This document shows positions 1 to 63,107 of a stretch of DNA of 63,107 nucleotides, piece after piece. Source of the DNA: Clostridia bacterium (GTDB lineage: Bacteria > Bacillota > Clostridia > UBA1212). The position numbers were made by a program, and so were the translations under genes. Location: positions 1-63,107 of the forward strand of contig JAGDAX010000052.1 of NCBI GenBank assembly GCA_017848335.1. The letters are read 5' to 3'. Each line of letters starts with the position of its first letter. Within the stretch, counting starts at the first letter, position 1. The notes below the pieces were generated by a model that searched no databases, was not told the origin of the DNA, and saw nothing but the letters and a program-made list of their open reading frames with translations.

Positions 1-27
1 CAAATAATATTGCGGTTTAAACGTCAG

Positions 28-56
28 GCCGGAGCTCCTTTTGGGGCTCCGGTTTT
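28..56 (+). terminator. Intrinsic terminator-like hairpin (for a gene upstream of the window)
   Basis: CCGGAGCTCC-TTTT-GGGGCTCCGG stem followed by TTTT. Confidence 0.5.
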
Positions 57-194
57 CGGAATAAGGAAGCCCGGGGCTTTTTGCGGCTTGGCTTTTTGGG
101 GGCTTGGAATTTTTGAGCCCGGAGTTTTCGGAGCCGGTTTTTATTCGGAGCTGATTTTTATACGGAGTTTTTAAGAGCGGAGTTTTGATACAGT

Positions 195-956
195 ATGGGT
201 TCGCTTATCAAAGAAACCTTTAAGGGTTTGTTCAAAAAGAAGGAAAAAAAGAGGATATGGGAGCTGGACGCTGCCAGAGGGGTTTGTATTATCGGCGTGA
301 TCGTCATTCACCTGGTGTTCGATATCCGTGAGCTTTTCGGTATCAGCTTCGAGACGCCTCTGTGGTTTGACCTTTTGCAGAAGTACGGCGGGATCCTGTT
401 TATTATTCTGTCGGGAATATGCATAACTCTGGGGAAGCACCACATCATAAGAGGACTGATCGTGGCGGTCTCTGCAGGGATCATATCGCTTGTGACGCTA
501 ATAATGTTCGACAGGAACGACGGCCTTTATATTCTGTTCGGAATACTTCATTTGCTTGCGTTTTGCATGCTTACCTACGGATTGTACAGAAGGCTGCCCT
601 GGCCAGTTATTCTGGTCCTCGGGATAGCTTCGATTGCTTTGGGAATCTATTTCAAGACGCTGGTGGTCGAGCAGAAATTCCTGTTTCCTCTTGGACTTAT
701 GTACAGGGGCTTCAGCGCGGGGGATTACTTCCCGATTTTCCCGAATCTCGGGTACTTTATGGTGGGCGTTGTCATCGGCAGGACGGTTTACAAGGAAAAG
801 AAAACGCTCTTCCCGAAGGCTAATGAGAATAATTTCATTATCAGGTTTTTCTCGTTCTGCGGAAGGCATTCGCTGCTGATCTACCTGCTGCACCAGCCGG
901 TATTCTACGGAGTAGGGTCGCTGGTAATGTTTTTCAGGAATTTAGTGAAGAATTAG
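195..956 (+). CDS. DUF1624 / heparan-alpha-glucosaminide N-acetyltransferase-like membrane acyltransferase
   Basis: 253 aa, multi-TM; N-terminal RIWELDAARG, FGILHLL, DYFPIFP and GRHSLLIYLLHQP motifs typical of the family. Confidence 0.8.
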   Translation: MGSLIKETFKGLFKKKEKKRIWELDAARGVCIIGVIVIHLVFDIRELFGISFETPLWFDLLQKYGGILFIILSGICITLGKHHIIRGLIVAVSAGIISLVTLIMFDRNDGLYILFGILHLLAFCMLTYGLYRRLPWPVILVLGIASIALGIYFKTLVVEQKFLFPLGLMYRGFSAGDYFPIFPNLGYFMVGVVIGRTVYKEKKTLFPKANENNFIIRFFSFCGRHSLLIYLLHQPVFYGVGSLVMFFRNLVKN

Positions 957-1039
957 AAACCGGGAGAATATTCCAAATACCGTATGGATCAATGCAGGAG
1001 CAGACCGGTAAGGATTTAGAATAGAATCAGGTCAAAAAG

Positions 1040-1072
1040 GCGCGTGTTTCGTTGCGGAATGCGCGCTTTTTT
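1040..1072 (+). terminator. Intrinsic terminator
   Basis: 12-bp stem GCGCGTGTTTCG/CGGAATGCGCGC (with G-U pairs), TTG loop, then T6. Confidence 0.7.
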
Positions 1073-1225
1073 ATTGCTGCGCAGGAGATTTCCGGACTTC
1101 GGCGGGAAACTGTCGGTTATTGTCGGGACCGGTCGGGAATTGTCGGAATTTGTCGAATTTTGTCGATGAGTGCAAAAGGAAATTATGATTGAATTGTCGT
1201 ACAATTGATTGCGGAGGTGAGGCCG

Positions 1226-1498
1226 GTGAAGGCGGAAAAGATTATGTCGCGGCTGTTGAAATATCCCGGGATAGGGAACGGGGGAAGCTTCTCGGTTGAG
1301 GCGGCGATCGTCGTGCCGATCGTCATCTTGTTCATTGCGCTTCTGCTGTACGTCAACGTCAGGTTTTACGCGAATGCTGTCAGGTATACCGAAATCGGGC
1401 ACGGGGAGGGTGCTGACTGCGCGGAGGTGCACAGGGCGGTCAGTTCGGTTTTTGACGCCGGGGGTGATATTTTTGAGATGCTGTTCGGGGATGAATGA
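1226..1498 (+). CDS. TadE-like minor pilin/pseudopilin (short)
   Basis: GGAGGTGA RBS then GTG at 1226; class III signal-like NGG|SFSVEAAIVVPIVILF with Glu at +5 and a hydrophobic helix. Confidence 0.65.
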   Translation: MKAEKIMSRLLKYPGIGNGGSFSVEAAIVVPIVILFIALLLYVNVRFYANAVRYTEIGHGEGADCAEVHRAVSSVFDAGGDIFEMLFGDE

Positions 1499-3662
1499 TA
1501 ACAGGGGAGTTGTGACTCCGTTTGTGAGTATTGTGGTTGCGCTTGCGGCGTTCTTCAATTTTGTGATGCAGGATCATATTGCGATCAGCTACCAGGTCGG
1601 CTACACGGAGAGGCTGTGCAGGCTGGCGACGGGGTCTGTGCTCGCGCAGTTCGATAAGAGGCTTGAGTCAAGCTATGGGATTTATTGCATTGACGCGGCC
1701 AAGGAGAGCGAGCTTTGCAACAGGTTTTATCAGATAATGGAGGAAGAAGAGTATTCGGCGCTGGACTATTTGTTCGGGGACGGGAGCCTTGACGTGATGA
1801 AGCTGAAACGGCGCGACGTCACAGGGATAAAACTGGAGTTCGGAGAGAGTCTTAGGGACAGCGGGGTGCTTGAGCGCGAGATCGCGGAGCTCATGAAATA
1901 CAAATCGGTGGGAAACGCGGCGGTTAAGGCTGTATCGATACTGAATGAGGTCTGCGGAGGCTCCGGGACGGCCGGTGCGATGTCGTACCTTAACAGGGCG
2001 GATAAGATATTGAAGGAGATCGATGAGCAGAAGAAGCTTCTCGAGGTGGCGCTGGAGGGAACCGGCGGGATACCGGGGACGGGGGTGAACGGTTTTTTTG
2101 ATACCGTGTTTGCGCTTGGCCGGGATACTCTTCTCGAGGGTGTTGAGAGCAGCATTCCGGATGCGGTCGTTGTTACCGACAGGAATGCAGTAAGCGGGAT
2201 ACTGGATGCGCTGGCTTTATATTGCTCCGGCGCTGAGGTGTACGGGGACAAGAATAAGTCCGCGCTTTCGGTGACCGAGAAGATCATTGAGCTGAAGGGG
2301 GACGCGGAGGAGCAGATGGCGCTTGCGGAGGCGGCGCGTGACGGAGATGAAGGCGGGTCGAAGGAAGAGCTGAACAGGCTGATCTACGAGAGGCGCAAAA
2401 GCCTGACCGAGGTGGGCGATTATTCTTTTGTGGCAGAGATGCTTTCGGATAATTATTTCAGGATGCAGGAATGCCTTGCGAGGCTTGACCGTGTGAAGGA
2501 AACTGCGGCGGATTCGGGTTTTGTCACTGCAGGGGACGTACGCAATACGCTTGCTGCCGCCGCGGAGGCTTACGATAATTACGTGAGGGTGGAGCAGAAG
2601 ACCAAAGCGAGGGAAGATATCGGAGGCGAGACGTTTGATATTTACGAGCATGCTGTGGACGCGGCGTCTGCTATTCTCGATTTTCTGCCGGCGGGGAACG
2701 TTACGATACCTGAGGATATATATGAGGGGCTGCCTTCGAGGGACACGGAATCGGGCGGCGCAGATGATACGGTAAGCCGGCTCGTGGATATCACTTACGC
2801 TCTTGACCCGGTGCTTTTGGGCAGGATCTGCGAAGCGTTCAAGTCGCTTGGCGAAAACGGATCCTTTGATATATTAAACGGGTATTTCGTGGATGATTAC
2901 GTCTGCACATATATGAACGATACGTCCGGCCCTAAGGATATCAACGATCATTATTTGAACGGCGAAACGGAATATATATTCGCGGGCTCGAGGTCTGACG
3001 ACGAGAATATGATAGCGGCGTACAGCGGAATCTATGCGGTCAGGCTCATTATGAATATAGAGCATCTGCTTACGAATGAAGAGAAGCGAGAGGCGCTGGA
3101 GACGCTTTCGGAGGCGCATCCTGTCCTGGCTGCTGCGGCCGCAGTGTCGTGGGCCTCGCTTGAAGCGGCGCTTGATATCGCAGAGCTGAGGCAGAACAAG
3201 ACGGTGCCGCTTGTGAAAAGGGCGTCCGACTGGAAAATATCAAGCTGGGGAGGGATTTCCGCAGAAGGCGGCATTAGCGCTGCAGGTGGCATTAGCGCTG
3301 CAGGCGGCATTAGCGCTGCAGGTGGCGGAGAAGGCTTTGGCGGCGGAGAAGGCTTGTTCGGAGAAGGTAGCGGAGGCAAAGAAGACGGTGAGGACGGATC
3401 TTTGTCAAATCTTTCGGATATGGGGTACAGCGATTATCTGAGGCTGCTGCTGTTGCTGGTGCCAAAGGAGGTAAAGCTAATGAGGATCCTTGACGTGCTG
3501 GAGCTCAACTATTACAAGGACAACAGGGTGTATAAGTCCTTTGATGATTTCTGCACGTCCGTTACCGTGAGGTGCGAGCTGAAGCTTGACACGGTAATGT
3601 GGACTGACGAATTGAAAAGAAACAGATTCGACTGGAGCGTGGAATACAGTGGGAATTATTGA
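1491..3662 (+). CDS. Large Tad-locus protein (TadG/DUF5702-like)
   Basis: Probable start ATG 1491 overlapping the previous stop; N-terminal NRG|VVTPF plus hydrophobic helix, SVLAQFDKRLESSYGI, and C-terminal ETEYIFAGSRSD...N and YSDYLRLLLL motifs of clostridial Tad-associated proteins. Confidence 0.6.
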   Translation: MNDNRGVVTPFVSIVVALAAFFNFVMQDHIAISYQVGYTERLCRLATGSVLAQFDKRLESSYGIYCIDAAKESELCNRFYQIMEEEEYSALDYLFGDGSLDVMKLKRRDVTGIKLEFGESLRDSGVLEREIAELMKYKSVGNAAVKAVSILNEVCGGSGTAGAMSYLNRADKILKEIDEQKKLLEVALEGTGGIPGTGVNGFFDTVFALGRDTLLEGVESSIPDAVVVTDRNAVSGILDALALYCSGAEVYGDKNKSALSVTEKIIELKGDAEEQMALAEAARDGDEGGSKEELNRLIYERRKSLTEVGDYSFVAEMLSDNYFRMQECLARLDRVKETAADSGFVTAGDVRNTLAAAAEAYDNYVRVEQKTKAREDIGGETFDIYEHAVDAASAILDFLPAGNVTIPEDIYEGLPSRDTESGGADDTVSRLVDITYALDPVLLGRICEAFKSLGENGSFDILNGYFVDDYVCTYMNDTSGPKDINDHYLNGETEYIFAGSRSDDENMIAAYSGIYAVRLIMNIEHLLTNEEKREALETLSEAHPVLAAAAAVSWASLEAALDIAELRQNKTVPLVKRASDWKISSWGGISAEGGISAAGGISAAGGISAAGGGEGFGGGEGLFGEGSGGKEDGEDGSLSNLSDMGYSDYLRLLLLLVPKEVKLMRILDVLELNYYKDNRVYKSFDDFCTSVTVRCELKLDTVMWTDELKRNRFDWSVEYSGNY

Positions 3663-4656
3663 CGGGATTCGGAATAAGCGGGGGAGCATAAGCATCGAGG
3701 CGGCTCTGACGCTGCCGCTTGTTGCGGGAACTTTTTTTCTGTTCATCTGCGTCATACAGTCACTTTGCCTTCATGCGGCGGTTTCAAATGCCTCTCTCAC
3801 GGTGTCCGAGAAGATAGCCGCCGATTCGGTCATATTTTACAAGAGCGGCTTCAACAATCTAAAGGACGGCGTCAAAAAGGCTGCGCTTTCCCTGCTGCCG
3901 GATGACGGTGTGTCCGGCGCGATATCGCAAAGCCTTGGCGACGTTGCTTTCGGTAAGCTCGAATCGGCCGCCTGGTCAGCTGTGCTGACGCCGATACTGG
4001 AGCGTGAAATTAAAAAAGAGATCGAAATGACAGGAATCAAAATGGAGCTCCGCGGAGTGAGCCTTGCAGGGAGCAGCTTTTACGAGAACGGCAACGAGTT
4101 CGAGCTGCGGGTGAGGTGCGGCGCCGATTATATTCTGCCTATGTTTTTCACCCGCGGGAAGGGGATCGAAACCACCTGCTGCGTCAAGGGAAACGGATGG
4201 CTTTACGGGGGCACCACAAGGTATACAGTCGCGGATATAAACGTATGGGAGCTTTCGAACCTTAAGCGCGGCAAGGTCATAGAGGAGGTTTTCGGTTCGA
4301 ATCTGCCGGAGTTCTTCCCGGTGGTCGACCTCTACGACAGCAAGTCGAAGACCGTGACTGTGTTTGTGAGCATTGACGTTACAGCGCCGTATTACAGTAA
4401 CGAATCGAATCTCAGGAGGGCGTTGTTTTCGCATTGCGGGAAGCTGAAAGACTTTGAGGGCGGAGAGGCGGAGGGCGTTAAGATCGACGCGAAGGATATT
4501 AAGCACAGGAAGATATTGCTGGTGCTGCCCGACAACGCCTCCGACATCGCATATGCCAATACGTTATTGAATCTGTCAATTGACTGCGGACTTAAATACA
4601 ACGTGACTGTTGAAGCTGTGTTCTATCAGCATTCATACGTCCACGAGAATAAGTGA
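3649..4656 (+). CDS. TadE-like pilin with C-terminal CdiA-CT-like (PD-(D/E)xK fold) domain, probably degenerate
   Basis: KRG|SISIEAALTLP pilin N-terminus; C-terminal RGKVIEEVFGSNLPEFFPVVDLYD...SIDVT...IKHRKILLVLP resembles nuclease toxin domains. Confidence 0.65.
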   Translation: MGIIDGIRNKRGSISIEAALTLPLVAGTFFLFICVIQSLCLHAAVSNASLTVSEKIAADSVIFYKSGFNNLKDGVKKAALSLLPDDGVSGAISQSLGDVAFGKLESAAWSAVLTPILEREIKKEIEMTGIKMELRGVSLAGSSFYENGNEFELRVRCGADYILPMFFTRGKGIETTCCVKGNGWLYGGTTRYTVADINVWELSNLKRGKVIEEVFGSNLPEFFPVVDLYDSKSKTVTVFVSIDVTAPYYSNESNLRRALFSHCGKLKDFEGGEAEGVKIDAKDIKHRKILLVLPDNASDIAYANTLLNLSIDCGLKYNVTVEAVFYQHSYVHENK

Positions 4657-4912
4657 GGCGAAGTCAGGGAGCTACGAGAGGATTCGGGGAATTTCGAAAA
4701 GCTTCAGGAGGATCCGGGAAGCTTTGAGAGGCTTCAAGAGGCTTCCGGGGGATTTGAGAGGCTTCAAGAGAATTCACGGAATTACGGGAAGCTTCAGGAA
4801 GCATCAGAAAATCTGCGCTGCTGCTTTTGAAACGGATAGACTTTGAGCACGGTATTATGGTAAAATCCAGACGTAAAGGAAAAATTTTTTGAAAGCTTAG
4901 CACGGGGTTATT

Positions 4913-6655
4913 ATGAATTCAAAACTGTTGAAACTAACTGTTGCCGCACTGGTGATCCTTGCCGGTCTGGCGCTGCTTTCGGCGTGCTCTGACGTGAAGC
5001 CGGGCAGAAGGGTGGTTGAGTTTCCTGACAGCGCCGCGCCGGAATTCACGGATGAAAATATCCGTATGGACGTGACCGTGGACGGCGAGCCTGAGGTAAT
5101 TTACGCGCCTTTAAAAGGAGGGGTCGGTTACAGATACGGGCCGGTCTTTATGTACTATCCCGACGGCTCCTGCGACGCATGGTTTGCCACCACGGGTGCG
5201 AACGGAGACTGGGACTGGCTCACGGTGAGGCATGCCGAAAAGGATTTCCAATTCGGAGAGGAAAAGGTGTGCCTTGTGCCGACGCCGAATTCGATGGACA
5301 AATATTCCTGCTGCGACCCGGGTATCGTATATTTCAACGGGTATTATTATCTGGGCTATACTTCGACCATCACCGAAACTAACGGAGGCTGCAACAACAA
5401 CGTCTTTGTGGCAAGGTCGCGCAATCCTGAGGGTCCTTACGAAAAATGGGACGGAGAAGGCTGGGGCGGCGACCCGGAGCCGATCATCTACTACGATGAG
5501 GAATTTCTGTTCTACGGCGCGGGAGAGCCGAGCTTTGTGATTCTCGGTGACACGCTGTACATTTACTACACGTGGATATGCGGTCACGGCTCGTTCCTCG
5601 GTGTGGCGACGGCCGATCTTTCCGAGAACTGGCCCGCAACGGTTAAGGTCCACGAGGATAAGCTGATGAGGAAGCAAAGCGATTCCTTCGACGTGATCTA
5701 CGTGGAGGAGACGGGAAGGTTTCTCGCGTTTGCCACGGAGCACAGGATTACGAGAAACAGCGGCATCGTGGTGTATGAATCAACCAACGGGCTTGATTTT
5801 ACGAGGAACGAGCTTCTGCGAGGCGGCCTGTACGCGTACTGTCACAATATGGGCATCGCAAGGCGCCCCGACGGACACGTGAGGCTGACGGATAATATTG
5901 TGGTCGGGTATGCCTTCAGCGACGGCGGGCCGGACAACTGGGGAAAATGGGCAACCGCCATCCAGCCTGTTAAGCTTTCGATTTCGGACGCGGAATCAAT
6001 GAAGATCGACGACGAAAAGACGCTCAGCACCGTTCGCGAGGATTGCTTCTCGGAGCCTTTGCAGAATCCGACAGCCATTAATTTCTGCGCTCTTCCGAGG
6101 TATATTGAGGCGTACAACTTCTCCGAATACACGGATCTGGCGTTCTGCTGGTATGACCGGAATCTTGCGCCGTATCCTGTCACGGACGTAAAGAACGTCA
6201 AGGCGGTGGATTACGATAAGTCGCTGGTTTCCTTCAAGGGCAACCGGATGTATATACTCGGAAAGGTGGGTGAAACCAGGGTCACGTTCAAGTACAAGGG
6301 TTTCAGCGACACGATTGTCGTGGCTATAAGGGATAACGAAACCGATATTGATAATCCTTACAGGAGGGAGGTGAAGAGCGCTGAGCTCGTGAATGATGAG
6401 TTTATTATTCCGCTGAGCTGCGTTCACCGTCGGCAGATCAGATACCACGTGATATTTACCGACAATTCGTGGTGCGAGACATACGGCGAGCCGGCGATCG
6501 TGAAGAAGTTCCCGGTCACTTACGTGTCCCAAAACGAGGCGGTCGCGTATTGCGACGAGAACGGGTTTATTATTCCGCAAAGCGTGGGTGAGACATATAT
6601 CGAGGCCACCGTCGCGGGAATAACGAGGCGCGTGCGCGTTGTGATCGTGGAGTAA
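4913..6655 (+). CDS. Lipoprotein, five-bladed beta-propeller glycoside hydrolase (GH43/GH32-clan-like) with C-terminal Ig-like domains
   Basis: Lipobox LLSAC; CCDPGIVYFNGYYYLGYT, GAGEPS and SDSFDV blade motifs; Big_2-like C-terminus. Confidence 0.7.
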   Translation: MNSKLLKLTVAALVILAGLALLSACSDVKPGRRVVEFPDSAAPEFTDENIRMDVTVDGEPEVIYAPLKGGVGYRYGPVFMYYPDGSCDAWFATTGANGDWDWLTVRHAEKDFQFGEEKVCLVPTPNSMDKYSCCDPGIVYFNGYYYLGYTSTITETNGGCNNNVFVARSRNPEGPYEKWDGEGWGGDPEPIIYYDEEFLFYGAGEPSFVILGDTLYIYYTWICGHGSFLGVATADLSENWPATVKVHEDKLMRKQSDSFDVIYVEETGRFLAFATEHRITRNSGIVVYESTNGLDFTRNELLRGGLYAYCHNMGIARRPDGHVRLTDNIVVGYAFSDGGPDNWGKWATAIQPVKLSISDAESMKIDDEKTLSTVREDCFSEPLQNPTAINFCALPRYIEAYNFSEYTDLAFCWYDRNLAPYPVTDVKNVKAVDYDKSLVSFKGNRMYILGKVGETRVTFKYKGFSDTIVVAIRDNETDIDNPYRREVKSAELVNDEFIIPLSCVHRRQIRYHVIFTDNSWCETYGEPAIVKKFPVTYVSQNEAVAYCDENGFIIPQSVGETYIEATVAGITRRVRVVIVE

Positions 6656-6692
6656 GGGCGGGGGCTAAAGACAAGAGCCGCGAAGCGAGCTT

Positions 6693-6762
6693 GCACCCTG
6701 CACCGTGCACCCGGCACGGTGCATCCGGCACCTGGCACCCGACGCTCAGCACACTGCACGTG
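6693..6762. repeat. Tandem heptamer array (GCACCCG consensus, 10 units)
   Basis: GCACCCT GCACCGT GCACCCG GCACGGT GCATCCG GCACCTG GCACCCG ACGCTCA GCACACT GCACGTG. Confidence 0.8.
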
Positions 6763-6826
6763 CCGCAGATAATATCAGAAATCAAGGCTTCGGCCTTTTT
6801 AAAAGCATTTTGACTGAACACTTATT

Positions 6827-8716
6827 ATGACTAAAACATTTTTGACTAAATTGACTAAGCAGATTCGTATTGGCGCGCTGATTTTATTATCGGCTATGGT
6901 TTTATTGTCCTGTACAGGTATGGAGAACGAAAACAAACAGGCGGTTCCGAAATATAAGGTTTCATATATTGACGGGTACACCGCGGATGAGTATTACAAC
7001 AACGGCAACAGCACGGATTTCGTTATCGGCATTGACGAGTTCGGAAGGACCTTCGGCGAGACGCTGGGAGAGAAGGAGGACAAGCAGAGGGACGTAGGAA
7101 TATTCTATTTTCTGACGCTGGGTCAGCACGGGGCGGATGATATATATGACGCTTCGAAGATACTTGCTGAGCCTGACGGAGTGCATAAAATGTTTCATTC
7201 CTCTTCACCGGAGGCGCCTGAGGGCGGGATTTTCTTCTGGGGAGAGCCGCTGTACGGGTATTACAATTCCTCCGACGCGTGGGTCATAAGGCGGCACCTT
7301 GAGCTTCTCACGGAGGCGGGGGTCGACTTCCTGGTGTTTGATACCACCAATGCCTTCACGTATGACAACGTGGTTCAGAAAATTGTGAAGTCCGTGGTGA
7401 AGCTTCGCGAGGAGGGCTTTGACTGTCCGCAGCTTGCGTATTACAGCAATTCGTATTCGCACCGCGTGATTCAAAGCGTGTATGAGAATTTCTACAAGAA
7501 TGAGAATTACGCTGAGGCATGGTACAGGATCGACGGGAAGCCGTTGATCATCGGGAATATCACTGTGGGCGATGACAAGGCTGAGGCGTGGGGCCGCGGA
7601 GATATGGGCTATAAGTCGTTTGAACTGTCTGACGAGATCAAAGAGTTTTTCAGCTTCAGGGCGTCACAGTGGCCCTTTGCTCCGTTCCTTGACAACGGAT
7701 TTCCGTGGATGGAGTGGACTTATCCGGCGCCTGTTCACGGTGACGTGATAAACGTGGCCGTGGCGGCCCATCCTGCGCTTCCGATGTCCTTCTCGATCAC
7801 GCGAGGGGCAAAGAACTGGGGGCGCGGATATAACGTGAAAACGCAGACCAACGAAGCGGCCGGCGTTATGAAGGGGCAGTATTTCCAGTCCTGCTGGGAT
7901 GTGGCGCTGGAGGAGGACCCGCCGATAGTGTTTGTGACAGGCTGGAACGAATGGGTGGCCGGCAAGAACACGTACGACGGCGAATACGCCATGGTCGATC
8001 TGGCGAATCTTGAATTCTCAAGGGACGCTGAAATCATGAAGGGCGGCTACAACGACGCGTTTTACATTCAGCTTGCTTCGAATATCAGAAAGTACAAGTC
8101 TGTGAACGCGAAGCCCGGACAGCAGTTCAGGCACGAGAACGTTACGATTGATATTGAAGGCGATTTTGCGCAGTGGGACGGCGTCAAGGCGGTCTTTAAA
8201 GCGCCTGTGCTGGAGAATAAACCGCGCAAGTCCTTCGGCGCGGCGCAGACGGTCAGGTACGAGACTCCTGCCGCGAGGAATTATATAAAGGAGATGCGCG
8301 TCACGTCGGACGAGGGGTACTTCTATTTCTTCGTTGAGACGGAGGATGATATTACTGCGCGCGAAGCAGGCGATACGGGCTTTATGAACCTTTTCATCGG
8401 GAAGGGAGCTCTGGCGCTCAAGGGCTTCAACGGCTATGAATTTGTGATAGGCAGGCAGGAGAAGGACGGCAGGCTCAGCGTTGAAAAGCTTTCCGCGGAT
8501 TATTCCGGCAAAAATGCCGGCGAGGTGGATTTCAGGATCGTCGGAAACAAAATGATGATCAGGGTCGCAAGAAGCGTGCTGGGTATCGCCGCGGGCGACA
8601 ACAACCTGTATTTTAAGATGGCGGACGGAATAGAAAAGGCCGACGATATAATGGACTACTACGTGTCCGGCAAGTCATTCCCGGTGGGGAGGCTGAGCTT
8701 CAGATACCTGGGATGA
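6827..8716 (+). CDS. Lipoprotein, GH99/GH71-like TIM-barrel glycoside hydrolase
   Basis: Lipobox VLLSC; FWGEPLYGYY, RRHLELLTEAGVDFLVFDTTN and FVTGWNEW motifs. Confidence 0.65.
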   Translation: MTKTFLTKLTKQIRIGALILLSAMVLLSCTGMENENKQAVPKYKVSYIDGYTADEYYNNGNSTDFVIGIDEFGRTFGETLGEKEDKQRDVGIFYFLTLGQHGADDIYDASKILAEPDGVHKMFHSSSPEAPEGGIFFWGEPLYGYYNSSDAWVIRRHLELLTEAGVDFLVFDTTNAFTYDNVVQKIVKSVVKLREEGFDCPQLAYYSNSYSHRVIQSVYENFYKNENYAEAWYRIDGKPLIIGNITVGDDKAEAWGRGDMGYKSFELSDEIKEFFSFRASQWPFAPFLDNGFPWMEWTYPAPVHGDVINVAVAAHPALPMSFSITRGAKNWGRGYNVKTQTNEAAGVMKGQYFQSCWDVALEEDPPIVFVTGWNEWVAGKNTYDGEYAMVDLANLEFSRDAEIMKGGYNDAFYIQLASNIRKYKSVNAKPGQQFRHENVTIDIEGDFAQWDGVKAVFKAPVLENKPRKSFGAAQTVRYETPAARNYIKEMRVTSDEGYFYFFVETEDDITAREAGDTGFMNLFIGKGALALKGFNGYEFVIGRQEKDGRLSVEKLSADYSGKNAGEVDFRIVGNKMMIRVARSVLGIAAGDNNLYFKMADGIEKADDIMDYYVSGKSFPVGRLSFRYLG

Positions 8717-9012
8717 TCGAAGCCCCGGACGCCCCGGACGCCCCGGACGCACTTGGGCGCACGCGGGCGGCGTGCGGACATTGTTCGTGCTTTGTTTGCG
8801 CTTCGCCGGCTGAGGAGACGGCGTATCGTTTGCGGAAAGCCGCGGAACAGCAGTACGTCGCTTGTGACGGATCAGACGTGGTGAGAGTCGCTTTCTTTCG
8901 AGAGAAATACGCTGAACGAAGGCGCTGTGTCCGGATCCTGCAGAATTCTGACGGTGAGAATATCGCCGCTTGCGGAAAGAGCATTGAATCAGCACTTGCC
9001 GCAGGTTGATAA

Positions 9013-9041
9013 TTGTCTAATTACCGCCGGTATGATATAAT
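9013..9041 (+). promoter_or_regulatory. Sigma-A promoter with extended -10
   Basis: TTGTCT-N17-TATAAT, TG at the extended -10 position. Confidence 0.7.
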
Positions 9042-9137
9042 GACGGAGCCGGTAAGGTTACGTGGCGCAGACGCCCTGTCAGGCGCCTGCATAATTCCGT
9101 ATTTTGATTTGTATTCATTCCGGGGTTTGGGTTATTT

Positions 9138-10268
9138 ATGAACATAGACGCACTCAAAGACAAATTATCTTCCATTATGGGTGACACCTTCGGTATTGTC
9201 GACGGTGCCGGTGTTCATATTTTTCCGTCCGGAAGAGAAAACGTTGCTCTTCCGCAGAATGTTGCCGCTGATTCTTTTGCCGCCGAGTCCGGCCGTCTGT
9301 TTTATTTCCGGAAGATCGACGCTGACGGTGAGGTGTGGTTTTATGACGCCGTTTCGTCTGATGATATTCATGCGGTCGAGGTGCTCAAGAAGTCGCTGAA
9401 GCTCTGCGCTGCGTTTTATTCGGAATATTATTATGCCGCCAACGCGGGGAAAAATGAGTTTTTCAGGAGCCTTTTGCTCGGAGGGCGCGACAGCGTCAGC
9501 CACGATGACTTTACGGAGTATTCCCGCAATTTGCAGAACGGAGCCGGCGAATTTACGGTCCTTCTTGTGTCCGTGGCTTCGGGCAGGGATTCGGACAGCG
9601 TGTCCTCAAATCTTGCGAACGTCTGCGACTTTCTGGAAATAGTTTTTCCGTCTGCCGAGGGCTTTGTGACTGTTAAGGTCAGAAACGATCTGGCAGCTGT
9701 GATCGTTCCGCTGGCGGATCAGGATGCATTCCGGGACGTGATGGCCACTGCATCTTCGCTCAAGAAGACCATTTCCGCGGAGCTTCTGACTGATATTGCC
9801 GTGTCTGTGGGCGCGAGGGTAAAGCAGCTGCGGTTCGTTGATTCGTCTTTCAAGACGGCTGAGCGAGCGCTTGCTATCGCCGAGAGCTTCGGGCTTTCGG
9901 ACGACGTGTTTTCCTACGACAAGCTTGGGCTCACGAGGATCATTTACGGGCAGAGGAGAGAGGTCTGCGAGGCATATCTCAAGGAGATTTTCGGAAGTGC
10001 GTTTCTCGACTATTACGCACGCAAGACCTCGGGCGACAGCAGGAATCCGGATTCGGTGAATGAGCTTATCGTGACGATCTCCACGTTCCTTGAGCTCAAC
10101 CAGAACATTTCGGAGACGTCCAAAAGGCTGTACGTTCACCGCAATACTCTGGGGTACAGGATCGAGAAGTTCAACAGAATGACCGGCCTTGACTGCACGA
10201 AATTTGAGGACGGAATGAAGATCAGCATCGGCTTTATGATCATGAAGTACCTTTCTTCGATCCAGTGA
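9138..10268 (+). CDS. PucR/CdaR-family transcriptional regulator
   Basis: C-terminal HTH FLELNQNISETSKRLYVHRNTLGYRIEK, with GGDEF-like middle region. Confidence 0.85.
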   Translation: MNIDALKDKLSSIMGDTFGIVDGAGVHIFPSGRENVALPQNVAADSFAAESGRLFYFRKIDADGEVWFYDAVSSDDIHAVEVLKKSLKLCAAFYSEYYYAANAGKNEFFRSLLLGGRDSVSHDDFTEYSRNLQNGAGEFTVLLVSVASGRDSDSVSSNLANVCDFLEIVFPSAEGFVTVKVRNDLAAVIVPLADQDAFRDVMATASSLKKTISAELLTDIAVSVGARVKQLRFVDSSFKTAERALAIAESFGLSDDVFSYDKLGLTRIIYGQRREVCEAYLKEIFGSAFLDYYARKTSGDSRNPDSVNELIVTISTFLELNQNISETSKRLYVHRNTLGYRIEKFNRMTGLDCTKFEDGMKISIGFMIMKYLSSIQ

Positions 10269-10442
10269 CGCGGAAGGGGCTTGAAGGGCACGGGGGATTT
10301 GGAATGCTTGAGACGCGTTCCGGAGATGAGGCTCCCGGTGCGGATCGTGAGGCGCTTGTCGGGCCTTCACGTGAGTGTTATAAATGCTCCTGAAGAGGCA
10401 GCACGGATCTGATTCTTTGACAGCTAAGGAGAATTATTACAA

Positions 10443-11165
10443 ATGAAAAATGACAGTGACAATTTGCTAATCAATGAGATAGAGCGGCTCAAGGGGCCTG
10501 AGATAGTATTTGAAAACGTGACCAAGGAATACCCTAACGGAGTCAGGGCGCTTGATGACGTCAGCTTCAGAGTGGCGCCGGGCGGGTTTGCTTTCCTGAT
10601 GGGCGAGTCCGGTGCAGGCAAATCCTCGCTTATTAAGCTTATGATGATGGAGGAAAAGCCTACCTCAGGCAGGATCGTCATCGGAGACGTGAACCTTGCC
10701 GACGTGGGAAGAGGAGGCATTCCGTATTTCCGCAGGGAGATCGGCGTGGTGTTCCAGGACTTCAGAATCATTCGGAGCTTCAGCGTGTATGAGAATATCG
10801 CGCTTGCCATGGAAATGCTCGGATACGACCGCAAATCCATTGACAGGCGCGTGGGTATCGTGCTTGACCTGGTGGGGCTTTCCGACAAGCGCGACGAGAT
10901 GCCGGACCATCTTTCGGGAGGCGAGCAGCAGAGGGTTGCGATCGCGCGGGCGGTCGTGAATCTGCCGGGTCTTATTATCGCGGATGAGCCGACGGGGAAC
11001 CTTGATACGCACAATTCGCTTGAGATCATGAGGCTCCTGCAGAAGATAAACAGTCTGGGGGCAACCGTTATCGTGTCGACACACGAGAAGGATATTGTCG
11101 AGGCCACGGGGCAGCGCGTGATTTCTCTGGCTCACGGCGTGAGACAGCTCTCGCAGGATTTTTGA
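10443..11165 (+). CDS. ftsE: Cell division ATP-binding protein FtsE
   Basis: Walker [43 protein letters not shown]; followed by ftsX. Confidence 0.93.
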
Positions 11166-11177
11166 GGAGGCCGCGTC

Positions 11178-12080
11178 ATGAAGTATTTACGAATCGCTTT
11201 ATATGAGCTCAGACAGGGCTTTCGCAATATTTTCAGAAACCTTTTTATGGTGTTTGCGTCCATATTCGTGGTGTTCGCCGTGCTGCTGGTGCTTGGACTG
11301 CTTCTTGAGGCGGGAAGCACGCTCAGGACGGTGATTGACCAGTTCAGCGACAGGGCAGAGGTTCAGATCAATTTCAACTATTACGTGACCGACGCAGAGG
11401 CCGCGGGGTACCTTGAAGCCATCGAAGCTGACGACAGGGTCAAGGCGGCAAAGCTTATTTCAAAGGCCGAGAACCTCGAGAGGATCATCGATTATTTCAA
11501 CGAGGACAAGGATCTGTTCGAGAAGTACCGCGACAGCGAGCGGCTTCAGTTCGCGACAATCGAGGTGCAGCTTAACGCATACGAGGACGGCGAATCATTC
11601 GTTGAGGAGGTCAAAGGCCTTGACGGGGTTGAGAGCGTGAAGGATATTGTGGGTACGGTCGAGAAAATGGAGCTGATCAGATTTTGGGTCAACATCGGCA
11701 CCATTATCGGGGTGATCGTGATGACGCTTCTCTCGCTGCTGCTAATTTTCAATACGGTCAAGCTGACTGTGCTGGCGAGGCGCAAGGAAATCGAGATCAT
11801 GAAATACATCGGCGCCACTGACTTTTATATCGCGCTGCCGTTCGTTATCGAGGGCGTCGTCACAGGTCTTGTGGGAGCGCTGCTGGCGTTTCTGGCTCTC
11901 GGCGGTATCTATACCGCCATCGCCAATGCCACGAAGCAGACCGCGGCTGCGGCCAACGTGGTGCTGCCTTCCTTCGGCGCTTCGGGAGCGGGATTCATTT
12001 TTATATTCTTTGTGCTGTTCGGCATTATCACCGGTCTTGCGGCCAGTGTGTGGGCCTCCAAGAGATATATGAAGGTTTGA
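11178..12080 (+). CDS. ftsX: Cell division permease FtsX
   Basis: RQGFRNIFRN N-terminus, IFNTVKLTVLARRKEIEIMKYIGATDFYIALPFVIEG signature, 4 TM. Confidence 0.92.
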   Translation: MKYLRIALYELRQGFRNIFRNLFMVFASIFVVFAVLLVLGLLLEAGSTLRTVIDQFSDRAEVQINFNYYVTDAEAAGYLEAIEADDRVKAAKLISKAENLERIIDYFNEDKDLFEKYRDSERLQFATIEVQLNAYEDGESFVEEVKGLDGVESVKDIVGTVEKMELIRFWVNIGTIIGVIVMTLLSLLLIFNTVKLTVLARRKEIEIMKYIGATDFYIALPFVIEGVVTGLVGALLAFLALGGIYTAIANATKQTAAAANVVLPSFGASGAGFIFIFFVLFGIITGLAASVWASKRYMKV

Positions 12081-12083
12081 CGT

Positions 12084-14045
12084 ATGGACGATTATAAGGA
12101 TTTCAAAACAGAGAATGACGACCGCGACGAGTGGGCGGACGAATTCTTTTCGAGCGTTCTTTCGGGCACAGGCGGCCGGAAGCCTAAGAGCGGGCTTTAC
12201 GGGCAGTTTGACGTCATTGACAGGATGGCGAAGGGTATGGCGCCCGACGATGATTCTGACGATACGCCCAAAACAGGAGTGAAGCAGGAAAAAGCTTCCG
12301 GGCAGGGCGCGGCGGGTGACGGTAACAACGGAGCCGCGCCCCTCAAGACCGCCGGACTGATCCACGATGACTCCGGCGTCAGCGAGGTACACATCAGCGA
12401 CCGCGAGGTCAATATCAACCACATCGGAGCGAGTCTGTTCGGGAATGCCGGAACAGGCGATAATTCGGGCGCGGCAGCCTCGACCGGAACTTCAGGCACA
12501 GCCGCTTCAGGCACAGCCGCTTCTGGCATGTCCGCAGGCGCGGGCACGGCAGCCGGCACAGGCTCAGAGACAGGCACCGGCACAGCCTCCAGGCCGTATA
12601 CCTCAGCGGCTTCAGCTTCCCCTGCGGCTCCGGCTTCTTACTCTTCTTCAGACACGGCGGCTTCCGGTACATCCGCTCCGGGCACGTCCGCAACACCCGG
12701 TACGTCCGCAAACCCCGTCACGTCCGCGGCACCCGGCACGTCCGCGGACCGCGGTTCATCCTCGGGTACTTACGGTGCGGATCCAGGCGCTTCGGACAAA
12801 GCGGAGAATGACGGGAAGGGCAACGGCTTGTTCACTCTTATTGCGGTGCTTGCGATAGTGCTGCTGCTTATATTGGCGGCGGTGTGCGGCTTTTTCATCG
12901 GCAAGATCGCCGGCAACGCGTCGACGGGCGAAAAAGGCTATTCGGTCGATTTTGCCTATGAGGAAGTGGACTCGAGACAGGTGGCCAAGCTTCAGACGAT
13001 CTACAGGTTTATTTGCGACAATTATTACGAGCAGGTCGATGCCGACGAGCTTTTAGAGGGTGCGGTCAGGGGGATGTCCGAGGCGCTGGGCGATCCCTAC
13101 GGCAGCTATTACAGGCCCGGCAGGATGACCGATTATACTGATTTTGTTGACGGCAGGTACAACGGCGTCGGAATTGAGATCCTGCAGCAGGACGGCCGTA
13201 TTTTTGTGACTGACGTTACGGATGACTCGCCCGCGTTCCGCGCGGGTTTTTCCGTAGGTGACGAGATTGCGGAGGTGAACGGACGCCCGGTACCGTCGAT
13301 TGGGATCGACGAGCTGAAGACGGTTTTTTCCTCCGTGGGCACTGCGTTTACGTGTCTTCTCAGGAATGAATCCGGCGACAGAACGGTGTCCTGCACACCG
13401 GAGGCCATTCTCAGGAAGACGGTCCACATGGAACGCAAGGAAGACGGCCTGGTGTATATCAAGATCGATCAGTTCATCGGCGGCACCGCGGATGAATTCA
13501 AGAACGCTCTGAAGCAGGCTTCCGAGGAGGTCGTTTCGGGTTTTATTGTAGATCTTAGGGACAACCCGGGCGGCTTCGTGAGCGAAGCGGTCATGGTTTC
13601 GGATATCATTCTGCCGGAGGGGACGGTTGCCTTCGCCAAGCAGAGGGACGGCGTGGTCGTGAGATCGTACAACTCCGACGGGAATTTTATTGACGCGCCG
13701 ATCGTGCTTCTTGTGAACGGGAGGACGGCCAGCTCGGCGGAGCTTCTTGCGGGGGCCTTCAGGGACTTCGAGGCAGGAGCTATCGTGGGCACAAAGACCT
13801 ACGGCAAGGCGCTTGCGCAGATCACTTATGAGTTTGATTTCGACGGCAGCGGCATCGTGCTTTCCGCTTACAAATATTACACGCCCTCGGGTGAATGCAT
13901 TGACGGCGCGGGAATAGATCCCACAGTCGAGATCGTGCTTCCCAAAAGTTTTGCGTCGATGAGCGTGAACGATATTCCGGAGGGCGAGGACCTTCAGTAC
14001 ATGAAGGCTGTCGAGCTCGTTATGTCGCATTACCCGGAGGGCTGA
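12084..14045 (+). CDS. ctpA: S41-family carboxyl-terminal protease with PDZ domain and long low-complexity N-terminal extension
   Basis: DLRDNPGG, VNGRTASSAE (catalytic Ser), GTKTYGKA (Lys); PDZ SPAFRAG; single TM near aa 250-275. Confidence 0.85.
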   Translation: MDDYKDFKTENDDRDEWADEFFSSVLSGTGGRKPKSGLYGQFDVIDRMAKGMAPDDDSDDTPKTGVKQEKASGQGAAGDGNNGAAPLKTAGLIHDDSGVSEVHISDREVNINHIGASLFGNAGTGDNSGAAASTGTSGTAASGTAASGMSAGAGTAAGTGSETGTGTASRPYTSAASASPAAPASYSSSDTAASGTSAPGTSATPGTSANPVTSAAPGTSADRGSSSGTYGADPGASDKAENDGKGNGLFTLIAVLAIVLLLILAAVCGFFIGKIAGNASTGEKGYSVDFAYEEVDSRQVAKLQTIYRFICDNYYEQVDADELLEGAVRGMSEALGDPYGSYYRPGRMTDYTDFVDGRYNGVGIEILQQDGRIFVTDVTDDSPAFRAGFSVGDEIAEVNGRPVPSIGIDELKTVFSSVGTAFTCLLRNESGDRTVSCTPEAILRKTVHMERKEDGLVYIKIDQFIGGTADEFKNALKQASEEVVSGFIVDLRDNPGGFVSEAVMVSDIILPEGTVAFAKQRDGVVVRSYNSDGNFIDAPIVLLVNGRTASSAELLAGAFRDFEAGAIVGTKTYGKALAQITYEFDFDGSGIVLSAYKYYTPSGECIDGAGIDPTVEIVLPKSFASMSVNDIPEGEDLQYMKAVELVMSHYPEG

Positions 14046-14048
14046 CAG

Positions 14049-14990
14049 ATGTACGAGAATCTTGCAGCCTTTTACGACAGCTTTACGGACGACCTGGACC
14101 GCGAGAAGGAGGCCCGATTTCTGGAAAATATTTTCCTGCATTTCGGGAACAGCGGACTGAGGGCGTTGGCCGCGGCAAATCTTTCGGGGAAAGCGGGAGG
14201 CAAGGGGGCTTCACGTGACGGCGCTTCTTCGGAGGGGGCTTCTTTGGATGGCCCTTCCCGTGACGGTGACGCTGCGTCTTATGGCGAAGAGCGCGGCAAT
14301 GCCGTGAACGGAGAGAATATCGACGCGTCGACACTTATTATTGACGTGGGCTGCGGCACCGGCGAGCTTTCGCTCATGATGTCAAAGCGTGGCTACGACG
14401 TCACCGGTCTTGACGTCAGCGCCGAAATGCTGGACGTTGCGATGAAAAAGGCCGAAAAGCTGGGCGAAAACGTTCTCTGGCTTTGCCAGGACATGTGCGA
14501 AATGGATACCTACGGTTCTTACGCTGCAATGTTTTGCCTCACGGACGGTGTGAATCATATTCTCGAGAAGGAGCGGCTTTGCGGATTCTTCAAAAATGCG
14601 CGCAATTTTATCGATCCGGGCGGGCTGCTGGTTTTTGATTTTCTGCCGCCGCGTTATTTCAAAAGGATTGCCCGTGAAGGCATGCTTTACGATACCCGCG
14701 AAGACGGCGCCTGCGTCTGGTGGGGCGAGTACAGGAGGGGCGTGATCGATTACGAAATCGAGTGCTTCATTGAGCAAAAAGACTCCCCGGGCGAATACGA
14801 CAGGTACCGCGACGCAGTGACCGAGCGCGGCTGGAAAAAAAGGCAGATCAAAAGGCTTCTCGGGAAGTGCGGCTTCAGGGTGCTTCAGTGCCGGCACTAC
14901 GACGAGGCAAAGCCGGACGGCGGTGAGGCTCTCGGAAATGCCGGGAACGTGAGATCCGGGCGGTATTTTGTGGTGGCGAGAAGAGGCTAG
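14049..14990 (+). CDS. Class I SAM-dependent methyltransferase
   Basis: IIDVGCGTG motif I, TGLDVSAEML, LCQDMCEMD, DGVNHI. Confidence 0.85.
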   Translation: MYENLAAFYDSFTDDLDREKEARFLENIFLHFGNSGLRALAAANLSGKAGGKGASRDGASSEGASLDGPSRDGDAASYGEERGNAVNGENIDASTLIIDVGCGTGELSLMMSKRGYDVTGLDVSAEMLDVAMKKAEKLGENVLWLCQDMCEMDTYGSYAAMFCLTDGVNHILEKERLCGFFKNARNFIDPGGLLVFDFLPPRYFKRIAREGMLYDTREDGACVWWGEYRRGVIDYEIECFIEQKDSPGEYDRYRDAVTERGWKKRQIKRLLGKCGFRVLQCRHYDEAKPDGGEALGNAGNVRSGRYFVVARRG

Positions 14991-15265
14991 AGGATAGAGG
15001 CCGGAGACCAGCGCGCGTTCCGCGCCGACTTAGTGCCAAGTGCTGAGTGCCGGGCGCCTGAAGCGCGTGCGAGCGAGTCATAAATACAAACTGAAAGCCG
15101 GAGGGCGCTTCGCACAAGTCGTGATTGACTGGCTGTGCGAAGCTCCCTCCGGCCTGTTTCCATCCGGCCTGTTTCTCTCCGGTCTTAGTACCTCCGGGTT
15201 CCTCCGGCCTGTTTGCCAGCGGCCTCTGTTCTTCAGACTGCGGAGATTATCTTCGGGTATGTCCC

Positions 15266-17983
15266 TCAGCTTCCGGCTTCTTCCGTTTCCGCCTTGATCC
15301 TGTTGCCAGAATACGTCCTTCCGTCAGTTTCGAGCGTCAGCAGCTCGCCCGTTGCGGGCAGGTAAACGCGGCCCCTTGAGACGTGGCCGTTCCACGCGGA
15401 AATGTCGATCGAGTAATCGCTGAAGCCGCACTTGACGGGCCTGATGCCCAGAATGTATTTGTAGTAAACGATGACAGGAATGGCGGACCAGCCGTGGCAG
15501 AGGGAGCCGGCGTCGTCGAAGTCGTCCGCGCCCTTGATGGTCTCCCAGAACGAAGTGGCGCCGCTGAAGAGCATTTTGCCCCAGTTCTTTTCGACGTCAT
15601 TCATGACGAGAGTGATATTGTCGGGGGAAAGGCTCATCAAGGCGTCATATTTGAATATGGAGGTGGATAGAGTGCAGGGGAGCACGGCCCTTGTGAGCTT
15701 CGGAGACGCGGTGATCGCGTTGAAGGCGCCTTCCCGGGCAGGGTCGGACAGGGCTGCAGCGCCGGATATTATCGCGAGCGCGTTCGTGTACTCGCTGTAG
15801 TCGCTCAGGGCGCCACCGACGTTGTATGAGGCGTAAATGCCTGAGTTGGCGTCGAAGAAGGTATTGTTGAAAGCAATGCGCATACCGGCGATCAGCTCCA
15901 GCAGCATTTCGGTCTGGCTGACGGCGTTTTTGTTGGCGGGCGCGATCTCGAGAAGAAGCTCCGCAAGCATGCCTGTCGCGATAATAAACAACGCGGTGAG
16001 GCAGGCGTCGGCCCCGTCCGGGGAAGGCGTGCCAAGCGTTCCGGCGAGCTCGCCGCTCCATTCGTGGAAGTTCCACCATTCGGTGCTGCCCTCCCACCGG
16101 CTGAGGCAGCCGCTCTGCGTGCGCTTTGAAAGCATTGCGCGCATTATCGTGTTGGCGGCGGGAAGCCATTCCGCAAAGAATGCGGTGTCGCCGCTGAATT
16201 TAGTATACTCGCACAGCGCGATGATCCAGTGGATCGAGAAGGAGGGGATCGTCACCGGCACCTTGGCGGGGCTGCAAAGCTCAAGAAGGCCGTCCGGCCG
16301 CAGGGATTTGCCCATGAGCCTGAGGCTTTCCGCGGCGTAAGCGTATTCGCCGAAGGCATAATAGCCGCAGAGCATCTGATTGCGGCTGTCCATCGCGTAA
16401 AGAGCCTGCTCGCGCTGGGGGCAGTCCATATAGTGCTCGTTCATGCAGAGGCGAAGCGTCCGAAGCGAGGTCTCGTAGATTGCCGTGTGAAGCGCGTCGT
16501 TGGTCTCGAACACGCCTGTATGCGCTATCTCAAGCGGGTAGTAAACGGGCACGATGCCGAGGCCGTAAATCGTAATATCGTCGCACTCGGCATAAATCTG
16601 GAGATATCTGGCGCCGATTTTGCTGAAAACGTGGGTGAAGCTTGTCTCGCCTTCGGGGACAATTACTGTGGCGGCAAAATTTCTTCCGCCCACGAAGCTC
16701 CGTGCGCGAAGGTCATCCAGATGGTCGCTGTAGCTGATATTGACGACTGTCTTGCGCCTGACCGCTATTCGCATTGAAAAATAGCCGAAGGTCTCGCGGC
16801 CGAGGTCGGCGACGGCGTAGATCCCGCGGCCTTCGCGGAGATTGCCGGTCATGGCGAGTTTGTCGGTTTTAAGGCGCACCGAGAGCTTCGGTGAATCGGA
16901 GGATCGGAATTTCCGTGAATTGTCGGGAAGCTGCTCCGGTGAAACGTCCCGGACTGCATGCTCCGGGGTGACGTTCCGTTTTTCCAGGTAATTCGAAACC
17001 GGGGAGACGTACTTGCCGCGGTTTGCCTGAGCGCCGTCGGACTGTGTGCCGTCGGCCTGCGGATCGTCTGCAGGCGTCAGCTCGTGAAGGTATTGCGACT
17101 TGAGCGCCGCGTTCTGCATATAATCCGCCGGGGTTTTTGACTTGGCGGTTCGGTACTCGCTGCCGAAATCGAAAAGGCCCTGCGCGCATATTTTCGCGCC
17201 TTCAGCGGTGCCGATGACGAGCTTTTTCATGTTTCTGCCCGTGAAGGATATATTGTCGGGCAGATCAAGCGGCCCGGAGCTTTCAAAGCCGTAAGCCAGC
17301 GCGTCGTCAGCCGTGAAGTCCGGGTCAAAGACGGGCTTTACGCCGGGAGTGCGGCAGTACAAAAACGTGAAGCCAAGCTGCCCGGTGACAAGCGGCATTT
17401 CTCCGCTCTGGTAGAAGGGGGAGAGCATGCACAGCGTGTCTTCCGAGGACGCGCAAAGCACGGCGGGGCGGCCTTCCTGCGTTATGTCCGGAAGCGAGAC
17501 CTCGAATATCAGGTGGCCGTTGCCGGTGACATACGTGGAGGTCGTGAGACCCTGCCGGTACACGGAAATCGCGAGCCTGTTATTGCCGGGCACGATGAAA
17601 TCCGTGACGTCGCATTCCTCGACGCAGATATCCGAGGGGTATTGCGGGTGCTGGCCCGTGAAGGCAAAGCCGCCGTTCACAAAGACCGCGAATTCGGAGT
17701 CCGCGCTGAGCTTAAGAACGCACCTGCTGCGGGGCTTCTGAGCTCTGCCGAAGCTGCGCGCAAAGCCAATTGAATTGCCAGCGGAATCGCCCCGGATATT
17801 GCTTTGGGACGCGCCTGTGTCCCCGGGACCGGCGGCTGAAGCGGCTGCGCGGATGTATGAATATATCTCGTCGCTGACGAAGAATTCGGTGTAAAAATCG
17901 TGGTAGGAATTGACGGCTTCGTGCGAATCGTCAGCTCTGCCTTTTGTGCTTAACGGAACAGCCTGGATAAAAGGGTTTTGCAT
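15266..17983 (-). CDS. Alpha-L-rhamnosidase-like glycoside hydrolase (GH78)
   Basis: LSADSEFAVFVNG, DLGRETFG, HYMDCPQREQALYAMD, GATSFWE and SLCHGWSA motifs; no signal peptide. Confidence 0.82.
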   Translation of the reverse strand: MQNPFIQAVPLSTKGRADDSHEAVNSYHDFYTEFFVSDEIYSYIRAAASAAGPGDTGASQSNIRGDSAGNSIGFARSFGRAQKPRSRCVLKLSADSEFAVFVNGGFAFTGQHPQYPSDICVEECDVTDFIVPGNNRLAISVYRQGLTTSTYVTGNGHLIFEVSLPDITQEGRPAVLCASSEDTLCMLSPFYQSGEMPLVTGQLGFTFLYCRTPGVKPVFDPDFTADDALAYGFESSGPLDLPDNISFTGRNMKKLVIGTAEGAKICAQGLFDFGSEYRTAKSKTPADYMQNAALKSQYLHELTPADDPQADGTQSDGAQANRGKYVSPVSNYLEKRNVTPEHAVRDVSPEQLPDNSRKFRSSDSPKLSVRLKTDKLAMTGNLREGRGIYAVADLGRETFGYFSMRIAVRRKTVVNISYSDHLDDLRARSFVGGRNFAATVIVPEGETSFTHVFSKIGARYLQIYAECDDITIYGLGIVPVYYPLEIAHTGVFETNDALHTAIYETSLRTLRLCMNEHYMDCPQREQALYAMDSRNQMLCGYYAFGEYAYAAESLRLMGKSLRPDGLLELCSPAKVPVTIPSFSIHWIIALCEYTKFSGDTAFFAEWLPAANTIMRAMLSKRTQSGCLSRWEGSTEWWNFHEWSGELAGTLGTPSPDGADACLTALFIIATGMLAELLLEIAPANKNAVSQTEMLLELIAGMRIAFNNTFFDANSGIYASYNVGGALSDYSEYTNALAIISGAAALSDPAREGAFNAITASPKLTRAVLPCTLSTSIFKYDALMSLSPDNITLVMNDVEKNWGKMLFSGATSFWETIKGADDFDDAGSLCHGWSAIPVIVYYKYILGIRPVKCGFSDYSIDISAWNGHVSRGRVYLPATGELLTLETDGRTYSGNRIKAETEEAGS

Positions 17984-18105
17984 GGACGTTACCTCCTTTT
18001 TGGGTTAGTGTAACATCCCGCGGGTCGATTTTCAACCGTTTTGTAAGCAGAGAGGTAAGCCCCGGGCCGGCCCGGACCTCGCCCCGGGCCGGGTCAAAAA
18101 AGTAT

Positions 18106-18134
18106 TTGCTTAATTATCGCGCAAAGTATATAAT
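18106..18134 (+). promoter_or_regulatory. Sigma-A promoter
   Basis: TTGCTT-N17-TATAAT upstream of 18341; a CCGGCCCGG/CCGGGCCGG hairpin lies just upstream (about 18067-18092). Confidence 0.6.
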
Positions 18135-18340
18135 ATGCGGTGCTTTATTCTTGCGGCACCGGGTGATGTTGACGCGTTGCTTGTTTCTGTGCGCAGAACG
18201 GCGGCTCTTCCTGCGGCACTTCCTGCGGCACGACTGCACGGCGGAGGCACGATTGCACGGCGACTGCACGGCGGCACTTCGGCAGTAAGGCGCAGACCGG
18301 TTCCGTAAGTTAATTTCTAGATAAAGGCGGTTGTATTAAA

Positions 18341-20128
18341 TTGGCTAAAGGTATTTACGATAAGAAGAGGCCGACACCCAAAAAGGTCTCATCCTTTGAT
18401 ACCAAGATCATTTGGATTGTTGTTATTGCAGTTGCAATCATCACCGCAGGTGTTCTGGCGGCGGTGCTTATTGACGCGGACGCAAGGTCCTTCGTGGGCA
18501 AGGTGGACGGCAAGCGCGTTCCGGCGTTTGAGTACAGGCTCTTCCTTGAATCTGCGATTTCCGAGATGAACGAGGAGGCGCGGACCTCGGAGGATTACGA
18601 TGAGGATGCCTTCTGGACTGACGAAAAGAAGCAGGAGGCCTGCGACAAGGCCATCAAGGACGCGTCGGAGTTTTACGGCGAATACAGAGTCGCTGTGAAG
18701 AACGGCTGCGACGTGACCAAAGAGGAAAAAACCAATATCAGCAACAACTTGAATTATGCGCTGAACCTCTACTATCAGGTATACGGCAACCAGTATTCCA
18801 TCGATCAGCTTGTCCAGATGGCTACGCGCGCCAACATCACCTACGAGGAGCTCGGCGACTACGAGAAATTCCTTTACAAGCAGGCCGCCATCGGCAAGTA
18901 CAGGGATAAGCTGGAGGAAGGATACAAGCTGGAAGACCTTTATTACAAGGATGAGGACGGCAACGTGAAATCCACCGGCGAGGATGCAGTGCTTGACGAG
19001 TACAATGCCAACCGTGACGATTACAGGCGTATCGACCTTACGAGCCTTGTGTTCAAGAAGGATGCCGCGCCCGTCAAGCCCACTGAGGTCAAGGAGCCCG
19101 TGAAGCCGGAGACGACCGACGAGAATTCTTCCGAGTACGTACAGTATTCCTCTGACCTCAAGAAATATCAGGAATACCTTGACGATCTCGAGAAGTATGA
19201 AGAGGATCTGAAGGCTTACAACGAAAAGAACGCCGAGACAAGGGCCAAGGTTGCCGAGATATTCGACGCTCTTGCAAAGAACGGCAAGTACACCGGCAAG
19301 GGTATCACCGAGGTCGCGACGGGCGAGAAGGATGAAGACGACAAGGACGTCACCGCGATTCCGGACTACACCGACGCCACGATCGAGGATATCGCCGCCA
19401 AGGAAGGCGCAATGTATGCCTCCGAGAAGGGGGCGAACACCTTCACCGGCGAGCCTTCATCGACTGATTTCCTTGCCAGATTCGCGCATTCGATCGAGTG
19501 GGAGGATGACAGCCGCACCGCGGTTATTTCCACGCTTGTGAAGGGCGACGACCCGGCGGAGGACGACAAGGAAGAGGATAAAGAAGCTGATAAAGAAGAG
19601 GGTAAGGAAGAGGCCAATGAGGACGCCGCTGACGAAGAGAACGGACAGCCTGCCGAAGAGCCCGCTGACGATACCTCAGAGCCTGACGCAGAGCCCGGGG
19701 ATTCCGCGGATTCCGATAAGGAGCCCGCTGACGATTCCGACGATGAGCCCGCTGACGATTCTTCCGACGAACCTGCTTACGTCAACGACTTCACGCTGGT
19801 CAGCATTACCGAAAACGGCGCCTTCAAGGAGACGGAGCTCAAGCTCTTCGAGGATGATTCGTATTTCTACATCACCAAGGTGACGGGCATTCTCGACATT
19901 TACACCAGCACCGAGGAAGCTCCCGCCGCTTCAGAGGAAACTGACGATTCCGAGGAAGCCGAAGAAGAGGCTGAGCTCAGCGTCAGGGCTACCGTACTGA
20001 ACACTCTCAAGAGCGTCAAGTCCGACGACGACGTCAAGAAAGAGGTTGCCGACGCAGGCGCCAAGTACGACATGAAGGGCGTCAAGCAGAGAGTTGTGGA
20101 TATCGTCCGCAAGAAGGTGTTCGGCTGA
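18341..20128 (+). CDS. Membrane-anchored SurA/PrsA-like foldase-type protein with acidic low-complexity insert
   Basis: N-terminal TM, VGKVDGKRVPAFEYRLFL (SurA_N-like), DEYNANRDDYRRIDL (parvulin-entry-like), EPADDS repeats. Confidence 0.55.
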   Translation: MAKGIYDKKRPTPKKVSSFDTKIIWIVVIAVAIITAGVLAAVLIDADARSFVGKVDGKRVPAFEYRLFLESAISEMNEEARTSEDYDEDAFWTDEKKQEACDKAIKDASEFYGEYRVAVKNGCDVTKEEKTNISNNLNYALNLYYQVYGNQYSIDQLVQMATRANITYEELGDYEKFLYKQAAIGKYRDKLEEGYKLEDLYYKDEDGNVKSTGEDAVLDEYNANRDDYRRIDLTSLVFKKDAAPVKPTEVKEPVKPETTDENSSEYVQYSSDLKKYQEYLDDLEKYEEDLKAYNEKNAETRAKVAEIFDALAKNGKYTGKGITEVATGEKDEDDKDVTAIPDYTDATIEDIAAKEGAMYASEKGANTFTGEPSSTDFLARFAHSIEWEDDSRTAVISTLVKGDDPAEDDKEEDKEADKEEGKEEANEDAADEENGQPAEEPADDTSEPDAEPGDSADSDKEPADDSDDEPADDSSDEPAYVNDFTLVSITENGAFKETELKLFEDDSYFYITKVTGILDIYTSTEEAPAASEETDDSEEAEEEAELSVRATVLNTLKSVKSDDDVKKEVADAGAKYDMKGVKQRVVDIVRKKVFG

Positions 20129-20202
20129 AGAAGCTGAAGAAGCTGAGAGGCTGATAAGGCTGATAAGGCGATATTGATTGCCGAATCAACTTGATTATTG
20201 AT

Positions 20203-20247
20203 CCCGCGTGCCGCCATTCATAAATTGGCTCCGGCACGCGGGTTTTT
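20203..20247 (+). terminator. Intrinsic terminator
   Basis: Perfect 11-bp stem CCCGCGTGCCG/CGGCACGCGGG followed by T5. Confidence 0.8.
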
Positions 20248-20356
20248 AGTGGATTTTTGTACCGAAGTCCGTCCGGTCTTTTCGTGACAACGTCTGCGGG
20301 CGCCGCCCGTTCGGACGGCTCGCGAATACCGCAGTGTCAAAGGGAGGATATATAAT

Positions 20357-20980
20357 ATGGATCAGCTTATTAAAATGATCATGTTTGTTCATGACGGCTT
20401 TGAGGAGGCAGAAGCGCTTACCGCGGTCGACCTTTTAAGGCGCGCCGGCGTTAAGACCGACGTCTGCTCAATGACCGGCAATACGGTAATTAAGGGCTCC
20501 CACGGCATCAGCGTATTCGCGGACCTTGAATTCAGCGACATCTGCGACGCGGGCGGGAAAATGGAATCAGGTGCAGTCGAGGAGGGCGCCTTAGCGGACT
20601 TTTCCGCGATCACCGACAGCTACGACGGGATGATTCTTCCCGGAGGGCAGCCGAATTCATTCTCGCTGAGAGACGACGAGAGGATCACAGAGCTCGTGAA
20701 GGCGTTCGATCGAAAGGGAAAGCTCGTGGCGGCTATTTGTGCGGCTCCGTGCGTGCTTGAGCGGGCAGGTGTCCTTGACGGGAAAAGATGCACCTCCTAT
20801 CCCGGCATGATCTCGCCCGACAATAAGATCTATCTCGAGGAGACCGCTGTGACCGACGGGAATATAATCACCTCGCGCGGTGCGGGAACCTCTGTCGAGT
20901 TTGCTCTTGCGATCGTCGGCAAGCTGTGCGGGGCCGCGAAGGCTGATCAGATCGCAACCCGGATCATGTTCCGAAGCTGA
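20357..20980 (+). CDS. DJ-1/PfpI (ThiJ/YajL) family protein
   Basis: GFEEAEA, DLLRRAG, LPGG, AAICAAP (nucleophilic Cys), TSRGAGT. Confidence 0.9.
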   Translation: MDQLIKMIMFVHDGFEEAEALTAVDLLRRAGVKTDVCSMTGNTVIKGSHGISVFADLEFSDICDAGGKMESGAVEEGALADFSAITDSYDGMILPGGQPNSFSLRDDERITELVKAFDRKGKLVAAICAAPCVLERAGVLDGKRCTSYPGMISPDNKIYLEETAVTDGNIITSRGAGTSVEFALAIVGKLCGAAKADQIATRIMFRS

Positions 20981-21038
20981 CGGCCGGGAAGGGCAGATAT
21001 CCCTGCTCTGCAGCCTGTTCTCACGTTTTCTTACATTA

Positions 21039-21130
21039 TCGCAATAATTTATAGTCGCGATTATTTATAGTCGCAACTATTTATTGTCGCAATAATTTAA
21101 AGTGGCAATTATTTATGGTCGCAATAATTC
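21039..21130. repeat. 16-bp tandem repeat array, about 5.7 units (TCGCAATWATTTATAG)
   Basis: Exact 16-nt period; units begin at 21039, 21055, 21071, 21087, 21103 and 21119. Confidence 0.85.
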
Positions 21131-21689
21131 CGAGCCTGACTCCGCTGTCACGTTCGGAATTTTTTTTACTCCGGCAAACAGCCTGCGTTGTTGTTCCGGA
21201 TGCGTGTGAGGCCGCTTCAGATGTGCAGACAGTTCGCCTTATTGGAGAGACCTGAACGCTTCAGGAGAACGGTCAGATCACCCAAGGTGAGCGCTTTGAA
21301 CTCTTCGGGAGAGCGGTCAGTCCGCCCCATGCGAGAGCCTATGGTCTTGCTTCAAAATATAACGAATTACCGTTCCGGTCCGTGGAATTATTGTCGTGAT
21401 TCCCGGAAGCTTAAACAACGGACGAATGCGAAAAACAAAGAAAAACGAAGAAAATGAAAGAAAACAGAAGATGCGCGAAATTATTTTAAAGTTTTTTTAA
21501 GAAAACACTTGCATTTTCGGGTTAAAATGGGTTATACTGTCTGCAAGTCATTTTTTGATGGTTTTTTCTTGCTTTTCTAATCTATATTTAACGGTTTCGT
21601 AAGCACCTTATACGATTACAAACGCATATTTTGTCAAATTAGGACTGTAATTTGAAATTTTCTTTTAGGAAAGGGTAAGAGAGGTTTTT

Positions 21690-24600
21690 ATGAAAAGGAT
21701 TATTTCATTTCTAGTCGCTGCTGTAATGGCGATTTCCGTTTTCGGAATGCTTCATATAGCAGCTCCGATGCAGGCTGCTGCAGCGGAAACTAACCTGGCG
21801 CTGGGCAAGCCGGTGACCCAGGATCTCAATGGCTGCGGCGTTATGGGCGGTCATCCCGGAGATTTGTGGTATTACGGTTATCTCACCGACGGAAAGACGT
21901 TTGAGAACGTCGGCTACGACGCAGCAGGTCAGCCGACCGATTCCAGTTACGGCTGGTACGTCACGAAAGCCGGAGCCGATCCGATGAACGCCAGCGCCAT
22001 CATTGACCTTGGCGCCGTTTATGAGATCTGCCGTGTCAAGATTTATACTGAGTACCACTTCATCGGGCTCAAATTCCCCAATACTTATGATATTTACGTT
22101 TCGGCCGACGGCACTAATTGGACCAAGGTGTTCGGCGAGGCAGGGAGAACCGGCTATATGACCCACGCCAAGGTCGCCGAGTTTGAGAAGACACCTGCCA
22201 GGTACGTTAAGACCACAATCGTTTACGGAAACGACGTGGTAACGTCCGACGAGAATCTTGACGGCATTGAAGACGACGGCGGTTATGTTCAGTATGCGGG
22301 TATCGGCGAGATTGAGGTCTATGATACATATGCCACCGGCAACATTGCTCTCAATAAGACTTCAAAAGAATCGGTCTTAGACGTATTCAATACTCCGGAT
22401 TATGCAGCATTGGGATATGCACCGAGTCATTTTGTGCTTGGATCCTCCGGCCAGTGGAATGAAGACGCCATCACAGGGCCTACGGTTCCCTTTAATTTCG
22501 GACCTTATAACATAACAGGCTGGATAGTTACCAATTTCTGGCAGAGCACGAGTATCAGACAGGATATCGACCTCCATGCCGTTTACAATATTAACCAAAT
22601 CAAGTTGGTTCCTATGGCATGGAACGGCGGCTGGATGTTCCCCAATTCCTACGATATTTTCGTTTCGGAGGACGGCGACACCTGGACGCGCGTTTATAAC
22701 GGGAATAACGAGAGTGCTCTCAACGTTCCCGCCGAAACACGCATCATCGATTTCGCTCCGATAAATGCGCGTTATATCAGCATAGCTGTCTACCACGGCA
22801 CCCAGGTCGACGGCATGCAGCACTGGACCGGTTTAGGCACAGTTGAGGTTTACGGTACTTTTGTGAGCGGATATGCCGAGAGATCCGGAGTGGCTCATTT
22901 TGACGCTAAGGATCTGACCTTCTGGAAGAGAGACAACGCTCCGACCGCTCCTTTCACCGCCGAAAGGACCGAGGACGGTATAAGAATTGAAAAACTGTCC
23001 AACAGCGATCCCGGCTGGGCAGAATTGCAGGGCGGCGATACAAACGCCTACTTCCACATTGTTCTTCCGGATACTATGAAGCCTTCCGAATATCCCTTCT
23101 ATGCTATAGAGGCAGTTGGAGACCGGGATGTGGCTCTGGCACTGTGCTATGATAACGGTTGGACTCCCTTTGTGGGAATGACGTTCGGCACCACTAAGAG
23201 TCTGCAGGTCACGCCTTATGCCGATGATATAAGCTTTGCGCCTTTCGCCTTAATGTCCGAAGGTGCTATCACGATCAACAGCATAACTTTCTACAAGACC
23301 GTTGAGGACTACCAGAGAGACATCTGGGAGCGCGGATATGCCACGTACGGTGTTAACAGCGCCAGTGTTAAGGTTGGTGACAGCCTCACGCTGACTGTCA
23401 GCGCTGTATTCCCGCCCGAAGCCACGACGCCCAGGCTGAAGGTTACCGATGCTGAAGGTGTTGAGACCGTTCTCGAACCTGTAGCTTCATCTTCCGGTGG
23501 TTTGTATTACTTCGATTACGCCAATATTTATCCCCAGAAGATCGCTGACGTTATCGCATTTGATCTTTTGGACGGCACACTCCCGATCGAAGGTATTAAT
23601 ACTATAGGCTACAGCGTTCAGAGCTATTTCGATGCTCTTTACAATTATCCTGCAGCCGCGCTTGGGTACTCGGACGGTAAGAAAGCCGCCCTGGATACAC
23701 TGCTTGCCGACCTTCTGACGTTCGGCGCAGCGTCGCAGATCTACAAATCTTACAATACTGAAAATCTTGCTGACAGTCTTGCCTGGGTAGCGGACACCAA
23801 GACTCCGGCCAATTCAAACACGCCGGTCAACGTTAAGGGCGTCACAAAGACAACTGAGGGCGACAGATTCATCGCCGCCACTCTCCTTATCGACAATGCG
23901 ATCCAGATCAAGACCAAATTCGAGGCCACCAATGCGGTTGCCGTTAAGTTTACTGCTGACGGAAGAAGCACTGTAGTTCCTGCTGCAGATTGGACTGCTG
24001 ACGGAGACAAGTTTACTGCGCTTTCCGCTCCTCTGCTTGCCAGCAAGCTGAGCAAAACCGTGACGGTTACTCTGCTTGATGCTTCGGATGAAGAACTGGC
24101 CGGTATCACCTACAGCGTTGAGTCCTATATCGCTTCGGGTGCATGCAGCGACGCAGTATTCACGGACGCTCTGCTTAATTACGGCCGTTCGGCTCGTGCT
24201 TTCATCAACGATCCCGACGGAGTTGAGCTGGTCACTATGGTTTTCCCTGAGGATAATACCGTATTTGACAAGACTTTTGCAGGCGACGTTCTTTCCCTTA
24301 ACATGAGCAACGCAAGCGCAGCTACGCTTACGGAGCTTGGTCTTAGCGGCTTGGCACGTAATGCCGTTACACAGTTCCTGCTTGAAAACTATAAGTTCAC
24401 GGTCGAGGGACAGGTCAACTATAGCAAATCTGACTCTGACAGGTCGCACACCTCTGCGTTTACATACGCATCCGGTAAGGTGATGTACAAGGATGAGCTT
24501 AGAGACGTTCTGGCAGTTGTTATCGAGGGTACCGAGTCAGAGGGCGAGTGGTATTCAAATATTGATTTCGCTCCTTCTCACAGCAACGACACGAAATATT

Positions 24601-25274
24601 CCGAGAACTTCCTTGCTATCGCGCAGGATGTCTTCAGCTACATAGAGCCTTTGGCTGCCGGGATGGATAGTCCTGTAGTGCTCTTTACGGGCTTCAGCCG
24701 CGGCGCTGCTGCAGCGAATCTGCTTGGAACTATCTACAACGCGGAATTCGGATCCGACGACGTGTTTGTTTATACGTTTGCTACTCCTAATACCGTAAGG
24801 AGCGCCGACGTTGCGGTTGGTCCCAACATATTCAATGTTGTCAATCCTGCTGACCTGGTGACCAGGGTTCCCTTCGATTTCATCGGTTATTTCAGAGCCG
24901 GCAACGATATTGAACTTACTCCCGAAGCTTCTGCTCTCAGTACCGCTAATACTCTCATGAATTATCTTAACGGTCTTCCGAGTAATATTAAGGATATCTA
25001 TGAGACCAAGTATAACACAAACAATTCCGGTACCAATGGACAAAACAGCAGGACAGTGATTTCAATATTTGAATCTGTCATACCGAGTATTTTTACGGGC
25101 AATACGAGTGAGCTTCAAAATCTTGGTCTTTCGGCTATTTTCTGGAGCAGCAATTCAAAGCTTGCCCCAATTAAGAATCTCTTTACATATGCACTGCAGA
25201 ATATGTCTGCAGTACAGGCGGCAGGCTCGCAGCATACCGTAGAGATCTACTTCGACATGCTTGATGCCCTTTGA
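21690..25274 (+). CDS. Secreted modular protein: two F5/8 type C (CBM32-like) domains, uncharacterised middle repeats, C-terminal class 3 lipase-like alpha/beta hydrolase
   Basis: Sec signal ending AQAAAA; NLALGKPV...IDLGAVYEICRVKI...YDIYVSADGTNWT twice; TGFSRGAAAANL, YTFATP, NPADLVTRVP, QHTVEIY. Confidence 0.75.
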   Translation: MKRIISFLVAAVMAISVFGMLHIAAPMQAAAAETNLALGKPVTQDLNGCGVMGGHPGDLWYYGYLTDGKTFENVGYDAAGQPTDSSYGWYVTKAGADPMNASAIIDLGAVYEICRVKIYTEYHFIGLKFPNTYDIYVSADGTNWTKVFGEAGRTGYMTHAKVAEFEKTPARYVKTTIVYGNDVVTSDENLDGIEDDGGYVQYAGIGEIEVYDTYATGNIALNKTSKESVLDVFNTPDYAALGYAPSHFVLGSSGQWNEDAITGPTVPFNFGPYNITGWIVTNFWQSTSIRQDIDLHAVYNINQIKLVPMAWNGGWMFPNSYDIFVSEDGDTWTRVYNGNNESALNVPAETRIIDFAPINARYISIAVYHGTQVDGMQHWTGLGTVEVYGTFVSGYAERSGVAHFDAKDLTFWKRDNAPTAPFTAERTEDGIRIEKLSNSDPGWAELQGGDTNAYFHIVLPDTMKPSEYPFYAIEAVGDRDVALALCYDNGWTPFVGMTFGTTKSLQVTPYADDISFAPFALMSEGAITINSITFYKTVEDYQRDIWERGYATYGVNSASVKVGDSLTLTVSAVFPPEATTPRLKVTDAEGVETVLEPVASSSGGLYYFDYANIYPQKIADVIAFDLLDGTLPIEGINTIGYSVQSYFDALYNYPAAALGYSDGKKAALDTLLADLLTFGAASQIYKSYNTENLADSLAWVADTKTPANSNTPVNVKGVTKTTEGDRFIAATLLIDNAIQIKTKFEATNAVAVKFTADGRSTVVPAADWTADGDKFTALSAPLLASKLSKTVTVTLLDASDEELAGITYSVESYIASGACSDAVFTDALLNYGRSARAFINDPDGVELVTMVFPEDNTVFDKTFAGDVLSLNMSNASAATLTELGLSGLARNAVTQFLLENYKFTVEGQVNYSKSDSDRSHTSAFTYASGKVMYKDELRDVLAVVIEGTESEGEWYSNIDFAPSHSNDTKYSENFLAIAQDVFSYIEPLAAGMDSPVVLFTGFSRGAAAANLLGTIYNAEFGSDDVFVYTFATPNTVRSADVAVGPNIFNVVNPADLVTRVPFDFIGYFRAGNDIELTPEASALSTANTLMNYLNGLPSNIKDIYETKYNTNNSGTNGQNSRTVISIFESVIPSIFTGNTSELQNLGLSAIFWSSNSKLAPIKNLFTYALQNMSAVQAAGSQHTVEIYFDMLDAL

Positions 25275-25326
25275 TACAGGTTTTATTGATCATTCAAAGA
25301 GTTTCGCATAAATGGCGATCCGGTAT

Positions 25327-25355
25327 TTGCTTTGTAATGCTTGAGAAATTATAGT
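25327..25355 (+). promoter_or_regulatory. Sigma-A promoter upstream of the intron-like RNA
   Basis: TTGCTT-N17-TATAGT; no ORF follows on this strand. Confidence 0.55.
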
Positions 25356-25417
25356 AATTTATATTTAACGTCAAATATCACGTCAAATATCGTCGCTTAG
25401 GCGAAACAGACAGCAGG

Positions 25418-25460
25418 GCAGGCGGCCCGGAAGATGATTTCCGGCCGCCTGCTTTCATAG
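25418..25460 (+). terminator. Terminator-like hairpin immediately 5' of the intron-like RNA (IIC-type insertion site)
   Basis: GCAGGCGGCC(C)GGAA/TTCCGGCCGCCTGC stem then TTTCATAG, directly before GTACG. Confidence 0.6.
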
Positions 25461-25715
25461 GTACGACAGGTATTCAGCCGGTCCGTGGTGAAAGTCCACA
25501 AGAGGCGCAGCCCTCGACGAACACCAAAGCGACTCCCAAGGCTTCCACTGCGAGGTGCAGACGAGAGGAAGGGATAGCGCAATCTCAGCCTTACGAACAG
25601 GAACCCAATACTAAGGCGTATACGGCGGATAAGTGGGCCTGGAGTCACGAAGTCCAAAAGGCAACCGTAACCCGTATGCGTAGATCGGGAGGGTAGACGA
25701 GGAAAGACCGGGCTG
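25461..25715 (+). ncRNA. Group IIC intron domain I-like RNA lacking domains II-VI and RT ORF
   Basis: 5' GTACG; GTGGTGAAAGTCCAC hairpin; CAAGG-CTTCC...GCGA loop...GGAAG; CGAACAGGAAC; GGATAAGT; GAAGTCC; GGAAAGAC; closing helix 25475-25483 with 25706-25715. The motif order matches IIC domain I as I recall it. Confidence 0.75.
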
Positions 25716-25735
25716 CGGGCGCGGCAGCTTTTTTT
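25712..25735 (+). terminator. Intrinsic terminator ending the intron-like RNA
   Basis: GCTGC-GGGCGCG-GCAGC followed by T7. Confidence 0.65.
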
Positions 25736-26112
25736 ATTCAATAGACTTCTTAAATCAAGCGGCGTTTTACCGTAAGGATGCGAAAAACGTGATACGAAAT
25801 AGCTGTATTTATATGTGCTGTTTGTGCTGTTTGTGTCATTTGTTTTGTGATGCAGGCCGTTGGAAAGGTATATTCTGATATTTACGCGCTATGGCCTATA
25901 GTATTTTTTTGCTCTCGAATTGCTTTCAAGGTCTGCTGTTTGGTCGAATAGCGAGGATTCCGGAAAAAGCCGGGAAAAGCGTTTTAAAATATAAAAAAAG
26001 CGGATCATGATTCATTCAGTAGAAGTTCAGATGAACAACGTTACTGTCGAATTTGATCCGCTCTGAAATTGCGTAAGAAGTGAACCTTGAAGGATCCGCT
26101 TAAATAATTGAT

Positions 26113-27501
26113 TTAATAGAGGCCTTTCAGGTAGGGAAGCGAGTCGACCGGTTTGCCGTCGAGTCTGACCTCGAAGTGGAGGTGGGGGCCGGTGGCGCCG
26201 CCGGTCATGCCTACCAGTGAGATGGTCTGGCCTTTCTTGACGTGATCGCCTTTGGAGACCAGAAGCTTGCTGCAGTGGGCGTAAACGGACTGGAGGCCGT
26301 TGCCGTGGTCGATGATGACGGTGAGGCCGTAGGCGCCGTTGTTGGCTGCCATGGAGACTACGCCGTCCTGAGCCGCGTAAATCTTGGTGCCGGAGCTGGC
26401 AGCGATGTCGGTGCCGGCGTGAAGCATCCAGACGTGGGCTATCGGGTGATTCCTGTAGCCGAAATAGTCGGTGAATTTAATGTAGCTTTCAAGGGGCCAG
26501 CAGAATCCGGCGCTTTCGGGGGAGCGGGGAACGTTGCTTTGGGAACCTTCGTTCAAGGCTTCTTCCTTGGCGCGCTGGGCGTCCTCGGCTTCCTTGCGCG
26601 CTCTTTCGGCGGCTTCAGCGGCTTTGCGGGCCTCGGCTTCTAAGCGGGCCTTTTCGGCTTCGGCGGCCTTGCGGGCTTCCTCTTCCTTGCGCTTGCGCTC
26701 TTCTTCGGCTCTGCGGGCTTCTTCCTCGGCCTGGCGCTGGAGCTTCTCAAGCTCGTTTAATTTATCGGTAAGCTCGTCGCGGGTGAGCTCGTATTCCTCT
26801 TTTTCCTTTTCGAGGTTGTGAACAAGGGCGGTCAGCGTCTGGTAATTCTCGGTGACGAATTCGCGGTTGTTCTCGAGGTCCTGAATGGCCGCCTCGACCT
26901 CGGCGAGGATGATTTCCTTGTCGGCAAAGAGACGCTCTTCCTGGGCCTTCTTGTCCTCGAGAAGAGCTTCCTGCAGGCGGATCTTCTCAAGAAGCTCGCG
27001 ATCCTCGGCAATCATCTTGCGGTAAATGTTGAGCTTTTCAATGAAATCGAAAATGTTTTTGGACGTGAAGAACATCTGAATGAGCTCGAAGTCGGTGGAC
27101 GACTGGTACATGACGCGGGTCCTGTCGAGAAGAAGGTCCTCCATCTCGTCGTGCTCCTTCTGCATCTTGGCGATTTCATTCTCGAACTGCTCGATGTCTT
27201 CCTTGATGTTGACGAGCTCGTTCAGAAGGTAATCCCGGTCGCTCATGTGGCTGAGCTTCTCGGACTCGATGCCTGCGAGACTGTTGGCAAGGTCGGTCAG
27301 GTAATCCTGGCGTTCCTTGATCCTGCGCTGGATTTCACTGAGCTTTGTTTCGGTGTCGGAAAGGTCGCCCCTGGCGTCCTTGATGTCGCTTGTGTAGTCT
27401 TTAGCGGAGGCGATAAAAACCCCGCCGCCAAGGCCGATGGCAGCAGTGAGAGTCAGAGTGGCGATTCTTATGAGAGTTTTTTCTTTAACGGTTTGCTTCA
27501 T
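26113..27501 (-). CDS. Coiled-coil M23 peptidase (EnvC/murein hydrolase activator-like)
   Basis: Likely start MKQTVK at 27501 with RBS; signal/TM, long coiled coil, HAGTDI (HxxxD), SVYAHCS, ATGPHLHFEV (HxH). Confidence 0.88.
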   Translation of the reverse strand: MKQTVKEKTLIRIATLTLTAAIGLGGGVFIASAKDYTSDIKDARGDLSDTETKLSEIQRRIKERQDYLTDLANSLAGIESEKLSHMSDRDYLLNELVNIKEDIEQFENEIAKMQKEHDEMEDLLLDRTRVMYQSSTDFELIQMFFTSKNIFDFIEKLNIYRKMIAEDRELLEKIRLQEALLEDKKAQEERLFADKEIILAEVEAAIQDLENNREFVTENYQTLTALVHNLEKEKEEYELTRDELTDKLNELEKLQRQAEEEARRAEEERKRKEEEARKAAEAEKARLEAEARKAAEAAERARKEAEDAQRAKEEALNEGSQSNVPRSPESAGFCWPLESYIKFTDYFGYRNHPIAHVWMLHAGTDIAASSGTKIYAAQDGVVSMAANNGAYGLTVIIDHGNGLQSVYAHCSKLLVSKGDHVKKGQTISLVGMTGGATGPHLHFEVRLDGKPVDSLPYLKGLY

Positions 27502-27612
27502 GAGATCTTCCTTATTATCATCTTTAGTACAGCCGCAGTAAGGCGCTTTCAACTTCGGTAAACCTATTGCAAGGGCCCGGTGGTACTGGAGCCGCCGGAA
27601 CAAATCGTTCGT

Positions 27613-27641
27613 ATTATAATCTATCTTGAGCGGGATTTCAA
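27613..27641 (-). promoter_or_regulatory. Sigma-A promoter of the M23 gene
   Basis: TTGAAA-N17-TATAAT on the minus strand. Confidence 0.65.
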
Positions 27642-27901
27642 GCTTTTCGTTTGGCTGCCGGGTTCCAAGGGTTCCAAGCTCCGGGTGCGCTGCGCGACGA
27701 ATCGGATCCCGCGTCTGAGCTTTTTGTCTGACGCGCTGAGCGGTGGCCGGAGGCCGGAGGATTCGGCCTCTGCGCGTTGTTGTCGCTTTGCGAAGCCGTC
27801 CGGAACGTAACCTTGCCCAGGCCTGCGTCTCGCACAGAGCGTGCCTCCTTTTCAGATAGTTACCCTGTTCAGAAAGTTACCCTGTTCAGAAGGTTACCTG
27901 C

Positions 27902-29170
27902 TCAGAACGTTACCCTGAAGGTGGTGCCGTACTCGGGGGAGCTTGTCGCGGTGATCGTGCCGTTCAGCTTCTCGACAATGTCGTGTGCGATGGAGAGCCC
28001 GAGCCCGAAGCCGCTGTCGGCAGAGTCCTGCGTCCGTGACTTGTCGGCCTTGAAGAACCTGTCGAAAATGTGGGGCAGGTCTTCGGGGGCAATGACGTCG
28101 CCGACGTTGTTCACAAATATGTCCACCTTCTTGTCCATTTTTCCGAGGGTGACCTTGATGGCCGAGCCGGGGGCGGCATGCTTCACGGCGTTGTCCAGCA
28201 GGACGCTGAATACGCGCTCAAGCATTGTGCCGTCGGTGTTGAGATGTACGTCGGGCATTATCGCGGTGCTGATCTCCACGTTGCGCTCAAAGGCGACGGG
28301 CTCGAAGCAGAGGCATTTTTCCTCAGCCAGCTCCGATACGTTGACGTCGCCGGTCACGACCTTGTAGCCGTCCGCGTCCGATTTGGCCAGGTAGAGCATC
28401 TGCTCAAGAAGCTTCTGCATTTTTTCGGCCTCGTCGCGTGTGCTTTCGACCCACTGCTTCATTTCGGGCCCGGTGGTTTTGGCCCCGAGTATGTCGGAAT
28501 TCGCGAGAATAACTGTAACGGGCGTTTTCAATTCGTGGGAAGCGTCGGCGATGAACTGCTTGCGGGTCTCCCAGGCTTCCTTGACGGGCTTCACCGCGAG
28601 ATTCGCGAGAATAACGCTCACAGCCAGGAAAATCAGCAGCAGCGCCAGCGTCATAATGCCGCACATCAGGGAGGTGGTCCTGACCGAAGAATTCAGGTCG
28701 GTGCGGTCCGTGAACGCAACGCACATGCCGGCCTCGAGCTGCCTCCGCATGTAATTGACGCGCACCTCGCTGATGTAGCCGGTGTCCTTCCCGGAGGCCA
28801 GCGCCTTTTTGACCGAGAAGTCGAGGGCCTCCTGAGACATCTTGGCGGAGAACTCCGTCTTCACGAGAATGTCGCCGTTGCTGTCGAGAAGCACCGCCAC
28901 TGCGGTTCCGTTTATGAAATCTGACCGGTTCAGCTGAATATCGCCGCCTATGCCGTCGAAGGGCAGTGTGGGAGTGAAGCTGTCGCCGAAATCCCTCCTG
29001 TAGTCCGAGTTGGTCTCAAAGAAGTAGATGGCCTTGCTGAGCCGGTCGTTGATCTTGCGCTGCTCAAGGCGGTAGACGAGGCCGATTGCGATGCCGGAAA
29101 CCAGCAGCAATATGACGCCAACAAGAACCATATTGATGAGCACCATTCTGAGTTTGAGCTTTCCCAGCAT
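27902..29170 (-). CDS. Sensor histidine kinase
   Basis: 2 TM; FIADASHELKTP H-box, LLDNAVKHA N-box, IFDRFFKAD, GFGLGLSIA. Confidence 0.93.
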   Translation of the reverse strand: MLGKLKLRMVLINMVLVGVILLLVSGIAIGLVYRLEQRKINDRLSKAIYFFETNSDYRRDFGDSFTPTLPFDGIGGDIQLNRSDFINGTAVAVLLDSNGDILVKTEFSAKMSQEALDFSVKKALASGKDTGYISEVRVNYMRRQLEAGMCVAFTDRTDLNSSVRTTSLMCGIMTLALLLIFLAVSVILANLAVKPVKEAWETRKQFIADASHELKTPVTVILANSDILGAKTTGPEMKQWVESTRDEAEKMQKLLEQMLYLAKSDADGYKVVTGDVNVSELAEEKCLCFEPVAFERNVEISTAIMPDVHLNTDGTMLERVFSVLLDNAVKHAAPGSAIKVTLGKMDKKVDIFVNNVGDVIAPEDLPHIFDRFFKADKSRTQDSADSGFGLGLSIAHDIVEKLNGTITATSSPEYGTTFRVTF

Positions 29171-29842
29171 TTATTTTGCCTCCAGTCTGTAGCCGAGCTT
29201 CTTGTACGAGAGGATCGTCATCTCGGATTGGATGAACGAGAGCTTTTTGCGCACAAAGCTGATGTAGGCCTCCACGTTCGAGTCGCCGGCGTCGGAATCG
29301 TAGCCCCAGACCTTTGAAATGAGGTCCTCCTTGGAGACGATCACGTTCTTACGGAGCGTCAGGAGCTTCAGGATCTCGGCCTCCTTGTAATTGAGGCGGA
29401 TGGTCTTGTCGCCCTTTGAGATCTCGTTTGTGGAGGTGTTGAAGCTGAAGTCGCCGCACTCGAGAACGTCCGCCAGTACCTCGCCCTGTCTTCGCGTGAC
29501 GGCGCGGATCCTCGCGAGAAGCTCCCTGGGCGCAAAGGGCTTCGTCATATAGTCGTCCGCCCCGCTGTCAAGGCCGTTGATCTTGTCATTGACGCTGTCC
29601 CTCGCGGTAAGCATAATGATCGGCGTGTTAATGCTACTCTGCCGCAGGCTTTTGGCGACCGAGATCCCGTCAAGCCGCGGAAGCATAATATCGAGAATGA
29701 TCACGTCGTAAATTCCGGAAAGTCCGTAGTTGAGGCCGTCCTCGCCGTTATATACGGCGTCCACCATGTATCTGTTCTCCTCGAGAATCTGTTTGAGGGC
29801 CTTTGAGAGCCGCTGTTCGTCTTCTACCAAGAGTATATGCAT
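29171..29842 (-). CDS. OmpR-family response regulator
   Basis: ILLVEDE, IILDIMLP, MLTA, GADDYMTKPF, winged-helix VEAYISFVRKKL. Confidence 0.93.
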   Translation of the reverse strand: MHILLVEDEQRLSKALKQILEENRYMVDAVYNGEDGLNYGLSGIYDVIILDIMLPRLDGISVAKSLRQSSINTPIIMLTARDSVNDKINGLDSGADDYMTKPFAPRELLARIRAVTRRQGEVLADVLECGDFSFNTSTNEISKGDKTIRLNYKEAEILKLLTLRKNVIVSKEDLISKVWGYDSDAGDSNVEAYISFVRKKLSFIQSEMTILSYKKLGYRLEAK

Positions 29843-29859
29843 CTGTGTGTCCTGCCTTT

Positions 29860-30022
29860 GTGCCGTGCTTTTGCGTGTCGTGTTTTTGCGTGCCGTGCTT
29901 TTACGTGTCGTGTTTTTACGTGTCGTGCTTTGCCTGCCGTGCTTTTGCGTGCCGTGCTTTTACGTGTCGTGCTTTGCCTGCCGTGCTTCTGCGTGTCGTG
30001 TTTTAACGTGTCGTGCTTGTGC
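29860..30022. repeat. 14-15 bp tandem repeat array, 11 units (GTGYCGTGYTTTTRC)
   Basis: Units read directly from 29860, ending 17 nt upstream of the response-regulator ATG. Confidence 0.85.
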
Positions 30023-30391
30023 AGCAGTCCCGTGAACGGAAACCGCTGCATATATTGTAATCCTTTTTCTGAAAAAATACCAAAACGTTTGTTTGGGAGT
30101 GGCAAGTGCGGGAAGAGGCTGTTATAAGGCCGGAGGCCGGAGGATAGAGGCCGGAGGGCGGAGATTTTCGGCCGCTGCTGAATGAATCGGATCCCGCGCC
30201 TGCGTAAATCTTGCAATACCGGACGGCCATATTGTATAATCGACCGCGTCAGAAATCCGATACAGAACACGCTTCACGGCGTGTCAAACAGCCGCTCCCT
30301 GTCTCTTAAAACAGGCACGCGGATCCAGACCTGCAGCCGCAAATTATGAAGTATTGTCGTGCAAGTGATAACTTTAGGAGAAGTGATCTAA

Positions 30392-31465
30392 ATGAAAAAT
30401 AATGAAATAAACGCCCGTGAAATTCCCGCCGACGAGTCCTCCGGGGACAGTCCGGAAATCAGCGGAACCACGGAAGTCGAAAAGAAAAATGAAACGGAAA
30501 ACGTGGATATTCTCGCGGAGATTGGAAAAGTTGACGTTTCTGCGGAGGCGGGAGACGTTGATATTCCTGCGGGGGATCACATCGTGACCGCCACAGCCGC
30601 TGACGGAGCGGTGAGAATTACTGCCTGCGAGTCGACCTCGATTTGTGAGGATGCAAGGCGCATTCACGGGACATCCGCGGTAATGACGGCTGCTCTCGGC
30701 AGGACGCTTACGGCGGCGTCGCTCCTTTCCTCGCAGCTGAAGAATGCTACGGACTCGCTGACGGTTCAAATCAACGGCAAGGGGCCCGGCGGCAAGATCA
30801 TCTGCATCACCGATCCCGACGGAAACGTCAGGGGCTACTGTGTCGACCCCGCCGTGGAGCTGCCTCTTCGCGAGAAGGACGGCAAGCTCGACGTAGGCGG
30901 CGCCGTGGGCAAGGGCTTCCTCCAGATAATCAAGGACCTGTCTCTCAAGGAGCCTTATCAGGGCACCTCGGCGCTTGTTTCGGGGGAGATTGGCGAGGAC
31001 ATTTCATACTATTTCGCTGTCTCCGAGCAGGTGCCGACCACCACTTCGCTTGGCGTGCGGATCTGCCCCGATCCCGAGGGTGTGCAGCCCTTCGTGGTGG
31101 AAAAAGCCGGCGGCTTTCTGCTGCAGCTTATGCCCGGTGCGCCAGACGATCTTATCGGTGACCTTGAAGCGAGACTTGGCGCGATGCCTTCGGTGACAAC
31201 GCTGCTGGCGGCCGGTGCGTCCGTGAATGATATTGTCGGCGACATTCTTACGGGCTATTCGCCCGAGATCAAAGCGGTGAAGCCCATTCGCTACAAGTGC
31301 AGCTGCAGCCGCGAGAGGATGCAGGCGGCCTTGTGCGCCATCGGGCGGAGCGACCTGCAGGAGATCCTTGACGACGGGAAGGGTGCTGAGATCTGCTGCC
31401 GCTTTTGCAACAGAAAGTACTTCTTTGACAACGGGGACATCCGGGCCATGATCGACGCGGGGTGA
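30392..31465 (+). CDS. hslO: Hsp33 redox-regulated chaperone
   Basis: ALGRTLTAA, GKLDVGGAVG, LVSGEIGED, SEQVPT, GGFLLQLMPGA, CSCS...CRFC zinc site; TTGCAA-N18-TATAAT promoter at 30211-30240. Confidence 0.93.
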   Translation: MKNNEINAREIPADESSGDSPEISGTTEVEKKNETENVDILAEIGKVDVSAEAGDVDIPAGDHIVTATAADGAVRITACESTSICEDARRIHGTSAVMTAALGRTLTAASLLSSQLKNATDSLTVQINGKGPGGKIICITDPDGNVRGYCVDPAVELPLREKDGKLDVGGAVGKGFLQIIKDLSLKEPYQGTSALVSGEIGEDISYYFAVSEQVPTTTSLGVRICPDPEGVQPFVVEKAGGFLLQLMPGAPDDLIGDLEARLGAMPSVTTLLAAGASVNDIVGDILTGYSPEIKAVKPIRYKCSCSRERMQAALCAIGRSDLQEILDDGKGAEICCRFCNRKYFFDNGDIRAMIDAG

Positions 31466-31578
31466 TGAGCGAACGGCGCCGCTTCGCGGCAGCTCCGGAA
31501 CGCGCGTTGCCCTCCGGCCTCCGGCCTTTAGCCTTTAGCCTTTAGCCTATTCTTGGCACTTGGCACCCGGGAATTAGC

Positions 31579-31608
31579 TTGACACGCCCAGGCCTTTTAA
31601 GCTATCAT
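31579..31608 (+). promoter_or_regulatory. Sigma-A promoter of the MBOAT operon
   Basis: TTGACA-N18-TATCAT. Confidence 0.6.
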
Positions 31609-31642
31609 CACATTACAAAAAAATAACTGAAAGGTTGAAGTT

Positions 31643-33136
31643 ATGGAGTTTGCGTCTGTTATCTTCATAGAAATATTCCTGCCGGTTGTTCTGATCGTCT
31701 ATTATTTGCTTGGTCTTATCAAGTCCCAAAAGGCATCGACGCTGGCCCGCAATATTTTCCTTCTGGTTTCCAGTTTGATATTTTACGCCTTCGGGGGCAT
31801 CAGAGAGCTTCTGATGTTCGTCGCGATTATCGCGCTGTGCTTCTTTACGGGCATCATACTGGATTCACTTCCGGCTGAGAAGAAAGGCCTGAGGCGAGCC
31901 GTCTTTATCACGTCGCTGCTTCTTAACGTGGGCGTGCTTGTTTACTTCAAGTACGTCGCGATGATGGTGAACCTCGTCAATATGCTGAGGACAGCCGGAA
32001 GCGTGGGGGCCGCATTCTCGGGCCTTCTCACGTTCAACGGGAAGGGCGCCTTCGCGATAATAATGCCGCTCGCCATATCCTTCATCATTTTCCAGTCGAT
32101 TTCCTATATCACCGACGTTTACACCCGCAAGACACGGGCCTCGCGCAACATTCTCACGTACGCGCTCTACATGACGCTGCTGTGCCAGCTGACGCAGGGC
32201 CCTATTATGAGGTACGGGAATCTCGGGGCGCAGATCGAGAGCCGCACGCACTCGCTTGAAGCGTTTGTCAGCGGGCTCAAGCGGTTCTCCTACGGCCTTG
32301 CCAAGAAGGTTCTGATCGCCAACGTGGTGGCGGAGACGGTGGACAAGATCTTCAACTCCCAGAAGACGTATATGGACGTGAATATCATGGGCGCGCCGAT
32401 CGCCTGGCTGGGCATTCTGCTGTACACGATCCAGATTTATTACGACTTCTCGGGCTACACCGATATGGCCATCGGCGTCGGCGGCATGCTGGGCTTCAGG
32501 ATCGACGAGAACTTCAATTATCCCTACACCGCGTTCTCCATACAGGAATTCTGGAGAAGGTGGCACATTTCGCTGTCAAGCTGGTTCAGGGATTACATTT
32601 ACATTCCGCTGGGCGGCAGCCGCTGCTCGAAGGCGAGGGCCTGCTTCAACGTGGCCGTCGTATTCCTGGTCACGGGCATCTGGCACGGCGCCAACCTGAC
32701 GTTCATCGTGTGGGGGCTGATCTTCGTGGTGCTCAGCATCACAGAGCGCCTCTTCCTGGGCGACCTGCTCAAAAAGAACCCCGTGAAGCCGGTCAACTGG
32801 CTGTACATGATGCTGGCCGTCATGATCGGCTGGGTGTTCTTCAGGTCCGACAATATCGACTTCGCGCTCAGGTTTATCGGCCAGATGTTCAGCTTCAAGG
32901 CGTCCCCCTCGTATATGATAGTTTCCTATCTGAGCGTCGAGGTAATGATTGCCGCGGTGTGCGGAATTCTGTTCAGCGGACTTCTCCAGAGGCCGCTTAA
33001 ACCGTTGTACGACAAGGTCTCCGCCAAGGTGCCTGTCAAGGCTGTCGACCTGGTGATACAGCTTGCGCTTCTCGCGTTCTGCATCATCAGGATAGTCGGC
33101 GGCTCCTACGCTCCGTCAATTTACACGAATTTCTGA
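31643..33136 (+). CDS. MBOAT-family O-acyltransferase (AlgI/PatA/DltB-like)
   Basis: MPLAISFIIFQSISY, QGPIMRY, GLAKKVLIAN, QIYYDFSGYTDMAIG, ENFNYPY, EFWRRWHISLSSWFRDYIYIPLGG, GIWHGA. Confidence 0.92.
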   Translation: MEFASVIFIEIFLPVVLIVYYLLGLIKSQKASTLARNIFLLVSSLIFYAFGGIRELLMFVAIIALCFFTGIILDSLPAEKKGLRRAVFITSLLLNVGVLVYFKYVAMMVNLVNMLRTAGSVGAAFSGLLTFNGKGAFAIIMPLAISFIIFQSISYITDVYTRKTRASRNILTYALYMTLLCQLTQGPIMRYGNLGAQIESRTHSLEAFVSGLKRFSYGLAKKVLIANVVAETVDKIFNSQKTYMDVNIMGAPIAWLGILLYTIQIYYDFSGYTDMAIGVGGMLGFRIDENFNYPYTAFSIQEFWRRWHISLSSWFRDYIYIPLGGSRCSKARACFNVAVVFLVTGIWHGANLTFIVWGLIFVVLSITERLFLGDLLKKNPVKPVNWLYMMLAVMIGWVFFRSDNIDFALRFIGQMFSFKASPSYMIVSYLSVEVMIAAVCGILFSGLLQRPLKPLYDKVSAKVPVKAVDLVIQLALLAFCIIRIVGGSYAPSIYTNF

Positions 33137-33152
33137 CGGGGGAGGTGTTTTT

Positions 33153-34922
33153 ATGAAGAAAAATACGATTTTCCTTATCATTGCGGTGTGCGCTTTCGCT
33201 CTCGTGACAGCGGCGCCCTGGGTACTGAACCTCACTTCACCCGGTGCCAAAACCGGGGACACGCAGACCGGCGAGATCAGGGAGCTCGCCAAGTTCCCCA
33301 CGGAATATTCAAACGACTTTTTCGCGAAGGTCAACGCCTACGTGAACGACCACTCGCCCCTGAGGACCTCCATTATCGGGCTCGTCAATACCATGGAAGG
33401 TAAGACCCGCGAATGGTATTCCAAAAACGTCATGATTCCCTACGTTGAGCGCATGTTCAGGGTGGAGGAGACCCCGGCGCCGCCCGACAATACTGTCGAG
33501 CCCGGGCAGGACACGCCTGAGCCGACTCCGACCCCTGACTGGGGCGGTCTTTTCGGCGACGCCACGGAGACGCCTGCCGAAACTCCCACTGAGATACAGA
33601 CCGAAACGCCTGCGGGGAGCGAGACGGACAAGCCCACCGAGAAGCCTTCCGGCGCTTCCGGATCGCCTGCGGGCCATACTGCTTCCCCCGACGTCGAGCC
33701 GCACGAGCATTCTTACGCGACGCCCGTCGTGGTGGTGGCTGCAGGCTGCACGAGCTCGGGCATTTCCACCGAGAAGTGCACCGTCTGCGGCGAATCCAAG
33801 ACCATCGTCACCGAGCCCACGGGCCACGACTATACGGTGACCAGGACCCAGAAGGCGTCCTTCGCCCACGACGGATACACGCTGAAGAAGTGCTCGCACT
33901 GCGGCGACGTGCAGGTGGCCGATATCGTGCTCCGGACCTCCGTCCCCGGCTTCTACACTGGCAGAACCCCGATAATGTATTCCGGCGCGGGCTTCCCAGG
34001 CATTCACAACTGGTACTTCTATTCCGGCGACGACAGCATCGGCTACCTCCAGGGCGACAACGCGCAGACCGAGAGCGAGATGGCAGCCTGGAACGATACC
34101 TTCACGGACCTTAAGGAGCAGTGCGACAAGCGCGGCGTCAACCTGGTCGTTCTTGTCTGCCCCAACAAGGAGCAGGTCTACCAGGAATACCTCCCGCTGG
34201 GCCTGGATCTTTCGAAGTCCGACGAGGAGAAGCGCGCTTCCGTCATGGCTGAGTACATGAAGAAAAACAGCCACGTGAAGTACGTCTATCCTCTGCAGGA
34301 GGTCAAGACCGCCAAGATCCTTTACGAGACATACTATCAGCAGGACACCCACTGGAACTCCGTGGGAGGCTTTGTGGGCGCAATGTCCGTCTACAGGGCC
34401 CTCGGCATGCCCACGACCGGCATCCAGAACGTAGAGGTCATCGAATATGAGCATTCCGGCGGCGACCTGGTCAGCCTCGGCGTCGGCCCCGCCACACCTT
34501 ACACGGGTTACGTCGTAAACTACAAGCCCGAGATCACCGTCCGCGAGACCTTCTATTACTCCAACACCGTCATCGGCGGCAACGAAACTCCCTCCGGAGA
34601 GCTTAAAATCTACGAGTCGGACAGCCCCAACAAGCACAAGGCGCTCATTATCGGCGACTCCTTCAGACATGCCGTGGGCAACTACATTGCAAAGGACTTC
34701 GCCAAGGTCACACAGGCTCACAGGGGCGATTTCGAGACGTATTCCAATTACGTGCAGGATATGACCACGGGCGTCGTCAGCCCCTGCAACCAGCAGGTTA
34801 TCCAGAATTCGCTGAGAGAGCTGGGCTCCGGCGACCTGCTGCTCATTATGGCCGTCGAGCGGTATGACTTCGGCAACGAGCAGATCGCGTGGGCGATTTC
34901 GCAGTTCATGAAGTCGATGTGA
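33153..34922 (+). CDS. AlgJ/AlgX (SGNH-like) O-acetyltransferase partner with inserted Pro/Thr linker and CxxC repeats
   Basis: N-terminal TM, YVNDHSPLR, LVCPNKEQVY, YYQQDTHWNSVG (DxHW), IIGDSF. Confidence 0.75.
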   Translation: MKKNTIFLIIAVCAFALVTAAPWVLNLTSPGAKTGDTQTGEIRELAKFPTEYSNDFFAKVNAYVNDHSPLRTSIIGLVNTMEGKTREWYSKNVMIPYVERMFRVEETPAPPDNTVEPGQDTPEPTPTPDWGGLFGDATETPAETPTEIQTETPAGSETDKPTEKPSGASGSPAGHTASPDVEPHEHSYATPVVVVAAGCTSSGISTEKCTVCGESKTIVTEPTGHDYTVTRTQKASFAHDGYTLKKCSHCGDVQVADIVLRTSVPGFYTGRTPIMYSGAGFPGIHNWYFYSGDDSIGYLQGDNAQTESEMAAWNDTFTDLKEQCDKRGVNLVVLVCPNKEQVYQEYLPLGLDLSKSDEEKRASVMAEYMKKNSHVKYVYPLQEVKTAKILYETYYQQDTHWNSVGGFVGAMSVYRALGMPTTGIQNVEVIEYEHSGGDLVSLGVGPATPYTGYVVNYKPEITVRETFYYSNTVIGGNETPSGELKIYESDSPNKHKALIIGDSFRHAVGNYIAKDFAKVTQAHRGDFETYSNYVQDMTTGVVSPCNQQVIQNSLRELGSGDLLLIMAVERYDFGNEQIAWAISQFMKSM

Positions 34923-35296
34923 CGGCGTGATTCTGCGCGGCTTGCGTGACTTGTCCGGCCTGCGCTTTTGGCATGTTTGGCTTGATTTGGGCAGGCCTTG
35001 CGCCTGAATCGAGCTGGCCGCGGGCGGTTAGTGAGCATTGCGGCCGCCGCTTCGCAAAGTGCCGAAGAGATAAGTCCGGCGTCAATTTCATAACATAATA
35101 CGGGCGCCGTCAGCAGGGATTTCCACTGACGGCGCCTCAGTATACTATATAACTCCCAACTCCGGTCCCATAACTCCCATTCCATAACTCCCATTCAATG
35201 ACTGCCGTCCCGCAACCGCCGCGACGCGGCCCCCGGCACTCCCGTTTTTTAAGGAAAAATTAAGGAAAAAACGGCGCAAAAAACGGCCAAACCGCC

Positions 35297-35325
35297 TTGA
35301 CACTACTACACAAAAAAAGTATAAT
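35297..35325 (+). promoter_or_regulatory. Consensus sigma-A promoter of the ABC cluster
   Basis: TTGACA-N17-TATAAT, perfect consensus. Confidence 0.85.
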
Positions 35326-35441
35326 AAATTTGTCTATTTTGTATAAACCGGTACGGCACACGGACCGGGGATGAACCTCGAAGCTTTAACCGGCTCTCGG
35401 GATACTAAATCGGGTGTTATATTTTTTGAAAGGTTGATTGT

Positions 35442-38400
35442 ATGGACAAAAAACTGAAGCGTAGAATTATCGTGCTGTCAGTGTTGGGCGTATTGGTTGT
35501 CGGCCTGTTGGTTTTCCTTATCGTGAGGGCAAGCCTAAAGACCGGCAGCAGGCAGTTCGCCATTGACAACAACGATACGATGGTCTTCAACCCCTTTGTC
35601 GAGAACGAGGAAAGGTCGGACAACAGTCTTCTGGAGTACGGCAAGGTTCTCACAAAGTACGGGACGAGGTACGAAAAGTACGCAGGTGAAGATATCGTCC
35701 TCAACGCTGCCGATTTTTACGGTATCAGCTTTAAGATAGATACCGGAGATACCGTGACACTGTATCGCGGCGACAACGGCGAGATCGATACCGTTTCATA
35801 CCGGGGCAAGAATTACGGTTACGGGCAGGTCAAGGCCAAGGAGTTCTCCTTCGCGACGGATGAGCTTCTTGCGAAGATAGAGGCCGTCACCTCCAATCTT
35901 ACTTTTTCCGAGGATTACGGCTACACGCTGTATGAGGACAAGGCCGCCGGCAGGGATGATAACGGATACACCAAGGCAGCTGAGCAGGAAGACAGATTCG
36001 GCGAGGTCAGCGGATCCATCAAGGCCGACGCCAACGCTCTCTATTACGGCAAGACCCTGACGAGCGGCAGCGCGCTTGAGGAGCTGACTTTTGTATATAA
36101 AGTCGACGTCCCGGAGACCGCTCTTTATTCCCTTGAGATCGAATATTTTCTCCCGGAGAACCGTTCCAACAACACTCTGGTAAGGTTCAGGGTCGACAAT
36201 AAATACCCCTTCAAAGAAGCGGCCAGCATGGAGCTCAAAAGAGCATACAACTTCTACGACGTCGGAGGCCTTGATATTGCCGGCAATGAGATCCGCGCGC
36301 AGCAGCAGGAGATATTCAAGTGGCAGGACACGGTCATCACAAGCCCTGACGGAATGTACAAAAACCCCTACAGGTTCCTGGTGAATTCCTCCGCCAATGC
36401 TACGCCCGACAAGCCCAGGACCATCTCGCTCACCTTCGCGAGAGAGCCCGCGGTCATCAGGACCATAAGGCTTGTGGCGCCGCTGTCTTCGCTGTCCTAT
36501 GCGGATTACAAGACCGCCAATTCCTTCTCGGAGAGCGCCATCGTAAAGGACGCTGTCACGCAGGTCGAGTTTGAGGTTCCCGACGAGAAGAACACCATCA
36601 GCATCAGAAGCGAGTGGGACGGCAACTACAAGACCACCCCCGCATCCTACAAGGTCACGCGTTACAATTATTTCGGCGGCGACAGATGGGCCAACGGCGG
36701 CGACGGAGCTTCCTGGAAGTTCAGCGTTCCGAAGGACGGCTGGTACGAGATCGGTTTCCGCTACCAGAGCATGCTCACGGACATCGTCGTATATTCCGAG
36801 ATCAAGATCGACGGCGTCATTCCCTTCGAGGAAATGGAGGAGTACTGCTTCCCGTATTCCGACGGATGGCGCGGCGCGTCTCTTATTGACGCGGATCAGA
36901 AGCCCTATTACTTCTACCTCACCGCAGGGGAGCATATTATCACGCTCACCAGCAAGGTGGGACCGCTCAGGTCATCGATTCAGAGTCTCCAGGAATCCAT
37001 GGATTCGATCTCCAAGCTCGTCAATACCGTCGTGAGTATCACGGGCGCCACCCGCAGCAGCTCAGGCGGCTACTCGGTGGACAAAAACAGAGACTGGGAC
37101 CTTGATAAATACATCATGGGTATCGAAGAGGAGATCAAAAACTACAGAGATACCTTCGAAGCGATCTACAATGATATCCTCGAGGCCAACGGGGGAGTGC
37201 TTCCTTATTACGGTTCTTCCGTTTCCGTCGCGAAGGCCCTGTTCACCAGGCTCTCCAAGGGAACAGAAGGACTTGAGGACATCCCTTCGTCCCTTAACGA
37301 AATCACCAATTCGCTTTCAAGCCTTTCAACAACACTCCAGAATATCACCGAGCAGCCTATCGCTATAGATTATATGGTCGTTCACGGCGGTGACTTCAAT
37401 TACAAGACCTGCCGCAGCAACGGCTTCCAGAACCTTTACGTGGGCGCCATTCAGTTTGGCGACTCCTTCCGCAAGGACTACACGTTGGTCGGATCCAGGG
37501 ACAGCTCCCAGATGGAGAAGGCCAAGGAGATTGAGGTCTACGTGGCCAGAGGACGTGAATACGTCGAGATGCTCCGTAACCTTATCGCCGAGGACTTCAC
37601 ACCGAACACCGGCATCAAAGTGAACGTCAACATGGTCAGCACGGGCGTTGAAGGCCTGGTAATGCTCCGTTACGTCACGGGCACGGCTCCCGACGTGGCG
37701 ATCTCGGTGGGCGCGGGCTCGCCTGTTGAATATGCCGCGAGGGGCGCTCTTGTCGCGTACAATGACCTTGACGGCGACGGTGTGGACGATAACCCCGAGT
37801 TTACGGAATTTATGGATCAGTTCCTGCCCGGAGCTTTTACGCTCTCAAGGTACCGCGGCAACTATTATGCGATACCCGAGACACAGGGCTGGGCGGCGCT
37901 GTTCTACAGGACGGACATACTCAGCGAGATCGGTATCGACAAGATTCCGTCTACGTGGGACGAGGTTTATGAGATACTCCCGAGGCTTCAGGAGAGGAAT
38001 ATGGACTTCTGCTATAACTACGGTACCGGCAATCTGTTCCCGTTCCTCTACCAGAACAAGGCTGACATTTACGACTACAACGGCCTGAGGTCCGCTCTTG
38101 ACACGGAGGCAGCATACAACGCCTTTGTGGAATATGCCGACCTTTACAATAAGTACAACATTCCTTACGCCGCCAACTTCTACATGAAGTTCAAGCTGGG
38201 CGATATGCCGATCGGCATCGGAGACATGGGCCTCTTCTGCCAGCTGAGATATTCCGCTCCCGAGATCAACGGTAAATGGGCGATGTCGCCTGTGCCCGGA
38301 CACCTCATGGAGGACGGCACGGTAGACAGAAGCATGGGCGGCTCCGGCACTACCTGTATCATGATTAAAAACAAGGGTGACAGGCTGCAGTCGCAGGAGG

Positions 38401-38792
38401 CGTGGAAGTTCGTCAAGTGGTGGATGAGCGAGCCCGTCCAGGTGGCTTACGCACAGGAGGTCGAGGCGACCTTCGGCGTTGCTTCGAGATGGAACACTGC
38501 CAACAGATACGCCATCAATTCCATGGCTTACAGCGACGAGGAGCTGGCCGTCATTAACGAGCAGTGGTCGTACTTCACGGAGACGCCGGTCGTGCTCGGA
38601 GGCTATTACACCTCGCGTTACCTGATGACAGCGCTTAACCAGGCGGTCCTGCAGGGCGGCAACATCAGAATCGCTCTTGAGGACGCCGTGAGAGAGATCA
38701 ACAAGGAAATGAAACGTAAGCAAAACGAATTCTTCCCTGACGGTGTCGATTCAATCGTCTGGTCAGAGTACAGAGAAAAGGGGGTGAGCTGA
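35442..38792 (+). CDS. Very large extracellular solute-binding protein (family 1) with N-terminal CBM-like beta-sandwich domains
   Basis: N-terminal TM anchor; WKFSVPKDGWYEIGFRY CBM-like segment; C-terminal FTPNTGIKVNV, GTAPDVA, YAIPETQGW..LFYRTDIL, PSTWDEV. Confidence 0.8.
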   Translation: MDKKLKRRIIVLSVLGVLVVGLLVFLIVRASLKTGSRQFAIDNNDTMVFNPFVENEERSDNSLLEYGKVLTKYGTRYEKYAGEDIVLNAADFYGISFKIDTGDTVTLYRGDNGEIDTVSYRGKNYGYGQVKAKEFSFATDELLAKIEAVTSNLTFSEDYGYTLYEDKAAGRDDNGYTKAAEQEDRFGEVSGSIKADANALYYGKTLTSGSALEELTFVYKVDVPETALYSLEIEYFLPENRSNNTLVRFRVDNKYPFKEAASMELKRAYNFYDVGGLDIAGNEIRAQQQEIFKWQDTVITSPDGMYKNPYRFLVNSSANATPDKPRTISLTFAREPAVIRTIRLVAPLSSLSYADYKTANSFSESAIVKDAVTQVEFEVPDEKNTISIRSEWDGNYKTTPASYKVTRYNYFGGDRWANGGDGASWKFSVPKDGWYEIGFRYQSMLTDIVVYSEIKIDGVIPFEEMEEYCFPYSDGWRGASLIDADQKPYYFYLTAGEHIITLTSKVGPLRSSIQSLQESMDSISKLVNTVVSITGATRSSSGGYSVDKNRDWDLDKYIMGIEEEIKNYRDTFEAIYNDILEANGGVLPYYGSSVSVAKALFTRLSKGTEGLEDIPSSLNEITNSLSSLSTTLQNITEQPIAIDYMVVHGGDFNYKTCRSNGFQNLYVGAIQFGDSFRKDYTLVGSRDSSQMEKAKEIEVYVARGREYVEMLRNLIAEDFTPNTGIKVNVNMVSTGVEGLVMLRYVTGTAPDVAISVGAGSPVEYAARGALVAYNDLDGDGVDDNPEFTEFMDQFLPGAFTLSRYRGNYYAIPETQGWAALFYRTDILSEIGIDKIPSTWDEVYEILPRLQERNMDFCYNYGTGNLFPFLYQNKADIYDYNGLRSALDTEAAYNAFVEYADLYNKYNIPYAANFYMKFKLGDMPIGIGDMGLFCQLRYSAPEINGKWAMSPVPGHLMEDGTVDRSMGGSGTTCIMIKNKGDRLQSQEAWKFVKWWMSEPVQVAYAQEVEATFGVASRWNTANRYAINSMAYSDEELAVINEQWSYFTETPVVLGGYYTSRYLMTALNQAVLQGGNIRIALEDAVREINKEMKRKQNEFFPDGVDSIVWSEYREKGVS

Positions 38793-38793
38793 G

Positions 38794-39798
38794 ATGAGTA
38801 AAAAGAACAGAAAAAACGTTGATCAGGCGGGTACGGCCCCCGAAACAAACGAGGTGACCCGGTCTGACGGCAAAAAGCAGAAGGACTATACCAAATCTTA
38901 TTTCAGATACACGCTGCATGAGATGTGGACGCACAGAATGTCATACGTTATGATCGCGCCCTTCTTCATCTGCTTCATAGTCTTCGCGCTGCTTCCGCTT
39001 ATCGCTTCCGCGGTGCTCAGCTTCTTCTACTTTGACTCGCTGAGCTGGCCGCAGTTCAGATTCTGGGACAATTACATCTATCTGTTCGTCGAGGACTCGC
39101 TGTTCCTCAAGGCCTTCAGCAATACGCTGTATTACGCGGTCATTGTTGGCCCTGTGTCCTATATCGCTTCATATTTCTTCGCCTGGTTCATCAACCAGGT
39201 CCCCAAGAGACTGAAGCCCATATACACGCTGGCCTTCTACGCGCCGTCTCTCTGCAGCGGTATCGCCATGTCCGTCGTTTGGCTGGTTGTGTTCGCCAAC
39301 GACAGCCAGGGATACATTAACTCGCTGCTGCTGAACGCCGGACTGATCACGGAGCCCATACAGTTCCTCCAGAGCGTTCAATGGATAATGCCCGTCATTA
39401 TCATAGTCGCTCTCTGGTCGTCGCTGGGCGCGGGATTCCTTTCCTTCGTCGCCGGCTTCACCAACGTGGACAAGGAGCTTTACGACGCGGCAATGGTCGA
39501 CGGTATCACCTCCAGGTTCCAGAGACTTATTTACATCGATATTCCGCAGACAATGCCTCAGCTGCTGTTCTCCGCCGTTCTTACCATTACGGGTTCGTTT
39601 ACGGTGGGTGCGCTCAGCCAGACACTTGTCGGACACCCCAGCCCAGAGGACGCGGGTCTTACGGTAATGCTCCACCTTTCGGATTACGCAGGACAGCGTT
39701 TTGAGGTGGGTTACGCATCCGCTATAGCTGTGGTGCTTTCGGTCATTGTTCTTGGAATAGGTCGTCTTGCCTTCAGGCTTCTCAGTGATAAGGGGTGA
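38794..39798 (+). CDS. Carbohydrate ABC transporter permease
   Basis: 6 TM; EAA-like loop ELYDAAMVDG. Confidence 0.9.
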   Translation: MSKKNRKNVDQAGTAPETNEVTRSDGKKQKDYTKSYFRYTLHEMWTHRMSYVMIAPFFICFIVFALLPLIASAVLSFFYFDSLSWPQFRFWDNYIYLFVEDSLFLKAFSNTLYYAVIVGPVSYIASYFFAWFINQVPKRLKPIYTLAFYAPSLCSGIAMSVVWLVVFANDSQGYINSLLLNAGLITEPIQFLQSVQWIMPVIIIVALWSSLGAGFLSFVAGFTNVDKELYDAAMVDGITSRFQRLIYIDIPQTMPQLLFSAVLTITGSFTVGALSQTLVGHPSPEDAGLTVMLHLSDYAGQRFEVGYASAIAVVLSVIVLGIGRLAFRLLSDKG

Positions 39799-39804
39799 TG
39801 ATTT

Positions 39805-40674
39805 ATGTTTCAAGTAGACGTTGATTATTTAAAGAAAGCTAAAAAACGCCGCGAATACGCCCCTACGGTCATTTCGATAGTGCTTGCACTGGCAGGCGTA
39901 GTATCCGCGCTTCCAATTGTTTACCTGGTCGTTACCGCTTTTAAGCCTGCCGAGGAGCTGTTCCTTTACCCGCCGAGGTTCTACGTTAAGAACCCGACGT
40001 TCAAAAACTTCAGCGACCTTGTCAGTATCACGGCCAATACGATGGTTCCTTTCACAAGGTACCTCTTCAACACGATAATAATTACCGCCGTTTACATGTT
40101 CGCGCTGATAGTGGTGGGCACCTTGGCCTGCTATCCGCTTTCAAAGCACAGGTTCCCCGGCGGCAACGCACTGTTCAAGCTGGTCACGAACGCGCTGCTC
40201 ATCATTTCGGGCGCGGCCGCGATCCCGAGCTATATCATTATCACGGGGCTGCACCTCGACAATACCTATCTGGTATACATCATACCGGGTCTTGCCAACT
40301 GTACGTGTATGTTCCTTTTGAAACAGTTCCTTGACCAGGTGCCTGACACTATCTTTGAGGCCGGCAAGATCGACGGAGCCTCCGAATGGCAGCTCTATAC
40401 CAAGATCGCCTTGCCGCTTCTGAGAAATGCTCAGGCTACGTGCGTAATTCTGACGTTCCCCGGCATCTGGGGCGACACGGCTACGTCCACCACTTACATT
40501 TACGACGAGCAGCTGAGAACCTTCGCGTTCTTTATGTCGACGCTGCAGGGCGGTCTTGCGAGGACCGGCGCCAACGCCGCGGCTTCACTTATCATGACGC
40601 TGCCCAGCATTATCGTGTTCGTCGTGTCGCAGTCAAGTGTTATGGACACCATGGCTCACTCGGGCATCAAATAA
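39805..40674 (+). CDS. Carbohydrate ABC transporter permease
   Basis: TAFKPAEELF.YPP, IFEAGKIDGASEW. Confidence 0.9.
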   Translation: MFQVDVDYLKKAKKRREYAPTVISIVLALAGVVSALPIVYLVVTAFKPAEELFLYPPRFYVKNPTFKNFSDLVSITANTMVPFTRYLFNTIIITAVYMFALIVVGTLACYPLSKHRFPGGNALFKLVTNALLIISGAAAIPSYIIITGLHLDNTYLVYIIPGLANCTCMFLLKQFLDQVPDTIFEAGKIDGASEWQLYTKIALPLLRNAQATCVILTFPGIWGDTATSTTYIYDEQLRTFAFFMSTLQGGLARTGANAAASLIMTLPSIIVFVVSQSSVMDTMAHSGIK

Positions 40675-40684
40675 GGAGGCTTAT

Positions 40685-42811
40685 ATGAGATCAAATTCGT
40701 TTCAAAAATTCGTAAGCCTCTCACTGGTGCTGCTGATACTGTTTTCGCTGCTGGCTGTGCTTCCGGCTTCGGCTTCGACGCCTTACTCCAATTATTTCAT
40801 TTCGCTGGCAGACGCATACAGTCTCACGCTTCCCACGCCCGAGGCGTACAGAATGGCGAAGGTGGTGGACTTCCCGGACACTGCTTCCGGAAAGCTCCTT
40901 AACCCTGAGGACATTTTCATCGGTCCCGACCAGCGCGTTTACATCGCGGACGCCGGCAACAACCGTATCGTAATACTCAAAAAGGATCTTACCTTCGATT
41001 TTGCGATCACAGGATTTGAGGAGGACGGCAGCAAGCTGAACAGCCCCACCTGCGTGTTTGTGGATGACGACGGCACCATTCTCGTGGCCGACTACGGCAA
41101 CAAGAGACTCGTTGAGTTTACGAAGTACGGCAATTTCAGATTCGCGTACCCGACGCCCTCCAGCGACATTCTCTCCAGCGATTTCAACTATCAGCCCCAG
41201 AGAGTCGTCAAAGACGAGAAGGGTTACATTTACGTATGCTCCGTGGGCGACTCCAACGGTATTCTCATGCTTTCCTCCGACGGCGAGTTCCGCAACTATT
41301 TCGGTACGAACAAGGTTGCGCTCACTTTTTGGGAGATGGTGGCCAGGTTCCTCTGGTCGAGAGAATCCCGTAAAGGTACCATCGTTACGCTGCCTTATAC
41401 GTTCAACAACATATTCATTTACGACGGCTACGTGTACGCCACCACCACCGGTTATTCAAGCGCACAGATGCGTAAGATCAACCCGGCCGGCTCCGACGTT
41501 CTTTACGCGGGCTACAGCTTCGCCGATCAGGGACTTCTGAGAGATCAGAACGACCTTCAGAACTTCATCGACGTCAGTGTAGACAAGGACCTCAATCAGT
41601 TCATTATCGACTCCACTTACGGCCGTGTTTACGAATACGACGAGTGGGGAAGAAACCTGTTTGTGTTCGGCGCTGTGGGTACGGGCTACGGCCAGTTCTC
41701 CAACCCCAAATCCCTTGAGGTGGACGACGAGGGCAACGTATACGTGCTCAACGGCGGCAACAACACCGTGTACGTGTTCGAGCAGACCGAGTTCGCCAAG
41801 CTGGTCCACAAGGCCAACAAAAACTACTCCAAGGGTATTTACGAGGAGGAGGACAATCCTGCCGACAAGACCGACAATGCCTTCGCGCAGTGGACAGAGG
41901 TCAAGAGGGAGGACAACTTCTATATACTGGCGCTCCAGTCCATAGGACAGATTCTCTGGAGGAAGGAGCATTACGGCGAAGCGCTCAAATATTTTGAGGA
42001 CGCGGAGGACGTCACCTGGTATTCCAAGGCATTCGAGGAGCTGCGCGCGGACTTCCTGGGCCAGTACTTCTCGATCATCGCCACCGTGGTCGTGGTTCTT
42101 CTGATAGGACTTCTGGTGTTCAGATCCGTTAAGAAACGCTACAGGATGAAGCATCCCAAGGACCCGAACAAGCGCACGGTGTTTACCTCCATAGGCGACT
42201 TCATAAAGCATATGGTGCACGTGGCGCTGCACCCTGTGGACGGCTTCGAGGACATCAGGTACGAGAATAAAGGCTCGTACAAGGATGCCTTCATAGTGAT
42301 GGCTGTTTACATCGTGACGCACCTTCTTTCGCTTGCCGTCACAGGCTTTATTTTCAGGGGAGGACAATCTCTCGAATTTATCGACTGGGGCTACGAATTT
42401 ATTTGGTGCCTGATTCCCTGGGTCGTTATCGCCATCGTAAACTACGGTGTCACGACAATACTCTACGGCGAAGGAAGGCTGAGAGACGTTATTATCGGCG
42501 GCGCTTACTGCCACGTGCCTCTCATCCTGATCGAGCTGCCGCTTGCCGTCGTTTCGCAGGTGCTGACGCTTCAGGAGAATTCGATCTACAATCTGATTTA
42601 TTACGTTTCCCTCGGCTGGGTCGTGATATTGGTATTTATGTGCATGAAGGGCGTCCACGGCTTCAACCCGCTCAAGGCAGTGCTTGTATTTATCCTCACT
42701 GCGGCAGGCGTGGCTGCGGTGGCGGTTCTGTTCATGATCGTGAGAGGCCTCGCAATTCAGCTTTATAACTTCATAGTACAGTTTGCAAAGGAGTTGAGTT
42801 ATCTTGTTTAA
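40685..42811 (+). CDS. NHL-repeat beta-propeller + TPR-like + C-terminal YIP1-like membrane domain protein
   Basis: AAGGAGG RBS then ATG 40685; signal peptide; NPEDIFI...YIADAGNNRIV repeats; helical YGEALKYF; HPVDGFEDIRYE followed by 5 TM. Confidence 0.75.
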   Translation: MRSNSFQKFVSLSLVLLILFSLLAVLPASASTPYSNYFISLADAYSLTLPTPEAYRMAKVVDFPDTASGKLLNPEDIFIGPDQRVYIADAGNNRIVILKKDLTFDFAITGFEEDGSKLNSPTCVFVDDDGTILVADYGNKRLVEFTKYGNFRFAYPTPSSDILSSDFNYQPQRVVKDEKGYIYVCSVGDSNGILMLSSDGEFRNYFGTNKVALTFWEMVARFLWSRESRKGTIVTLPYTFNNIFIYDGYVYATTTGYSSAQMRKINPAGSDVLYAGYSFADQGLLRDQNDLQNFIDVSVDKDLNQFIIDSTYGRVYEYDEWGRNLFVFGAVGTGYGQFSNPKSLEVDDEGNVYVLNGGNNTVYVFEQTEFAKLVHKANKNYSKGIYEEEDNPADKTDNAFAQWTEVKREDNFYILALQSIGQILWRKEHYGEALKYFEDAEDVTWYSKAFEELRADFLGQYFSIIATVVVVLLIGLLVFRSVKKRYRMKHPKDPNKRTVFTSIGDFIKHMVHVALHPVDGFEDIRYENKGSYKDAFIVMAVYIVTHLLSLAVTGFIFRGGQSLEFIDWGYEFIWCLIPWVVIAIVNYGVTTILYGEGRLRDVIIGGAYCHVPLILIELPLAVVSQVLTLQENSIYNLIYYVSLGWVVILVFMCMKGVHGFNPLKAVLVFILTAAGVAAVAVLFMIVRGLAIQLYNFIVQFAKELSYLV

Positions 42812-45698
42812 TGACGAAAATATAAAAAACAATATCGATAATGTTGATGACGCTTTGCAAAACGGCTTGAATGAAGCGGGCGATATCGCGGCTGAGACGG
42901 CGGAAAACGCTGCCGATACAGCGGAAAATGCCGCAGAAGCTGCGGAGAACGCAGCTGAGACGGTTGAGAATGCAGCCGATACTGCGGAAAATGCCGCAGA
43001 GGAGACTGCCGCCGGGATCGTCGACGGTATCAGTGACACGGCCTCCGACGAAATTTCCGCGCCCGAAGGCGCTTCGGATGAGGCTCCGGCGGACACCTCC
43101 AATGAGGAACACAAAACCTCGACCTTCCGTTCCTCGCTTGACGATGACGAGAGTCGCAAGGGCGTATACATCGACAAGGAAGAGGCCGAAAGATTCCTGG
43201 AGCAGCAGCGTAAGAAGAAGCTTCGCAAGCGCGTTATCACAACCATTGTTGCGGTGGTCGTGGTTCTGGTCGCGATCTTCGTCGTGTACAAGGTCGTATT
43301 CGGCGGCAACGTGGGCTGGATCAAATTCTCGCCCGAGTATATCGTGAAGAACGATCCCAAGCCCCTGGGAGCCCAGATCGCCTCAACCGACGGACTCACG
43401 GAGATTGCCCGAAAGGCCAACAAGCTTGGCGGCAATACGGTCCTCAAATTCTCGCCCGCAGATTCGCTTCTCATTCTCGAGGTGACAAACGGAGCAGGCG
43501 ATACCGAGGTCATCAGAAGCTGGCCCGCGCCGCTTCCGGACGAGATGGACCCGGCTACTGCAGGTCACGAATTCCCCAGGTACGCCGTCAACCACGACAT
43601 AGTTTCGTCCCTTGTAAGGCTCGGTTATACGGCCTCGAATCTTGACGGCGGTAAGGATTTCGGTATCAACCAGGTCACGAACGTCAAGATGACATACAAT
43701 ATGATCGAGGACGGCTTTAAGGCCACATACGTGGTGCCTGTTGAGGTCACCAAGACCGACTCTAACGCAGATACTTATAAGGTGTCTTTCGAATTCAGCT
43801 TCGCGGTTGAGTTTTATCTTGACGAAAACGGCGACCTTATCGTGAACGTGCCCAAAAAGGACGTCAAGGAGGCCAAGGACGAGGCCCATTACGATTCCGA
43901 TTCTGACGAGATGCCGAGAGTTGCGTCCATTTCCTGCCTGCCGTTTATCAGCGCCACCAGACAGGGCGACAGCGGCTATTTCGTGACTCCCGACGGCTCC
44001 GGCTCCCTCACTTATTTCGACGTGCCCAGGATCTCGCAGTTCGACGAGTACCAAAAGAGAATATACGGTTATGACGATATATTTGACGTGTTCAATTATC
44101 CCAACATGACCAACGAGTATATCTCGATGCCGGTGTTCGGCGTTGTGAACGGCTCAAAGATGCTCACCTGCTACGCCACGGAGAGCGAGGCCAACGCGTC
44201 GATTCTTATCGGGCAGCCGGGCATGAAGAACCTCAAGTTCTACTACATCAGCTACGTGTTCAAGTGGAGAGAGTTCTACCAGTCCAGGGTCAGCAAGAGC
44301 GGCTCGTCATACACCTTCCTGGAGGTGCCCTCGGGCATAGGCGACTTCACCATGCGCTATTCCTTCGAGATAGACAGCTCAAAGGAATACACCTACGTGG
44401 ACGTGGCGCAGAATGCCAGGGATTTCCTTCTTGATAAGTGGCAGCAGGACGGCGCAAGCCGCGAATACATGTCTCCCGAGAATATCAATTCCAAGGAGAA
44501 CAAGCGCAAGGATCCTGACCTTCTGAACCTTAAGATATTCTTCGCAGACGTCAACCGCGCCTCAGTGGGTCTTTTCACCACCTACAAGGTCATGACCACC
44601 TTTAAGCAGGCGGAGGGCATCATCGACGACACCGCTGCGGACAAGCCGCGCATCAGATATTCTCTGCTGGGATGGCAGCAGGGCGGCTACTTCGGCAATA
44701 TCATGCGCAGGTACAATATCAACAGCAGCGTAGGCGGCAAGAGCGGCCTCAAGAATCTTACGGAGCACGCCAGGACCGGCAACAACGACGTCTCGGCGGA
44801 CGTGAACATGCTCATCCTTTACGGAAGACCGAAGGGGGCGAGCCTCCGTCAGGCCACCGTCAAGAACCCGGGCACATTCTACGTCAATTACAAGCTCGTG
44901 AGCAACTCCGGCGTATTCCGGCGCAACGACAATTATTACTACATGAGTCCGCTTTATTACGATGACCACATGCTGTCCAAGGATATCAAGAATATCTCCA
45001 AGCTTGGATTTACGAGCGTCGACCTGCAGCAGCTGGGCGATCTGCTCTTCACGGATTACAACAAGGAAAACGCGCTCTTAAGGCAGCAGGCCCTCGAATA
45101 TTACAGAAAGTGGCTTGTTGAGTTTAAGAAGGAATTCGACAACGTATCCGTGTATTACGGCTTCGAGTACGCGGCCTCGGTAGCTGACAATATTCTCGAC
45201 ATTCCCACGGAGACGTCCAAGCTGTTCATCATCGACGAATCGATTCCGTTTATTCAGATAGTTTACCACGGTCTGATCGATTACTATTCTGACCCGGTCA
45301 ACAGAAGCTCTGACTACACCAAGACGATTCTGAGATCTATAGAATACGGCGCGTTCCTCACGTACGAGGTCACCGACGGACCGACAGAAGAGCTCAAGTA
45401 TACTAACTACAATTCGCTCTTTAAGGCCCAGTATGACGACGTGAAGAATGATATCAACAAGGGTTACGTCATTGCCGACAAGGCGCTTTCTCCCGTGGCG
45501 GACGCTGTCATCGTCGGCCACAGCTGCGTTGACAACGCGCGAAGCGGCAGCGTGTACCTTACGGAATATGACAACGGCGTCAGGATACTGGTCAACTACG
45601 GCTCCGAGGCATACGAGGCCGCGGAGGGAACGGTTCCCGCTCTTGGCATACTGGTTGTAAACGGCTCCTCCGCTGAGCCGGTGAATGTTGGAAAATGA
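42804..45698 (+). CDS. DUF5696-like membrane-anchored protein (GH-like barrel)
   Basis: Acidic repeat N-terminus, TM, VTPDGSGSLTYF, MPVFGV, MTTFKQAEGI, GWQQGG, IPFIQIVYHGLIDY, TEYDNGVRILVNY. Confidence 0.65.
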   Translation: MFNDENIKNNIDNVDDALQNGLNEAGDIAAETAENAADTAENAAEAAENAAETVENAADTAENAAEETAAGIVDGISDTASDEISAPEGASDEAPADTSNEEHKTSTFRSSLDDDESRKGVYIDKEEAERFLEQQRKKKLRKRVITTIVAVVVVLVAIFVVYKVVFGGNVGWIKFSPEYIVKNDPKPLGAQIASTDGLTEIARKANKLGGNTVLKFSPADSLLILEVTNGAGDTEVIRSWPAPLPDEMDPATAGHEFPRYAVNHDIVSSLVRLGYTASNLDGGKDFGINQVTNVKMTYNMIEDGFKATYVVPVEVTKTDSNADTYKVSFEFSFAVEFYLDENGDLIVNVPKKDVKEAKDEAHYDSDSDEMPRVASISCLPFISATRQGDSGYFVTPDGSGSLTYFDVPRISQFDEYQKRIYGYDDIFDVFNYPNMTNEYISMPVFGVVNGSKMLTCYATESEANASILIGQPGMKNLKFYYISYVFKWREFYQSRVSKSGSSYTFLEVPSGIGDFTMRYSFEIDSSKEYTYVDVAQNARDFLLDKWQQDGASREYMSPENINSKENKRKDPDLLNLKIFFADVNRASVGLFTTYKVMTTFKQAEGIIDDTAADKPRIRYSLLGWQQGGYFGNIMRRYNINSSVGGKSGLKNLTEHARTGNNDVSADVNMLILYGRPKGASLRQATVKNPGTFYVNYKLVSNSGVFRRNDNYYYMSPLYYDDHMLSKDIKNISKLGFTSVDLQQLGDLLFTDYNKENALLRQQALEYYRKWLVEFKKEFDNVSVYYGFEYAASVADNILDIPTETSKLFIIDESIPFIQIVYHGLIDYYSDPVNRSSDYTKTILRSIEYGAFLTYEVTDGPTEELKYTNYNSLFKAQYDDVKNDINKGYVIADKALSPVADAVIVGHSCVDNARSGSVYLTEYDNGVRILVNYGSEAYEAAEGTVPALGILVVNGSSAEPVNVGK

Positions 45699-45714
45699 AA
45701 GGAGGCCGATTCTT

Positions 45715-46596
45715 TTGAAAAAACAGGTCAAGTATAAGAAGAAGCTGGCGCATTCGCAGAAATATACGCTTCTTTCCTTCGAGAAGAAACGCTCGCTTGA
45801 AGGATTCGTGTTCGCGATTCCGTGGCTGCTTGGTTTTATCGCTTTTGTCGTCATTCCGCTGGCTCTGTCCGTAAGAATCAGTTTCTTCCAGACCGTGCTT
45901 ACCGACCTTTACGGATTCCGCGGCACCAGCACCTACGTTGGCTTCAATAACTACGTCAAGGTCATACAGGACCCGGCGGTAGGTGAGACGGTGTTCAGAT
46001 CCTTCGGAATGTCGCTCATAAAGGTGCCTGTCATCGTGGCATTCTCCCTTTTCGTGGCGGTGCTTCTGAAGCAGGATTTCCCCGGAAGGACAGCCTTCAG
46101 AGTCATATTCTTCATCCCGGTAATTCTTGCCGGTACCATTATGACATACCTTTTCCAGGACGGCGTCGGCAACATGAGCGTATTCAGCACGCTTACAACG
46201 GGCGTTCAGCAGCTAAATTCGTTTTTCGGCACCATAATGAGCAACATAGGCGCGATAATGTGGGCGTCAAGTGTTGAAATATTGATATTCCTGGCAGCGC
46301 TGCAGAGTGTTCCGGCTACGCTTTACGAGGTGGTCGAGCTTGACGGCGCGTCAGCCTGGGAAACCTTCTGGCACGTAACGCTTCCGTACATTTCGCCCTT
46401 CGTTATACTCAACTTCGTATACGCGATGGTCGACTCCTTCGTGGCGTCGGACAACCCTGTTATGTCTATCATGGACAGCATGACCAGGGAGGGAACGAAA
46501 TACGGTCAGGCCTCGGCTCTCAGCTGGCTTTACATGCTGGCGACACTTGCCGTTATACTTATCTTCATTCTCTTTACGAGGAGGTGGCTGAAGTAA
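45715..46596 (+). CDS. Carbohydrate ABC transporter permease
   Basis: GGAGG RBS then TTG 45715; GFVFAIPWLLGF, LYEVVELDGASAWETFWHVTLP. Confidence 0.88.
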   Translation: MKKQVKYKKKLAHSQKYTLLSFEKKRSLEGFVFAIPWLLGFIAFVVIPLALSVRISFFQTVLTDLYGFRGTSTYVGFNNYVKVIQDPAVGETVFRSFGMSLIKVPVIVAFSLFVAVLLKQDFPGRTAFRVIFFIPVILAGTIMTYLFQDGVGNMSVFSTLTTGVQQLNSFFGTIMSNIGAIMWASSVEILIFLAALQSVPATLYEVVELDGASAWETFWHVTLPYISPFVILNFVYAMVDSFVASDNPVMSIMDSMTREGTKYGQASALSWLYMLATLAVILIFILFTRRWLK

Positions 46597-47648
46597 TGGC
46601 TGATACTAAATCCGTCGTGGCCGGAGATTCTACTGTTGTTTTTGAAGACGTTTCCGGCGAATATGAAACGACTTCTGCCGCTGCCGCCGAGACCGCAAAG
46701 AAATCCGGCGGTATCAAGGGCTTCATTAAGCGCTATGAGAACCTGGGATACAGGGCAAAGAAGAAGATCACTTTTATCATCTCCAGAATCTTTGTCTACT
46801 TCGTTCTCATTGAGATGGCATATCTGTTCGTGCTTCCGTTTATATACATTTTCAGCACGTCGCTTATGACTTCTCAGGACTATATGGATCCCACCGTGCA
46901 GTACATACCCACCACGATCAACTGGGACAATTTCAAGAAGGCCTTCGAGGCTCTGGATTACGTGAAGTCCTTCATCAACTCCATGGGAACCTCGCTGCTT
47001 TCGGCAATATTCCAGACGACTTCCTGTGCTCTTATCGGGTACGCGATAGGCAGATACAAATTTAAGGGCAGGAATCTCATATTCCTCTTCGTTATACTGG
47101 TTCTGCTTATCCCGCCGCAGGTCATGATTCTGGCTTCCTACGGTATCTGGGCAACGCTCAGCCTGGTCAACACCTGGGCTCCCGTGGTGATCCCGACCAT
47201 TTTCGGTCTCGGACTGAGAGGCGCTCTGTTTGTGCTCATCTATATGTACTTCTTCCAGAGAATTCCGGACGTTATGGACGACGCCGCCCGTATCGACGGC
47301 GCAGGGCCTTTGAGAGTGTTCGGACAGATCATGCTTCCGCTGGTCAAATCAGCTGTCGCCATCGTTTTCATATTCTCGTTCGTGTGGCACTGGAACGACA
47401 ATTACGAGGCGCCGATGTACATGTACCTTGACGGACACCAGACGCTGCAGCCGAGGCTCCAGAACATCCAGATGTACTACAGCAAATACGCAACCAGCCA
47501 GGCCGTAATGTCGGAGCTCGAAAAGTCACTCTCCGAGCCGATGCTTTTCGCCGGATGCCTTATGGTCATGCTTCCCGTTCTGATAGTTTACGTGTTTGGA
47601 CAGAAGCAGCTTGCAGCCGGTATCGAGCGTATAGGTGTTATTGAGTAA
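46596..47648 (+). CDS. Carbohydrate ABC transporter permease
   Basis: ATG overlaps previous TAA; GYAIGRYKFKGR, DDAARIDGAG, FSFVWHWND. Confidence 0.88.
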   Translation: MADTKSVVAGDSTVVFEDVSGEYETTSAAAAETAKKSGGIKGFIKRYENLGYRAKKKITFIISRIFVYFVLIEMAYLFVLPFIYIFSTSLMTSQDYMDPTVQYIPTTINWDNFKKAFEALDYVKSFINSMGTSLLSAIFQTTSCALIGYAIGRYKFKGRNLIFLFVILVLLIPPQVMILASYGIWATLSLVNTWAPVVIPTIFGLGLRGALFVLIYMYFFQRIPDVMDDAARIDGAGPLRVFGQIMLPLVKSAVAIVFIFSFVWHWNDNYEAPMYMYLDGHQTLQPRLQNIQMYYSKYATSQAVMSELEKSLSEPMLFAGCLMVMLPVLIVYVFGQKQLAAGIERIGVIE

Positions 47649-47665
47649 AAGGAGAATAAGCTGCC

Positions 47666-49117
47666 ATGAAACAATTGACCAGAAGGATAATTGCGATTTC
47701 CGTCTGCATGATCTTGGCGTTGTGCCTTTTTGCGGGATGTACGTCCTCCAAAAAGGATGACGCGAATAAAGTACAGCCGACTCCGAGACCGACGCCCGAG
47801 AACCTCGTCACCGAGATCAAGCTTTCCGGCTATCTGTATTCCGACCGGGCCACCAACCTCGACAAGTTCAAGGCGGTCTATGCCCAGGACTACCCGGGTG
47901 TTGAAGTCGAGATTGACCTCGACAAGGTCTCCACGGAGCAATATTTCGAGGTTCTCGACGACCTGATGGAGGGCGATGATCTCGAAGCCGCCGGCGACGT
48001 CATATTGCTGGACGCTCCCAGAATGGCCAAATATGCCAAGGAAGGGAAGCTCATCGACCTGTCCGCGTACGTCGGCGAGGTGCTGAATTTTGATACCTAC
48101 CGGAAGATAAATCCCGCCGCGGACCTTCTGCCGGCCGCCTATGACGCCTGCATTTACGAGGACGACCTTTATATGGTGGCGGTCGAGTACAACCACAAGT
48201 TCGTGCTGCTCAATTATTCGCTGATAGAGGCCGCGGGATTCAGCTTCCCCAAGGATGACTGGACATGGGACGACCTGGTTGAGATCGCCGAGGCCGTAAA
48301 AGCAAACGGTGTGGACAGGCCCGTCGCCATGAATTACCTCGACTATTCCGTGTGGGGCGCCTTCGCCAGAAGCAACGGCAAGGAGATATACGACTTCATA
48401 GGCAAGACCGAGACCAGGGACATCAATCTTACGCATCCTGACGTGGTGTCCGGCATCGAGGCGCTGGCTGACATTGTCGATCCCGCCAGAGGACTGGTGG
48501 AATGCATCGATTCCAAGGACATTGAGCCCGAGAATATCTCAAAGTACGCTTTTATTGTCGCGGATCATGAGGACATCGCCAACTGGCACGAGACTCTTAT
48601 CGCCGCCGAAAGTGAGGAGACTCCCGAGGCCTCGAGATGGGTCTGGGACTACATCCACTTCCCGAGGTGGAACGATCCCGATTATGCCAAAAACGGCATC
48701 TATCATCAGGCGATCGCCGCCAACGTTTACGGCTTCGCGGTGGTAAATCACGGAAAATCCGAGCAGTACACGGACGATTTTTACAAGGCCTGCGCGTATC
48801 TGGCGCTTTACGCCACAGTCAAGGACGCCGCCAAGGCATATGCTGACGAAGGACAGTCGGTGCCCGCCAATAAAGAAGCCAACGCCGAGAAATTCTGGCG
48901 CGAATATCCTATGGCCGGTAAGAACTCTTCAGTGTTCTCCAACTTCGCCGAGAGCGCGGATTTCGCCGGCTCCCTCAGCTGCTTTATGCCCGTAATGTCC
49001 GCCGGCGAGCTTGACATATCGTATGCTATCGACGGATATCTTTCCGGCGAGAGAACGATGCTTGAGAGCCTGCAGGAGCTGCAGGACAAGGCACAGGCCG
49101 GATGGCTTGAAAGGTAA
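47666..49117 (+). CDS. Extracellular solute-binding lipoprotein (family 1)
   Basis: Lipobox LFAGC; YPGVEVE, GKLIDLS, PKDDWTWDDL. Confidence 0.8.
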   Translation: MKQLTRRIIAISVCMILALCLFAGCTSSKKDDANKVQPTPRPTPENLVTEIKLSGYLYSDRATNLDKFKAVYAQDYPGVEVEIDLDKVSTEQYFEVLDDLMEGDDLEAAGDVILLDAPRMAKYAKEGKLIDLSAYVGEVLNFDTYRKINPAADLLPAAYDACIYEDDLYMVAVEYNHKFVLLNYSLIEAAGFSFPKDDWTWDDLVEIAEAVKANGVDRPVAMNYLDYSVWGAFARSNGKEIYDFIGKTETRDINLTHPDVVSGIEALADIVDPARGLVECIDSKDIEPENISKYAFIVADHEDIANWHETLIAAESEETPEASRWVWDYIHFPRWNDPDYAKNGIYHQAIAANVYGFAVVNHGKSEQYTDDFYKACAYLALYATVKDAAKAYADEGQSVPANKEANAEKFWREYPMAGKNSSVFSNFAESADFAGSLSCFMPVMSAGELDISYAIDGYLSGERTMLESLQELQDKAQAGWLER

Positions 49118-49430
49118 TATATTGCCGCGGAGCTGAATTCCGGGTTCGACGGTGCTTTGGACTGAGAGTTTGACGGTGCGTTGAACTGAAAGGTTGAAAG
49201 TGAGTTTTACGGTAGGTTTAACCGGCATCTGAGCTCCGCCCCGGCTTATTGCCTTTATCAATATCTGCGAAGGCTGAAATATGCTTTCGCAGATAATCTG
49301 TATTTTTATACAGTCCGGTTAACCAAAATATTTTGATCGAACCGAATGCTCCGGCTGATCCGGATTATTTGATTTATTTGAATGATTTGACCGGTCTTTT
49401 ATATTATGGTCAACCATAATTCTCTGACGT

Positions 49431-49988
49431 ATGGACGCAAACGTAATCGAAGTTTTCATAAAGGCTCGCAAAAACCGCCTTCTGCCGCTTTATTATGCGT
49501 TGATACTTGCGGCGGCGCTGGTATTGTCGGGCGTGGTATATTACTTATACCGTCTCATCGGATTCTTCCTGGTGGTCATTATCTGCGCCATCGCCTTTTA
49601 CCTTATCCTCATACTGCGCAAATTCAACGACCTGGAATACGAGGTCTCGATTGTTTCCGGGGAAATGACTGTTTCCGAGATTCGCAATCAGACCAGACGC
49701 AGGCAGCTTGCAAAATTCCACGTCAAGGATATCCAGAGCTTTAAGATTATCGGCAAGGAGGACCTTCCTGCGGGCAAGGGCGGCGGGCAGAAGTCAGAAC
49801 ACACCAAATTGCTCTGCTGCGTAGGGGACTATTCGGCAGACGACTCGCCGGAGATCTATTCCTTTTCGGTGAGAAACGCGGAGAACGGAATCACTTATCA
49901 GGTGTATATGGACGTTGATGACGAACGTGTCATTGACGAGATGGTATCAAAGTGCTTTGAGGTAAGACGAGCCCTGAAAAGAATTTAG
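49431..49988 (+). CDS. Conserved hypothetical membrane protein (DUF6106-like)
   Basis: 2 N-terminal TM then LEYEVSIVSGEMTVSEIRNQTRRRQL. Confidence 0.55.
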   Translation: MDANVIEVFIKARKNRLLPLYYALILAAALVLSGVVYYLYRLIGFFLVVIICAIAFYLILILRKFNDLEYEVSIVSGEMTVSEIRNQTRRRQLAKFHVKDIQSFKIIGKEDLPAGKGGGQKSEHTKLLCCVGDYSADDSPEIYSFSVRNAENGITYQVYMDVDDERVIDEMVSKCFEVRRALKRI

Positions 49989-50148
49989 ACAGGCTCCGGC
50001 ATTATCTTCTCTGAGCGCAAAATTTAACATATTTTAACATATTTTAACTTTCGGGGCTTATAATAAGTCTGTACGGCGGTTTGACCGGAGCCGCCCTGAT
50101 TCAGCCTTCCTCTTTAGGGCCGCGAACGGAAACGCAGGTTAGGTATAA

Positions 50149-51405
50149 ATGAAAAACACAAATCGAAAAGCAAACAGTTTTTTAAGGGTGTTCACAAACA
50201 TATTCATTGTGTTTTTTGTGGTTGTATATATAATGTTCCTTCTGCCTGCCGTTAAGTTTATGAACAACGGGCTGTCGAAGCATCCGGAGCCCTCCGAAAA
50301 GGTGGACGTAACGGTCAACCGGGACGACAACCTTATCGATATGTCGGCTCTTCTCGAGGAAGAGGAAACAGGGACGCCCGAAGATCCCGAGGAAACTCCT
50401 CCGGACACTGAACATACTTCTCCGGTACCTGAGGATTCGACCGCCAAGCCTACGGAGCCCCCCACGGCCACACCGGACCCCTCCGACGTCAATGTGGATA
50501 ATCCGGGAGGATCTTCCAAAGCTCCTTATTCTGATCCTATTGTCGACGGCGTGCTGCGTACTGTCGGCGGAAACGTAAAGCTTGAGCCGGACGCCAAAAA
50601 CCTGCTGGTGCTCGGCCACGACGTGCGATCCAATCTTACGGACACCATTATCGTGTACAGTATTTGCGAGCGGCTCCATTCCATAACGGTGCTGTCGCTC
50701 TCCAGGGACGCCTACGTGCCTTACAGAGGCGCAGTCCAGAGCTACCTTGTTTCTTCCGGTCTCTCGAAAAGCCCTGGAATGTACAAGCTCAATGCCTGCT
50801 ACGCCATCGGTTCCTTTATCAAATACAACGGCGGCAAATTCGGCAATTCGGGCATTGATTTTCTGTGCCATATTATCACGGAAATGATGCCCCAGGCGAA
50901 TATGCACATTGACGATTACATATTCATCAACCCGGACGGCCTTGAGGGCTTTGTGGATTATTTCGGGGGAGTGGACGTTTATTTTTCTGAGGACCGCTGG
51001 ATCCCCTCAAACGGCACGACCACCGTCCTGAAGTACACACAGGGCTGGCACCATCTCAACGGAGCCGAGGCCGTGAATTACGTGCGCACCAGGGCGAGGT
51101 ACGACGAAACGGGCAGAATTCCGTCCGAGGGCGACCCTTACCGCAAGTCCAACCAGCTTCGCTTCGTAAAGGACTTCCTGACGCAGATCATAACTATCGA
51201 GAATCTCGGGCGCATCAGTGAGATCTTCGACGAGGCCTCCAAGTTTATGTACCACAGTATAAGGTCCGCGTCGCAGCTGGCGACGTACACGCGAATGGCC
51301 AGAGATTTTGCGCACGACAAGTATTCCGTCGAGTCGTACGTGGTCAGCGGCAAATCCATCAATCCGCTGGGTGACGGAGCCAGCTACGTGAGCCTGATGT
51401 ATTAA
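50149..51405 (+). CDS. LCP (LytR-CpsA-Psr) family glycopolymer transferase
   Basis: TM plus Pro/Thr linker; NLLVLGHD..SNLTDTII, LSLSRDAYV, KLNACY, HLNGAEAVNYVRTR, GDPYRKSNQ. Confidence 0.85.
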   Translation: MKNTNRKANSFLRVFTNIFIVFFVVVYIMFLLPAVKFMNNGLSKHPEPSEKVDVTVNRDDNLIDMSALLEEEETGTPEDPEETPPDTEHTSPVPEDSTAKPTEPPTATPDPSDVNVDNPGGSSKAPYSDPIVDGVLRTVGGNVKLEPDAKNLLVLGHDVRSNLTDTIIVYSICERLHSITVLSLSRDAYVPYRGAVQSYLVSSGLSKSPGMYKLNACYAIGSFIKYNGGKFGNSGIDFLCHIITEMMPQANMHIDDYIFINPDGLEGFVDYFGGVDVYFSEDRWIPSNGTTTVLKYTQGWHHLNGAEAVNYVRTRARYDETGRIPSEGDPYRKSNQLRFVKDFLTQIITIENLGRISEIFDEASKFMYHSIRSASQLATYTRMARDFAHDKYSVESYVVSGKSINPLGDGASYVSLMY

Positions 51406-51709
51406 GAACGCGCTGCGGCGGGCGGATATTCCCACGGGCGACTGTGTGGGAGACTGCTGACGTTCGCGGCGGATCGCGGAAATTTCGCGGGAATCAACGG
51501 GCGTTCGCATGGATTCGCGGGATCATCGCGGATCCATCGGCCTAAAAGTGGCGTTCGCGTCATTCGCGCATTGATCACATGGTCACGCGCATACGTGCTC
51601 AAGCTTATTGCATTTTTCTTGTTTTTTTGGTAAAATACGTGAGGTTATTGGTGTGGCATTGCTCTATGTCAGCGCCAAAGCTTTTTTTATATAACAAAGG
51701 AGAATTGAT

Positions 51710-53218
51710 ATGGCTTTTATTTATCCGGAACCGTCACACACGTTTAATGAGTATCTGCTTCTTCCTGGATATACCTCCAAAGAGCATATTCCTGCGAATG
51801 TCTCGCTGAAGACTCCGCTCGTGAGATTCAGAAAAGGGGAGAAGGCGCCTCTTTCGCTTAACGTGCCTATGGTTTCAGCCATTATGCAGGCTGTTTCCGA
51901 CGACAATATGGCGGTGGCGCTGGCAAAATGCGGCGGGCTTTCATTTATTTTCGGCTCACAAAGCATCGAGTCCGAGGCCGAGATGGTGCGAAAAGTCAAA
52001 AATTACAAATCCGGATTTGTGGTCAGCAAGTCCAATCTCAAGCCGGACGACACGCTGGAGGACGTTATCAGGCTCAAGAATGCCAACGGCTTCTCCACTA
52101 TCGCCATCACCGAGGACGGTACCTGCACCGGAAAGCTTCTCGGTATCGTGACAAGCCGCGACTACAGGCCCAGCCGTATGACCGGCAAGGAAAAGGTCAG
52201 AGAGTTTATGACGCCCTTTGAGAAGCTGGTCTACGCCAGGGAAGGCGTTACGCTCAAGGAGGCCAACGATATCATCTGGGACAGCAAGATCAATTCGCTG
52301 CCCATAATCGACGAGGCCGGCAACCTGAAATATTTCGTGTTCCGAAAGGATTACGACGTTCACAAGGACAACCCTGACGAGCTTCTGGACGACAACAAGC
52401 GCTACGTCGTGGGCGCGGGCATCAACAGCCGCGATTATAAGGAACGCGTGCCTGCTCTCGTTGAGGCGGGTGCGGACGTGCTTTGCATCGATTCCTCGGA
52501 GGGCTATTCCGAGTGGCAAAAGGAAACCATCGGTTGGATCCGCGAGCGCTACGGCGAGTCCGTCAAGGTGGGCGCTGGCAACGTGGTGGACGGCGAGTCC
52601 TTCAGGTATCTTGCTGACGCAGGCGCTGACTTCGTTAAGATCGGTATCGGCGGCGGTTCGATATGCATTACCCGTGAGCAAAAAGGCATAGGCCGCGGAC
52701 AGGCCACAGCCGTCATCGAGGTGGCTGCCGAGAGGGACAAATATTTCGAGGAGACAGGCATTTACGTGCCTCTCTGCGCCGACGGCGGCATAGTTTTCGA
52801 TTATCATATCACGCTTGCTCTTGCGATGGGAGCGGATTTCGTGATGCTGGGAAGGTACTTCGCGCGGTTCGACGAGAGCCCCGCCGCCAAGGTGAACATC
52901 AACGGCACCTATTACAAGGAATACTGGGGCGAGGGTTCCAACAGGGCGCGCAACTGGCAGCGTTACGACATGGGCGGCGCCTCCAAGCTTTCCTTCGAGG
53001 AGGGCGTTGACTCCTACGTACCTTACGCCGGCAAGATGAGCGACAATATTTCACTCACCCTGGGCAAGGTGCGCTCGACCATGTGCAACTGCGGCGTTCT
53101 TTCCATCGGGGATTTCCACAAGAATGCCAAGCTGACAATGGTCAGCGCAACAAGCATCGTCGAGGGCGGCGCGCACGACGTCATTCTCAAGGACAACGGC
53201 TACGCGAAGCTGAAATGA
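51710..53218 (+). CDS. guaB: IMP dehydrogenase
   Basis: [11 protein letters not shown] pair, [26 protein letters not shown] (catalytic Cys), [12 protein letters not shown]. Confidence 0.96.
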
Positions 53219-53705
53219 CGGGTGACGAAGCGTTGATACTAAGGAATGCTTAATTCTTAACTGCCTGAGCGGCAAAGCGGCTTTATGACGCGGCCCCGGC
53301 GCAGTTTGGCCGAGGTCCGGCCGGAGTCCTGCAGCGGTTCGGTCACGGCTCTTTTGCAGGCAGACAGCGGTTCTGCAGGCAGACAGCGGTTCGGCGGCGG
53401 TTTGCTTATGACTCGTACAGGGCCGGTACAAGGCTTGTTCAAGGCTTGTTCACGGCTTGCACACGATCCGGGTCAGGATCAAACGCACACAGCTTTTTCA
53501 CACTTAAAAAACATTTCAAACACAGAAACCTTAAATGAATTAAATTACGGGATGGACTGATTTTTCCGTCCCGTGTGTAGTTTTTTGCAGGTTATCAGCT
53601 AAAAACGATTGTAAAATTATATTGTAAATTTCAGGGGAAATATTTTAAATAGACTAACGGAAATTGATTATAGACACACAGAATTTCAGAAACGGAGTAA
53701 TTAGT

Positions 53706-54191
53706 ATGACAAATGACGGAGCACTCTACTATACCAGAAAAGGATATGAGGAAGAGAAAGCCAAGCTTGAATATCTTAAAGGTGAAAAGAGAGACGAGAT
53801 CATAAAGCGCATTGAGACCGCCCGCGGCTTTGGGGATCTTTCCGAAAATGCCGAATATGACGAGGCCCGCAAAGACCAGCGCGAGAATGAAGCCGAGATC
53901 CAGAGGCTTGAAGCGCGTCTTTCCAACGTTATCATATATGACGAAAACGATCTCAGCTGCGACAGTGTTCAGATCGGACATTTCGTGACAGTCGAGTGCC
54001 TTTGGAACAGCAAGGTCGTGGAATACCAGCTGGTAGGCTCCGCGGAGGCGAATCCTCTGGAGGGCAAGATATCCAACGCGGCCCCCGTCGGCATTGCGAT
54101 CTCAGGCAAAAAAGTCGGCGACGTGGTGGACGTTACGGTGCCCAACGGCATCAGGCAGTATAAGATACTGAAGATCAGGACGCCGGACTGA
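53706..54191 (+). CDS. greA: Transcription elongation factor GreA
   Basis: ARGFGDLSENAEYDEAR, LVGSAEANPLEGKISNAAPVG; probable start ATG 53706. Confidence 0.96.
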   Translation: MTNDGALYYTRKGYEEEKAKLEYLKGEKRDEIIKRIETARGFGDLSENAEYDEARKDQRENEAEIQRLEARLSNVIIYDENDLSCDSVQIGHFVTVECLWNSKVVEYQLVGSAEANPLEGKISNAAPVGIAISGKKVGDVVDVTVPNGIRQYKILKIRTPD

Positions 54192-54239
54192 TATTTTTGC
54201 AAAGCTGCTGCTTCGCAGGACTGAAGAGGCTTTGAGCCC

Positions 54240-54338
54240 AAGCCGCAGCCAAAGCGGACGCTTCAATAGCCGAAAGCCGCAGCCAAAGCGGATGCTTCAA
54301 TAGCCGAAGCCGCAGCCAAAGCGGATGCTTCAATAGCC
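54240..54338. repeat. Three tandem 33-34 bp direct repeats
   Basis: AAGCCGCAGCCAAAGCGGAYGCTTCAATAGCC(GA) starting at 54240, 54274 and 54307. Confidence 0.9.
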
Positions 54339-54555
54339 CGGGACGGCGGCTTTCTTTACGGGGAGGCGCATGCTTCGGAAGGCAGATACTTTTCCGTAAG
54401 GGAGAAGCTGTCTTTCGGAAGGCAGACACTTCCTGCGGAGGAGTAAAATTTCGGCGGAAGTAGGGCACTTGCCGCGAAAAAACGAAATAGCAGACAGCAC
54501 AGCCGCCGACGCCTTAACGGGCCGGCCGCTTACTATAAAACTAAAGGTGAATACT

Positions 54556-56562
54556 ATGGCAGACAATACCATTCAAAATCCCATAAACGACGAGGCTCAG
54601 GACGTTCAGATGTCCGAGCAGATGCAGATAAGGCGCGACAAGCTTGCGGATTTGAGAAGCCGCGGCATCGACCCTTATACGATTACCAAATATGACCGCA
54701 CGCACCTTTCTTCGGAGATATTAGACAGCTTCGAAGCGCTGGAGAACAAAACGGTCTCCGTGGCCGGACGGCTCATGTCCAAGAGGATCATGGGGAAGGC
54801 CGCTTTTGGACATATTCTCGATAAGAACGGACAGCTTCAGATATATGTTTCCAGGGACTCCCTGGGAGACGACAGCTACAGCCTTTTTAAGACATACGAT
54901 CTGGGCGACATACTGGGCATCAAGGGCTTCGTGTTTAAAACGAGGACCGGCGAGATCTCCGTGCACGCCGAGGAGGTGGTGCTGCTCACCAAGGCGCTCA
55001 ATCCGCTGCCCGAGAAGTTCCACGGGATCCAGGACACGGACACCAGGTACCGCAAGAGATACCTTGACCTTATTTCCACGCCGGAGACGCGGGAAACGTT
55101 TATCAAGCGCTCTCAGATCATCAGGGAGATCAGGAACTTTCTGGACGACAGGGGCTTTATGGAGGTCGAGACGCCTATTCTCGTGCCCAACGCGGGAGGC
55201 GCGGCTGCAAGGCCCTTCGAGACGCATTTCAACGCCCTTGACGAGGACGTGAAGCTCAGGATTTCGCTTGAGCTTTACCTCAAGAGGCTCATTGTCGGCG
55301 GGCTCGAGAAGGTTTACGAGATCGGACGCGTTTTCAGGAACGAGGGCGTGGACACGAGGCACAACCCCGAATTTACGCTGATGGAGCTTTACCAGGCATA
55401 TACCGACTACAACGGAATGATGGAGCTCACCGAATCGCTTTTCAGATACCTTGCCGACAAGGTCAACGGTACCTGCGAGGTCAAATACGGCGGGAACGTG
55501 CTGGATTTCGGAAAGCCCTTCAGGCGCCTGACAATGATCGACGCGGTCAGGGAGTATGCCGGCGTCGATTTCGATACCGTCAAGGATACCGAGGAGGCCA
55601 GGAGGCTTGCTGACGAGCACCACGTGCAGTACGAGGCGCGGCACGGCAAGGGCGACATTCTCAACCTGTTCTTTGAGGAATTCTGCGAGGACAAGCTGAT
55701 CCAGCCGACGTTTATTCTCGATCATCCTGTGGATATTTCGCCGCTCACAAAGAGAAAGCCCGACAAGCCGGACTACGTGGAGCGCTTCGAGCTCTTCATA
55801 AACGGGTGGGAAATGTGCAACGCCTACTCGGAGCTGAACGATCCCATTGACCAGCGCGAGCGCTTCGCGGCACAGGACGCGGCATTTGCGGCAGGGGACG
55901 AGGAAGCCAACCACACAGACGAGGATTTCCTTAACGCGCTCGAGATCGGTATGCCTCCCACGGGCGGCATCGGCTACGGCATCGACAGGCTTGTGATGCT
56001 GCTTACCGACAGCCCCGCTATCCGGGACGTTTTATTGTTCCCCACGATGAAGAGCATCAAGACGCCGCAGGAGCAAAACGGTGTACAGAAATCAGGCGAG
56101 ACCGCAACAGCAGAAGCGGTTCCCGAAAATGCGCCTGCAGTCAAAGTTAACGACCCGTCCATGCCGATTTTTGACGCGAATAAGCCGGATCTTGAAAGCC
56201 TTGCGATCGAGCCGCTGTTTGAGGATCTGGTCGATTTTGAGACCTTCTCCAGGAGCGATTTTCGCGCCGTCAAGGTCAAGGACTGCGTTGCTGTTCCGAA
56301 GAGCAAGAAGCTCCTTCAGTTCACGCTGGACGACGGAACAGGCACGGATCGCACGATACTCAGCGGCATTCATGCCTTTTACGAGCCGGAGCAGCTCATC
56401 GGCAAGACCTGCATCGCGATCACGAATCTGCCTCCCCGAAAGATGATGGGCATCGATTCCTGCGGCATGCTGATCAGCGCCGTTCACAAGGAAGGCGAAG
56501 AGGAAAAGCTGCACCTTCTGATGGTGGATCCGTGCATTCCGGCGGGCGCGAAGCTGTACTGA
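54556..56562 (+). CDS. lysS: Class II lysyl-tRNA synthetase with C-terminal tRNA-binding OB-fold (MetRS C-terminal/Trbp111-like)
   Basis: Start ATG 54556; LPEKFHG, RYRKRYLDL, GGAAARPF, YEIGRVFRNEG, HNPEFT, GMPPTGGIGYGIDR; tail DFRAVKV...KKLLQFTLDDG...RTILSGI...NLPPRKMMG..SCGM. Confidence 0.96.
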   Translation: MADNTIQNPINDEAQDVQMSEQMQIRRDKLADLRSRGIDPYTITKYDRTHLSSEILDSFEALENKTVSVAGRLMSKRIMGKAAFGHILDKNGQLQIYVSRDSLGDDSYSLFKTYDLGDILGIKGFVFKTRTGEISVHAEEVVLLTKALNPLPEKFHGIQDTDTRYRKRYLDLISTPETRETFIKRSQIIREIRNFLDDRGFMEVETPILVPNAGGAAARPFETHFNALDEDVKLRISLELYLKRLIVGGLEKVYEIGRVFRNEGVDTRHNPEFTLMELYQAYTDYNGMMELTESLFRYLADKVNGTCEVKYGGNVLDFGKPFRRLTMIDAVREYAGVDFDTVKDTEEARRLADEHHVQYEARHGKGDILNLFFEEFCEDKLIQPTFILDHPVDISPLTKRKPDKPDYVERFELFINGWEMCNAYSELNDPIDQRERFAAQDAAFAAGDEEANHTDEDFLNALEIGMPPTGGIGYGIDRLVMLLTDSPAIRDVLLFPTMKSIKTPQEQNGVQKSGETATAEAVPENAPAVKVNDPSMPIFDANKPDLESLAIEPLFEDLVDFETFSRSDFRAVKVKDCVAVPKSKKLLQFTLDDGTGTDRTILSGIHAFYEPEQLIGKTCIAITNLPPRKMMGIDSCGMLISAVHKEGEEEKLHLLMVDPCIPAGAKLY

Positions 56563-56683
56563 TATTTTATTGAAAGCGGGCCCTCCTGTTTGATATGGAT
56601 GGGCTCTGTTTTTTGGATCGCGGGAGCGGAGCTTCGTGCGGGCTTTGCTTTTACGGAGAGCTCTTTTTAGGCAAGCGCGGCAT

Positions 56684-56732
56684 TTGGTAAAAAAGTTTTT
56701 TTGGTAAAAAGTTTTTTTGGTAAAAGGTTTTT
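56684..56732. repeat. Three 16-17 bp AT-rich direct repeats abutting the radical SAM start codon
   Basis: TTGGTAAAAAAGTTTTT / TTGGTAAAAAGTTTTT / TTGGTAAAAGGTTTTT then ATG. Confidence 0.8.
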
Positions 56733-58229
56733 ATGAGAGAACTGTTCAAACCCGATCGGATCCTGTCGAATATTCTGCCTGAACAGAAGCTGAAGCAGGG
56801 CGCAGATTACGTCCTGTCGCAGTTTGTTCTCCCATACGAAACCGGCGGGAGGGTGCTTCTTTGCAACGTATTGACGCACCGGATCATCGAGCTGAACGAA
56901 GCCGCCGGTGAAGGGTACGGAATGCGCTTCACGGGCAGCGAGGTCGGGGACAGTGAGCTTCTGACAACGCTTGTGAAATGGTATTTCCTTGTACCGGAGG
57001 GCAAGGACGAATGCGCTTTCTACGAGGGGATTTCCCGCATGATGAGGGCGTACACCAGGCCCAAAGGCGTGAACAGCTACGTGATCATGCCGACGCTGGG
57101 GTGCAACGCCAGGTGCGTTTACTGCTACGAGGAGGGCATGGAGCAGACCTCGATGACCCCGGAGACCGTTGAGCAGACCGCGCGTTTTATTCTCGAGACC
57201 AACAGCAATAAGACTATCCGCATCAACTGGTTTGGCGGTGAGCCTCTGGCAGGCGAGCCGGCGATTGACCGGATCTGCGGGATCCTTCGCGGGGCCGGCG
57301 CAAGCTACAGGAGCAGCATGATCTCCAACGGAAGCCTGATCACCGCTGAGACCGTCAGAAAAATGAAGGACCTCTGGAACGTCAGGGACATCCAGATCTC
57401 GATGGACGGAGCCGAACAGGATTATTGCGCCCGCAAGAATTATACCTTCGGGGGCAGCTGCTACCGCCGTGTCATGAATTCCGTCAGCGCCATGAGCGAG
57501 GCCGGGATCCGGGTCGTGATCCGCTGCAACGTAGACGCGGACAACTGGACGGGGATACCGCAATTTCTGGACGATCTCAAGGGCGAGGTCGGTCACAAGG
57601 ATAACGTCGCTGTGTATTTCAGTCCGCTTAATGCGATTCGGGCGAGCGTTGACGACGTTACGATGTGGAGCAGGATCGTCGCGGCGAGGCCGATGGTTGA
57701 GGCCGCCGGCTTTAAGCCCGCCGATTATCTCGGGTTCGGCAGCAGATTCCGCATTTCCCACTGTATCGCAGACGCAGGAAGCGCAGTCGTGGCGCCGGAC
57801 GGCAGCCTTTATCTGTGCGAGCATTGTGTTCCGGAGAGCCGCTATGGGGACGTTTTCCGGGGAGTCACCGACAAGGCGGCGATGGATGCATTCGCGCGGA
57901 CGGACTTCACACGCGAGAAGTGCCGGAAATGCCCGTTCCTGCCCGATTGCACAAGCTTTTCCGCGTGCCCCGTGGAGGATTTTCATTGCAGGGAAGTCAA
58001 GGAAATGCTTGCAAAGGATATGTTGAAACTGCTGGATGAAAAGAGTTATAATATAGGTGCTCCGATGGGGGAGGCGCGTTCTGCCGGTCTTGGTGAATGC
58101 GGCGCCGAGGATTCCCACGGGAGCGGCTTCGGGGACAGCTTAAAGGATCGATTCGAAAATGCCCCCGGGGATGGCTTCGATAATGGCCCGGAGGACGGAT
58201 TCGGGGCGAGAGCAGGATCTTTGTGCTGA
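56733..58229 (+). CDS. Radical SAM/SPASM-domain peptide maturase
   Basis: CNARCVYC (C124/C128/C131), WFGGEPL, QISMDG; SPASM C-x12-G-x4-C ... CxxC-x5-C-x5-C-x6-C; N-terminal LLCNVLTHRIIEL RRE-like extension. Confidence 0.92.
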   Translation: MRELFKPDRILSNILPEQKLKQGADYVLSQFVLPYETGGRVLLCNVLTHRIIELNEAAGEGYGMRFTGSEVGDSELLTTLVKWYFLVPEGKDECAFYEGISRMMRAYTRPKGVNSYVIMPTLGCNARCVYCYEEGMEQTSMTPETVEQTARFILETNSNKTIRINWFGGEPLAGEPAIDRICGILRGAGASYRSSMISNGSLITAETVRKMKDLWNVRDIQISMDGAEQDYCARKNYTFGGSCYRRVMNSVSAMSEAGIRVVIRCNVDADNWTGIPQFLDDLKGEVGHKDNVAVYFSPLNAIRASVDDVTMWSRIVAARPMVEAAGFKPADYLGFGSRFRISHCIADAGSAVVAPDGSLYLCEHCVPESRYGDVFRGVTDKAAMDAFARTDFTREKCRKCPFLPDCTSFSACPVEDFHCREVKEMLAKDMLKLLDEKSYNIGAPMGEARSAGLGECGAEDSHGSGFGDSLKDRFENAPGDGFDNGPEDGFGARAGSLC

Positions 58230-58244
58230 GAAAGGCTGCTTGAC

Positions 58245-58505
58245 ATGAAGCTGAGAGATCAATTTATCACACAGGATTTAGATGATATACAATATTTGAT
58301 TCCCGTTGGCGGTGAAGCCTTCAGCGGTATTGTTCGCAGCAATAAAACCGCTGCTTTCATTGTCGAGCGCCTTAAGAGCGAAACTACCGAGGAGCTGATA
58401 GTTGACGCCCTTTTTGAAAGATTCGACGCGCCAAGGGAAGAAATTGCAAAAGACGTCAGGGACATTCTCGACATTTTGCGCGGGATCAACGCCCTTGAGG
58501 AATAG
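58245..58505 (+). CDS. Stand-alone PqqD-family RiPP recognition element (RRE)
   Basis: 86 aa; YLIPVG...NKTAAFIVERL...IVDALFERFDA..EEIAKDVRDILDIL winged-helix pattern. Confidence 0.85.
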   Translation: MKLRDQFITQDLDDIQYLIPVGGEAFSGIVRSNKTAAFIVERLKSETTEELIVDALFERFDAPREEIAKDVRDILDILRGINALEE

Positions 58506-58637
58506 ATTTCCGTGAGGATTCGCAGGAATTCGCAGGAAGGTGCGAAGAACTGTTGCGGGCTTTTTGATTTCAATAACATTTATATCATGTTTCTGCTGTA
58601 AAAGATGACGTTATGATACCGGAAGGGATGGGAGTCA

Positions 58638-58838
58638 ATGTCAAAGGGAAAATATGAAAAACCGGTGATGGATGTCGTGAGTTTTAAGACGGATATAATC
58701 ACAACGTCAGGTTGTCCGCCGGTCGGAATCTGCATAGACGTATCTCCGTGCAGCTCATACGGCACGTGTTCGCCTGATATTATTATCATTCCTTGCGATT
58801 CCGGGTGTAATGATAACTTGCATAATCATACGCTTTGA
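58638..58838 (+). CDS. Putative RiPP precursor peptide (YxxP leader, six-Cys core)
   Basis: GGAG RBS; leader KYEKPVMDVVSFKTDIITTS; core GCPPVGICIDVSPCSSYGTCSPDIIIIPCDSGC... Confidence 0.8.
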   Translation: MSKGKYEKPVMDVVSFKTDIITTSGCPPVGICIDVSPCSSYGTCSPDIIIIPCDSGCNDNLHNHTL

Positions 58839-59108
58839 GGGGTGCGAGTTATGTGTCCCCTGTCTGGCGAAAAGGAGTCCGCGTCTGCATTTTAAGACAC
58901 GAACGGTTCACGCGAAAGCGTGCTCAGTGAGAGGCTTAATATGCTGCGCGGTGGCCAGAGACCACCGCGCGTTCTGCCCTCAAGGCTCATAATTCGATGC
59001 TCATGGCTCGATTCCTTATATTCCGCAAATCAATTTTTACATTCCGATTCTTACAACAGTCATTGCGTTGCTTTCATAAATCATAGCTTATAATTTTAGA
59101 CCGTTATT

Positions 59109-61721
59109 ATGCTTTCACCACAAGACGATTCACGCAAAAAGCTTTTTTCGTTTTTGTTCGCTCTTGCCGCGATTTTGGCGGTTCTTGTGTGTTCTTTTAT
59201 CGTTCGCGGGATCGCATACCGCGTGCCGGCTGCGGACGCTCAGGAGAAGCAATACTTTTTGGACGACGACGGCGAGCCCTACCTTACGGAGATGGACTCC
59301 TATTTCTTTTTCCGCAAGGCGGGCGAAATGGCTGAAGAGGGGAAGATCAACCTTTACAATTACAGGTCGAGCGATGCGCTTATCGGGCAAAGAGTGTACG
59401 CGAATGAGGACGCAGGCGGGACGCCGCTCGGCCTTTCGGTGCTGTGTTACCTGATCTGGTTTTGCTTTCTGCGCGTGTTCGGAGTGAGCCTTTATCAGAC
59501 TGCGGTCTGGATGGGGCCCGTATTTGGAAGCCTTGCCGCGGTGCCTGCGTTTCTTTACGTCAAACGAAGAGCCGGGCTGGCGGGCGGTATTGTCGCGGGA
59601 ATTCTTGCCGGGTGCGCGATTCCGTTCGTGATCCACACTCACGCCGGCTTTTTTGACACCGACATGGTGCTTGCGATCCTGCCGCTGACGTTCCTGCTTT
59701 GCCAGATCAGAAGCATGCAGGAAAGCAAGCTCGCAAAGCAGATCGTGTTTGCGCTTCTTTCCGCGGCGGCGCTGGTGGTCATGTCATATTTTTGGGTGGC
59801 CTTCAACGCGTATTGCGCCCTGTCGCTTATTTGCACGGTAATATCCGTCGTGCTGATATCGGCGGTGCCCTCAAGGTTTATGAGCGGTCAGCCGTGGCGC
59901 AGGAAGTGGCAAATGATCCGCGGAGGTCTGCTTGCCCAGGGCTTCACGTACATTCTGCTGTTTGTGACCGGAGGGGTCGCCGCGCTGAAGAGAGTACTGT
60001 CGGTCCTTGATCTGCTCAGGTCCTCGTCGGGTGCCGGCGCCGCCGCGCTTCCCGGAGCATACGATTTTGTGGGCGAAATGAGGCGGATCCGCAAGCTTCC
60101 CGGGCTTAGTCCCGTGGAGCTCGTGAAGGCAAATACGGGCTCGGTCATGGGAATGCTTGGCGGGCTCATTCCTTGCCTGCTCGCGGCGGCGGCTATCCCT
60201 CTTGCGATACTGATTTTGTTTTTAAAGGCGAAGCGGAAGGGCGTTGACGCGTCCGGGGGAGAAGGGAACGGTGTCGCAGAGCTTATGGTTGACGCCGGCT
60301 TCCTGCTGCCCTGGCTTGTTCTCTCGCTCTATCTCGCATTTTCGAGCGTGAGATATTGTGAGATCGCCGTGCTTCCGGTTTGCCTGCTTTGCGGTACCGC
60401 CGTTGGCTGCGTGTTTTCCGCTGCCGGGAAGGTGGGAAGAGCAGGTGCGCCTTTCGGAAGCTACGGTAATGCCTCCGAAGCTTCCGGCGTTCTTAGTGCA
60501 GACTCCGGGAACTCTCGCGGGAAATCAAACGCGCATCGTGGTATATCCGCGATTCTGCGCAGGATATCCGGCTTTTTCCGCGAAAGATCCGATATTGTTA
60601 TTCGGGCGGCGGGTATTTTGCTTGCTGCTGCGGCTGTTATTCCTGTGATCATAGGCGCGATAACGTACTCCTCGACCGTGAAGTCTTCCGTGACCGACAC
60701 CAAAAGCCTCGCAATGCAGTACGTGCGCGAGAATACTTCCCGGGATGCCTCTGTCGCAGGCTGGTGGGACGACGGTTATTTCACCGAATATGCGTCAGGC
60801 AGGAGGACTCTTACGGACGGCGGCAGCAGCAGCGGCCTGCTGGACTGGCTTACCGCTAAGGCGCTTCTTACGGACGATTTGAAGCTGTCCTCCAATATTT
60901 TCCGCATGCTCAACGAGAGCGGCGGCGATGCCCTGGAATTGATCATCGGGCAGGGAGTTGACGGCAGCGAGGCTGCAGAGCTTCTCATGGAGCTTTTGGC
61001 GGCGGATCGCTTAACCGCGGCTGTAATTCTGGACGGGAAGGGGCTCGATAAGAGCATTCTCGACAAGACGCACCCTCTCGAAAGCAACGAGATCGTGCTG
61101 ACGCTGAGCACGGACCTTCTCGGTAAAATGAGGGCCCTGAATTATTATGCCTTTTGGAATCCGGCGAAAGGACGCTCGGAGATGAACGCGGGCATAACGG
61201 TTTCGGACGGGTCGAAGGTTTTGAGCGAAGAGGGCAGAGCAGACGTTACGATGTTCCGGTCTGACGCGGTTGTTCATGTGACCGTGAATGCTGACGGCAG
61301 CGTTTCGGCGAATTACTCCGACGCCACGGGGAAGGTTTATGAGCTCGGGCGCCTCTGCGTATGGAAGGACGGTGTGCTCGTCAGCGACGAGTGCATTGAA
61401 AGCCGTTTGACCGGCGATGGCGGTGAAGTGAGGTCATACCCGACCGGCTGCGTGCTTCTGATCGAGGGCGACCGTATTTGCGGCTTGCTGTGTCCCCGCG
61501 AGGTTTGCGGCAGTGTGCTGGTAAGGTGCCTTGTATGCGAGGATGAATCCGTCGGGACGCTTGAGCTTCTGGGCACGTGGTACGGCGAAACCGAAGCGGA
61601 GCCCTGTGCCGCCCAAAGAAGGCTGGGCGTTTACTCGGAAAGCACGTGGGTGACGCAGGTTTGGAGACTGCGGGGTGAAGTGTTTCGGAGCTCTGCACTT
61701 GGCCACCGCGCAGCATTTTGA
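59109..61721 (+). CDS. STT3/AglB/PglB-family oligosaccharyltransferase-like protein
   Basis: Multi-TM N-terminal half; EMDSY (aa 61-65), HAGFFDTD (DxD, aa 183-185), WWDDG (aa 552-556), RRTLTDGG; soluble C-terminal domain. Confidence 0.85.
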   Translation: MLSPQDDSRKKLFSFLFALAAILAVLVCSFIVRGIAYRVPAADAQEKQYFLDDDGEPYLTEMDSYFFFRKAGEMAEEGKINLYNYRSSDALIGQRVYANEDAGGTPLGLSVLCYLIWFCFLRVFGVSLYQTAVWMGPVFGSLAAVPAFLYVKRRAGLAGGIVAGILAGCAIPFVIHTHAGFFDTDMVLAILPLTFLLCQIRSMQESKLAKQIVFALLSAAALVVMSYFWVAFNAYCALSLICTVISVVLISAVPSRFMSGQPWRRKWQMIRGGLLAQGFTYILLFVTGGVAALKRVLSVLDLLRSSSGAGAAALPGAYDFVGEMRRIRKLPGLSPVELVKANTGSVMGMLGGLIPCLLAAAAIPLAILILFLKAKRKGVDASGGEGNGVAELMVDAGFLLPWLVLSLYLAFSSVRYCEIAVLPVCLLCGTAVGCVFSAAGKVGRAGAPFGSYGNASEASGVLSADSGNSRGKSNAHRGISAILRRISGFFRERSDIVIRAAGILLAAAAVIPVIIGAITYSSTVKSSVTDTKSLAMQYVRENTSRDASVAGWWDDGYFTEYASGRRTLTDGGSSSGLLDWLTAKALLTDDLKLSSNIFRMLNESGGDALELIIGQGVDGSEAAELLMELLAADRLTAAVILDGKGLDKSILDKTHPLESNEIVLTLSTDLLGKMRALNYYAFWNPAKGRSEMNAGITVSDGSKVLSEEGRADVTMFRSDAVVHVTVNADGSVSANYSDATGKVYELGRLCVWKDGVLVSDECIESRLTGDGGEVRSYPTGCVLLIEGDRICGLLCPREVCGSVLVRCLVCEDESVGTLELLGTWYGETEAEPCAAQRRLGVYSESTWVTQVWRLRGEVFRSSALGHRAAF

Positions 61722-62082
61722 TCCCTGCTCCCGTGTGAACGCTGAGTAAACAGCTGTTCTTGCGTGCGCGACCCCGGAGCTGTACAAAGGTACTGCGAGC
61801 GGGGAGCTCGCGCTTCGCCGCGACGACAATTCGTCGAAGGACACCTTGCTGCCGGTAATAAGCTGAAGGTTGATTTTTTGCTCAAATCTCGCCGGATCCT
61901 CGTGGTAATAATATCGTCGCATCACACTTTCATTGACGGGACTGAAATTTGCCCGAAATGCAATTCACGCGACGTACTTTCTCAATAATTCACACGCCGA
62001 TACTAATCGCGTCAATAATCCTCGCGTCTAAAATTCTCACGCCTGTAATTTACGCGTGTAATTTACGCGACAATATTTCTCC

Positions 62083-62111
62083 TTGAATCGGGCAGCCTCT
62101 TCGTTTATAAT
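62083..62111 (+). promoter_or_regulatory. Sigma-A promoter
   Basis: TTGAAT-N17-TATAAT. Confidence 0.65.
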
Positions 62112-62171
62112 CAAACTGATATGCAGAGTCTTCTTTGCTGTCATTTTGACTGCTTCATTCAAGGAGTTTTT

Positions 62172-62564
62172 ATGAATACAGCTGTAAGGTATTATTCCAG
62201 GACAGGGAATACAAGGATCATAGCGGAGACCATCGCCAAATGCTTTGACACGGCGGCGGTGTCTGTTGACGCGGAGGGGGCAGCACTTGACGACGGCTGC
62301 GACGTTCTCTTCATCGGCGGCGCTCTCTATGCCTACGGGCTCGACAAGGCTCTTGCCGGGTATCTCGCGAATATTGACGCTTCCAAGGTCGGCAAGGCCG
62401 TTGTGTTCTCGACGTCCTGGCTCTCAAAGCACGCTGTTGACCTTATCAAAAAGGCGCTTGCGGCCAAGGGTATTGACGTCTGTGAGGATTTCTTCTATTC
62501 GAGGGGCAAGCCATCCGGGAAGGACGTCAAGGCCGCCGAGGAGTTCGCGAAGAAATTTGCGTGA
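62172..62564 (+). CDS. Short flavodoxin-like protein
   Basis: AAGGAG RBS, ATG 62172; YYSRTGNTRIIAETIA FMN loop, LFIGGA, VFSTS. Confidence 0.85.
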   Translation: MNTAVRYYSRTGNTRIIAETIAKCFDTAAVSVDAEGAALDDGCDVLFIGGALYAYGLDKALAGYLANIDASKVGKAVVFSTSWLSKHAVDLIKKALAAKGIDVCEDFFYSRGKPSGKDVKAAEEFAKKFA

Positions 62565-62727
62565 GCAGGCTGGAGCGGAAGCAAGCGGGAGTTCATTCTC
62601 GCGTTCGAGCGATCCGCACGGTTCACACTATTTGAGCGATCCGCACTGTTTTCACGATTTGCACGATTCTCGCGATTCGCATTATTCGTAAAATTTTATA
62701 AATGAAGGAAGGATTGACGGATACGAT

Positions 62728-63107
62728 ATGATCTACGATTACACGCTAACCACGGGCTGGGGCGAGACTCTTTCGCTCAGCGATTACAGGGGCAGGGTGA
62801 TTCTGGTCGTAAACACGGCCACGGGCTGCGGCTTCACACCGCAATACGAGCCCATCGAGAATCTTTACCGGGTCTACCACGACAAGGGCCTTGAGATACT
62901 TGACGTCCCCTGCAACCAGTTCGGCGGCCAGGCTCCGGGCACTGACGAGGAGATACACGATTTCTGCACGCTGCACTTTAACACAACGTTCCCGCAGATG
63001 AAAAAGGCTGACGTTAACGGGGAGAACGAGCTTCCGCTTTACACGTACCTGAAGGCGCAGAAGGGCTTCGAGGGCTTCGACCCGCATCCGTTTAAGGATC
63101 TGCTTGA
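62728..63107 (+). CDS. Glutathione peroxidase family protein (partial, runs off the window; missed by the ORF track)
   Basis: MIYDYT...VILVVNTATGCGFTPQY...LDVPCNQFGGQAPG...TTFPQMKKADVNG. Confidence 0.92.
   Translation, partial: MIYDYTLTTGWGETLSLSDYRGRVILVVNTATGCGFTPQYEPIENLYRVYHDKGLEILDVPCNQFGGQAPGTDEEIHDFCTLHFNTTFPQMKKADVNGENELPLYTYLKAQKGFEGFDPHPFKDLL

What the first reader, a model, noticed from the sequence alone, without database searches (positions are those of the whole stretch)
56733..58838. Uncharacterised rSAM/SPASM RiPP cluster with stand-alone RRE and six-Cys precursor
Seen: an rSAM-SPASM gene, a PqqD gene 15 nt later, then a 66-aa ORF with a YEKP leader (YxxP is the RRE-binding motif known from lasso-type leaders) and the core C-x5-C-x5-C-x5-C-x8-C-x3-C, rich in Pro/Ser/Asp/Ile. 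It differs from SCIFF and does not fit the PapA CX3D rule. No protease or exporter is adjacent. Inference: a new ranthipeptide/sactipeptide-like class with regularly spaced thioether rings.
Basis: partly seen in the sequence, partly recalled or inferred. Interest (0 to 1): 0.78.

Follow-up and report, generated by a model that had tools for sequence, protein, structure and literature searches.

The report
Crosslinked peptide cluster with N-glycosyltransferase
This is a real gene cluster for a small ribosomal peptide that a radical-SAM enzyme probably crosslinks through its cysteines, and comparison with related loci suggests that the PglB/STT3-type enzyme next door also adds a sugar chain to a conserved Asn-x-Thr site, a combination I found described nowhere.

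Summary
A rSAM/SPASM gene (56733-58229), a PqqD/RRE gene 15 nt later (58245-58505) and a 66-aa ORF (58638-58838) with six Cys spaced x5,x5,x5,x8,x3 are all present and intact.

The ORF is a real precursor. A leader profile finds about 100 such ORFs beside rSAM orthologues in about 75 of 79 loci, and 1481 representatives in 1.84 billion proteins. Y6 and P9 (YxxP) are the only invariant columns. No Pfam or NCBIfam model names the precursor or the rSAM. The closest fold is CteB.

The next gene (59109-61721) is a PglB-like STT3 oligosaccharyltransferase. The order rSAM-PqqD-precursor-STT3 recurs in many different genomic contexts.

- All 18 distinct STT3-adjacent precursors carry N-x-S/T; composition-preserving shuffles expect 9.2.
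- Elsewhere, 12 of 92 precursors carry one.
- The window's NHT is conserved in four orthologous cores.
- One locus without a rSAM has a Cys-free core with three sequons.

So rSAM tracks Cys and STT3 tracks sequons. The best reading is a thioether-crosslinked, N-glycosylated RiPP. The chemistry is inferred, not shown.

The parts
56683..56732 (.). 3.1 tandem copies of a 16-nt unit (TTTGGTAAAAAGTTTT) that end at the rSAM start codon. Possibly a regulatory site; function unknown.
   Evidence: Tandem Repeats Finder gives period 16, 94% matches, score 84. The repeat is also visible in the sequence.
56733..58229 (+). Radical SAM/SPASM peptide maturase, 498 aa. It has a CteB-like N-terminal domain (residues 1-110), the CX3CX2C motif at residues 124-131 and a full SPASM Cys set. 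Residues 439-497 form a low-complexity tail that ends in a terminal Cys.
   Evidence: Pfam Radical_SAM scores 60.8 bits. The best NCBIfam hit is TIGR04463 at 138.5 bits against a cut-off of 525. The motifs are listed. The AF2 model (pLDDT 75) matches CteB 5why/5wgg best, at E about 1e-15. More than 690 homologues at about 50-57% identity exist, all unnamed.
58245..58505 (+). Stand-alone PqqD-family RRE (leader-binding chaperone), 86 aa.
   Evidence: PF05402 scores 49.8 bits against a cut-off of 23.4. The best NCBIfam hit is the lasso-peptide PqqD chaperone at 7.5e-8. A PqqD homologue is present in 57 of the 76 loci with an rSAM, where placed directly after it.
58638..58709 (+). Leader of the precursor, residues 1-24 (MSKGKYEKPVMDVVSFKTDIITTS). 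It carries the invariant YxxP motif and the DVIxTS box.
   Evidence: The leader HMM scores 50.4 bits, E 1.5e-13. Y6 and P9 are invariant in 30 precursors. A precursor profile finds 1481 representatives at E<=1e-3.
58710..58838 (+). Core of the precursor, residues 25-66, plus the stop codon. It holds six Cys (26, 32, 38, 44, 53, 57), the CPPVGIC and PCDSGC modules, and the C-terminal sequon N63-H64-T65 (58824-58832).
   Evidence: Orthologous cores in L090, L091, P0211 and P0212 keep CPPV(G/A)xC, PCDS and (H/S)NHT. The codon positions were read.
59109..61721 (+). PglB-like STT3-family oligosaccharyltransferase, 870 aa. I propose that it N-glycosylates Asn63 of the exported peptide.
   Evidence: PF02516 scores 126 bits (cut-off 24.5) and PF21436 scores 31.5 bits (cut-off 23). 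GFFDTDM and WWDDGY/DGG align with PglB's GYYDTDM and WWDYGY/DGG. D52, E61, D63, D183, D185, E323, W552-W553-D554 and D570-G571-G572 are invariant in 30 homologues. The AF2 model (pLDDT 87) matches PglB 6gxc/5ogl best, at E 5e-20. The gene lies next to a precursor in 18 distinct loci.

Best explanation
The window carries a four-gene biosynthetic module, rSAM/SPASM - PqqD - precursor - STT3, for a doubly modified ribosomal peptide.

Shown by comparative sequence evidence:
- The 66-aa ORF is a real precursor with a YxxP leader that belongs to a very large, unnamed leader family.
- The PqqD protein is a stand-alone RRE.
- The rSAM is an intact CteB-like SPASM maturase.
- The next gene is an intact PglB-like N-oligosaccharyltransferase.
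- The gene order is conserved across unrelated genomic contexts.
- Cys in the core tracks the presence of the rSAM.
- N-x-S/T in the core tracks the presence of the STT3.

Inferred mechanism:
1. PqqD binds the leader through YxxP(x)M/L and presents the core to the rSAM.
2. The rSAM converts some or all of the six Cys into intramolecular thioether (sacti- or ranthi-type) crosslinks in the cytoplasm.
3. The peptide is exported. Many related loci encode an ABC exporter for this; the window does not, so export would be in trans.
4. On the outer face of the membrane, the STT3 enzyme transfers a glycan from an undecaprenyl-pyrophosphate donor to Asn63 in the C-terminal NHT sequon.
5. The leader is removed by an S24/S26-like peptidase. 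The only homologue in this genome lies in a second, rSAM-less cluster on contig C2.

The order of steps 3-5, the crosslink type and the glycan are unknown. My confidence is about 0.85-0.9 that this is a functional rSAM RiPP cluster acting on Cys, and about 0.6 that the STT3 glycosylates the peptide.
For: Precursor family:
- The leader HMM finds about 100 ORFs in about 75 of 79 rSAM loci.
- A profile finds 1481 representatives.
- Y6 and P9 are invariant.

rSAM:
- The motifs are complete and CteB is the top fold match.
- 94 of 99 rSAM-adjacent precursors contain Cys.
- L099 has ScmC-PqqD-peptide-STT3 without a rSAM, and its core is Cys-free.
- In the window's own genome, the five leader-like ORFs that are not beside a rSAM are all Cys-free.

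STT3 as an enzyme:
- Both Pfam domains are above their cut-offs.
- The catalytic motifs are invariant in the subfamily.
- PglB is the top fold match.

STT3 linkage to the cluster:
- STT3 occurs in only 8 of the 72 genomes that hold rSAM loci, and in 7 of these it lies next to the cluster (for L003, on an adjoining contig end).
- Starting from STT3 homologues instead gives the same module in L090, L091, L093, L094, L095, L108, L110 and L117, and rSAM-less or split variants in L092 and L099.
- The flanking genes differ between loci.
- Neither the rSAM nor the STT3 was found in any of 60 relatives, including 7 genomes of the same genus.
- L004 has lost the precursor, STT3 and ABC genes together.

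Sequon:
- 18 of 18 distinct STT3-adjacent precursors have N-x-S/T. Composition-preserving shuffles expect 9.2, and the probability that all 18 do is 9e-7.
- At precursor level the counts are 15 of 17 against 12 of 92 elsewhere (Fisher p=1.8e-9). At locus level they are 15 of 15 against 8 of 66 (p=6e-11).
- NHT is conserved at the C-terminus of the orthologous cores.
Against: - There is no chemical, transcript or proteomic evidence.
- The window has no adjacent exporter, leader peptidase or glycan-synthesis genes.
- An OST acts outside the membrane, so a small soluble peptide would have to be glycosylated during or just after export.
- Several STT3s of the same subfamily (L096-L098, L100, L101, L112, L114, L116, L118, L119) have no precursor nearby. 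The enzyme family is therefore not exclusively RiPP-dedicated.
- Twelve precursors in genomes without STT3 also carry a sequon.
- The loci are not phylogenetically independent, so the p-values are optimistic.
- The rSAM of the window branches beside, not inside, the main STT3-linked clade.
- Thioether chemistry rests on analogy. The rSAM meets no named family's cut-off.
Confidence: 0.6

Rival explanations
1. The rSAM-PqqD-precursor trio makes a thioether RiPP, but the STT3 is functionally unrelated to it. On this reading the STT3 is a general protein or cell-surface N-glycosyltransferase that happens to travel on the same mobile island.
For: About ten STT3s of the same subfamily sit in loci without any RiPP gene. 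The window has no exporter or glycan genes beside the cluster. Sequons also occur in 12 of 92 precursors from loci without STT3.
Against: Precursor-STT3 adjacency holds in 18 distinct loci with different flanks. It holds even where the rSAM is absent (L099) or lies 2.4 kb away (L061/L088). All 18 precursors have a sequon against 9.2 expected. NHT is conserved in orthologous cores whose other residues vary. The L095 and L099 cores are almost entirely sequons.
Confidence: 0.22
2. The rSAM does not make Cys thioethers. It would instead install another modification, such as epimerisation, a C-C or C-O crosslink, or Cys oxidation as in anSME. The Cys would then form disulfides or bind metal.
For: The rSAM reaches no named thioether family's cut-off. 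anSME, SuiB, ChlB and EpeE are also significant fold matches. Five rSAM-adjacent precursors lack Cys, and many cores are Trp/Asp-rich.
Against: The top sequence matches are all maturases of Cys-rich peptides (TIGR04463, Clo7bot, geopeptide, CefB, PapB). The top fold match is CteB. Cys presence tracks rSAM presence.
Confidence: 0.12
3. The cluster in this genome is a non-functional remnant, or the 66-aa ORF is not translated.
For: No ScmC-like protein, peptidase, exporter or NTP_transf_5 gene is adjacent, unlike many relatives. No expression data could be obtained.
Against: All four ORFs are intact with every catalytic motif. A purine-rich ribosome-binding region precedes the ATG. The same four-gene order sits at the same chromosomal site (after IMPDH-GreA-LysS) in L091 with a conserved core.
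Confidence: 0.04

Closest known systems
CteB/thermocellin and PapB/freyrasin (ranthipeptide-type rSAM/SPASM thioether synthases)
   Same: CteB is the best solved-structure match over the whole length, including the N-terminal domain. The enzyme shares the CX3CX2C motif and a full SPASM Cys set. It is leader-dependent and acts on a Cys-bearing core.
   Different: The PapB model scores 86 bits against a cut-off of 340. There is no CX3D rule. A separate PqqD gene is present in addition to the N-terminal domain. The leader family differs, and the pathway is coupled to an STT3 enzyme.
TIGR04463, Clo7bot, CefB and SCIFF maturase families (NCBIfam)
   Same: These are rSAM/SPASM maturases of small Cys-rich Clostridial peptides. 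TIGR04463 is the best sequence hit (2.6e-40).
   Different: All scores are far below the cut-offs: 138.5/525, 106/600, 96/600 and 47/425. The precursors hit no NCBIfam or Pfam model.
Lasso-peptide leader/RRE recognition (YxxP leader bound by a PqqD-like B1 protein; from established knowledge)
   Same: The leader has invariant Y and P in YxxP followed by M/L. The best NCBIfam hit of the PqqD protein is the lasso chaperone. Related loci carry HprK/ScmC-like and NTP_transf_5 genes, as Firmicute lasso clusters do.
   Different: No lasso cyclase or B2 protease ORF was seen in the window or among the recurrent neighbour families of related loci. The tailoring is done by rSAM and STT3 instead.
Campylobacter PglB (bacterial N-oligosaccharyltransferase)
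   Same: PglB is the top fold match (6gxc/5ogl, E 5e-20). The DTD and WWDxGY/DGG motifs are shared, and the Pfam STT3 domains are present.
   Different: The PglB equivalog model scores 62.6 bits against a cut-off of 1300. The sequons show no acidic residue at -2. The host is a Clostridia-type bacterium. The proposed substrate is a RiPP encoded immediately upstream.
Glycocins (sublancin, glycocin F): glycosylated RiPPs
   Same: These are ribosomal peptides that carry a sugar.
   Different: From established knowledge, glycocins are S- or O-glycosylated in the cytoplasm by soluble GT2-type enzymes using nucleotide sugars. Here the enzyme is a membrane OST that would transfer from a lipid-linked donor to Asn outside the cell. 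No such GT2 gene lies next to the window's cluster.
SynChlorMet (Scm) cassette: ScmC (HprK-like), ScmD (PqqD), ScmE/F (rSAM/SPASM)
   Same: Related loci have a ScmC-like P-loop protein upstream of the rSAM and PqqD genes (TIGR04249 at 2.9e-4; PF27840).
   Different: The matches are weak. The window's cluster has no ScmC-like gene, and the only one in this genome is on contig C2. Its function is uncharacterised.

Membership tests
Radical SAM/SPASM peptide maturase | CX3CX2C radical-SAM cluster motif and Radical_SAM domain | tested here: met
   The motif is C124NARC128VYC131. PF04055 scores 60.8 bits against a cut-off of 29.5.
Radical SAM/SPASM peptide maturase | SPASM auxiliary-cluster Cys set (CX9-15GX4C ... 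CX2CX5CX3C ... C) | tested here: met
   C344x12Gx4C362, C397x2C400x5C406x5C412 and C419 are present, and they are kept in 79 of 80 homologues. The last spacing is x5 rather than x3. The Pfam SPASM HMM is below its cut-off (17.1 against 21.5).
Radical SAM/SPASM peptide maturase | Fold like solved RiPP SPASM maturases | tested here: met
   The top matches are CteB 5why/5wgg (E 8e-16 to 6e-15, TM 0.51-0.61), TigE, anSME and SuiB. The model's pLDDT is 75.
Sactipeptide / ranthipeptide | Cys sulfur linked to an alpha (sacti) or beta/gamma (ranthi) carbon of another residue | not testable with these tools
   This needs MS/MS and NMR of the modified peptide. The only indirect support is the Cys-rSAM co-occurrence.
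PapB-type ranthipeptide (freyrasin) | Maturase meets NF047865 and the core has CX3D repeats | tested here: not met
   The maturase scores 86.3 bits against a cut-off of 340. The core has no CX3D repeat.
SCIFF | ScfB maturase (TIGR03974) and a SCIFF precursor | tested here: not met
   The maturase scores 47.4 bits against a cut-off of 425. The precursor hits no NCBIfam model.
TIGR04463 rSAM RiPP maturase family | Score above the equivalog cut-off | tested here: not met
   The score is 138.5 bits against a cut-off of 525.
PqqD-family RRE | PqqD domain above the Pfam cut-off, encoded beside the maturase | tested here: met
   PF05402 scores 49.8 bits against a cut-off of 23.4. The gene order is conserved in 57 of 76 loci. 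Leader binding itself was not tested.
Lasso peptide | Asn-synthetase-like cyclase and transglutaminase-like leader protease | tested here: not met
   No such ORF was seen between LysS and the glutathione peroxidase gene in the window, nor among the recurrent neighbour families. Only the YxxP leader and the PqqD protein are shared. No dedicated family search for the cyclase or the protease was run.
STT3/PglB/AglB N-oligosaccharyltransferase | STT3 membrane domain and STT3-PglB core domain above the Pfam cut-offs | tested here: met
   PF02516 scores 126.1 bits against 24.5, and PF21436 scores 31.5 bits against 23.
STT3/PglB/AglB N-oligosaccharyltransferase | Catalytic acidic motifs in the first two external loops, the EL5 Glu, and WWDxG | tested here: met
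   E61/D63, D183-T-D185, E323 and W552-W553-D554-x-G556 are invariant in 30 homologues.
STT3/PglB/AglB N-oligosaccharyltransferase | Transfers a lipid-linked glycan to Asn of N-x-S/T | not testable with these tools
   The support is indirect: 18 of 18 adjacent precursors carry N-x-S/T.
Campylobacter-type PglB (NF050801 equivalog) | Score above the equivalog cut-off; D/E at -2 of the sequon | tested here: not met
   The score is 62.6 bits against a cut-off of 1300. Only one of the 30 adjacent-precursor sequons has an acidic -2 residue.
Glycocin | Soluble GT2-type S/O-glycosyltransferase beside the precursor | tested here: not met
   No GT2 gene lies in the window's cluster. L093 has a GT2 gene upstream, but it also has the STT3.

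The most novel reading that the evidence does not exclude
These loci encode the first RiPPs that are N-glycosylated on Asn by a PglB/STT3-type oligosaccharyltransferase, with en bloc transfer from a lipid-linked donor outside the cell. In most cases the peptide is also crosslinked by a rSAM enzyme. This would also be the first dedicated-substrate N-OST and the first functional N-OST system in Clostridia. The precursor gene sits immediately upstream of its OST.
Probability: 0.55. Interest if true: 0.9.

Novelty: new variant of a known kind. Interest (0 to 1): 0.8.

Why it matters
If the reading holds, three things follow.

1. It defines a very large RiPP family, with about 1500 representative precursors, mostly from rumen Clostridia. 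The family has a lasso-like YxxP leader and no name in Pfam or NCBIfam.
2. It links RiPP biosynthesis to STT3-type N-glycosylation, a pairing I found in none of the papers searched. To my knowledge, bacterial N-OSTs are established mainly in Campylobacterota and some Deltaproteobacteria, and known glycosylated RiPPs use soluble S/O-glycosyltransferases.
3. A small OST with a short, genetically defined peptide substrate and a relaxed N-x-S/T sequon (no acidic -2 residue) would be a useful tool for glycoengineering and for studying OST specificity.

The natural swaps give clear, testable predictions. Where the rSAM is present the core has Cys, and where it is absent the core is Cys-free. Where the STT3 is present the core has a sequon.

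Tried and rejected
- The word-indexed homologue search with the 66-aa precursor found nothing. The family only appeared through a leader HMM built from neighbours of rSAM orthologues.
- Pfam and NCBIfam scans of the window precursor and of 14 STT3-linked precursors gave no real hit.
- A profile-profile comparison of the rSAM N-terminal domain with the PqqD family gave no similarity (probability 8%). Calling that domain an RRE therefore rests only on the CteB-like fold.
- The promoter and terminator scan was no better than shuffled sequence. The 270-nt spacer after the precursor folds no better than shuffles (z = -0.16), apart from one local GC hairpin.
- Seven literature searches (RiPP + oligosaccharyltransferase/STT3, ranthipeptide + glycosylated, N-glycosylated RiPP, PglB in Firmicutes, rumen rSAM RiPPs, SynChlorMet) found no paper describing this system.
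- I looked for an 'empty site' in same-genus genomes. LysS is there, but the downstream genes differ, so no clean insertion boundary could be drawn.
- SCIFF, PapB/freyrasin, CefB, Clo7bot and TIGR04463 membership is rejected on score.
- A lasso-peptide identity is rejected because no cyclase or protease ORF was seen.
- A glycocin identity is rejected because no GT2 gene is present.
Full report
**1. Observation**

- The rSAM is at 56733-58229 (498 aa).
- PqqD is at 58245-58505 (86 aa), 15 nt after the rSAM stop.
- The 66-aa ORF is at 58638-58838. It has Cys at residues 26, 32, 38, 44, 53 and 57, giving spacings x5,x5,x5,x8,x3.

Pfam confirms Radical_SAM and PqqD above their cut-offs. The SPASM HMM is weak, but the Cys set is complete: C124x3Cx2C, C344x12Gx4C362, C397x2Cx5Cx5C412 and C419. 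It is kept in 79 of 80 homologues.

NCBIfam places the rSAM nearest TIGR04463 (138.5 bits against a cut-off of 525), Clo7bot, geopeptide, CefB and PapB. All are far below their cut-offs, and SCIFF scores 47 against 425. The enzyme therefore belongs to no named maturase family.

**2. The small ORF is a real precursor of a large unnamed family**

The rSAM has more than 690 homologues at about 50-57% identity and about 440 aa. All are annotated only as 'radical SAM protein'.

I fetched 79 genomic loci that encode rSAM relatives. They are almost all rumen MAGs of Clostridia, plus Sarcina sp. DSM 11001 and Ruminococcus flavefaciens YL228.

A PqqD homologue is present in 57 of the 76 loci with an rSAM, where placed directly after it. 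A leader HMM built from the first hits finds about 100 small ORFs in about 75 of the loci. They share the leader M(E/K)KY(E)KPxMEVxELxxDVIxTS, followed by a hypervariable core.

In an alignment of 30 precursors, only Y6 and P9 are invariant. The PqqD protein's best NCBIfam hit is the lasso-peptide chaperone.

A profile of the 30 precursors finds 1481 representative proteins at E<=1e-3 among 1.84 billion. Neither Pfam nor NCBIfam has a model for these peptides.

**3. What the rSAM probably does**

An AlphaFold model (pLDDT 75) matches the thioether synthase CteB best, at E about 1e-15 and over the full length. TigE, anSME, SuiB, ChlB and SkfB follow.

The N-terminal 110 residues form four strands plus three helices. 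They show no profile similarity to the PqqD family.

Cys content follows the rSAM:
- 94 of 99 rSAM-adjacent precursors have Cys after the leader.
- Locus L099 has ScmC-PqqD-peptide-STT3 without a rSAM, and its core is Cys-free.
- In the window's own genome, the only Cys-bearing leader peptide is the one beside the only rSAM of this family.
- A second cluster on contig C2 (23205-26082, minus strand) has two Cys-free peptides with a ScmC-like protein, a PqqD and an S24-like peptidase, but no rSAM. Three orphan leader-like ORFs in the genome are also Cys-free.

This supports Cys-directed chemistry, most simply thioether formation. The linkage type cannot be told from sequence.

'Regular spacing' is not a family rule. 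A CxPVGxC module does recur in the window's clade.

**4. The neighbour that the finding left out**

The next gene (59109-61721, 870 aa) is a STT3-family oligosaccharyltransferase.
- PF02516 scores 126 bits and PF21436 scores 31.5 bits, both above their cut-offs.
- It aligns with Campylobacter lari PglB at GFFDTDM/GYYDTDM and WWDDGY/WWDYGY plus DGG.
- E61/D63, D183/D185, E323, WWD and DGG are invariant in 30 homologues.
- Its model (pLDDT 87) matches PglB best, at E 5e-20.
- Its homologues form a discrete subfamily at 413 bits or more. Scores then drop to about 200 bits for the remaining hits, among them archaeal (methanogen) STT3 proteins.

**5. The STT3 belongs to the cluster**

Among the 72 genomes behind the rSAM loci, STT3 occurs in only 8. 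In 7 of these it lies next to the RiPP genes. For L003 it is on an adjoining contig end.

In those loci the precursor lies after PqqD and directly before the STT3, as in the window. In STT3-less loci the precursors mostly lie upstream of the rSAM.

Starting instead from STT3 homologues gives the same module again.
- L090, L091, L093, L094, L095, L108, L110 and L117 have rSAM-PqqD-precursor-STT3.
- L092 is a split variant: its precursor-GT1-STT3 sits beside ADP-heptose and GT9 genes.
- L099 is the variant without a rSAM.

The flanking genes differ between loci. An ABC exporter, NTP_transf_5, a ScmC-like protein and an S24/S26-like peptidase are frequent additions.

In the rSAM tree, seven STT3-linked enzymes form one supported clade, together with L004. 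The window's enzyme branches next to this clade. L004 has lost the precursor, STT3 and ABC genes together.

Neither the rSAM nor the STT3 was found in any of 60 relatives, including 7 genomes of the same genus.

L091 has the module at the same chromosomal site. Its flanks are well conserved (IMPDH 95% and LysS 84% identical), but its cluster proteins are only 47-62% identical. This fits a fast-evolving accessory locus.

**6. The sequon test**

Every one of the 18 distinct STT3-adjacent precursors carries at least one N-x-S/T in its core.
- Composition-preserving shuffles expect 9.2 of 18, and the probability that all 18 carry one is 9e-7.
- At precursor level the counts are 15 of 17 against 12 of 92 elsewhere (Fisher p=1.8e-9).
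- At locus level they are 15 of 15 against 8 of 66 (p=6e-11).

These p-values ignore shared ancestry and are therefore optimistic.

The window's N63-H64-T65 (58824-58832) is conserved as (H/S)NHT at the C-terminus of the orthologous cores in L090, L091, P0211 and P0212, while other positions vary. The L095 core has four sequons and the L099 core three, in 28 residues each. There is no acidic residue at -2, unlike the Campylobacter sequon.

None of the 67 more distant STT3 loci (21-38% identity) fetched in the same scan has a leader-like ORF, apart from one weak chance hit.

**7. Caveats**

- About ten STT3s of the same subfamily have no RiPP gene nearby.
- The window lacks an adjacent exporter, peptidase and glycan genes.
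- An OST works on the outer face of the membrane, so glycosylation must be coupled to export.
- No expression or chemical data exist.
- Seven literature searches found no description of such a system.

**8. Verdict**

The more important point is that the cluster is a four-gene module ending in a PglB-like OST. Comparative evidence ties that OST to a conserved Asn-x-Thr site in the peptide. I rate the base RiPP reading at about 0.85-0.9 and the N-glycosylation reading at about 0.55-0.6.

Noticed in passing
window 56683-56732: 3.1 tandem copies of a 16-nt unit (TTTGGTAAAAAGTTTT) run right up to the rSAM start codon. This may be an operator or promoter element of the cluster.
   Followed up: partly
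own genome contig C2, 23205-26082 (minus strand); outside the window: This is a second, rSAM-less cluster. It holds two Cys-free leader-like peptides (FxxP leaders), a ScmC/HprK-like P-loop protein (247 aa), a PqqD (100 aa) and an S24/S26-like peptidase (271 aa). It is the only possible in-genome source of a leader peptidase for the window's peptide.
   Followed up: partly
own genome contigs C27 (23512-23712), C123 (12453-12593), C23 (38577-38867): Three weak orphan leader-like small ORFs (E 0.26-1.1) have Cys-free, Asp/Trp-rich cores and no maturase nearby.
   Followed up: no
window 58047-58226 (rSAM residues 439-498): A Gly/Asp/Phe-rich tail of about 60 residues (pLDDT below 35) is absent from the ~440-aa homologues. 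It is inserted before a terminal Cys that 60 of 80 family members keep within their last four residues (typically PVC or PIC).
   Followed up: partly
L092 788-8373: ADP-heptose-type genes (HldE-like kinase/adenylyltransferase, GT9 heptosyltransferase, a HAD phosphatase and an epimerase) and a GT1 gene lie directly beside a precursor and the STT3. This hints at the glycan used in that locus.
   Followed up: no
L068 3088-9405 and L074 3367-6320: Arrays of two to four tandem rSAM paralogues are present, each preceded by its own precursor with a TDTPEPTPC-type core.
   Followed up: no
window 51710-61721 compared with L091 1-8460: The flanks are the same (IMPDH 95%, GreA 89% and LysS 84% identical), but the four cluster proteins are only 47-62% identical. 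The cluster diverges much faster than its surroundings, or it has been replaced by an allele.
   Followed up: partly
window about 58946-58970: A local GC hairpin (GCGCGGUGG-CCAGAGA-CCACCGCGC) without a U-tail lies in the 270-nt spacer between the precursor and the STT3. The spacer as a whole folds no better than shuffled sequence.
   Followed up: partly
L008, L011, L036, L059, L063 (record titles): Some loci come from MAGs labelled Anaerolineaceae, Bacteroidales or Planctomycetes, yet their rSAMs nest among Clostridia sequences. This points to mis-binned contigs or recent transfer.
   Followed up: no
L084 and L085/L086: A second, longer STT3 paralogue (974-1036 aa, 31-36% identical to the window's) occurs in two of the genomes without RiPP genes nearby.
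   Followed up: no

Follow-up and report, generated by a model that had tools for sequence, protein, structure and literature searches.

The window analyzed here, a stretch of 63,107 nucleotides from the genome of a gut or rumen member of the Clostridia, carries genes for a radical SAM (rSAM) enzyme, a PqqD-type protein, a small Cys-rich peptide and an oligosaccharyltransferase (OST), raising the question of whether the OST acts on the peptide encoded beside it. The original prediction was that the peptide could be cyclised in the cytoplasm, exported and glycosylated en bloc from a lipid-linked donor. The four genes were found to be collinear on the + strand, every feature lying where it had been placed. 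In the order of the ORFs between positions 53664 and 63105, they are preceded by GreA-like and LysS-like genes (labels taken from Pfam matches of the syntenic genes in locus L164) and followed by two further ORFs, for a putative flavodoxin and a putative glutathione peroxidase.

Maturation genes and precursor peptide

The product of the first gene (498 aa; 56733-58229, + strand) was assigned to the radical SAM/SPASM peptide maturases, based on matches to Pfam Radical_SAM (2.4e-16, 60.8 bits) and Fer4_12 (9e-7) and on a CX3CX2C motif formed by C124, C128 and C131. The Pfam SPASM match remained below the cutoff (17.1 bits, cutoff 21.5), and the eight Cys residues between C344 and C419 display a SPASM-like spacing. 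With respect to homologs of 437-447 aa, the enzyme has a low-complexity C-terminal extension of approximately 60 aa. Its best NCBIfam matches were all models of RiPP maturases (TIGR04463, with 138.5 bits, Clo7bot, CefB and PapB), yet it did not fall within any of the named equivalogs TIGR04463, PapB, CefB, Clo7bot or SCIFF, the best score of 138.5 bits comparing with a cutoff of 525, and the score of 86 bits against the PapB model with one of 340. At E<=1e-40, the rSAM family comprised 631 clusters. The adjacent gene (58245-58505, + strand) encodes a stand-alone PqqD-type leader-recognition protein (RRE) of 86 aa (Pfam PqqD, 4.3e-13), with identity values of 60-72% across all related modules.

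The third gene (58638-58838, + strand) is a small ORF of 66 aa with no match to any family, identified as the precursor peptide by its position and its conserved leader. The leader (approximately residues 1-25, MSKGKYEKPVMDVVSFKTDIITTSG, encoded at 58638-58712) contains the motif YEKPxMxVVxLxxDVIxTSG, which small ORFs at the equivalent position share in every related locus; it was conserved in 20 aligned precursors, and 74 peptides of this leader family were present in the protein collection searched. The core (residues 26-66) contains six Cys and four Asp and ends in ...LHNHTL, including the N63-H64-T65 sequon that had been noted (58824-58832). An out-of-frame TAA-TGA-TAA does occur at 58808-58816, and had been taken as a warning that the peptide might truly end at its last Cys; the closest orthologs, however, retain the tail with its sequon (...IHNHTIV in L164 and ...ISNHTGG in L162), so a frameshift artefact at this position is unlikely.

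Among precursors adjacent to an OST, the cores were hypervariable and otherwise unalignable, and a sequon N-X-S/T (X not being P) was detected within the last 16 residues in 16/16; in L166, two of its four precursors lack it. In composition-preserving shuffles, the product of probabilities was 1.4e-7 when a sequon was allowed at any position and 8e-14 when it had to fall within the last 16 residues, values that are not independent since the linked loci are phylogenetically related. None of the precursors from OST-less clusters (L179, L180 and L193, with rSAM enzymes 50-53% identical) contained a sequon (0/4; Fisher p = 2e-4), this control set with verified context consisting of four precursors only. 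A blind prediction held in both directions: the sequon-bearing P0240 belonged to an OST cluster, and the sequon-less P0259 to an OST-less one. An acidic residue at position -2 of the sequon was not conserved among precursors, and the predicted acceptor is a plain N-X-S/T.

Oligosaccharyltransferase

The fourth gene (59109-61721, + strand) encodes an 870-aa protein of the STT3/PglB/AglB class (GT-C; Pfam PF02516 and PF21436), with matches to STT3 (3.3e-36, 126.1 bits, cutoff 24.5) and STT3-PglB_core (2.9e-7, 31.5 bits, cutoff 23). The motifs E61-M-D63, H176, D183-T-D185, E323, R415 and W552-W-D-D-G-Y557 were recognized; the last, the WWDxG sequon-binding motif, was invariant in 20 homologs. In a PDB profile search, the protein aligned to PglB (3RCE, 2.6e-19), with GFFDTDM (holding the second DxD, D183-T-D185) on GYYDTDM, WWDDGY on WWDYGY and R415, the counterpart of the LLO-binding Arg, on the arginine of the PglB LRFT segment. 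E323, which corresponds to the EL5 Glu, was invariant, as was E61-M-D63-S-Y-F, a candidate for the first acidic motif of external loop 1, which lies outside the reach of this alignment and which we take to resemble the STT3 'DPYF' motif. A multi-helix membrane N-terminal part is followed by a mixed alpha/beta C-terminal globular domain, and the best Foldseek matches of the AF2 model (pLDDT 85.9, pTM 0.85) were PglB structures (5ogl, 6gxc and 3rce; E 2e-20, TM 0.68), followed by STT3A/B and AglB. Judging from its invariant catalytic motifs, the alignment to PglB and the PglB-like predicted fold, the OST looks functional. It scored far below the cutoffs of both the PglB ortholog family (NF050801, 62.6 bits vs. 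1300) and the archaeosortase-linked AglB family (TIGR04154, 22.4 bits vs. 450). In the phylogenetic tree, all 14 linked OSTs present grouped in one clade of 20 sequences (SH-aLRT 99%), and the enzyme belongs to a Clostridia clade nested among AglB sequences of methanogens.

Linkage across loci

As the neighborhood analysis had been expected to show if the association were real, OST homologs of this clade adjoined rSAM, PqqD and YEKP-leader peptide genes, with the sequon kept, in 16 distinct loci from genomes and metagenomes (the window, L004/L084, L006/L181, L007/L088, L009, L010, L020, L083, L085, L092, L162/L163, L164/L165, L166, L167, L168 and L192). The module occurred in several unrelated genomic contexts and in two gene orders, with flanks varying by locus group; even in the rearranged L010 (precursor-OST-NTP5-ScmC-rSAM-PqqD) the precursor and OST genes are adjacent. 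Given this recurrence, the collinearity of the four genes is not due to chance. The window and L164 carry the module at one and the same site downstream of lysS, with identities of 95% for IMPDH, 89% for GreA and 84% for LysS, compared with 57% for rSAM, 60% for PqqD, 47% for the precursor and 51% for the OST, a pattern of joint divergence in which the four genes behave as one cassette. Pairwise identities of OST and rSAM were strongly correlated (Mantel r = 0.90, p = 2e-4), and both genes were absent from seven genomes of the same genus and four of the same family.

Intergenic region and accessory genes

The precursor and OST genes are separated by 270 nt (58839-59108), and this gap, together with a TATAAT at 59089-59094, had suggested that the OST has its own promoter. 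Both are present as described, but no matching -35 element was found in a promoter scan, the TATAAT is only 15 nt away from the OST start codon, so that hardly any 5' UTR would remain, and the gap, which measures 21-156 nt in relatives, holds a copy of a dispersed intergenic repeat of about 95 nt (58867-58963). Another 73 copies are spread over 45 contigs of this genome; the repeat had no match in Rfam. It includes a GC hairpin (GCGCGGTGG-N7-CCACCGCGC) with no T-run after it, and the repeat fold was no more stable than that of shuffled sequences (z = -0.21). This strong hairpin could act as a transcription terminator before the OST gene.

The original prediction had also pointed to the lack of a nearby exporter, which holds for the window cassette but not for all of its relatives, seven module loci carrying an ABC exporter directly 3' of the OST gene. 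Related clusters often encode a PF14907 protein as well, several a small S24-like peptidase, and some sugar-related genes: GT4 in L009 and L192, GT2 in L168, and in L166 an ADP-heptose pathway with a GT9 between precursor and OST. Exporter, PF14907 protein and glycosyltransferase were all absent from the window cluster, and a close orthologue of the ABC exporter was not found in the window's genome (79% complete). There was no GT2 among the ORFs between 53664 and 63105, and thus no SunS-like soluble GT-A gene in the cluster, nor were glycan-assembly glycosyltransferases or a flippase present within about 5 kb of the OST in the window. A GT2-GtrA/DPMS fusion, a Wzx-type flippase and a DegT gene were located on another contig (C34) of the same genome.

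Discussion

The comparative data support the RiPP-OST interpretation of this locus, which probably represents one accessory RiPP cassette whose thioether peptide would be N-glycosylated after export by a dedicated membrane OST. PqqD would bind the 66-aa precursor through its conserved YEKP leader and hand it to the rSAM/SPASM enzyme, which, by homology, may cross-link the six-Cys core intramolecularly through Cys-derived thioethers. The peptide would then be exported, as the cluster-encoded ABC exporters of relatives suggest, to the outside of the membrane, where the OST would modify Asn63 with a glycan taken from a polyprenyl-phosphate-linked donor. Some protease would remove the leader; several related clusters encode the small S24-like peptidase.

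The role of the OST could be conceived otherwise. It is unlikely, in our estimation, that the enzyme is a general N-glycosyltransferase for surface proteins or other substrates, which would share the islet with the RiPP genes while the peptide is not its acceptor. Such a role would fit the window cluster, which has no exporter, as well as the orphan OSTs of the same or sister clades (L005, L008, L011, L012, L014, L015 and L169), whose neighborhood or genome lacks an rSAM, and the more distant Clostridia homologs, whose usual neighbors (GT2, DUF2304, flippase and LicD genes) are typical of cell-envelope glycosylation. Indeed, L005, L008 and L012 belong to the same clade and have no module, and five genomes with related OSTs, including L008 and L012, contain no close rSAM anywhere; the enzyme is therefore not obligatorily dedicated to peptides. 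A general function leaves unexplained, however, why every OST-adjacent precursor carries a sequon and the OST-less relatives none, why precursor and OST stay together in L010 though the rSAM gene has moved, and why all four genes drop equally in identity at one chromosomal site. That the OST acts on the peptide in a different manner, transferring a single sugar from a polyprenyl-monophosphate, modifying another residue, or having a part in export or immunity in which the sequon is bound and stays unglycosylated, is quite unlikely. AglB can use monophosphate-linked donors, and the OST family is nested among AglB of methanogens; DPM1/GtrB-type GT2 genes are the commonest neighbors in the wider OST family (with one in L168), the window's genome has the GT2-GtrA/DPMS fusion, and sequence does not allow the glycan to be predicted. 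The invariant acidic catalytic residues, R415 and WWD motif nevertheless fit canonical Asn-directed transfer, and we know of no STT3-family member that modifies residues other than Asn.

It is very improbable that the adjacency is functionally meaningless in the window's genome, with an OST that is separately transcribed or silent after insertion of the repeat and an NHT tail that is a relic. The repeat with its hairpin, the TATAAT, and a cluster devoid of exporter and glycan genes would agree with such decay; against it, all 870 codons of the OST gene form an uninterrupted ORF in which no motif is missing, the TATAAT lacks a -35 partner in the scan and room for a 5' UTR, and the hairpin lacks a T-run. 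It is also conceivable that the PF14907 or ScmC-like proteins encoded beside rSAM and PqqD in L007, L010, L020 and L168 act on a C-terminal Ser/Thr instead, but the sequon is kept in the window, L162, L164 and L006, which have neither, and the ScmC-like gene does not track the sequon, since OST-less sister clusters carry it too.

The cassette resembles the rSAM/SPASM thioether RiPPs (the ranthipeptides, as freyrasin/PapB, sactipeptides, SCIFF and the TIGR04463 'rSAM_vs_C_rich' systems) in its CX3CX2C enzyme, its PqqD-type RRE and a short precursor whose leader is conserved and whose core is rich in Cys (often Cys...Asp), the genes lying side by side on a single strand. It differs in that its putative cross-linking enzyme lies far under all named NCBIfam equivalogs; in the literature searched, no OST was found in the clusters described for those systems. 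Four related loci (L007, L010, L020 and L168) recall the PqqD clusters that combine ScmC (HPr-kinase-like, PF27840) with a PF14907 nucleotidyltransferase-like protein (SynChlorMet, and phosphorylated lasso peptides such as paeninodin), unlike the window cluster, which has neither gene. As in glycocins and other glycosylated RiPPs (sublancin/SunS, glycocin F, thurandacin), a ribosomal peptide is predicted to carry sugar. In glycocins, soluble cytoplasmic GT-A (GT2) enzymes attach sugars from nucleotide donors to S or O, whereas the candidate here is a membrane-bound OST of the GT-C type whose active site is extracytoplasmic, and the predicted transfer is to Asn, post-export and from a lipid-linked donor. 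In its Pfam domains, in the WWDxG and DxD motifs and in its predicted fold, which is PglB-like, the OST agrees with Campylobacter PglB, archaeal AglB and eukaryotic STT3; unlike in pgl and agl loci, it sits in a RiPP cassette rather than among glycan-assembly genes, its host is a Gram-positive-type Clostridia lineage, and it presumably acts on peptides of 40-90 aa whose genes lie directly upstream of its own.

A transfer from methanogenic archaea appears to have given rise to the OST family, which would have been recruited into a bacteriocin-like cassette. Comparison of the cassettes suggests N-glycosylation of the exported peptide at the conserved C-terminal sequon, which is not a described route for RiPP-type products. 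We give an even chance to the locus being the first representative of a new class of RiPPs, defined by cytoplasmic cross-linking, export and N-glycosylation, in which a dedicated STT3/PglB-type OST draws on a lipid-linked donor. If this is true, a bacterial N-OST would for the first time have small natural peptides as its substrates, and the cassette would be the first defined N-OST system in Clostridia.

Organization of the cassette

The metagenome-assembled genome from which the window, an entire 63-kb contig, derives spans 2.4 Mb and is 79% complete. Downstream of IMPDH, greA and lysS, four ORFs on the plus strand constitute the cassette: a 498-aa radical-SAM enzyme (rSAM; 56733-58229; Pfam Radical_SAM, 2.4e-16), an 86-aa PqqD protein (58245-58505; Pfam, 4.3e-13), a 66-aa precursor (58638-58838; MSKGKYEKPVMDVVSFKTDIITTSG / CPPVGICIDVSPCSSYGTCSPDIIIIPCDSGCNDNLHNHTL) and an 870-aa STT3/PglB-like oligosaccharyltransferase (OST; 59109-61721; Pfam STT3, 126 bits, and STT3-PglB_core). 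The C-terminal stretch of the precursor (...CDSGCNDNLHNHTL) contains an N-X-S/T sequon (N63-T65, 58824-58832), and this position, like those of the out-of-frame TAA-TGA-TAA (58808-58816) and of a TATAAT (59089-59094), had been correctly placed in the original prediction.

The rSAM carries a CX3CX2C motif (C124/C128/C131) and eight cysteines at residues 344-419 in a SPASM-like pattern. Its top NCBIfam matches were RiPP maturases (TIGR04463, Clo7bot, CefB and PapB), with scores far under the cutoffs, and the enzyme is therefore of the RiPP-maturase kind, belonging to no named family. A Gly/Asp/Phe-rich, low-complexity C-terminal extension of about 60 aa (residues ~435-498; 58034-58229), ending in Cys, was missing from homologs of 437-447 aa. 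Two further features were observed in the DNA of this gene and its upstream region. A 16-nt unit, TTTGGTAAAAAGTTTT, is repeated three times in tandem at 56683-56732 (TRF score 84), abutting the rSAM start codon; it may serve the cassette as an operator or as a repeated element of the promoter region. At 58023-58052, in the 3'-terminal part of the rSAM coding sequence and upstream of the PqqD and precursor genes, lies a promoter-like TTGAAA-18-TATAAT (11/12 against the consensus), better than the TATAAT at 59089-59094; judged by its sequence, it could supply a separate strong transcript for the precursor.

The precursor and OST genes are separated by 270 nt in the window and by 21-156 nt in its relatives. 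About 95 nt of this gap (58867-58963) correspond to a dispersed intergenic repeat with 73 other copies in the genome, found on 45 of the 169 contigs. No Rfam family matched the repeat, no stable structure was found in the gap (fold z = -0.21), and the GC hairpin of the repeat lacks a T-run. The repeat, which has a strong GC hairpin (GCGCGGTGG-N7-CCACCGCGC), often occurs as tandem pairs, and may represent either a lineage-specific small-RNA family or an element of the REP/MITE kind. The gap and the TATAAT, 15 nt ahead of the OST ATG, had been read as signs that the OST is transcribed separately; both exist, yet this reading is weakened by the repeat, by the shorter gaps of the relatives and by the lack of a -35 partner in a promoter scan. 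The concern that a sequencing error at 58806-58816 hides a peptide ending at the last Cys is made unlikely by comparison, since the tails of the closest orthologs are conserved, run beyond that residue and keep NHT.

Linkage between the OST and RiPP genes

In a survey of the DNA around homologs from genomes, metagenomes and assemblies, 16 distinct loci had rSAM and PqqD homologs next to the OST: the window, L004/L084, L006/L181, L007/L088, L009, L010, L020, L083, L085, L092, L162/L163, L164/L165, L166, L167, L168 and L192 (slashed pairs are one locus). At the expected position, each of them has a short ORF whose leader reads M-x-K-x-x-YEKPxMxVVxLxxDVIxTSG, so that the co-occurrence of OST, PqqD, rSAM and leader peptides across genomes, proposed as a check in the original prediction, was borne out.

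The flanks of these loci vary by group, with lysS in the window and L164, DNA polymerase III delta' in L004, L009, L167 and L192, and others elsewhere. Gene order varies as well; the arrangement of L010 (precursor-OST-PF14907-ScmC-rSAM-PqqD) indicates that precursor and OST stay adjacent even though the maturase has moved. Many relatives carry more genes than the window cluster, including, in many cases, a 560-aa ABC exporter immediately after the OST, after which a PF14907 (NTP_transf_5) gene usually comes next, and in some cases a ScmC/HPr-kinase-like protein or a small S24-like peptidase. Sugar genes lie between precursor and OST in L009 and L192 (GT4), in L168 (GT2) and in L166, where a complete ADP-heptose pathway and a GT9 heptosyltransferase occupy this interval. 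This one heptose cassette (L166, 831-6972; L182, 7700-12841) has four precursors, and HldE, GmhB, an epimerase and the GT9 enzyme separate them from the OST. As originally noted, no exporter lies near the window cassette; exporters sit in the related clusters instead, and a search of the rest of the window's genome for close orthologues of the ABC, PF14907, GT4 and GT9 genes returned only generic ABC matches (25-28% identity).

The module of L164 occupies the same chromosomal site as that of the window. Identity between the two was high for the neighbouring genes (IMPDH 95%, GreA 89%, LysS 84%) and stepped down jointly across the cassette (rSAM 57%, PqqD 60%, precursor 47%, OST 51%). Pairwise identities of OST and rSAM were correlated among 13 linked loci (Mantel r = 0.90, p = 2e-4). 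Both genes were missing from seven genomes of the same genus and four of the same family, and the OST was missing from 60 related genomes. Synteny with the same-genus genomes was not conserved beyond lysS, and the boundaries of the cassette are therefore not definable by empty-site comparison.

Conservation of the C-terminal sequon

The precursor cores are unalignable between subclades, with 1-10 Cys. All 16 OST-adjacent precursors nevertheless contain N-X(not P)-S/T within their last 16 residues; conservation of the sequon was among the checks proposed in the original prediction. Within the window subclade the tails read ...LHNHTL (window), ...IHNHTIV (L164), ...ISNHTGG (L162), ...HSNGTNILGL (L092), ...LNASHFHGNC (L083) and ...NASWTNLTC (L085). 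When each core was permuted with its composition kept, the joint probability of obtaining a sequon was 1.4e-7 when any position counted and 8e-14 when it had to fall among the last 16 residues, values that overstate independence because the loci represent about eight lineages. No acidic residue is conserved at position -2, and the predicted acceptor is therefore of the plain archaeal/eukaryotic type, not the D/E-X-N-X-S/T of Campylobacter.

The rSAM family (631 clusters at E<=1e-40) is far larger than the OST clade. Three OST-less clusters (L179, L180 and L193), arranged as ScmC-precursor-rSAM-PqqD-S24 peptidase, encode rSAMs 50-53% identical to that of the window, and none of their four precursors contains a sequon. 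Over the 20 precursors with verified contexts, of which these four are the OST-less controls, the difference was significant (16/16 vs. 0/4; Fisher's exact test, p = 2e-4). A search for additional controls yielded only rSAM homologs of <=31% identity in a class sample of 400 GTDB genomes, and one further match in a Lachnospiraceae family sample of 400. In a blind test, two of 74 leader-family peptides from the protein collection were chosen, P0240 with a sequon and P0259 without, and an OST was predicted for P0240 only; both predictions were correct. The P0240 locus (L192) encodes three precursors, all with a sequon. L166 was an exception, the sequon being missing in two of its four precursors; these adjoin the heptose genes and combine YITP/YIAP leaders with cores rich in Ser and Thr, while the precursor next to the OST carries two sequons. 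The sequon-less pair are candidates for a heptosylated peptide beside an N-glycosylated one.

A second cluster with the same leader family was observed in the window's own genome (L194; contig C2:19000-29000, ~4200-7050, minus strand). Its two short ORFs combine YEKP-like leaders with cores devoid of Cys (...PIDDLGWDNF and ...GGGVVDEHGNILLPEVPMKP), and are accompanied by a PqqD protein, a ScmC-like protein and an S24-like peptidase fusion. No rSAM was found in the stretch examined, nor a second close rSAM genome-wide. These peptides match a Cys-free, sequon-free database group (P0254-P0265), and this type of cluster may direct a different, unknown modification.

Features and phylogeny of the OST

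Across 20 aligned homologs, E61/D63, H176, D183/D185, E323, R415 and W552-W-D554-x-G-Y were invariant. A PDB profile search retrieved Campylobacter lari PglB as top match (2.6e-19), with GFFDTDM aligned to GYYDTDM, WWDDGY to WWDYGY, and R415 to the PglB arginine of the LRFT segment. The AlphaFold2 model (pLDDT 85.9, pTM 0.85) was structurally closest to PglB (TM 0.68), followed by eukaryotic STT3 and Archaeoglobus fulgidus AglB. By motifs and predicted fold, the protein looks like a working enzyme; it fell below the NCBIfam cutoffs for PglB and archaeosortase-linked AglB, and is an ortholog of neither.

About 60 homologs (33-56% identity) were found in rumen/gut Clostridia assemblies, the next nearest sequences being methanogen AglB (~25%). 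In the maximum-likelihood tree, all 14 linked OSTs fell within one clade of 20 (99% SH-aLRT), three members of which have no rSAM nearby, and a sister clade of six was unlinked. The whole clostridial family was nested among methanogen AglB sequences, a topology that suggests acquisition from archaea. A wider family (L017-L161) comprises >100 further STT3-like genes with 21-32% identity to the window OST, mostly from rumen/gut Lachnospiraceae and other Clostridia, including the cultured strains MC2017, AD3010 and [Clostridium] aminophilum KH1P1, with some loci from archaea, Saccharibacteria and others; their usual neighbours are GT2, a DUF2304 protein, a flippase-LicD fusion and other polysaccharide genes.

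Proposed pathway and alternatives

The observed gene identities, linkage, co-divergence, sequon conservation, and OST motifs and fold support, on a comparative basis, a RiPP pathway whose tailoring enzyme is of an unprecedented class. From what is known of the families, PqqD would bind the precursor leader and the rSAM would form thioether cross-links; comparative genomics points to the C-terminal Asn of the peptide as the probable acceptor of the OST. STT3-type active sites face outward, so that glycosylation would have to come after export. Contig C34 of the same genome carries glycan-related genes (a GT2-GtrA/DPMS fusion, a Wzx-type flippase and DegT).

A general N-glycosyltransferase that merely shares an islet with RiPP genes is unlikely: orphan OSTs do exist, but the sequon pattern would be left unexplained. 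Among the orphans, L005 keeps the flanking synteny of L004 and L009, and would thus have lost rSAM-PqqD-precursor and ABC-PF14907 secondarily; no recognisable conserved small ORFs or sequon peptides were found upstream of orphan OSTs. The L005 locus (9461-12370) retains the OST, with an S24-like peptidase gene ahead of it, and such an OST-only remnant could reveal other OST targets. That the OST acts on the peptide in a non-canonical manner was judged marginally less probable still; the invariant catalytic and WWD motifs speak against this reading. Loss of function specifically in the window's genome, where the gap is long and the cluster has no exporter, seems very improbable; the OST residues invariant among homologs are present there.

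The favoured route, glycosylation of an exported RiPP precursor at its C-terminal sequon, would resemble sacti- and ranthipeptide pathways up to export and PglB/AglB N-glycosylation thereafter, and differs from glycocins, in which cytoplasmic GT-A enzymes act on Cys, Ser or Thr. To our knowledge, known glycosylated RiPPs rely on soluble cytoplasmic glycosyltransferases, and a full-text literature search found no paper tying an OST to a RiPP cluster. If correct, RiPP biosynthesis would gain an extracytoplasmic glycosylation step with a lipid-linked donor, and Gram-positive-type N-linked glycosylation a defined substrate amenable to simple assays, a 40-aa peptide whose gene lies beside that of its enzyme. 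It would also provide a naturally diverse set of OSTs, apparently accepting plain N-X-S/T in short peptides, at their flexible C-terminal ends, which would be useful for glyco-engineering. The wider family, whose STT3-like genes number in the hundreds among rumen Clostridia, suggests that a glycosylation enzyme was transferred from archaea to bacteria.

Follow-up and report, generated by a model that had tools for sequence, protein, structure and literature searches.

STT3-type N-glycosylation is established in eukaryotes and archaea and, among bacteria, in a narrow range of Gram-negative groups. In Firmicutes, the glycocins are ribosomally made, glycosylated peptides of the bacteriocin type that are encoded with an ABC exporter; soluble GT2 enzymes attach their S- or O-linked sugar in the cytoplasm, with nucleotide sugars as donors. 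None of the radical SAM (rSAM) RiPP systems of the SynChlorMet (Scm), TIGR04463-type maturase or CteB kind is known to come with a membrane oligosaccharyltransferase (OST), and our literature search found nothing on STT3 with RiPPs, nor on STT3 in Lachnospiraceae or Clostridia. The stretch of DNA analysed here (the window; 63,107 nucleotides of contig JAGDAX010000052.1 from a Clostridia bacterium) carries such a combination, in which an STT3 gene is the last of a module following genes for an rSAM/SPASM maturase, a PqqD protein and a precursor peptide:

56733-58229, + strand: rSAM/SPASM peptide maturase of 498 aa with a CNARCVYC cluster motif (Pfam Radical_SAM and Fer4_12)
58245-58505, + strand: PqqD-family leader-recognition protein (RRE) of 86 aa (Pfam PqqD, E 4e-13)
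58638-58838, + strand: Cys-rich precursor peptide of 66 aa with a conserved leader and GGGAG 5 nt 5' of its ATG
58867-58964, no strand assigned: copy of a ~95-nt genome-wide repeat (REP/MITE-like, with a 9-bp GC hairpin; blastn)
59109-61721, + strand: STT3-family OST of 870 aa (Pfam, PDB matches, AF2, Foldseek, 41-sequence alignment)
59295-59297, + strand: STT3 catalytic residue D63
59655-59663, + strand: STT3 D183-T-D185 (DxD)
60075-60077, + strand: STT3 E323
60762-60776, + strand: STT3 WWDDG, residues 552-556
61113-61127, + strand: STT3 DK-like motif, D669..K673
62121-62564, + strand: flavodoxin-like protein of 147 aa (weak, sub-cut-off Pfam and NCBIfam matches)

The STT3 reading frame is open over its whole length. 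Its product contains TEMDSY (residues 60-65), HTHAGFFDTDM (176-186), WWDDG, DGG (570-572), AKALLTDD...SSNIFRML (584-600) and STDLLGKMRAL (667-677), a motif set that, judged by sequence, is far more than chance. The sequence-only reading had recognized EMDSY, DTD, WWDDG, DGG and a DK-like motif, all of which are found at these residues; the H-x-x-G-x-x-DTD motif it described is present too, but its spacing is H-x3-G-x2-DTD, with His176 aligned with Arg147 of PglB. The proposed HMM search gave matches above cut-off to Pfam STT3 (E 3e-36, residues 41-432) and STT3-PglB_core (E 3e-7, residues 548-603), and a PDB sequence search returned PglB (E 4e-12) and human STT3B (8e-5). In the AF2 model (pLDDT 89.3, pTM 0.88), 13 long helices are followed by a mixed domain. 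The protein thus has the makeup of GT66 enzymes: an N-terminal multi-span GT-C membrane domain with a C-terminal extracytoplasmic core domain, the catalytic acidic residues (EL1 Asp, DxD (or DxE/DxH) and EL5 Glu), and the WWDxG and DK/MI motifs that make up the +2 Ser/Thr pocket. D63, D183/D185 and E323 align with PglB D56, D154/D156 and E319, and D669-x3-K673 occupies the place of PglB's MxxI, as in Methanobacteriales. Across the 41-sequence family alignment E61, D63, D183, T184, D185, E323, R415, W552, W553, D554, G556, D570, G571 and G572 are invariant, and the window's STT3 keeps all 57 family-invariant residues.

The best Foldseek match of the model is PglB (5ogl; E 2e-19, TM 0.68), followed by human and yeast STT3 and Archaeoglobus fulgidus AglB; ranks 1-19 are all OST catalytic subunits and DPY19, ArnT and PMT are far weaker. 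The grouping with PMT or ArnT that would have spoken against an STT3 was therefore not observed, and motifs and ranking together rule out another GT-C enzyme (PMT, ArnT or DPY19). As predicted from sequence and model, the best explanation of 59109-61721 is a catalytically competent, archaeal-type (Methanobacteriales-AglB-like) STT3 OST.

Several lines of evidence bear out the earlier suggestion that this STT3 lies nearer to the AglB of methanogens than to PglB. Beyond Clostridia homologues, the next matches are STT3 proteins of Methanothermobacter and Methanobrevibacter, titled 'dolichyl-diphosphooligosaccharide--protein glycosyltransferase subunit STT3'; by BLASTP Methanothermobacter scores 115+100 bits versus 52+45 bits for Campylobacter PglB. 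In the phylogeny with AglB, PglB and STT3 that had been called for, the window's STT3 falls together with AglB of Methanobacteriaceae and with several STT3 clades of rumen Firmicutes, and Campylobacterota PglB stands apart. It shares with methanogens PY(F/L)(S/T)EMDSY, the His before DTD, an SV-x-E-like EL5 motif and D-x3-K at the MxxI position. A PglB orthologue is ruled out by the separate clade, the weaker BLASTP bits and the score against the PglB equivalog NF050801 (62.6 bits versus a cut-off of 1300); the archaeosortase-A-associated STT3 model (TIGR04154) likewise scores below its cut-off (22.4 versus 450 bits). Of the two substitutions thought possibly to alter specificity, Arg-to-His before the DxD is a lineage-wide trait common to methanogens, and Tyr-to-Asp (WWDDG) marks most of the close clade. 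WWDDG does not strictly follow peptide association, as L014 has WWDYG together with RiPP genes. Transfer from archaea to the host lineage, which the sequence-only reading had put forward as possible, is plausible; the tree, a polytomy in which archaeal outgroups are few, is compatible with either direction.

The window comes from an uncultured Clostridia bacterium of the rumen or gut and not from an archaeon. The flanking IMPDH, GreA and LysRS genes show 64-93% identity and synteny with congeners, and the nearest named proteins to IMPDH are from 'Clostridia bacterium' MAGs (88%). The ~95-nt repeat lying in the gap between the precursor and STT3 genes has at least 80 copies (76-92% identity, blastn) on many other contigs of the same MAG, indicating that the contig was not mis-binned. 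A mis-binned archaeal contig is thus ruled out by congener synteny, the Clostridia affiliation of IMPDH and the host-specific repeat family, and the claim of an STT3-type OST in a Firmicute holds.

The genes upstream of STT3 have the features of a RiPP cluster generally: a short precursor, conserved in its leader and variable in its core, adjoined by an RRE (PqqD) and an rSAM enzyme. Among 67 weak rSAM matches of the maturase, TIGR04463 (rSAM/SPASM RiPP maturase) ranks first, above other peptide maturases, with 138.5 bits against a cut-off of 525, and the closest PDB match is CteB (5wgg, E 6e-11); by these scores the enzyme belongs to a maturase family related to TIGR04463 but distinct from it. 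Its orthologues (41-57% identity) adjoin STT3 in at least 12 lineages, and those of PqqD (63-72% identity) are invariably encoded 3' of the rSAM gene. The precursor consists of a leader of about residues 1-24 (MSKGKYEKPVMDVVSFKTDIITTS) and a core with six Cys, and has the C-terminal sequon N63-H64-T65 (58824-58832). The leader pattern M..YEKPxMxVVxLxDxxIxTS is kept in 12 STT3 neighbours and 46 database peptides (58 in total), while the cores are hypervariable and in some relatives hold a single Cys. The flavodoxin-like protein downstream of STT3 matches Pfam Flavodoxin_5/3 weakly and NCBIfam flav_short at E 3e-8, all below cut-off. It is a possible rSAM reductant of uncertain membership in the module; the relatives examined showed no such gene next to the cluster, so it probably lies here by coincidence.

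The sequon ties STT3 to the peptide. All 14 distinct STT3-adjacent precursors carry N-X-S/T near the C-terminus (NHT in the window), as opposed to 0/3 precursors in homologous clusters without STT3. Each of the 12 first-found precursors has at least one N-X-S/T within its last 16 residues despite hypervariable cores, with a joint shuffle probability of 9e-6 for any position and 9e-10 for the C-terminal position. Precursors found by profile search served as a prediction test: STT3 comes next where the sequon is present (P0303, P0273), and P0275, P0284 and P0287, which have no sequon, come from homologous clusters of the make-up ScmC-rSAM-PqqD-S24-precursor-ABC-NTP_transf_5 that lack STT3. Strain variants 99% identical up to the leader follow the same rule, as L320 has a sequon-bearing core and STT3, L316 has a core without a sequon and no STT3 downstream, and in L317 STT3 is truncated by recombination. 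In the rSAM tree the STT3-less L313 is nested within STT3-positive clusters. The precursors counted here are not phylogenetically independent, and the STT3-less controls amount to two clusters with three cores, plus L316.

The versatility of the GT-C superfamily, the WWDDG in place of WWDYG and the Cys often found 3-9 residues past the sequon could suggest that the STT3 homologue carries out a different reaction (on another acceptor atom, or ligating a glycopolymer or the peptide to the envelope), or that N-X-S/T serves the rSAM enzyme. We consider this very improbable, as the residues defining N-OST catalysis and +2 Ser/Thr recognition are all invariant, the Cys-to-Asn spacing is not fixed, and, where STT3 is absent, clusters with the same rSAM, PqqD, S24 and ABC genes do without the sequon, which those proteins therefore do not need.

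The module is also conserved well beyond the window. With unrelated flanks, L002, L004/L008, L011, L013, L014, L023, L086, L088, L096, L104, L163/L007, L319 and L320 repeat the succession rSAM, PqqD, precursor and STT3, with ABC and NTP_transf_5 next in line. In total the module adjoins STT3 in at least 12 lineages with differing flanks and is conserved down to 38% STT3 identity; an ABC exporter, NTP_transf_5 and an S24-like peptidase usually accompany it. A GT4 glycosyltransferase gene, which links the clusters to glycans, lies between precursor and STT3 in L013 and L319. In L014 rSAM and PqqD are relocated downstream and the precursor is still directly 5' of STT3. Recurrence with different flanks, together with the sequon/STT3 coupling, rules out chance adjacency of the STT3 and RiPP genes.

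STT3 might instead be a general protein N-OST for surface or secreted proteins, like PglB and AglB, that rides with RiPP genes on a mobile island without the peptide being its substrate. In four lineages of the same STT3 subclade (L009, L012, L016 and L019) STT3 is kept although rSAM, PqqD and the precursor are missing, which means that it can act on other substrates. More distant Firmicutes homologues lie in glycosylation operons beside large surface proteins, as in the cultured Lachnospiraceae MC2017, where GT4, GT2, DUF2304, STT3 and GT1 are followed by a 1267-aa Big_2 protein. In the sister subclade B, translational coupling joins STT3 to a protein that has a signal peptide and, close to its C-terminus, N-x-T sites; such pairing with secreted proteins fits a general OST, and it also suggests that a dedicated substrate encoded next door is typical of the family. 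A general OST is nonetheless unlikely given that the sequon follows the presence or absence of STT3 among near-identical clusters, that the precursor stays directly 5' of STT3 when other genes move (L014), and that the module is kept across unrelated genomic flanks.

In the window itself the module could be a decaying or incomplete horizontally acquired remnant that has lost its exporter, peptidase and accessory genes and yields no mature product. Most relatives have genes for an ABC exporter, an S24-like peptidase, NTP_transf_5 and a ScmC-like protein that are missing from the window's cluster, and a search for an orthologous ABC exporter elsewhere in the genome gave generic matches only (28% identity or less). 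The gap between precursor and STT3 is 270 nt versus roughly 20-130 nt in relatives with a directly preceding precursor, owing to the inserted repeat; no known RNA element was found in it (Rfam) and its overall fold is not significant. The window's STT3 and rSAM are on long terminal branches in the trees (0.47 and 0.70), Phe stands in its leader where Leu16 is otherwise almost invariant, and the STT3 cluster is absent from 11/11 same-genus and same-family genomes. Against such decay, all four ORFs are intact and the family-invariant STT3 residues are kept. Moreover, contig C2 encodes ScmC-like, PqqD and S24-like paralogues and C52 an NTP_transf_5, all of which could work in trans, and the MAG is only 79% complete. 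A remnant therefore seems to us a rather remote prospect for this locus.

We favour, at a probability of about 0.6, that the window's STT3 acts as a tailoring enzyme of an OST-dependent N-glycosylated RiPP. From the fold, catalytic residues, conserved gene module and sequon/STT3 coupling shown above we infer a pathway, including glycosylation, its donor, the cross-link chemistry, the export route and a biological role. PqqD would bind the 66-aa precursor through its YEKP leader, and the rSAM/SPASM enzyme would cross-link precursor Cys in the cytoplasm. By homology to CteB, the cross-links may be thioethers of the sactipeptide or ranthipeptide type (Cys S to the alpha or beta/gamma carbon). The peptide would then be exported, in the window's case by proteins encoded outside the cluster in place of an ABC exporter and S24-like peptidase of its own. 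On the outer face of the membrane, STT3 would move a glycan from a polyprenyl-phosphate-linked donor to the sequon Asn (N63-H-T), a transfer to which the co-occurrence of sequon and STT3 points. As to the lipid-linked oligosaccharide genes that the sequence-only reading had asked for, the genome encodes a Bac_transf initiating phosphoglycosyltransferase, but the window's cluster has no lipid-linked-glycan assembly genes and DUF2304/GT2-type donor genes are absent from the genome. The shuffling of cassettes suggests a bacteriocin-like role.

We see an even chance that these clusters represent a new RiPP class, in which rSAM-cross-linked peptides would be N-glycosylated outside the cell by an archaeal-type STT3 with a lipid-linked glycan. 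Such a class would be the first functional N-OST system of Firmicutes and the first OST-dependent peptide natural product, involving horizontal sharing between rumen methanogens and Clostridia and a precursor-plus-STT3 cassette swapped in hypervariable bacteriocin-like loci by recombination in the leader. If so, rumen and gut Clostridia would hold a large Gram-positive reservoir of STT3-type enzymes, and methanogens and bacteria would probably have exchanged genes there. As some carriers are cultured (Lachnospiraceae MC2017, [Clostridium] aminophilum), the Gram-positive STT3 question is directly testable. The peptides would follow a new natural-product logic, a membrane OST tailoring a RiPP at a short sequon without a -2 acidic residue, and for glyco-engineering a single-subunit OST that has a relaxed sequon and small peptides as substrates is of practical interest.

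The closest named relatives of the enzyme are the AglB proteins of Methanobacteriales (e.g. Methanothermobacter and Methanobrevibacter; 25-30% identity over ~90% of the length). Besides falling in the same clade, it has in common with them an insertion after EL1 and the motifs PY(F/L)(S/T)EMDSY, H-T-x-x-G-F-F-D-T-D-M, S/F-V-x-E in EL5, WWDxG and D-x3-K. Unlike them, it belongs to a bacterial host whose carriers are undecaprenyl and not dolichyl, has WWDDG where they have WWDFG or WWDYG and a Cys-rich C-terminal domain, and sits in a RiPP cluster instead of serving S-layer or archaellin glycosylation in general. PglB of Campylobacter lari/jejuni (5ogl, 3rce), a bacterial single-subunit OST as is the window's STT3, is the best structural match, and the catalytic Asp, DxD, Glu, Arg and WWD align. 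It differs in having Arg147 where the window's STT3 has His, MxxI instead of the DK-like motif, a separate clade, and a need for the -2 Asp/Glu that the sequons of the neighbouring peptides lack. The rest of the module resembles Scm, the TIGR04463-type Cys-rich peptide maturases and the CteB sactipeptide synthase in its rSAM/SPASM enzyme, stand-alone PqqD and Cys-rich precursor and, in relatives of the window's cluster, in the ScmC-like, NTP_transf_5 and ABC genes; unlike in those systems, the window's rSAM reaches no curated family cut-off. Like the glycocins sublancin and glycocin F, the proposed product would be a ribosomal, disulfide- or cross-link-stabilized, glycosylated Firmicutes peptide of a family encoded with an ABC exporter, but its glycan would be N-linked by an extracytoplasmic GT-C OST from a lipid-linked donor.

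The enzyme encoded in the window belongs to a known family, STT3, but its phylum is unexpected. The gene and the features upstream of it are as follows.

Features of the STT3 group in the window
56733-58229: radical-SAM (rSAM)/SPASM enzyme, first of three genes directly upstream of STT3
58245-58505: PqqD protein, between the rSAM gene and the 66-aa ORF
58638-58838: 66-aa ORF preceded by a good ribosome-binding site, MSKGKYEKPVMDVVSFKTDIITTSGCPPVGICIDVSPCSSYGTCSPDIIIIPCDSGCNDNLHNHTL
58867-58964: intergenic repeat of about 95 nt with a 9-bp GC hairpin, in the 270-nt precursor-STT3 spacer
59109-61721, + strand: STT3-family oligosaccharyltransferase (OST), 870 aa, the sole long open frame at this position

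Two Pfam domains scored above their curated cut-offs, STT3 (residues 41-432, E 3.3e-36) and the STT3/PglB/AglB core (E 2.9e-7). By sequence, the protein matched C. lari PglB in the PDB (E 4e-12), as well as human STT3A and STT3B and archaeal AglB C-terminal domains. A confident AlphaFold2 model built from 41 homologues (pLDDT 89.3, pTM 0.88) was closest to PglB 5ogl (E 2e-19, target TM 0.68), then to STT3 of human and yeast and to AglB of A. fulgidus. Other enzymes, namely DPY19, ArnT, PMT and ALG, ranked far lower than the OSTs, and the first three are ruled out as identities; given that distance, the grouping with PMT or ArnT that the sequence-only reading had set against STT3 is not borne out. 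The motifs quoted in that reading are all present in the translation and motif alignment: D63, D183/D185, E323 and R415 correspond to PglB D56, D154/D156, E319 and R375, H176 to R147, residues 552-556 read WWDDG, and D669-x3-K673 occupies the site of PglB MxxI. In the family alignment these positions are invariant or nearly so.

About 60 database homologues (33-58% identity) all come from metagenome bins assigned to Clostridia, Lachnospiraceae or Oscillospiraceae, with Methanothermobacter and Methanobrevibacter STT3 as the next tier. A pattern scan of species-representative genomes gave 142 relatives, nearly all from rumen or gut Firmicutes, the others including a few Saccharibacteria and one Tenericutes bin; cultured carriers are Lachnospiraceae MC2017, AD3010 and [Clostridium] aminophilum. 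For many distant Firmicutes STT3s, Methanothermobacter AglB is a better-scoring match than the window protein is. In a maximum-likelihood tree of 93 sequences (LG+G4, quick search), Campylobacterota PglB and one Syntrophobacteraceae protein split off, then two DPANN-type archaeal proteins, and the remaining sequences formed one clade (SH-aLRT 93), a polytomy of Methanobacteriaceae AglB and four to five Firmicutes clades. Pairwise BLASTP agreed: the Methanothermobacter protein scored 115+100 bits and Campylobacter PglB 52+45 bits. The phylogeny, one of the checks proposed earlier, thus groups the enzyme with Methanobacteriaceae AglB and apart from PglB, which supports its description as methanogen-like rather than PglB-like.

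The window is one complete contig of 63 kb, and its genome, a 2.4-Mb MAG at 79% completeness, encodes one STT3 only. IMPDH, GreA and LysRS, just upstream of the module, are syntenic with and 64-93% identical to those of the four same-genus genomes examined, and the closest named IMPDH proteins come from 'Clostridia bacterium' MAGs, at 88% identity, with Oscillospiraceae next at about 75%. The repeat (GCGCGGTGG...CCACCGCGC) has at least 80 further copies on other contigs of the MAG (76-92% identity), often in tandem pairs, and looks like a REP/MITE-type element of the host species. Given this synteny, IMPDH affinity and genome-wide repeat, the contig is native to this bacterium, and the repeat in front of STT3 indicates that the module has been in this genome for long enough to acquire it. 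The module lies where synteny breaks off, after LysRS. No STT3 homologue turned up in any of 11 genomes of the same genus or family, and evenly drawn samples of 400 phylum and 300 class genomes gave no strong match beyond the window's own genome; the gene is thus patchy and was most likely acquired by horizontal transfer. One IMPDH (P0003) is 95% identical to the window's and one STT3 (P0313) only 52%; as both share a longest contig size of 40,766 bp, the module at this locus may exist as a very divergent allele in a sister strain.

The order rSAM, PqqD, small ORF, STT3 recurs in relatives despite unrelated flanking genes. An ABC exporter and an NTP_transf_5 protein usually follow, an S24-like peptidase (142-159 aa) and a ScmC/HprK-like protein are frequent companions, and in two lineages a GT4 glycosyltransferase lies between peptide gene and STT3. 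The window's locus has none of the exporter, peptidase, NTP_transf_5 and ScmC-like genes; paralogues are on contigs C2 and C52 of the MAG. The window STT3 and rSAM have long terminal branches in their trees. The close STT3 clade splits into two subclades in the tree. Subclade A comprises 16 rows, the window among them; RiPP genes are present in 12 distinct lineages and missing from another four. At one locus (L282, the same as L009) an S24-like peptidase (7566-7994) directly precedes STT3 at the chromosomal site shared with L004 and L319, and the rSAM, PqqD, precursor, ABC and NTP_transf_5 genes are lost. RiPP genes are never seen in subclade B, where the end of STT3 runs into the start of a gene for a signal-peptide protein; this protein has N-x-T sites close to its conserved PFPxP C-terminus and looks like a dedicated substrate. 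Such lipoprotein-like genes, their start overlapped by the STT3 stop, occur in L005 (12376-13617), L097, L113, L098 and L102.

In the small ORFs a common leader (M..YEKPxMxVVxLxDxxIxTS) precedes hypervariable cores. Each of the 12 distinct peptides initially identified beside STT3 carries N-X-S/T within its last 16 residues (NHT, 63-65, in the window), and no sequon needs an acidic residue at -2. Joint core-shuffle probabilities were 9e-6 for any sequon and 9e-10 for a C-terminal one, an upper bound on significance as the peptides are related. A profile search with the 12 found 46 more, 36 with and 10 without a sequon, and the genomic contexts of some of these served to test the prediction. 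Among those without a sequon, P0275, and P0284 with P0287, belong to clearly homologous clusters (ScmC, rSAM, PqqD, S24-like, precursor, ABC, NTP_transf_5) that lack STT3, the ABC gene directly following the precursor; for sequon-bearing P0303 and P0273, STT3 is next downstream. The strain-variant loci L320, L316 and L317 share 99% identity between the rSAM gene and the leader end and diverge downstream: L320 has an intact STT3 and a sequon core, L316 a sequon-less core without STT3, and L317 a sequon core, an STT3 cut by recombination to 108 codons and a second, sequon-less cassette. In the rSAM tree, STT3-less L313 falls among STT3-positive clusters. Since homologous STT3-less clusters have sequon-less cores, the rSAM, PqqD, peptidase and exporter appear to work without a sequon, and so, on this comparative evidence, the motif is tied to STT3 and not to the other cluster enzymes. 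L316, L317, L320, L315 and L100 contain arrays of units (PqqD fragment, S24-like peptidase, precursor, with or without STT3), swapped by recombination within the conserved leader and peptidase sequence.

Building on the observed fold, catalytic residues, module conservation and sequon coupling, we propose, at a probability of roughly 60%, that the window STT3 N-glycosylates an exported, cross-linked peptide at its C-terminal sequon. The precursor would be cross-linked and then exported, and STT3 would attach a glycan to the sequon Asn; we infer this glycan transfer, its donor, the type of cross-link, the export route and the biological role. As the genome has one Bac_transf initiating enzyme, the donor could come from its undecaprenyl-phosphate pathways.

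Several other loci were observed. Contig C2 (about 23000-30000; L284 8200-14400, minus strand) holds a second RiPP-like locus with a ScmC/HprK-like protein, a PqqD protein, an S24-like peptidase fusion and a number of short peptides whose leader is related and whose cores (e.g. SPIDDLGWDNF, SPIEPPMDGF, SPIDNPGGWDNF) lack a sequon; in the listed ORFs of the 11 kb examined, neither an rSAM nor an STT3 gene was recognised. In the cultured rumen isolate Lachnospiraceae bacterium MC2017 (L311, 3576-14337), STT3 lies in a glycosylation-type operon (GT4, unknown 409-aa protein, GT2, DUF2304, STT3, GT1, 1267-aa Big_2 surface protein), a tractable setting for a test of N-glycosylation in Firmicutes. 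The window also encodes an MBOAT acyltransferase followed by an AlgX-like SGNH protein (31643-34922), a combination typical of O-acylation of polysaccharides or teichoic acids, and a long sugar-uptake locus (35442-49117) with two sets of ABC permeases, solute-binding proteins of 1116 and 483 aa, an NHL-repeat/Yip1 membrane protein and a 964-aa DUF5696 protein.

A phylogenetic study handled bacterial homologues only briefly (PMC4973528). Our full-text literature search turned up nothing on STT3 from Clostridia or Lachnospiraceae, and nothing describing a RiPP cluster that includes an oligosaccharyltransferase. The OST-coupled RiPP module is thus a combination for which we found no published description, and the comparative evidence backs the coupling, which had been suggested separately from sequence alone. 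To our knowledge, glycosylated RiPPs are made with soluble nucleotide-sugar glycosyltransferases. In their cassette shuffling, the STT3-RiPP clusters resemble bacteriocin loci.
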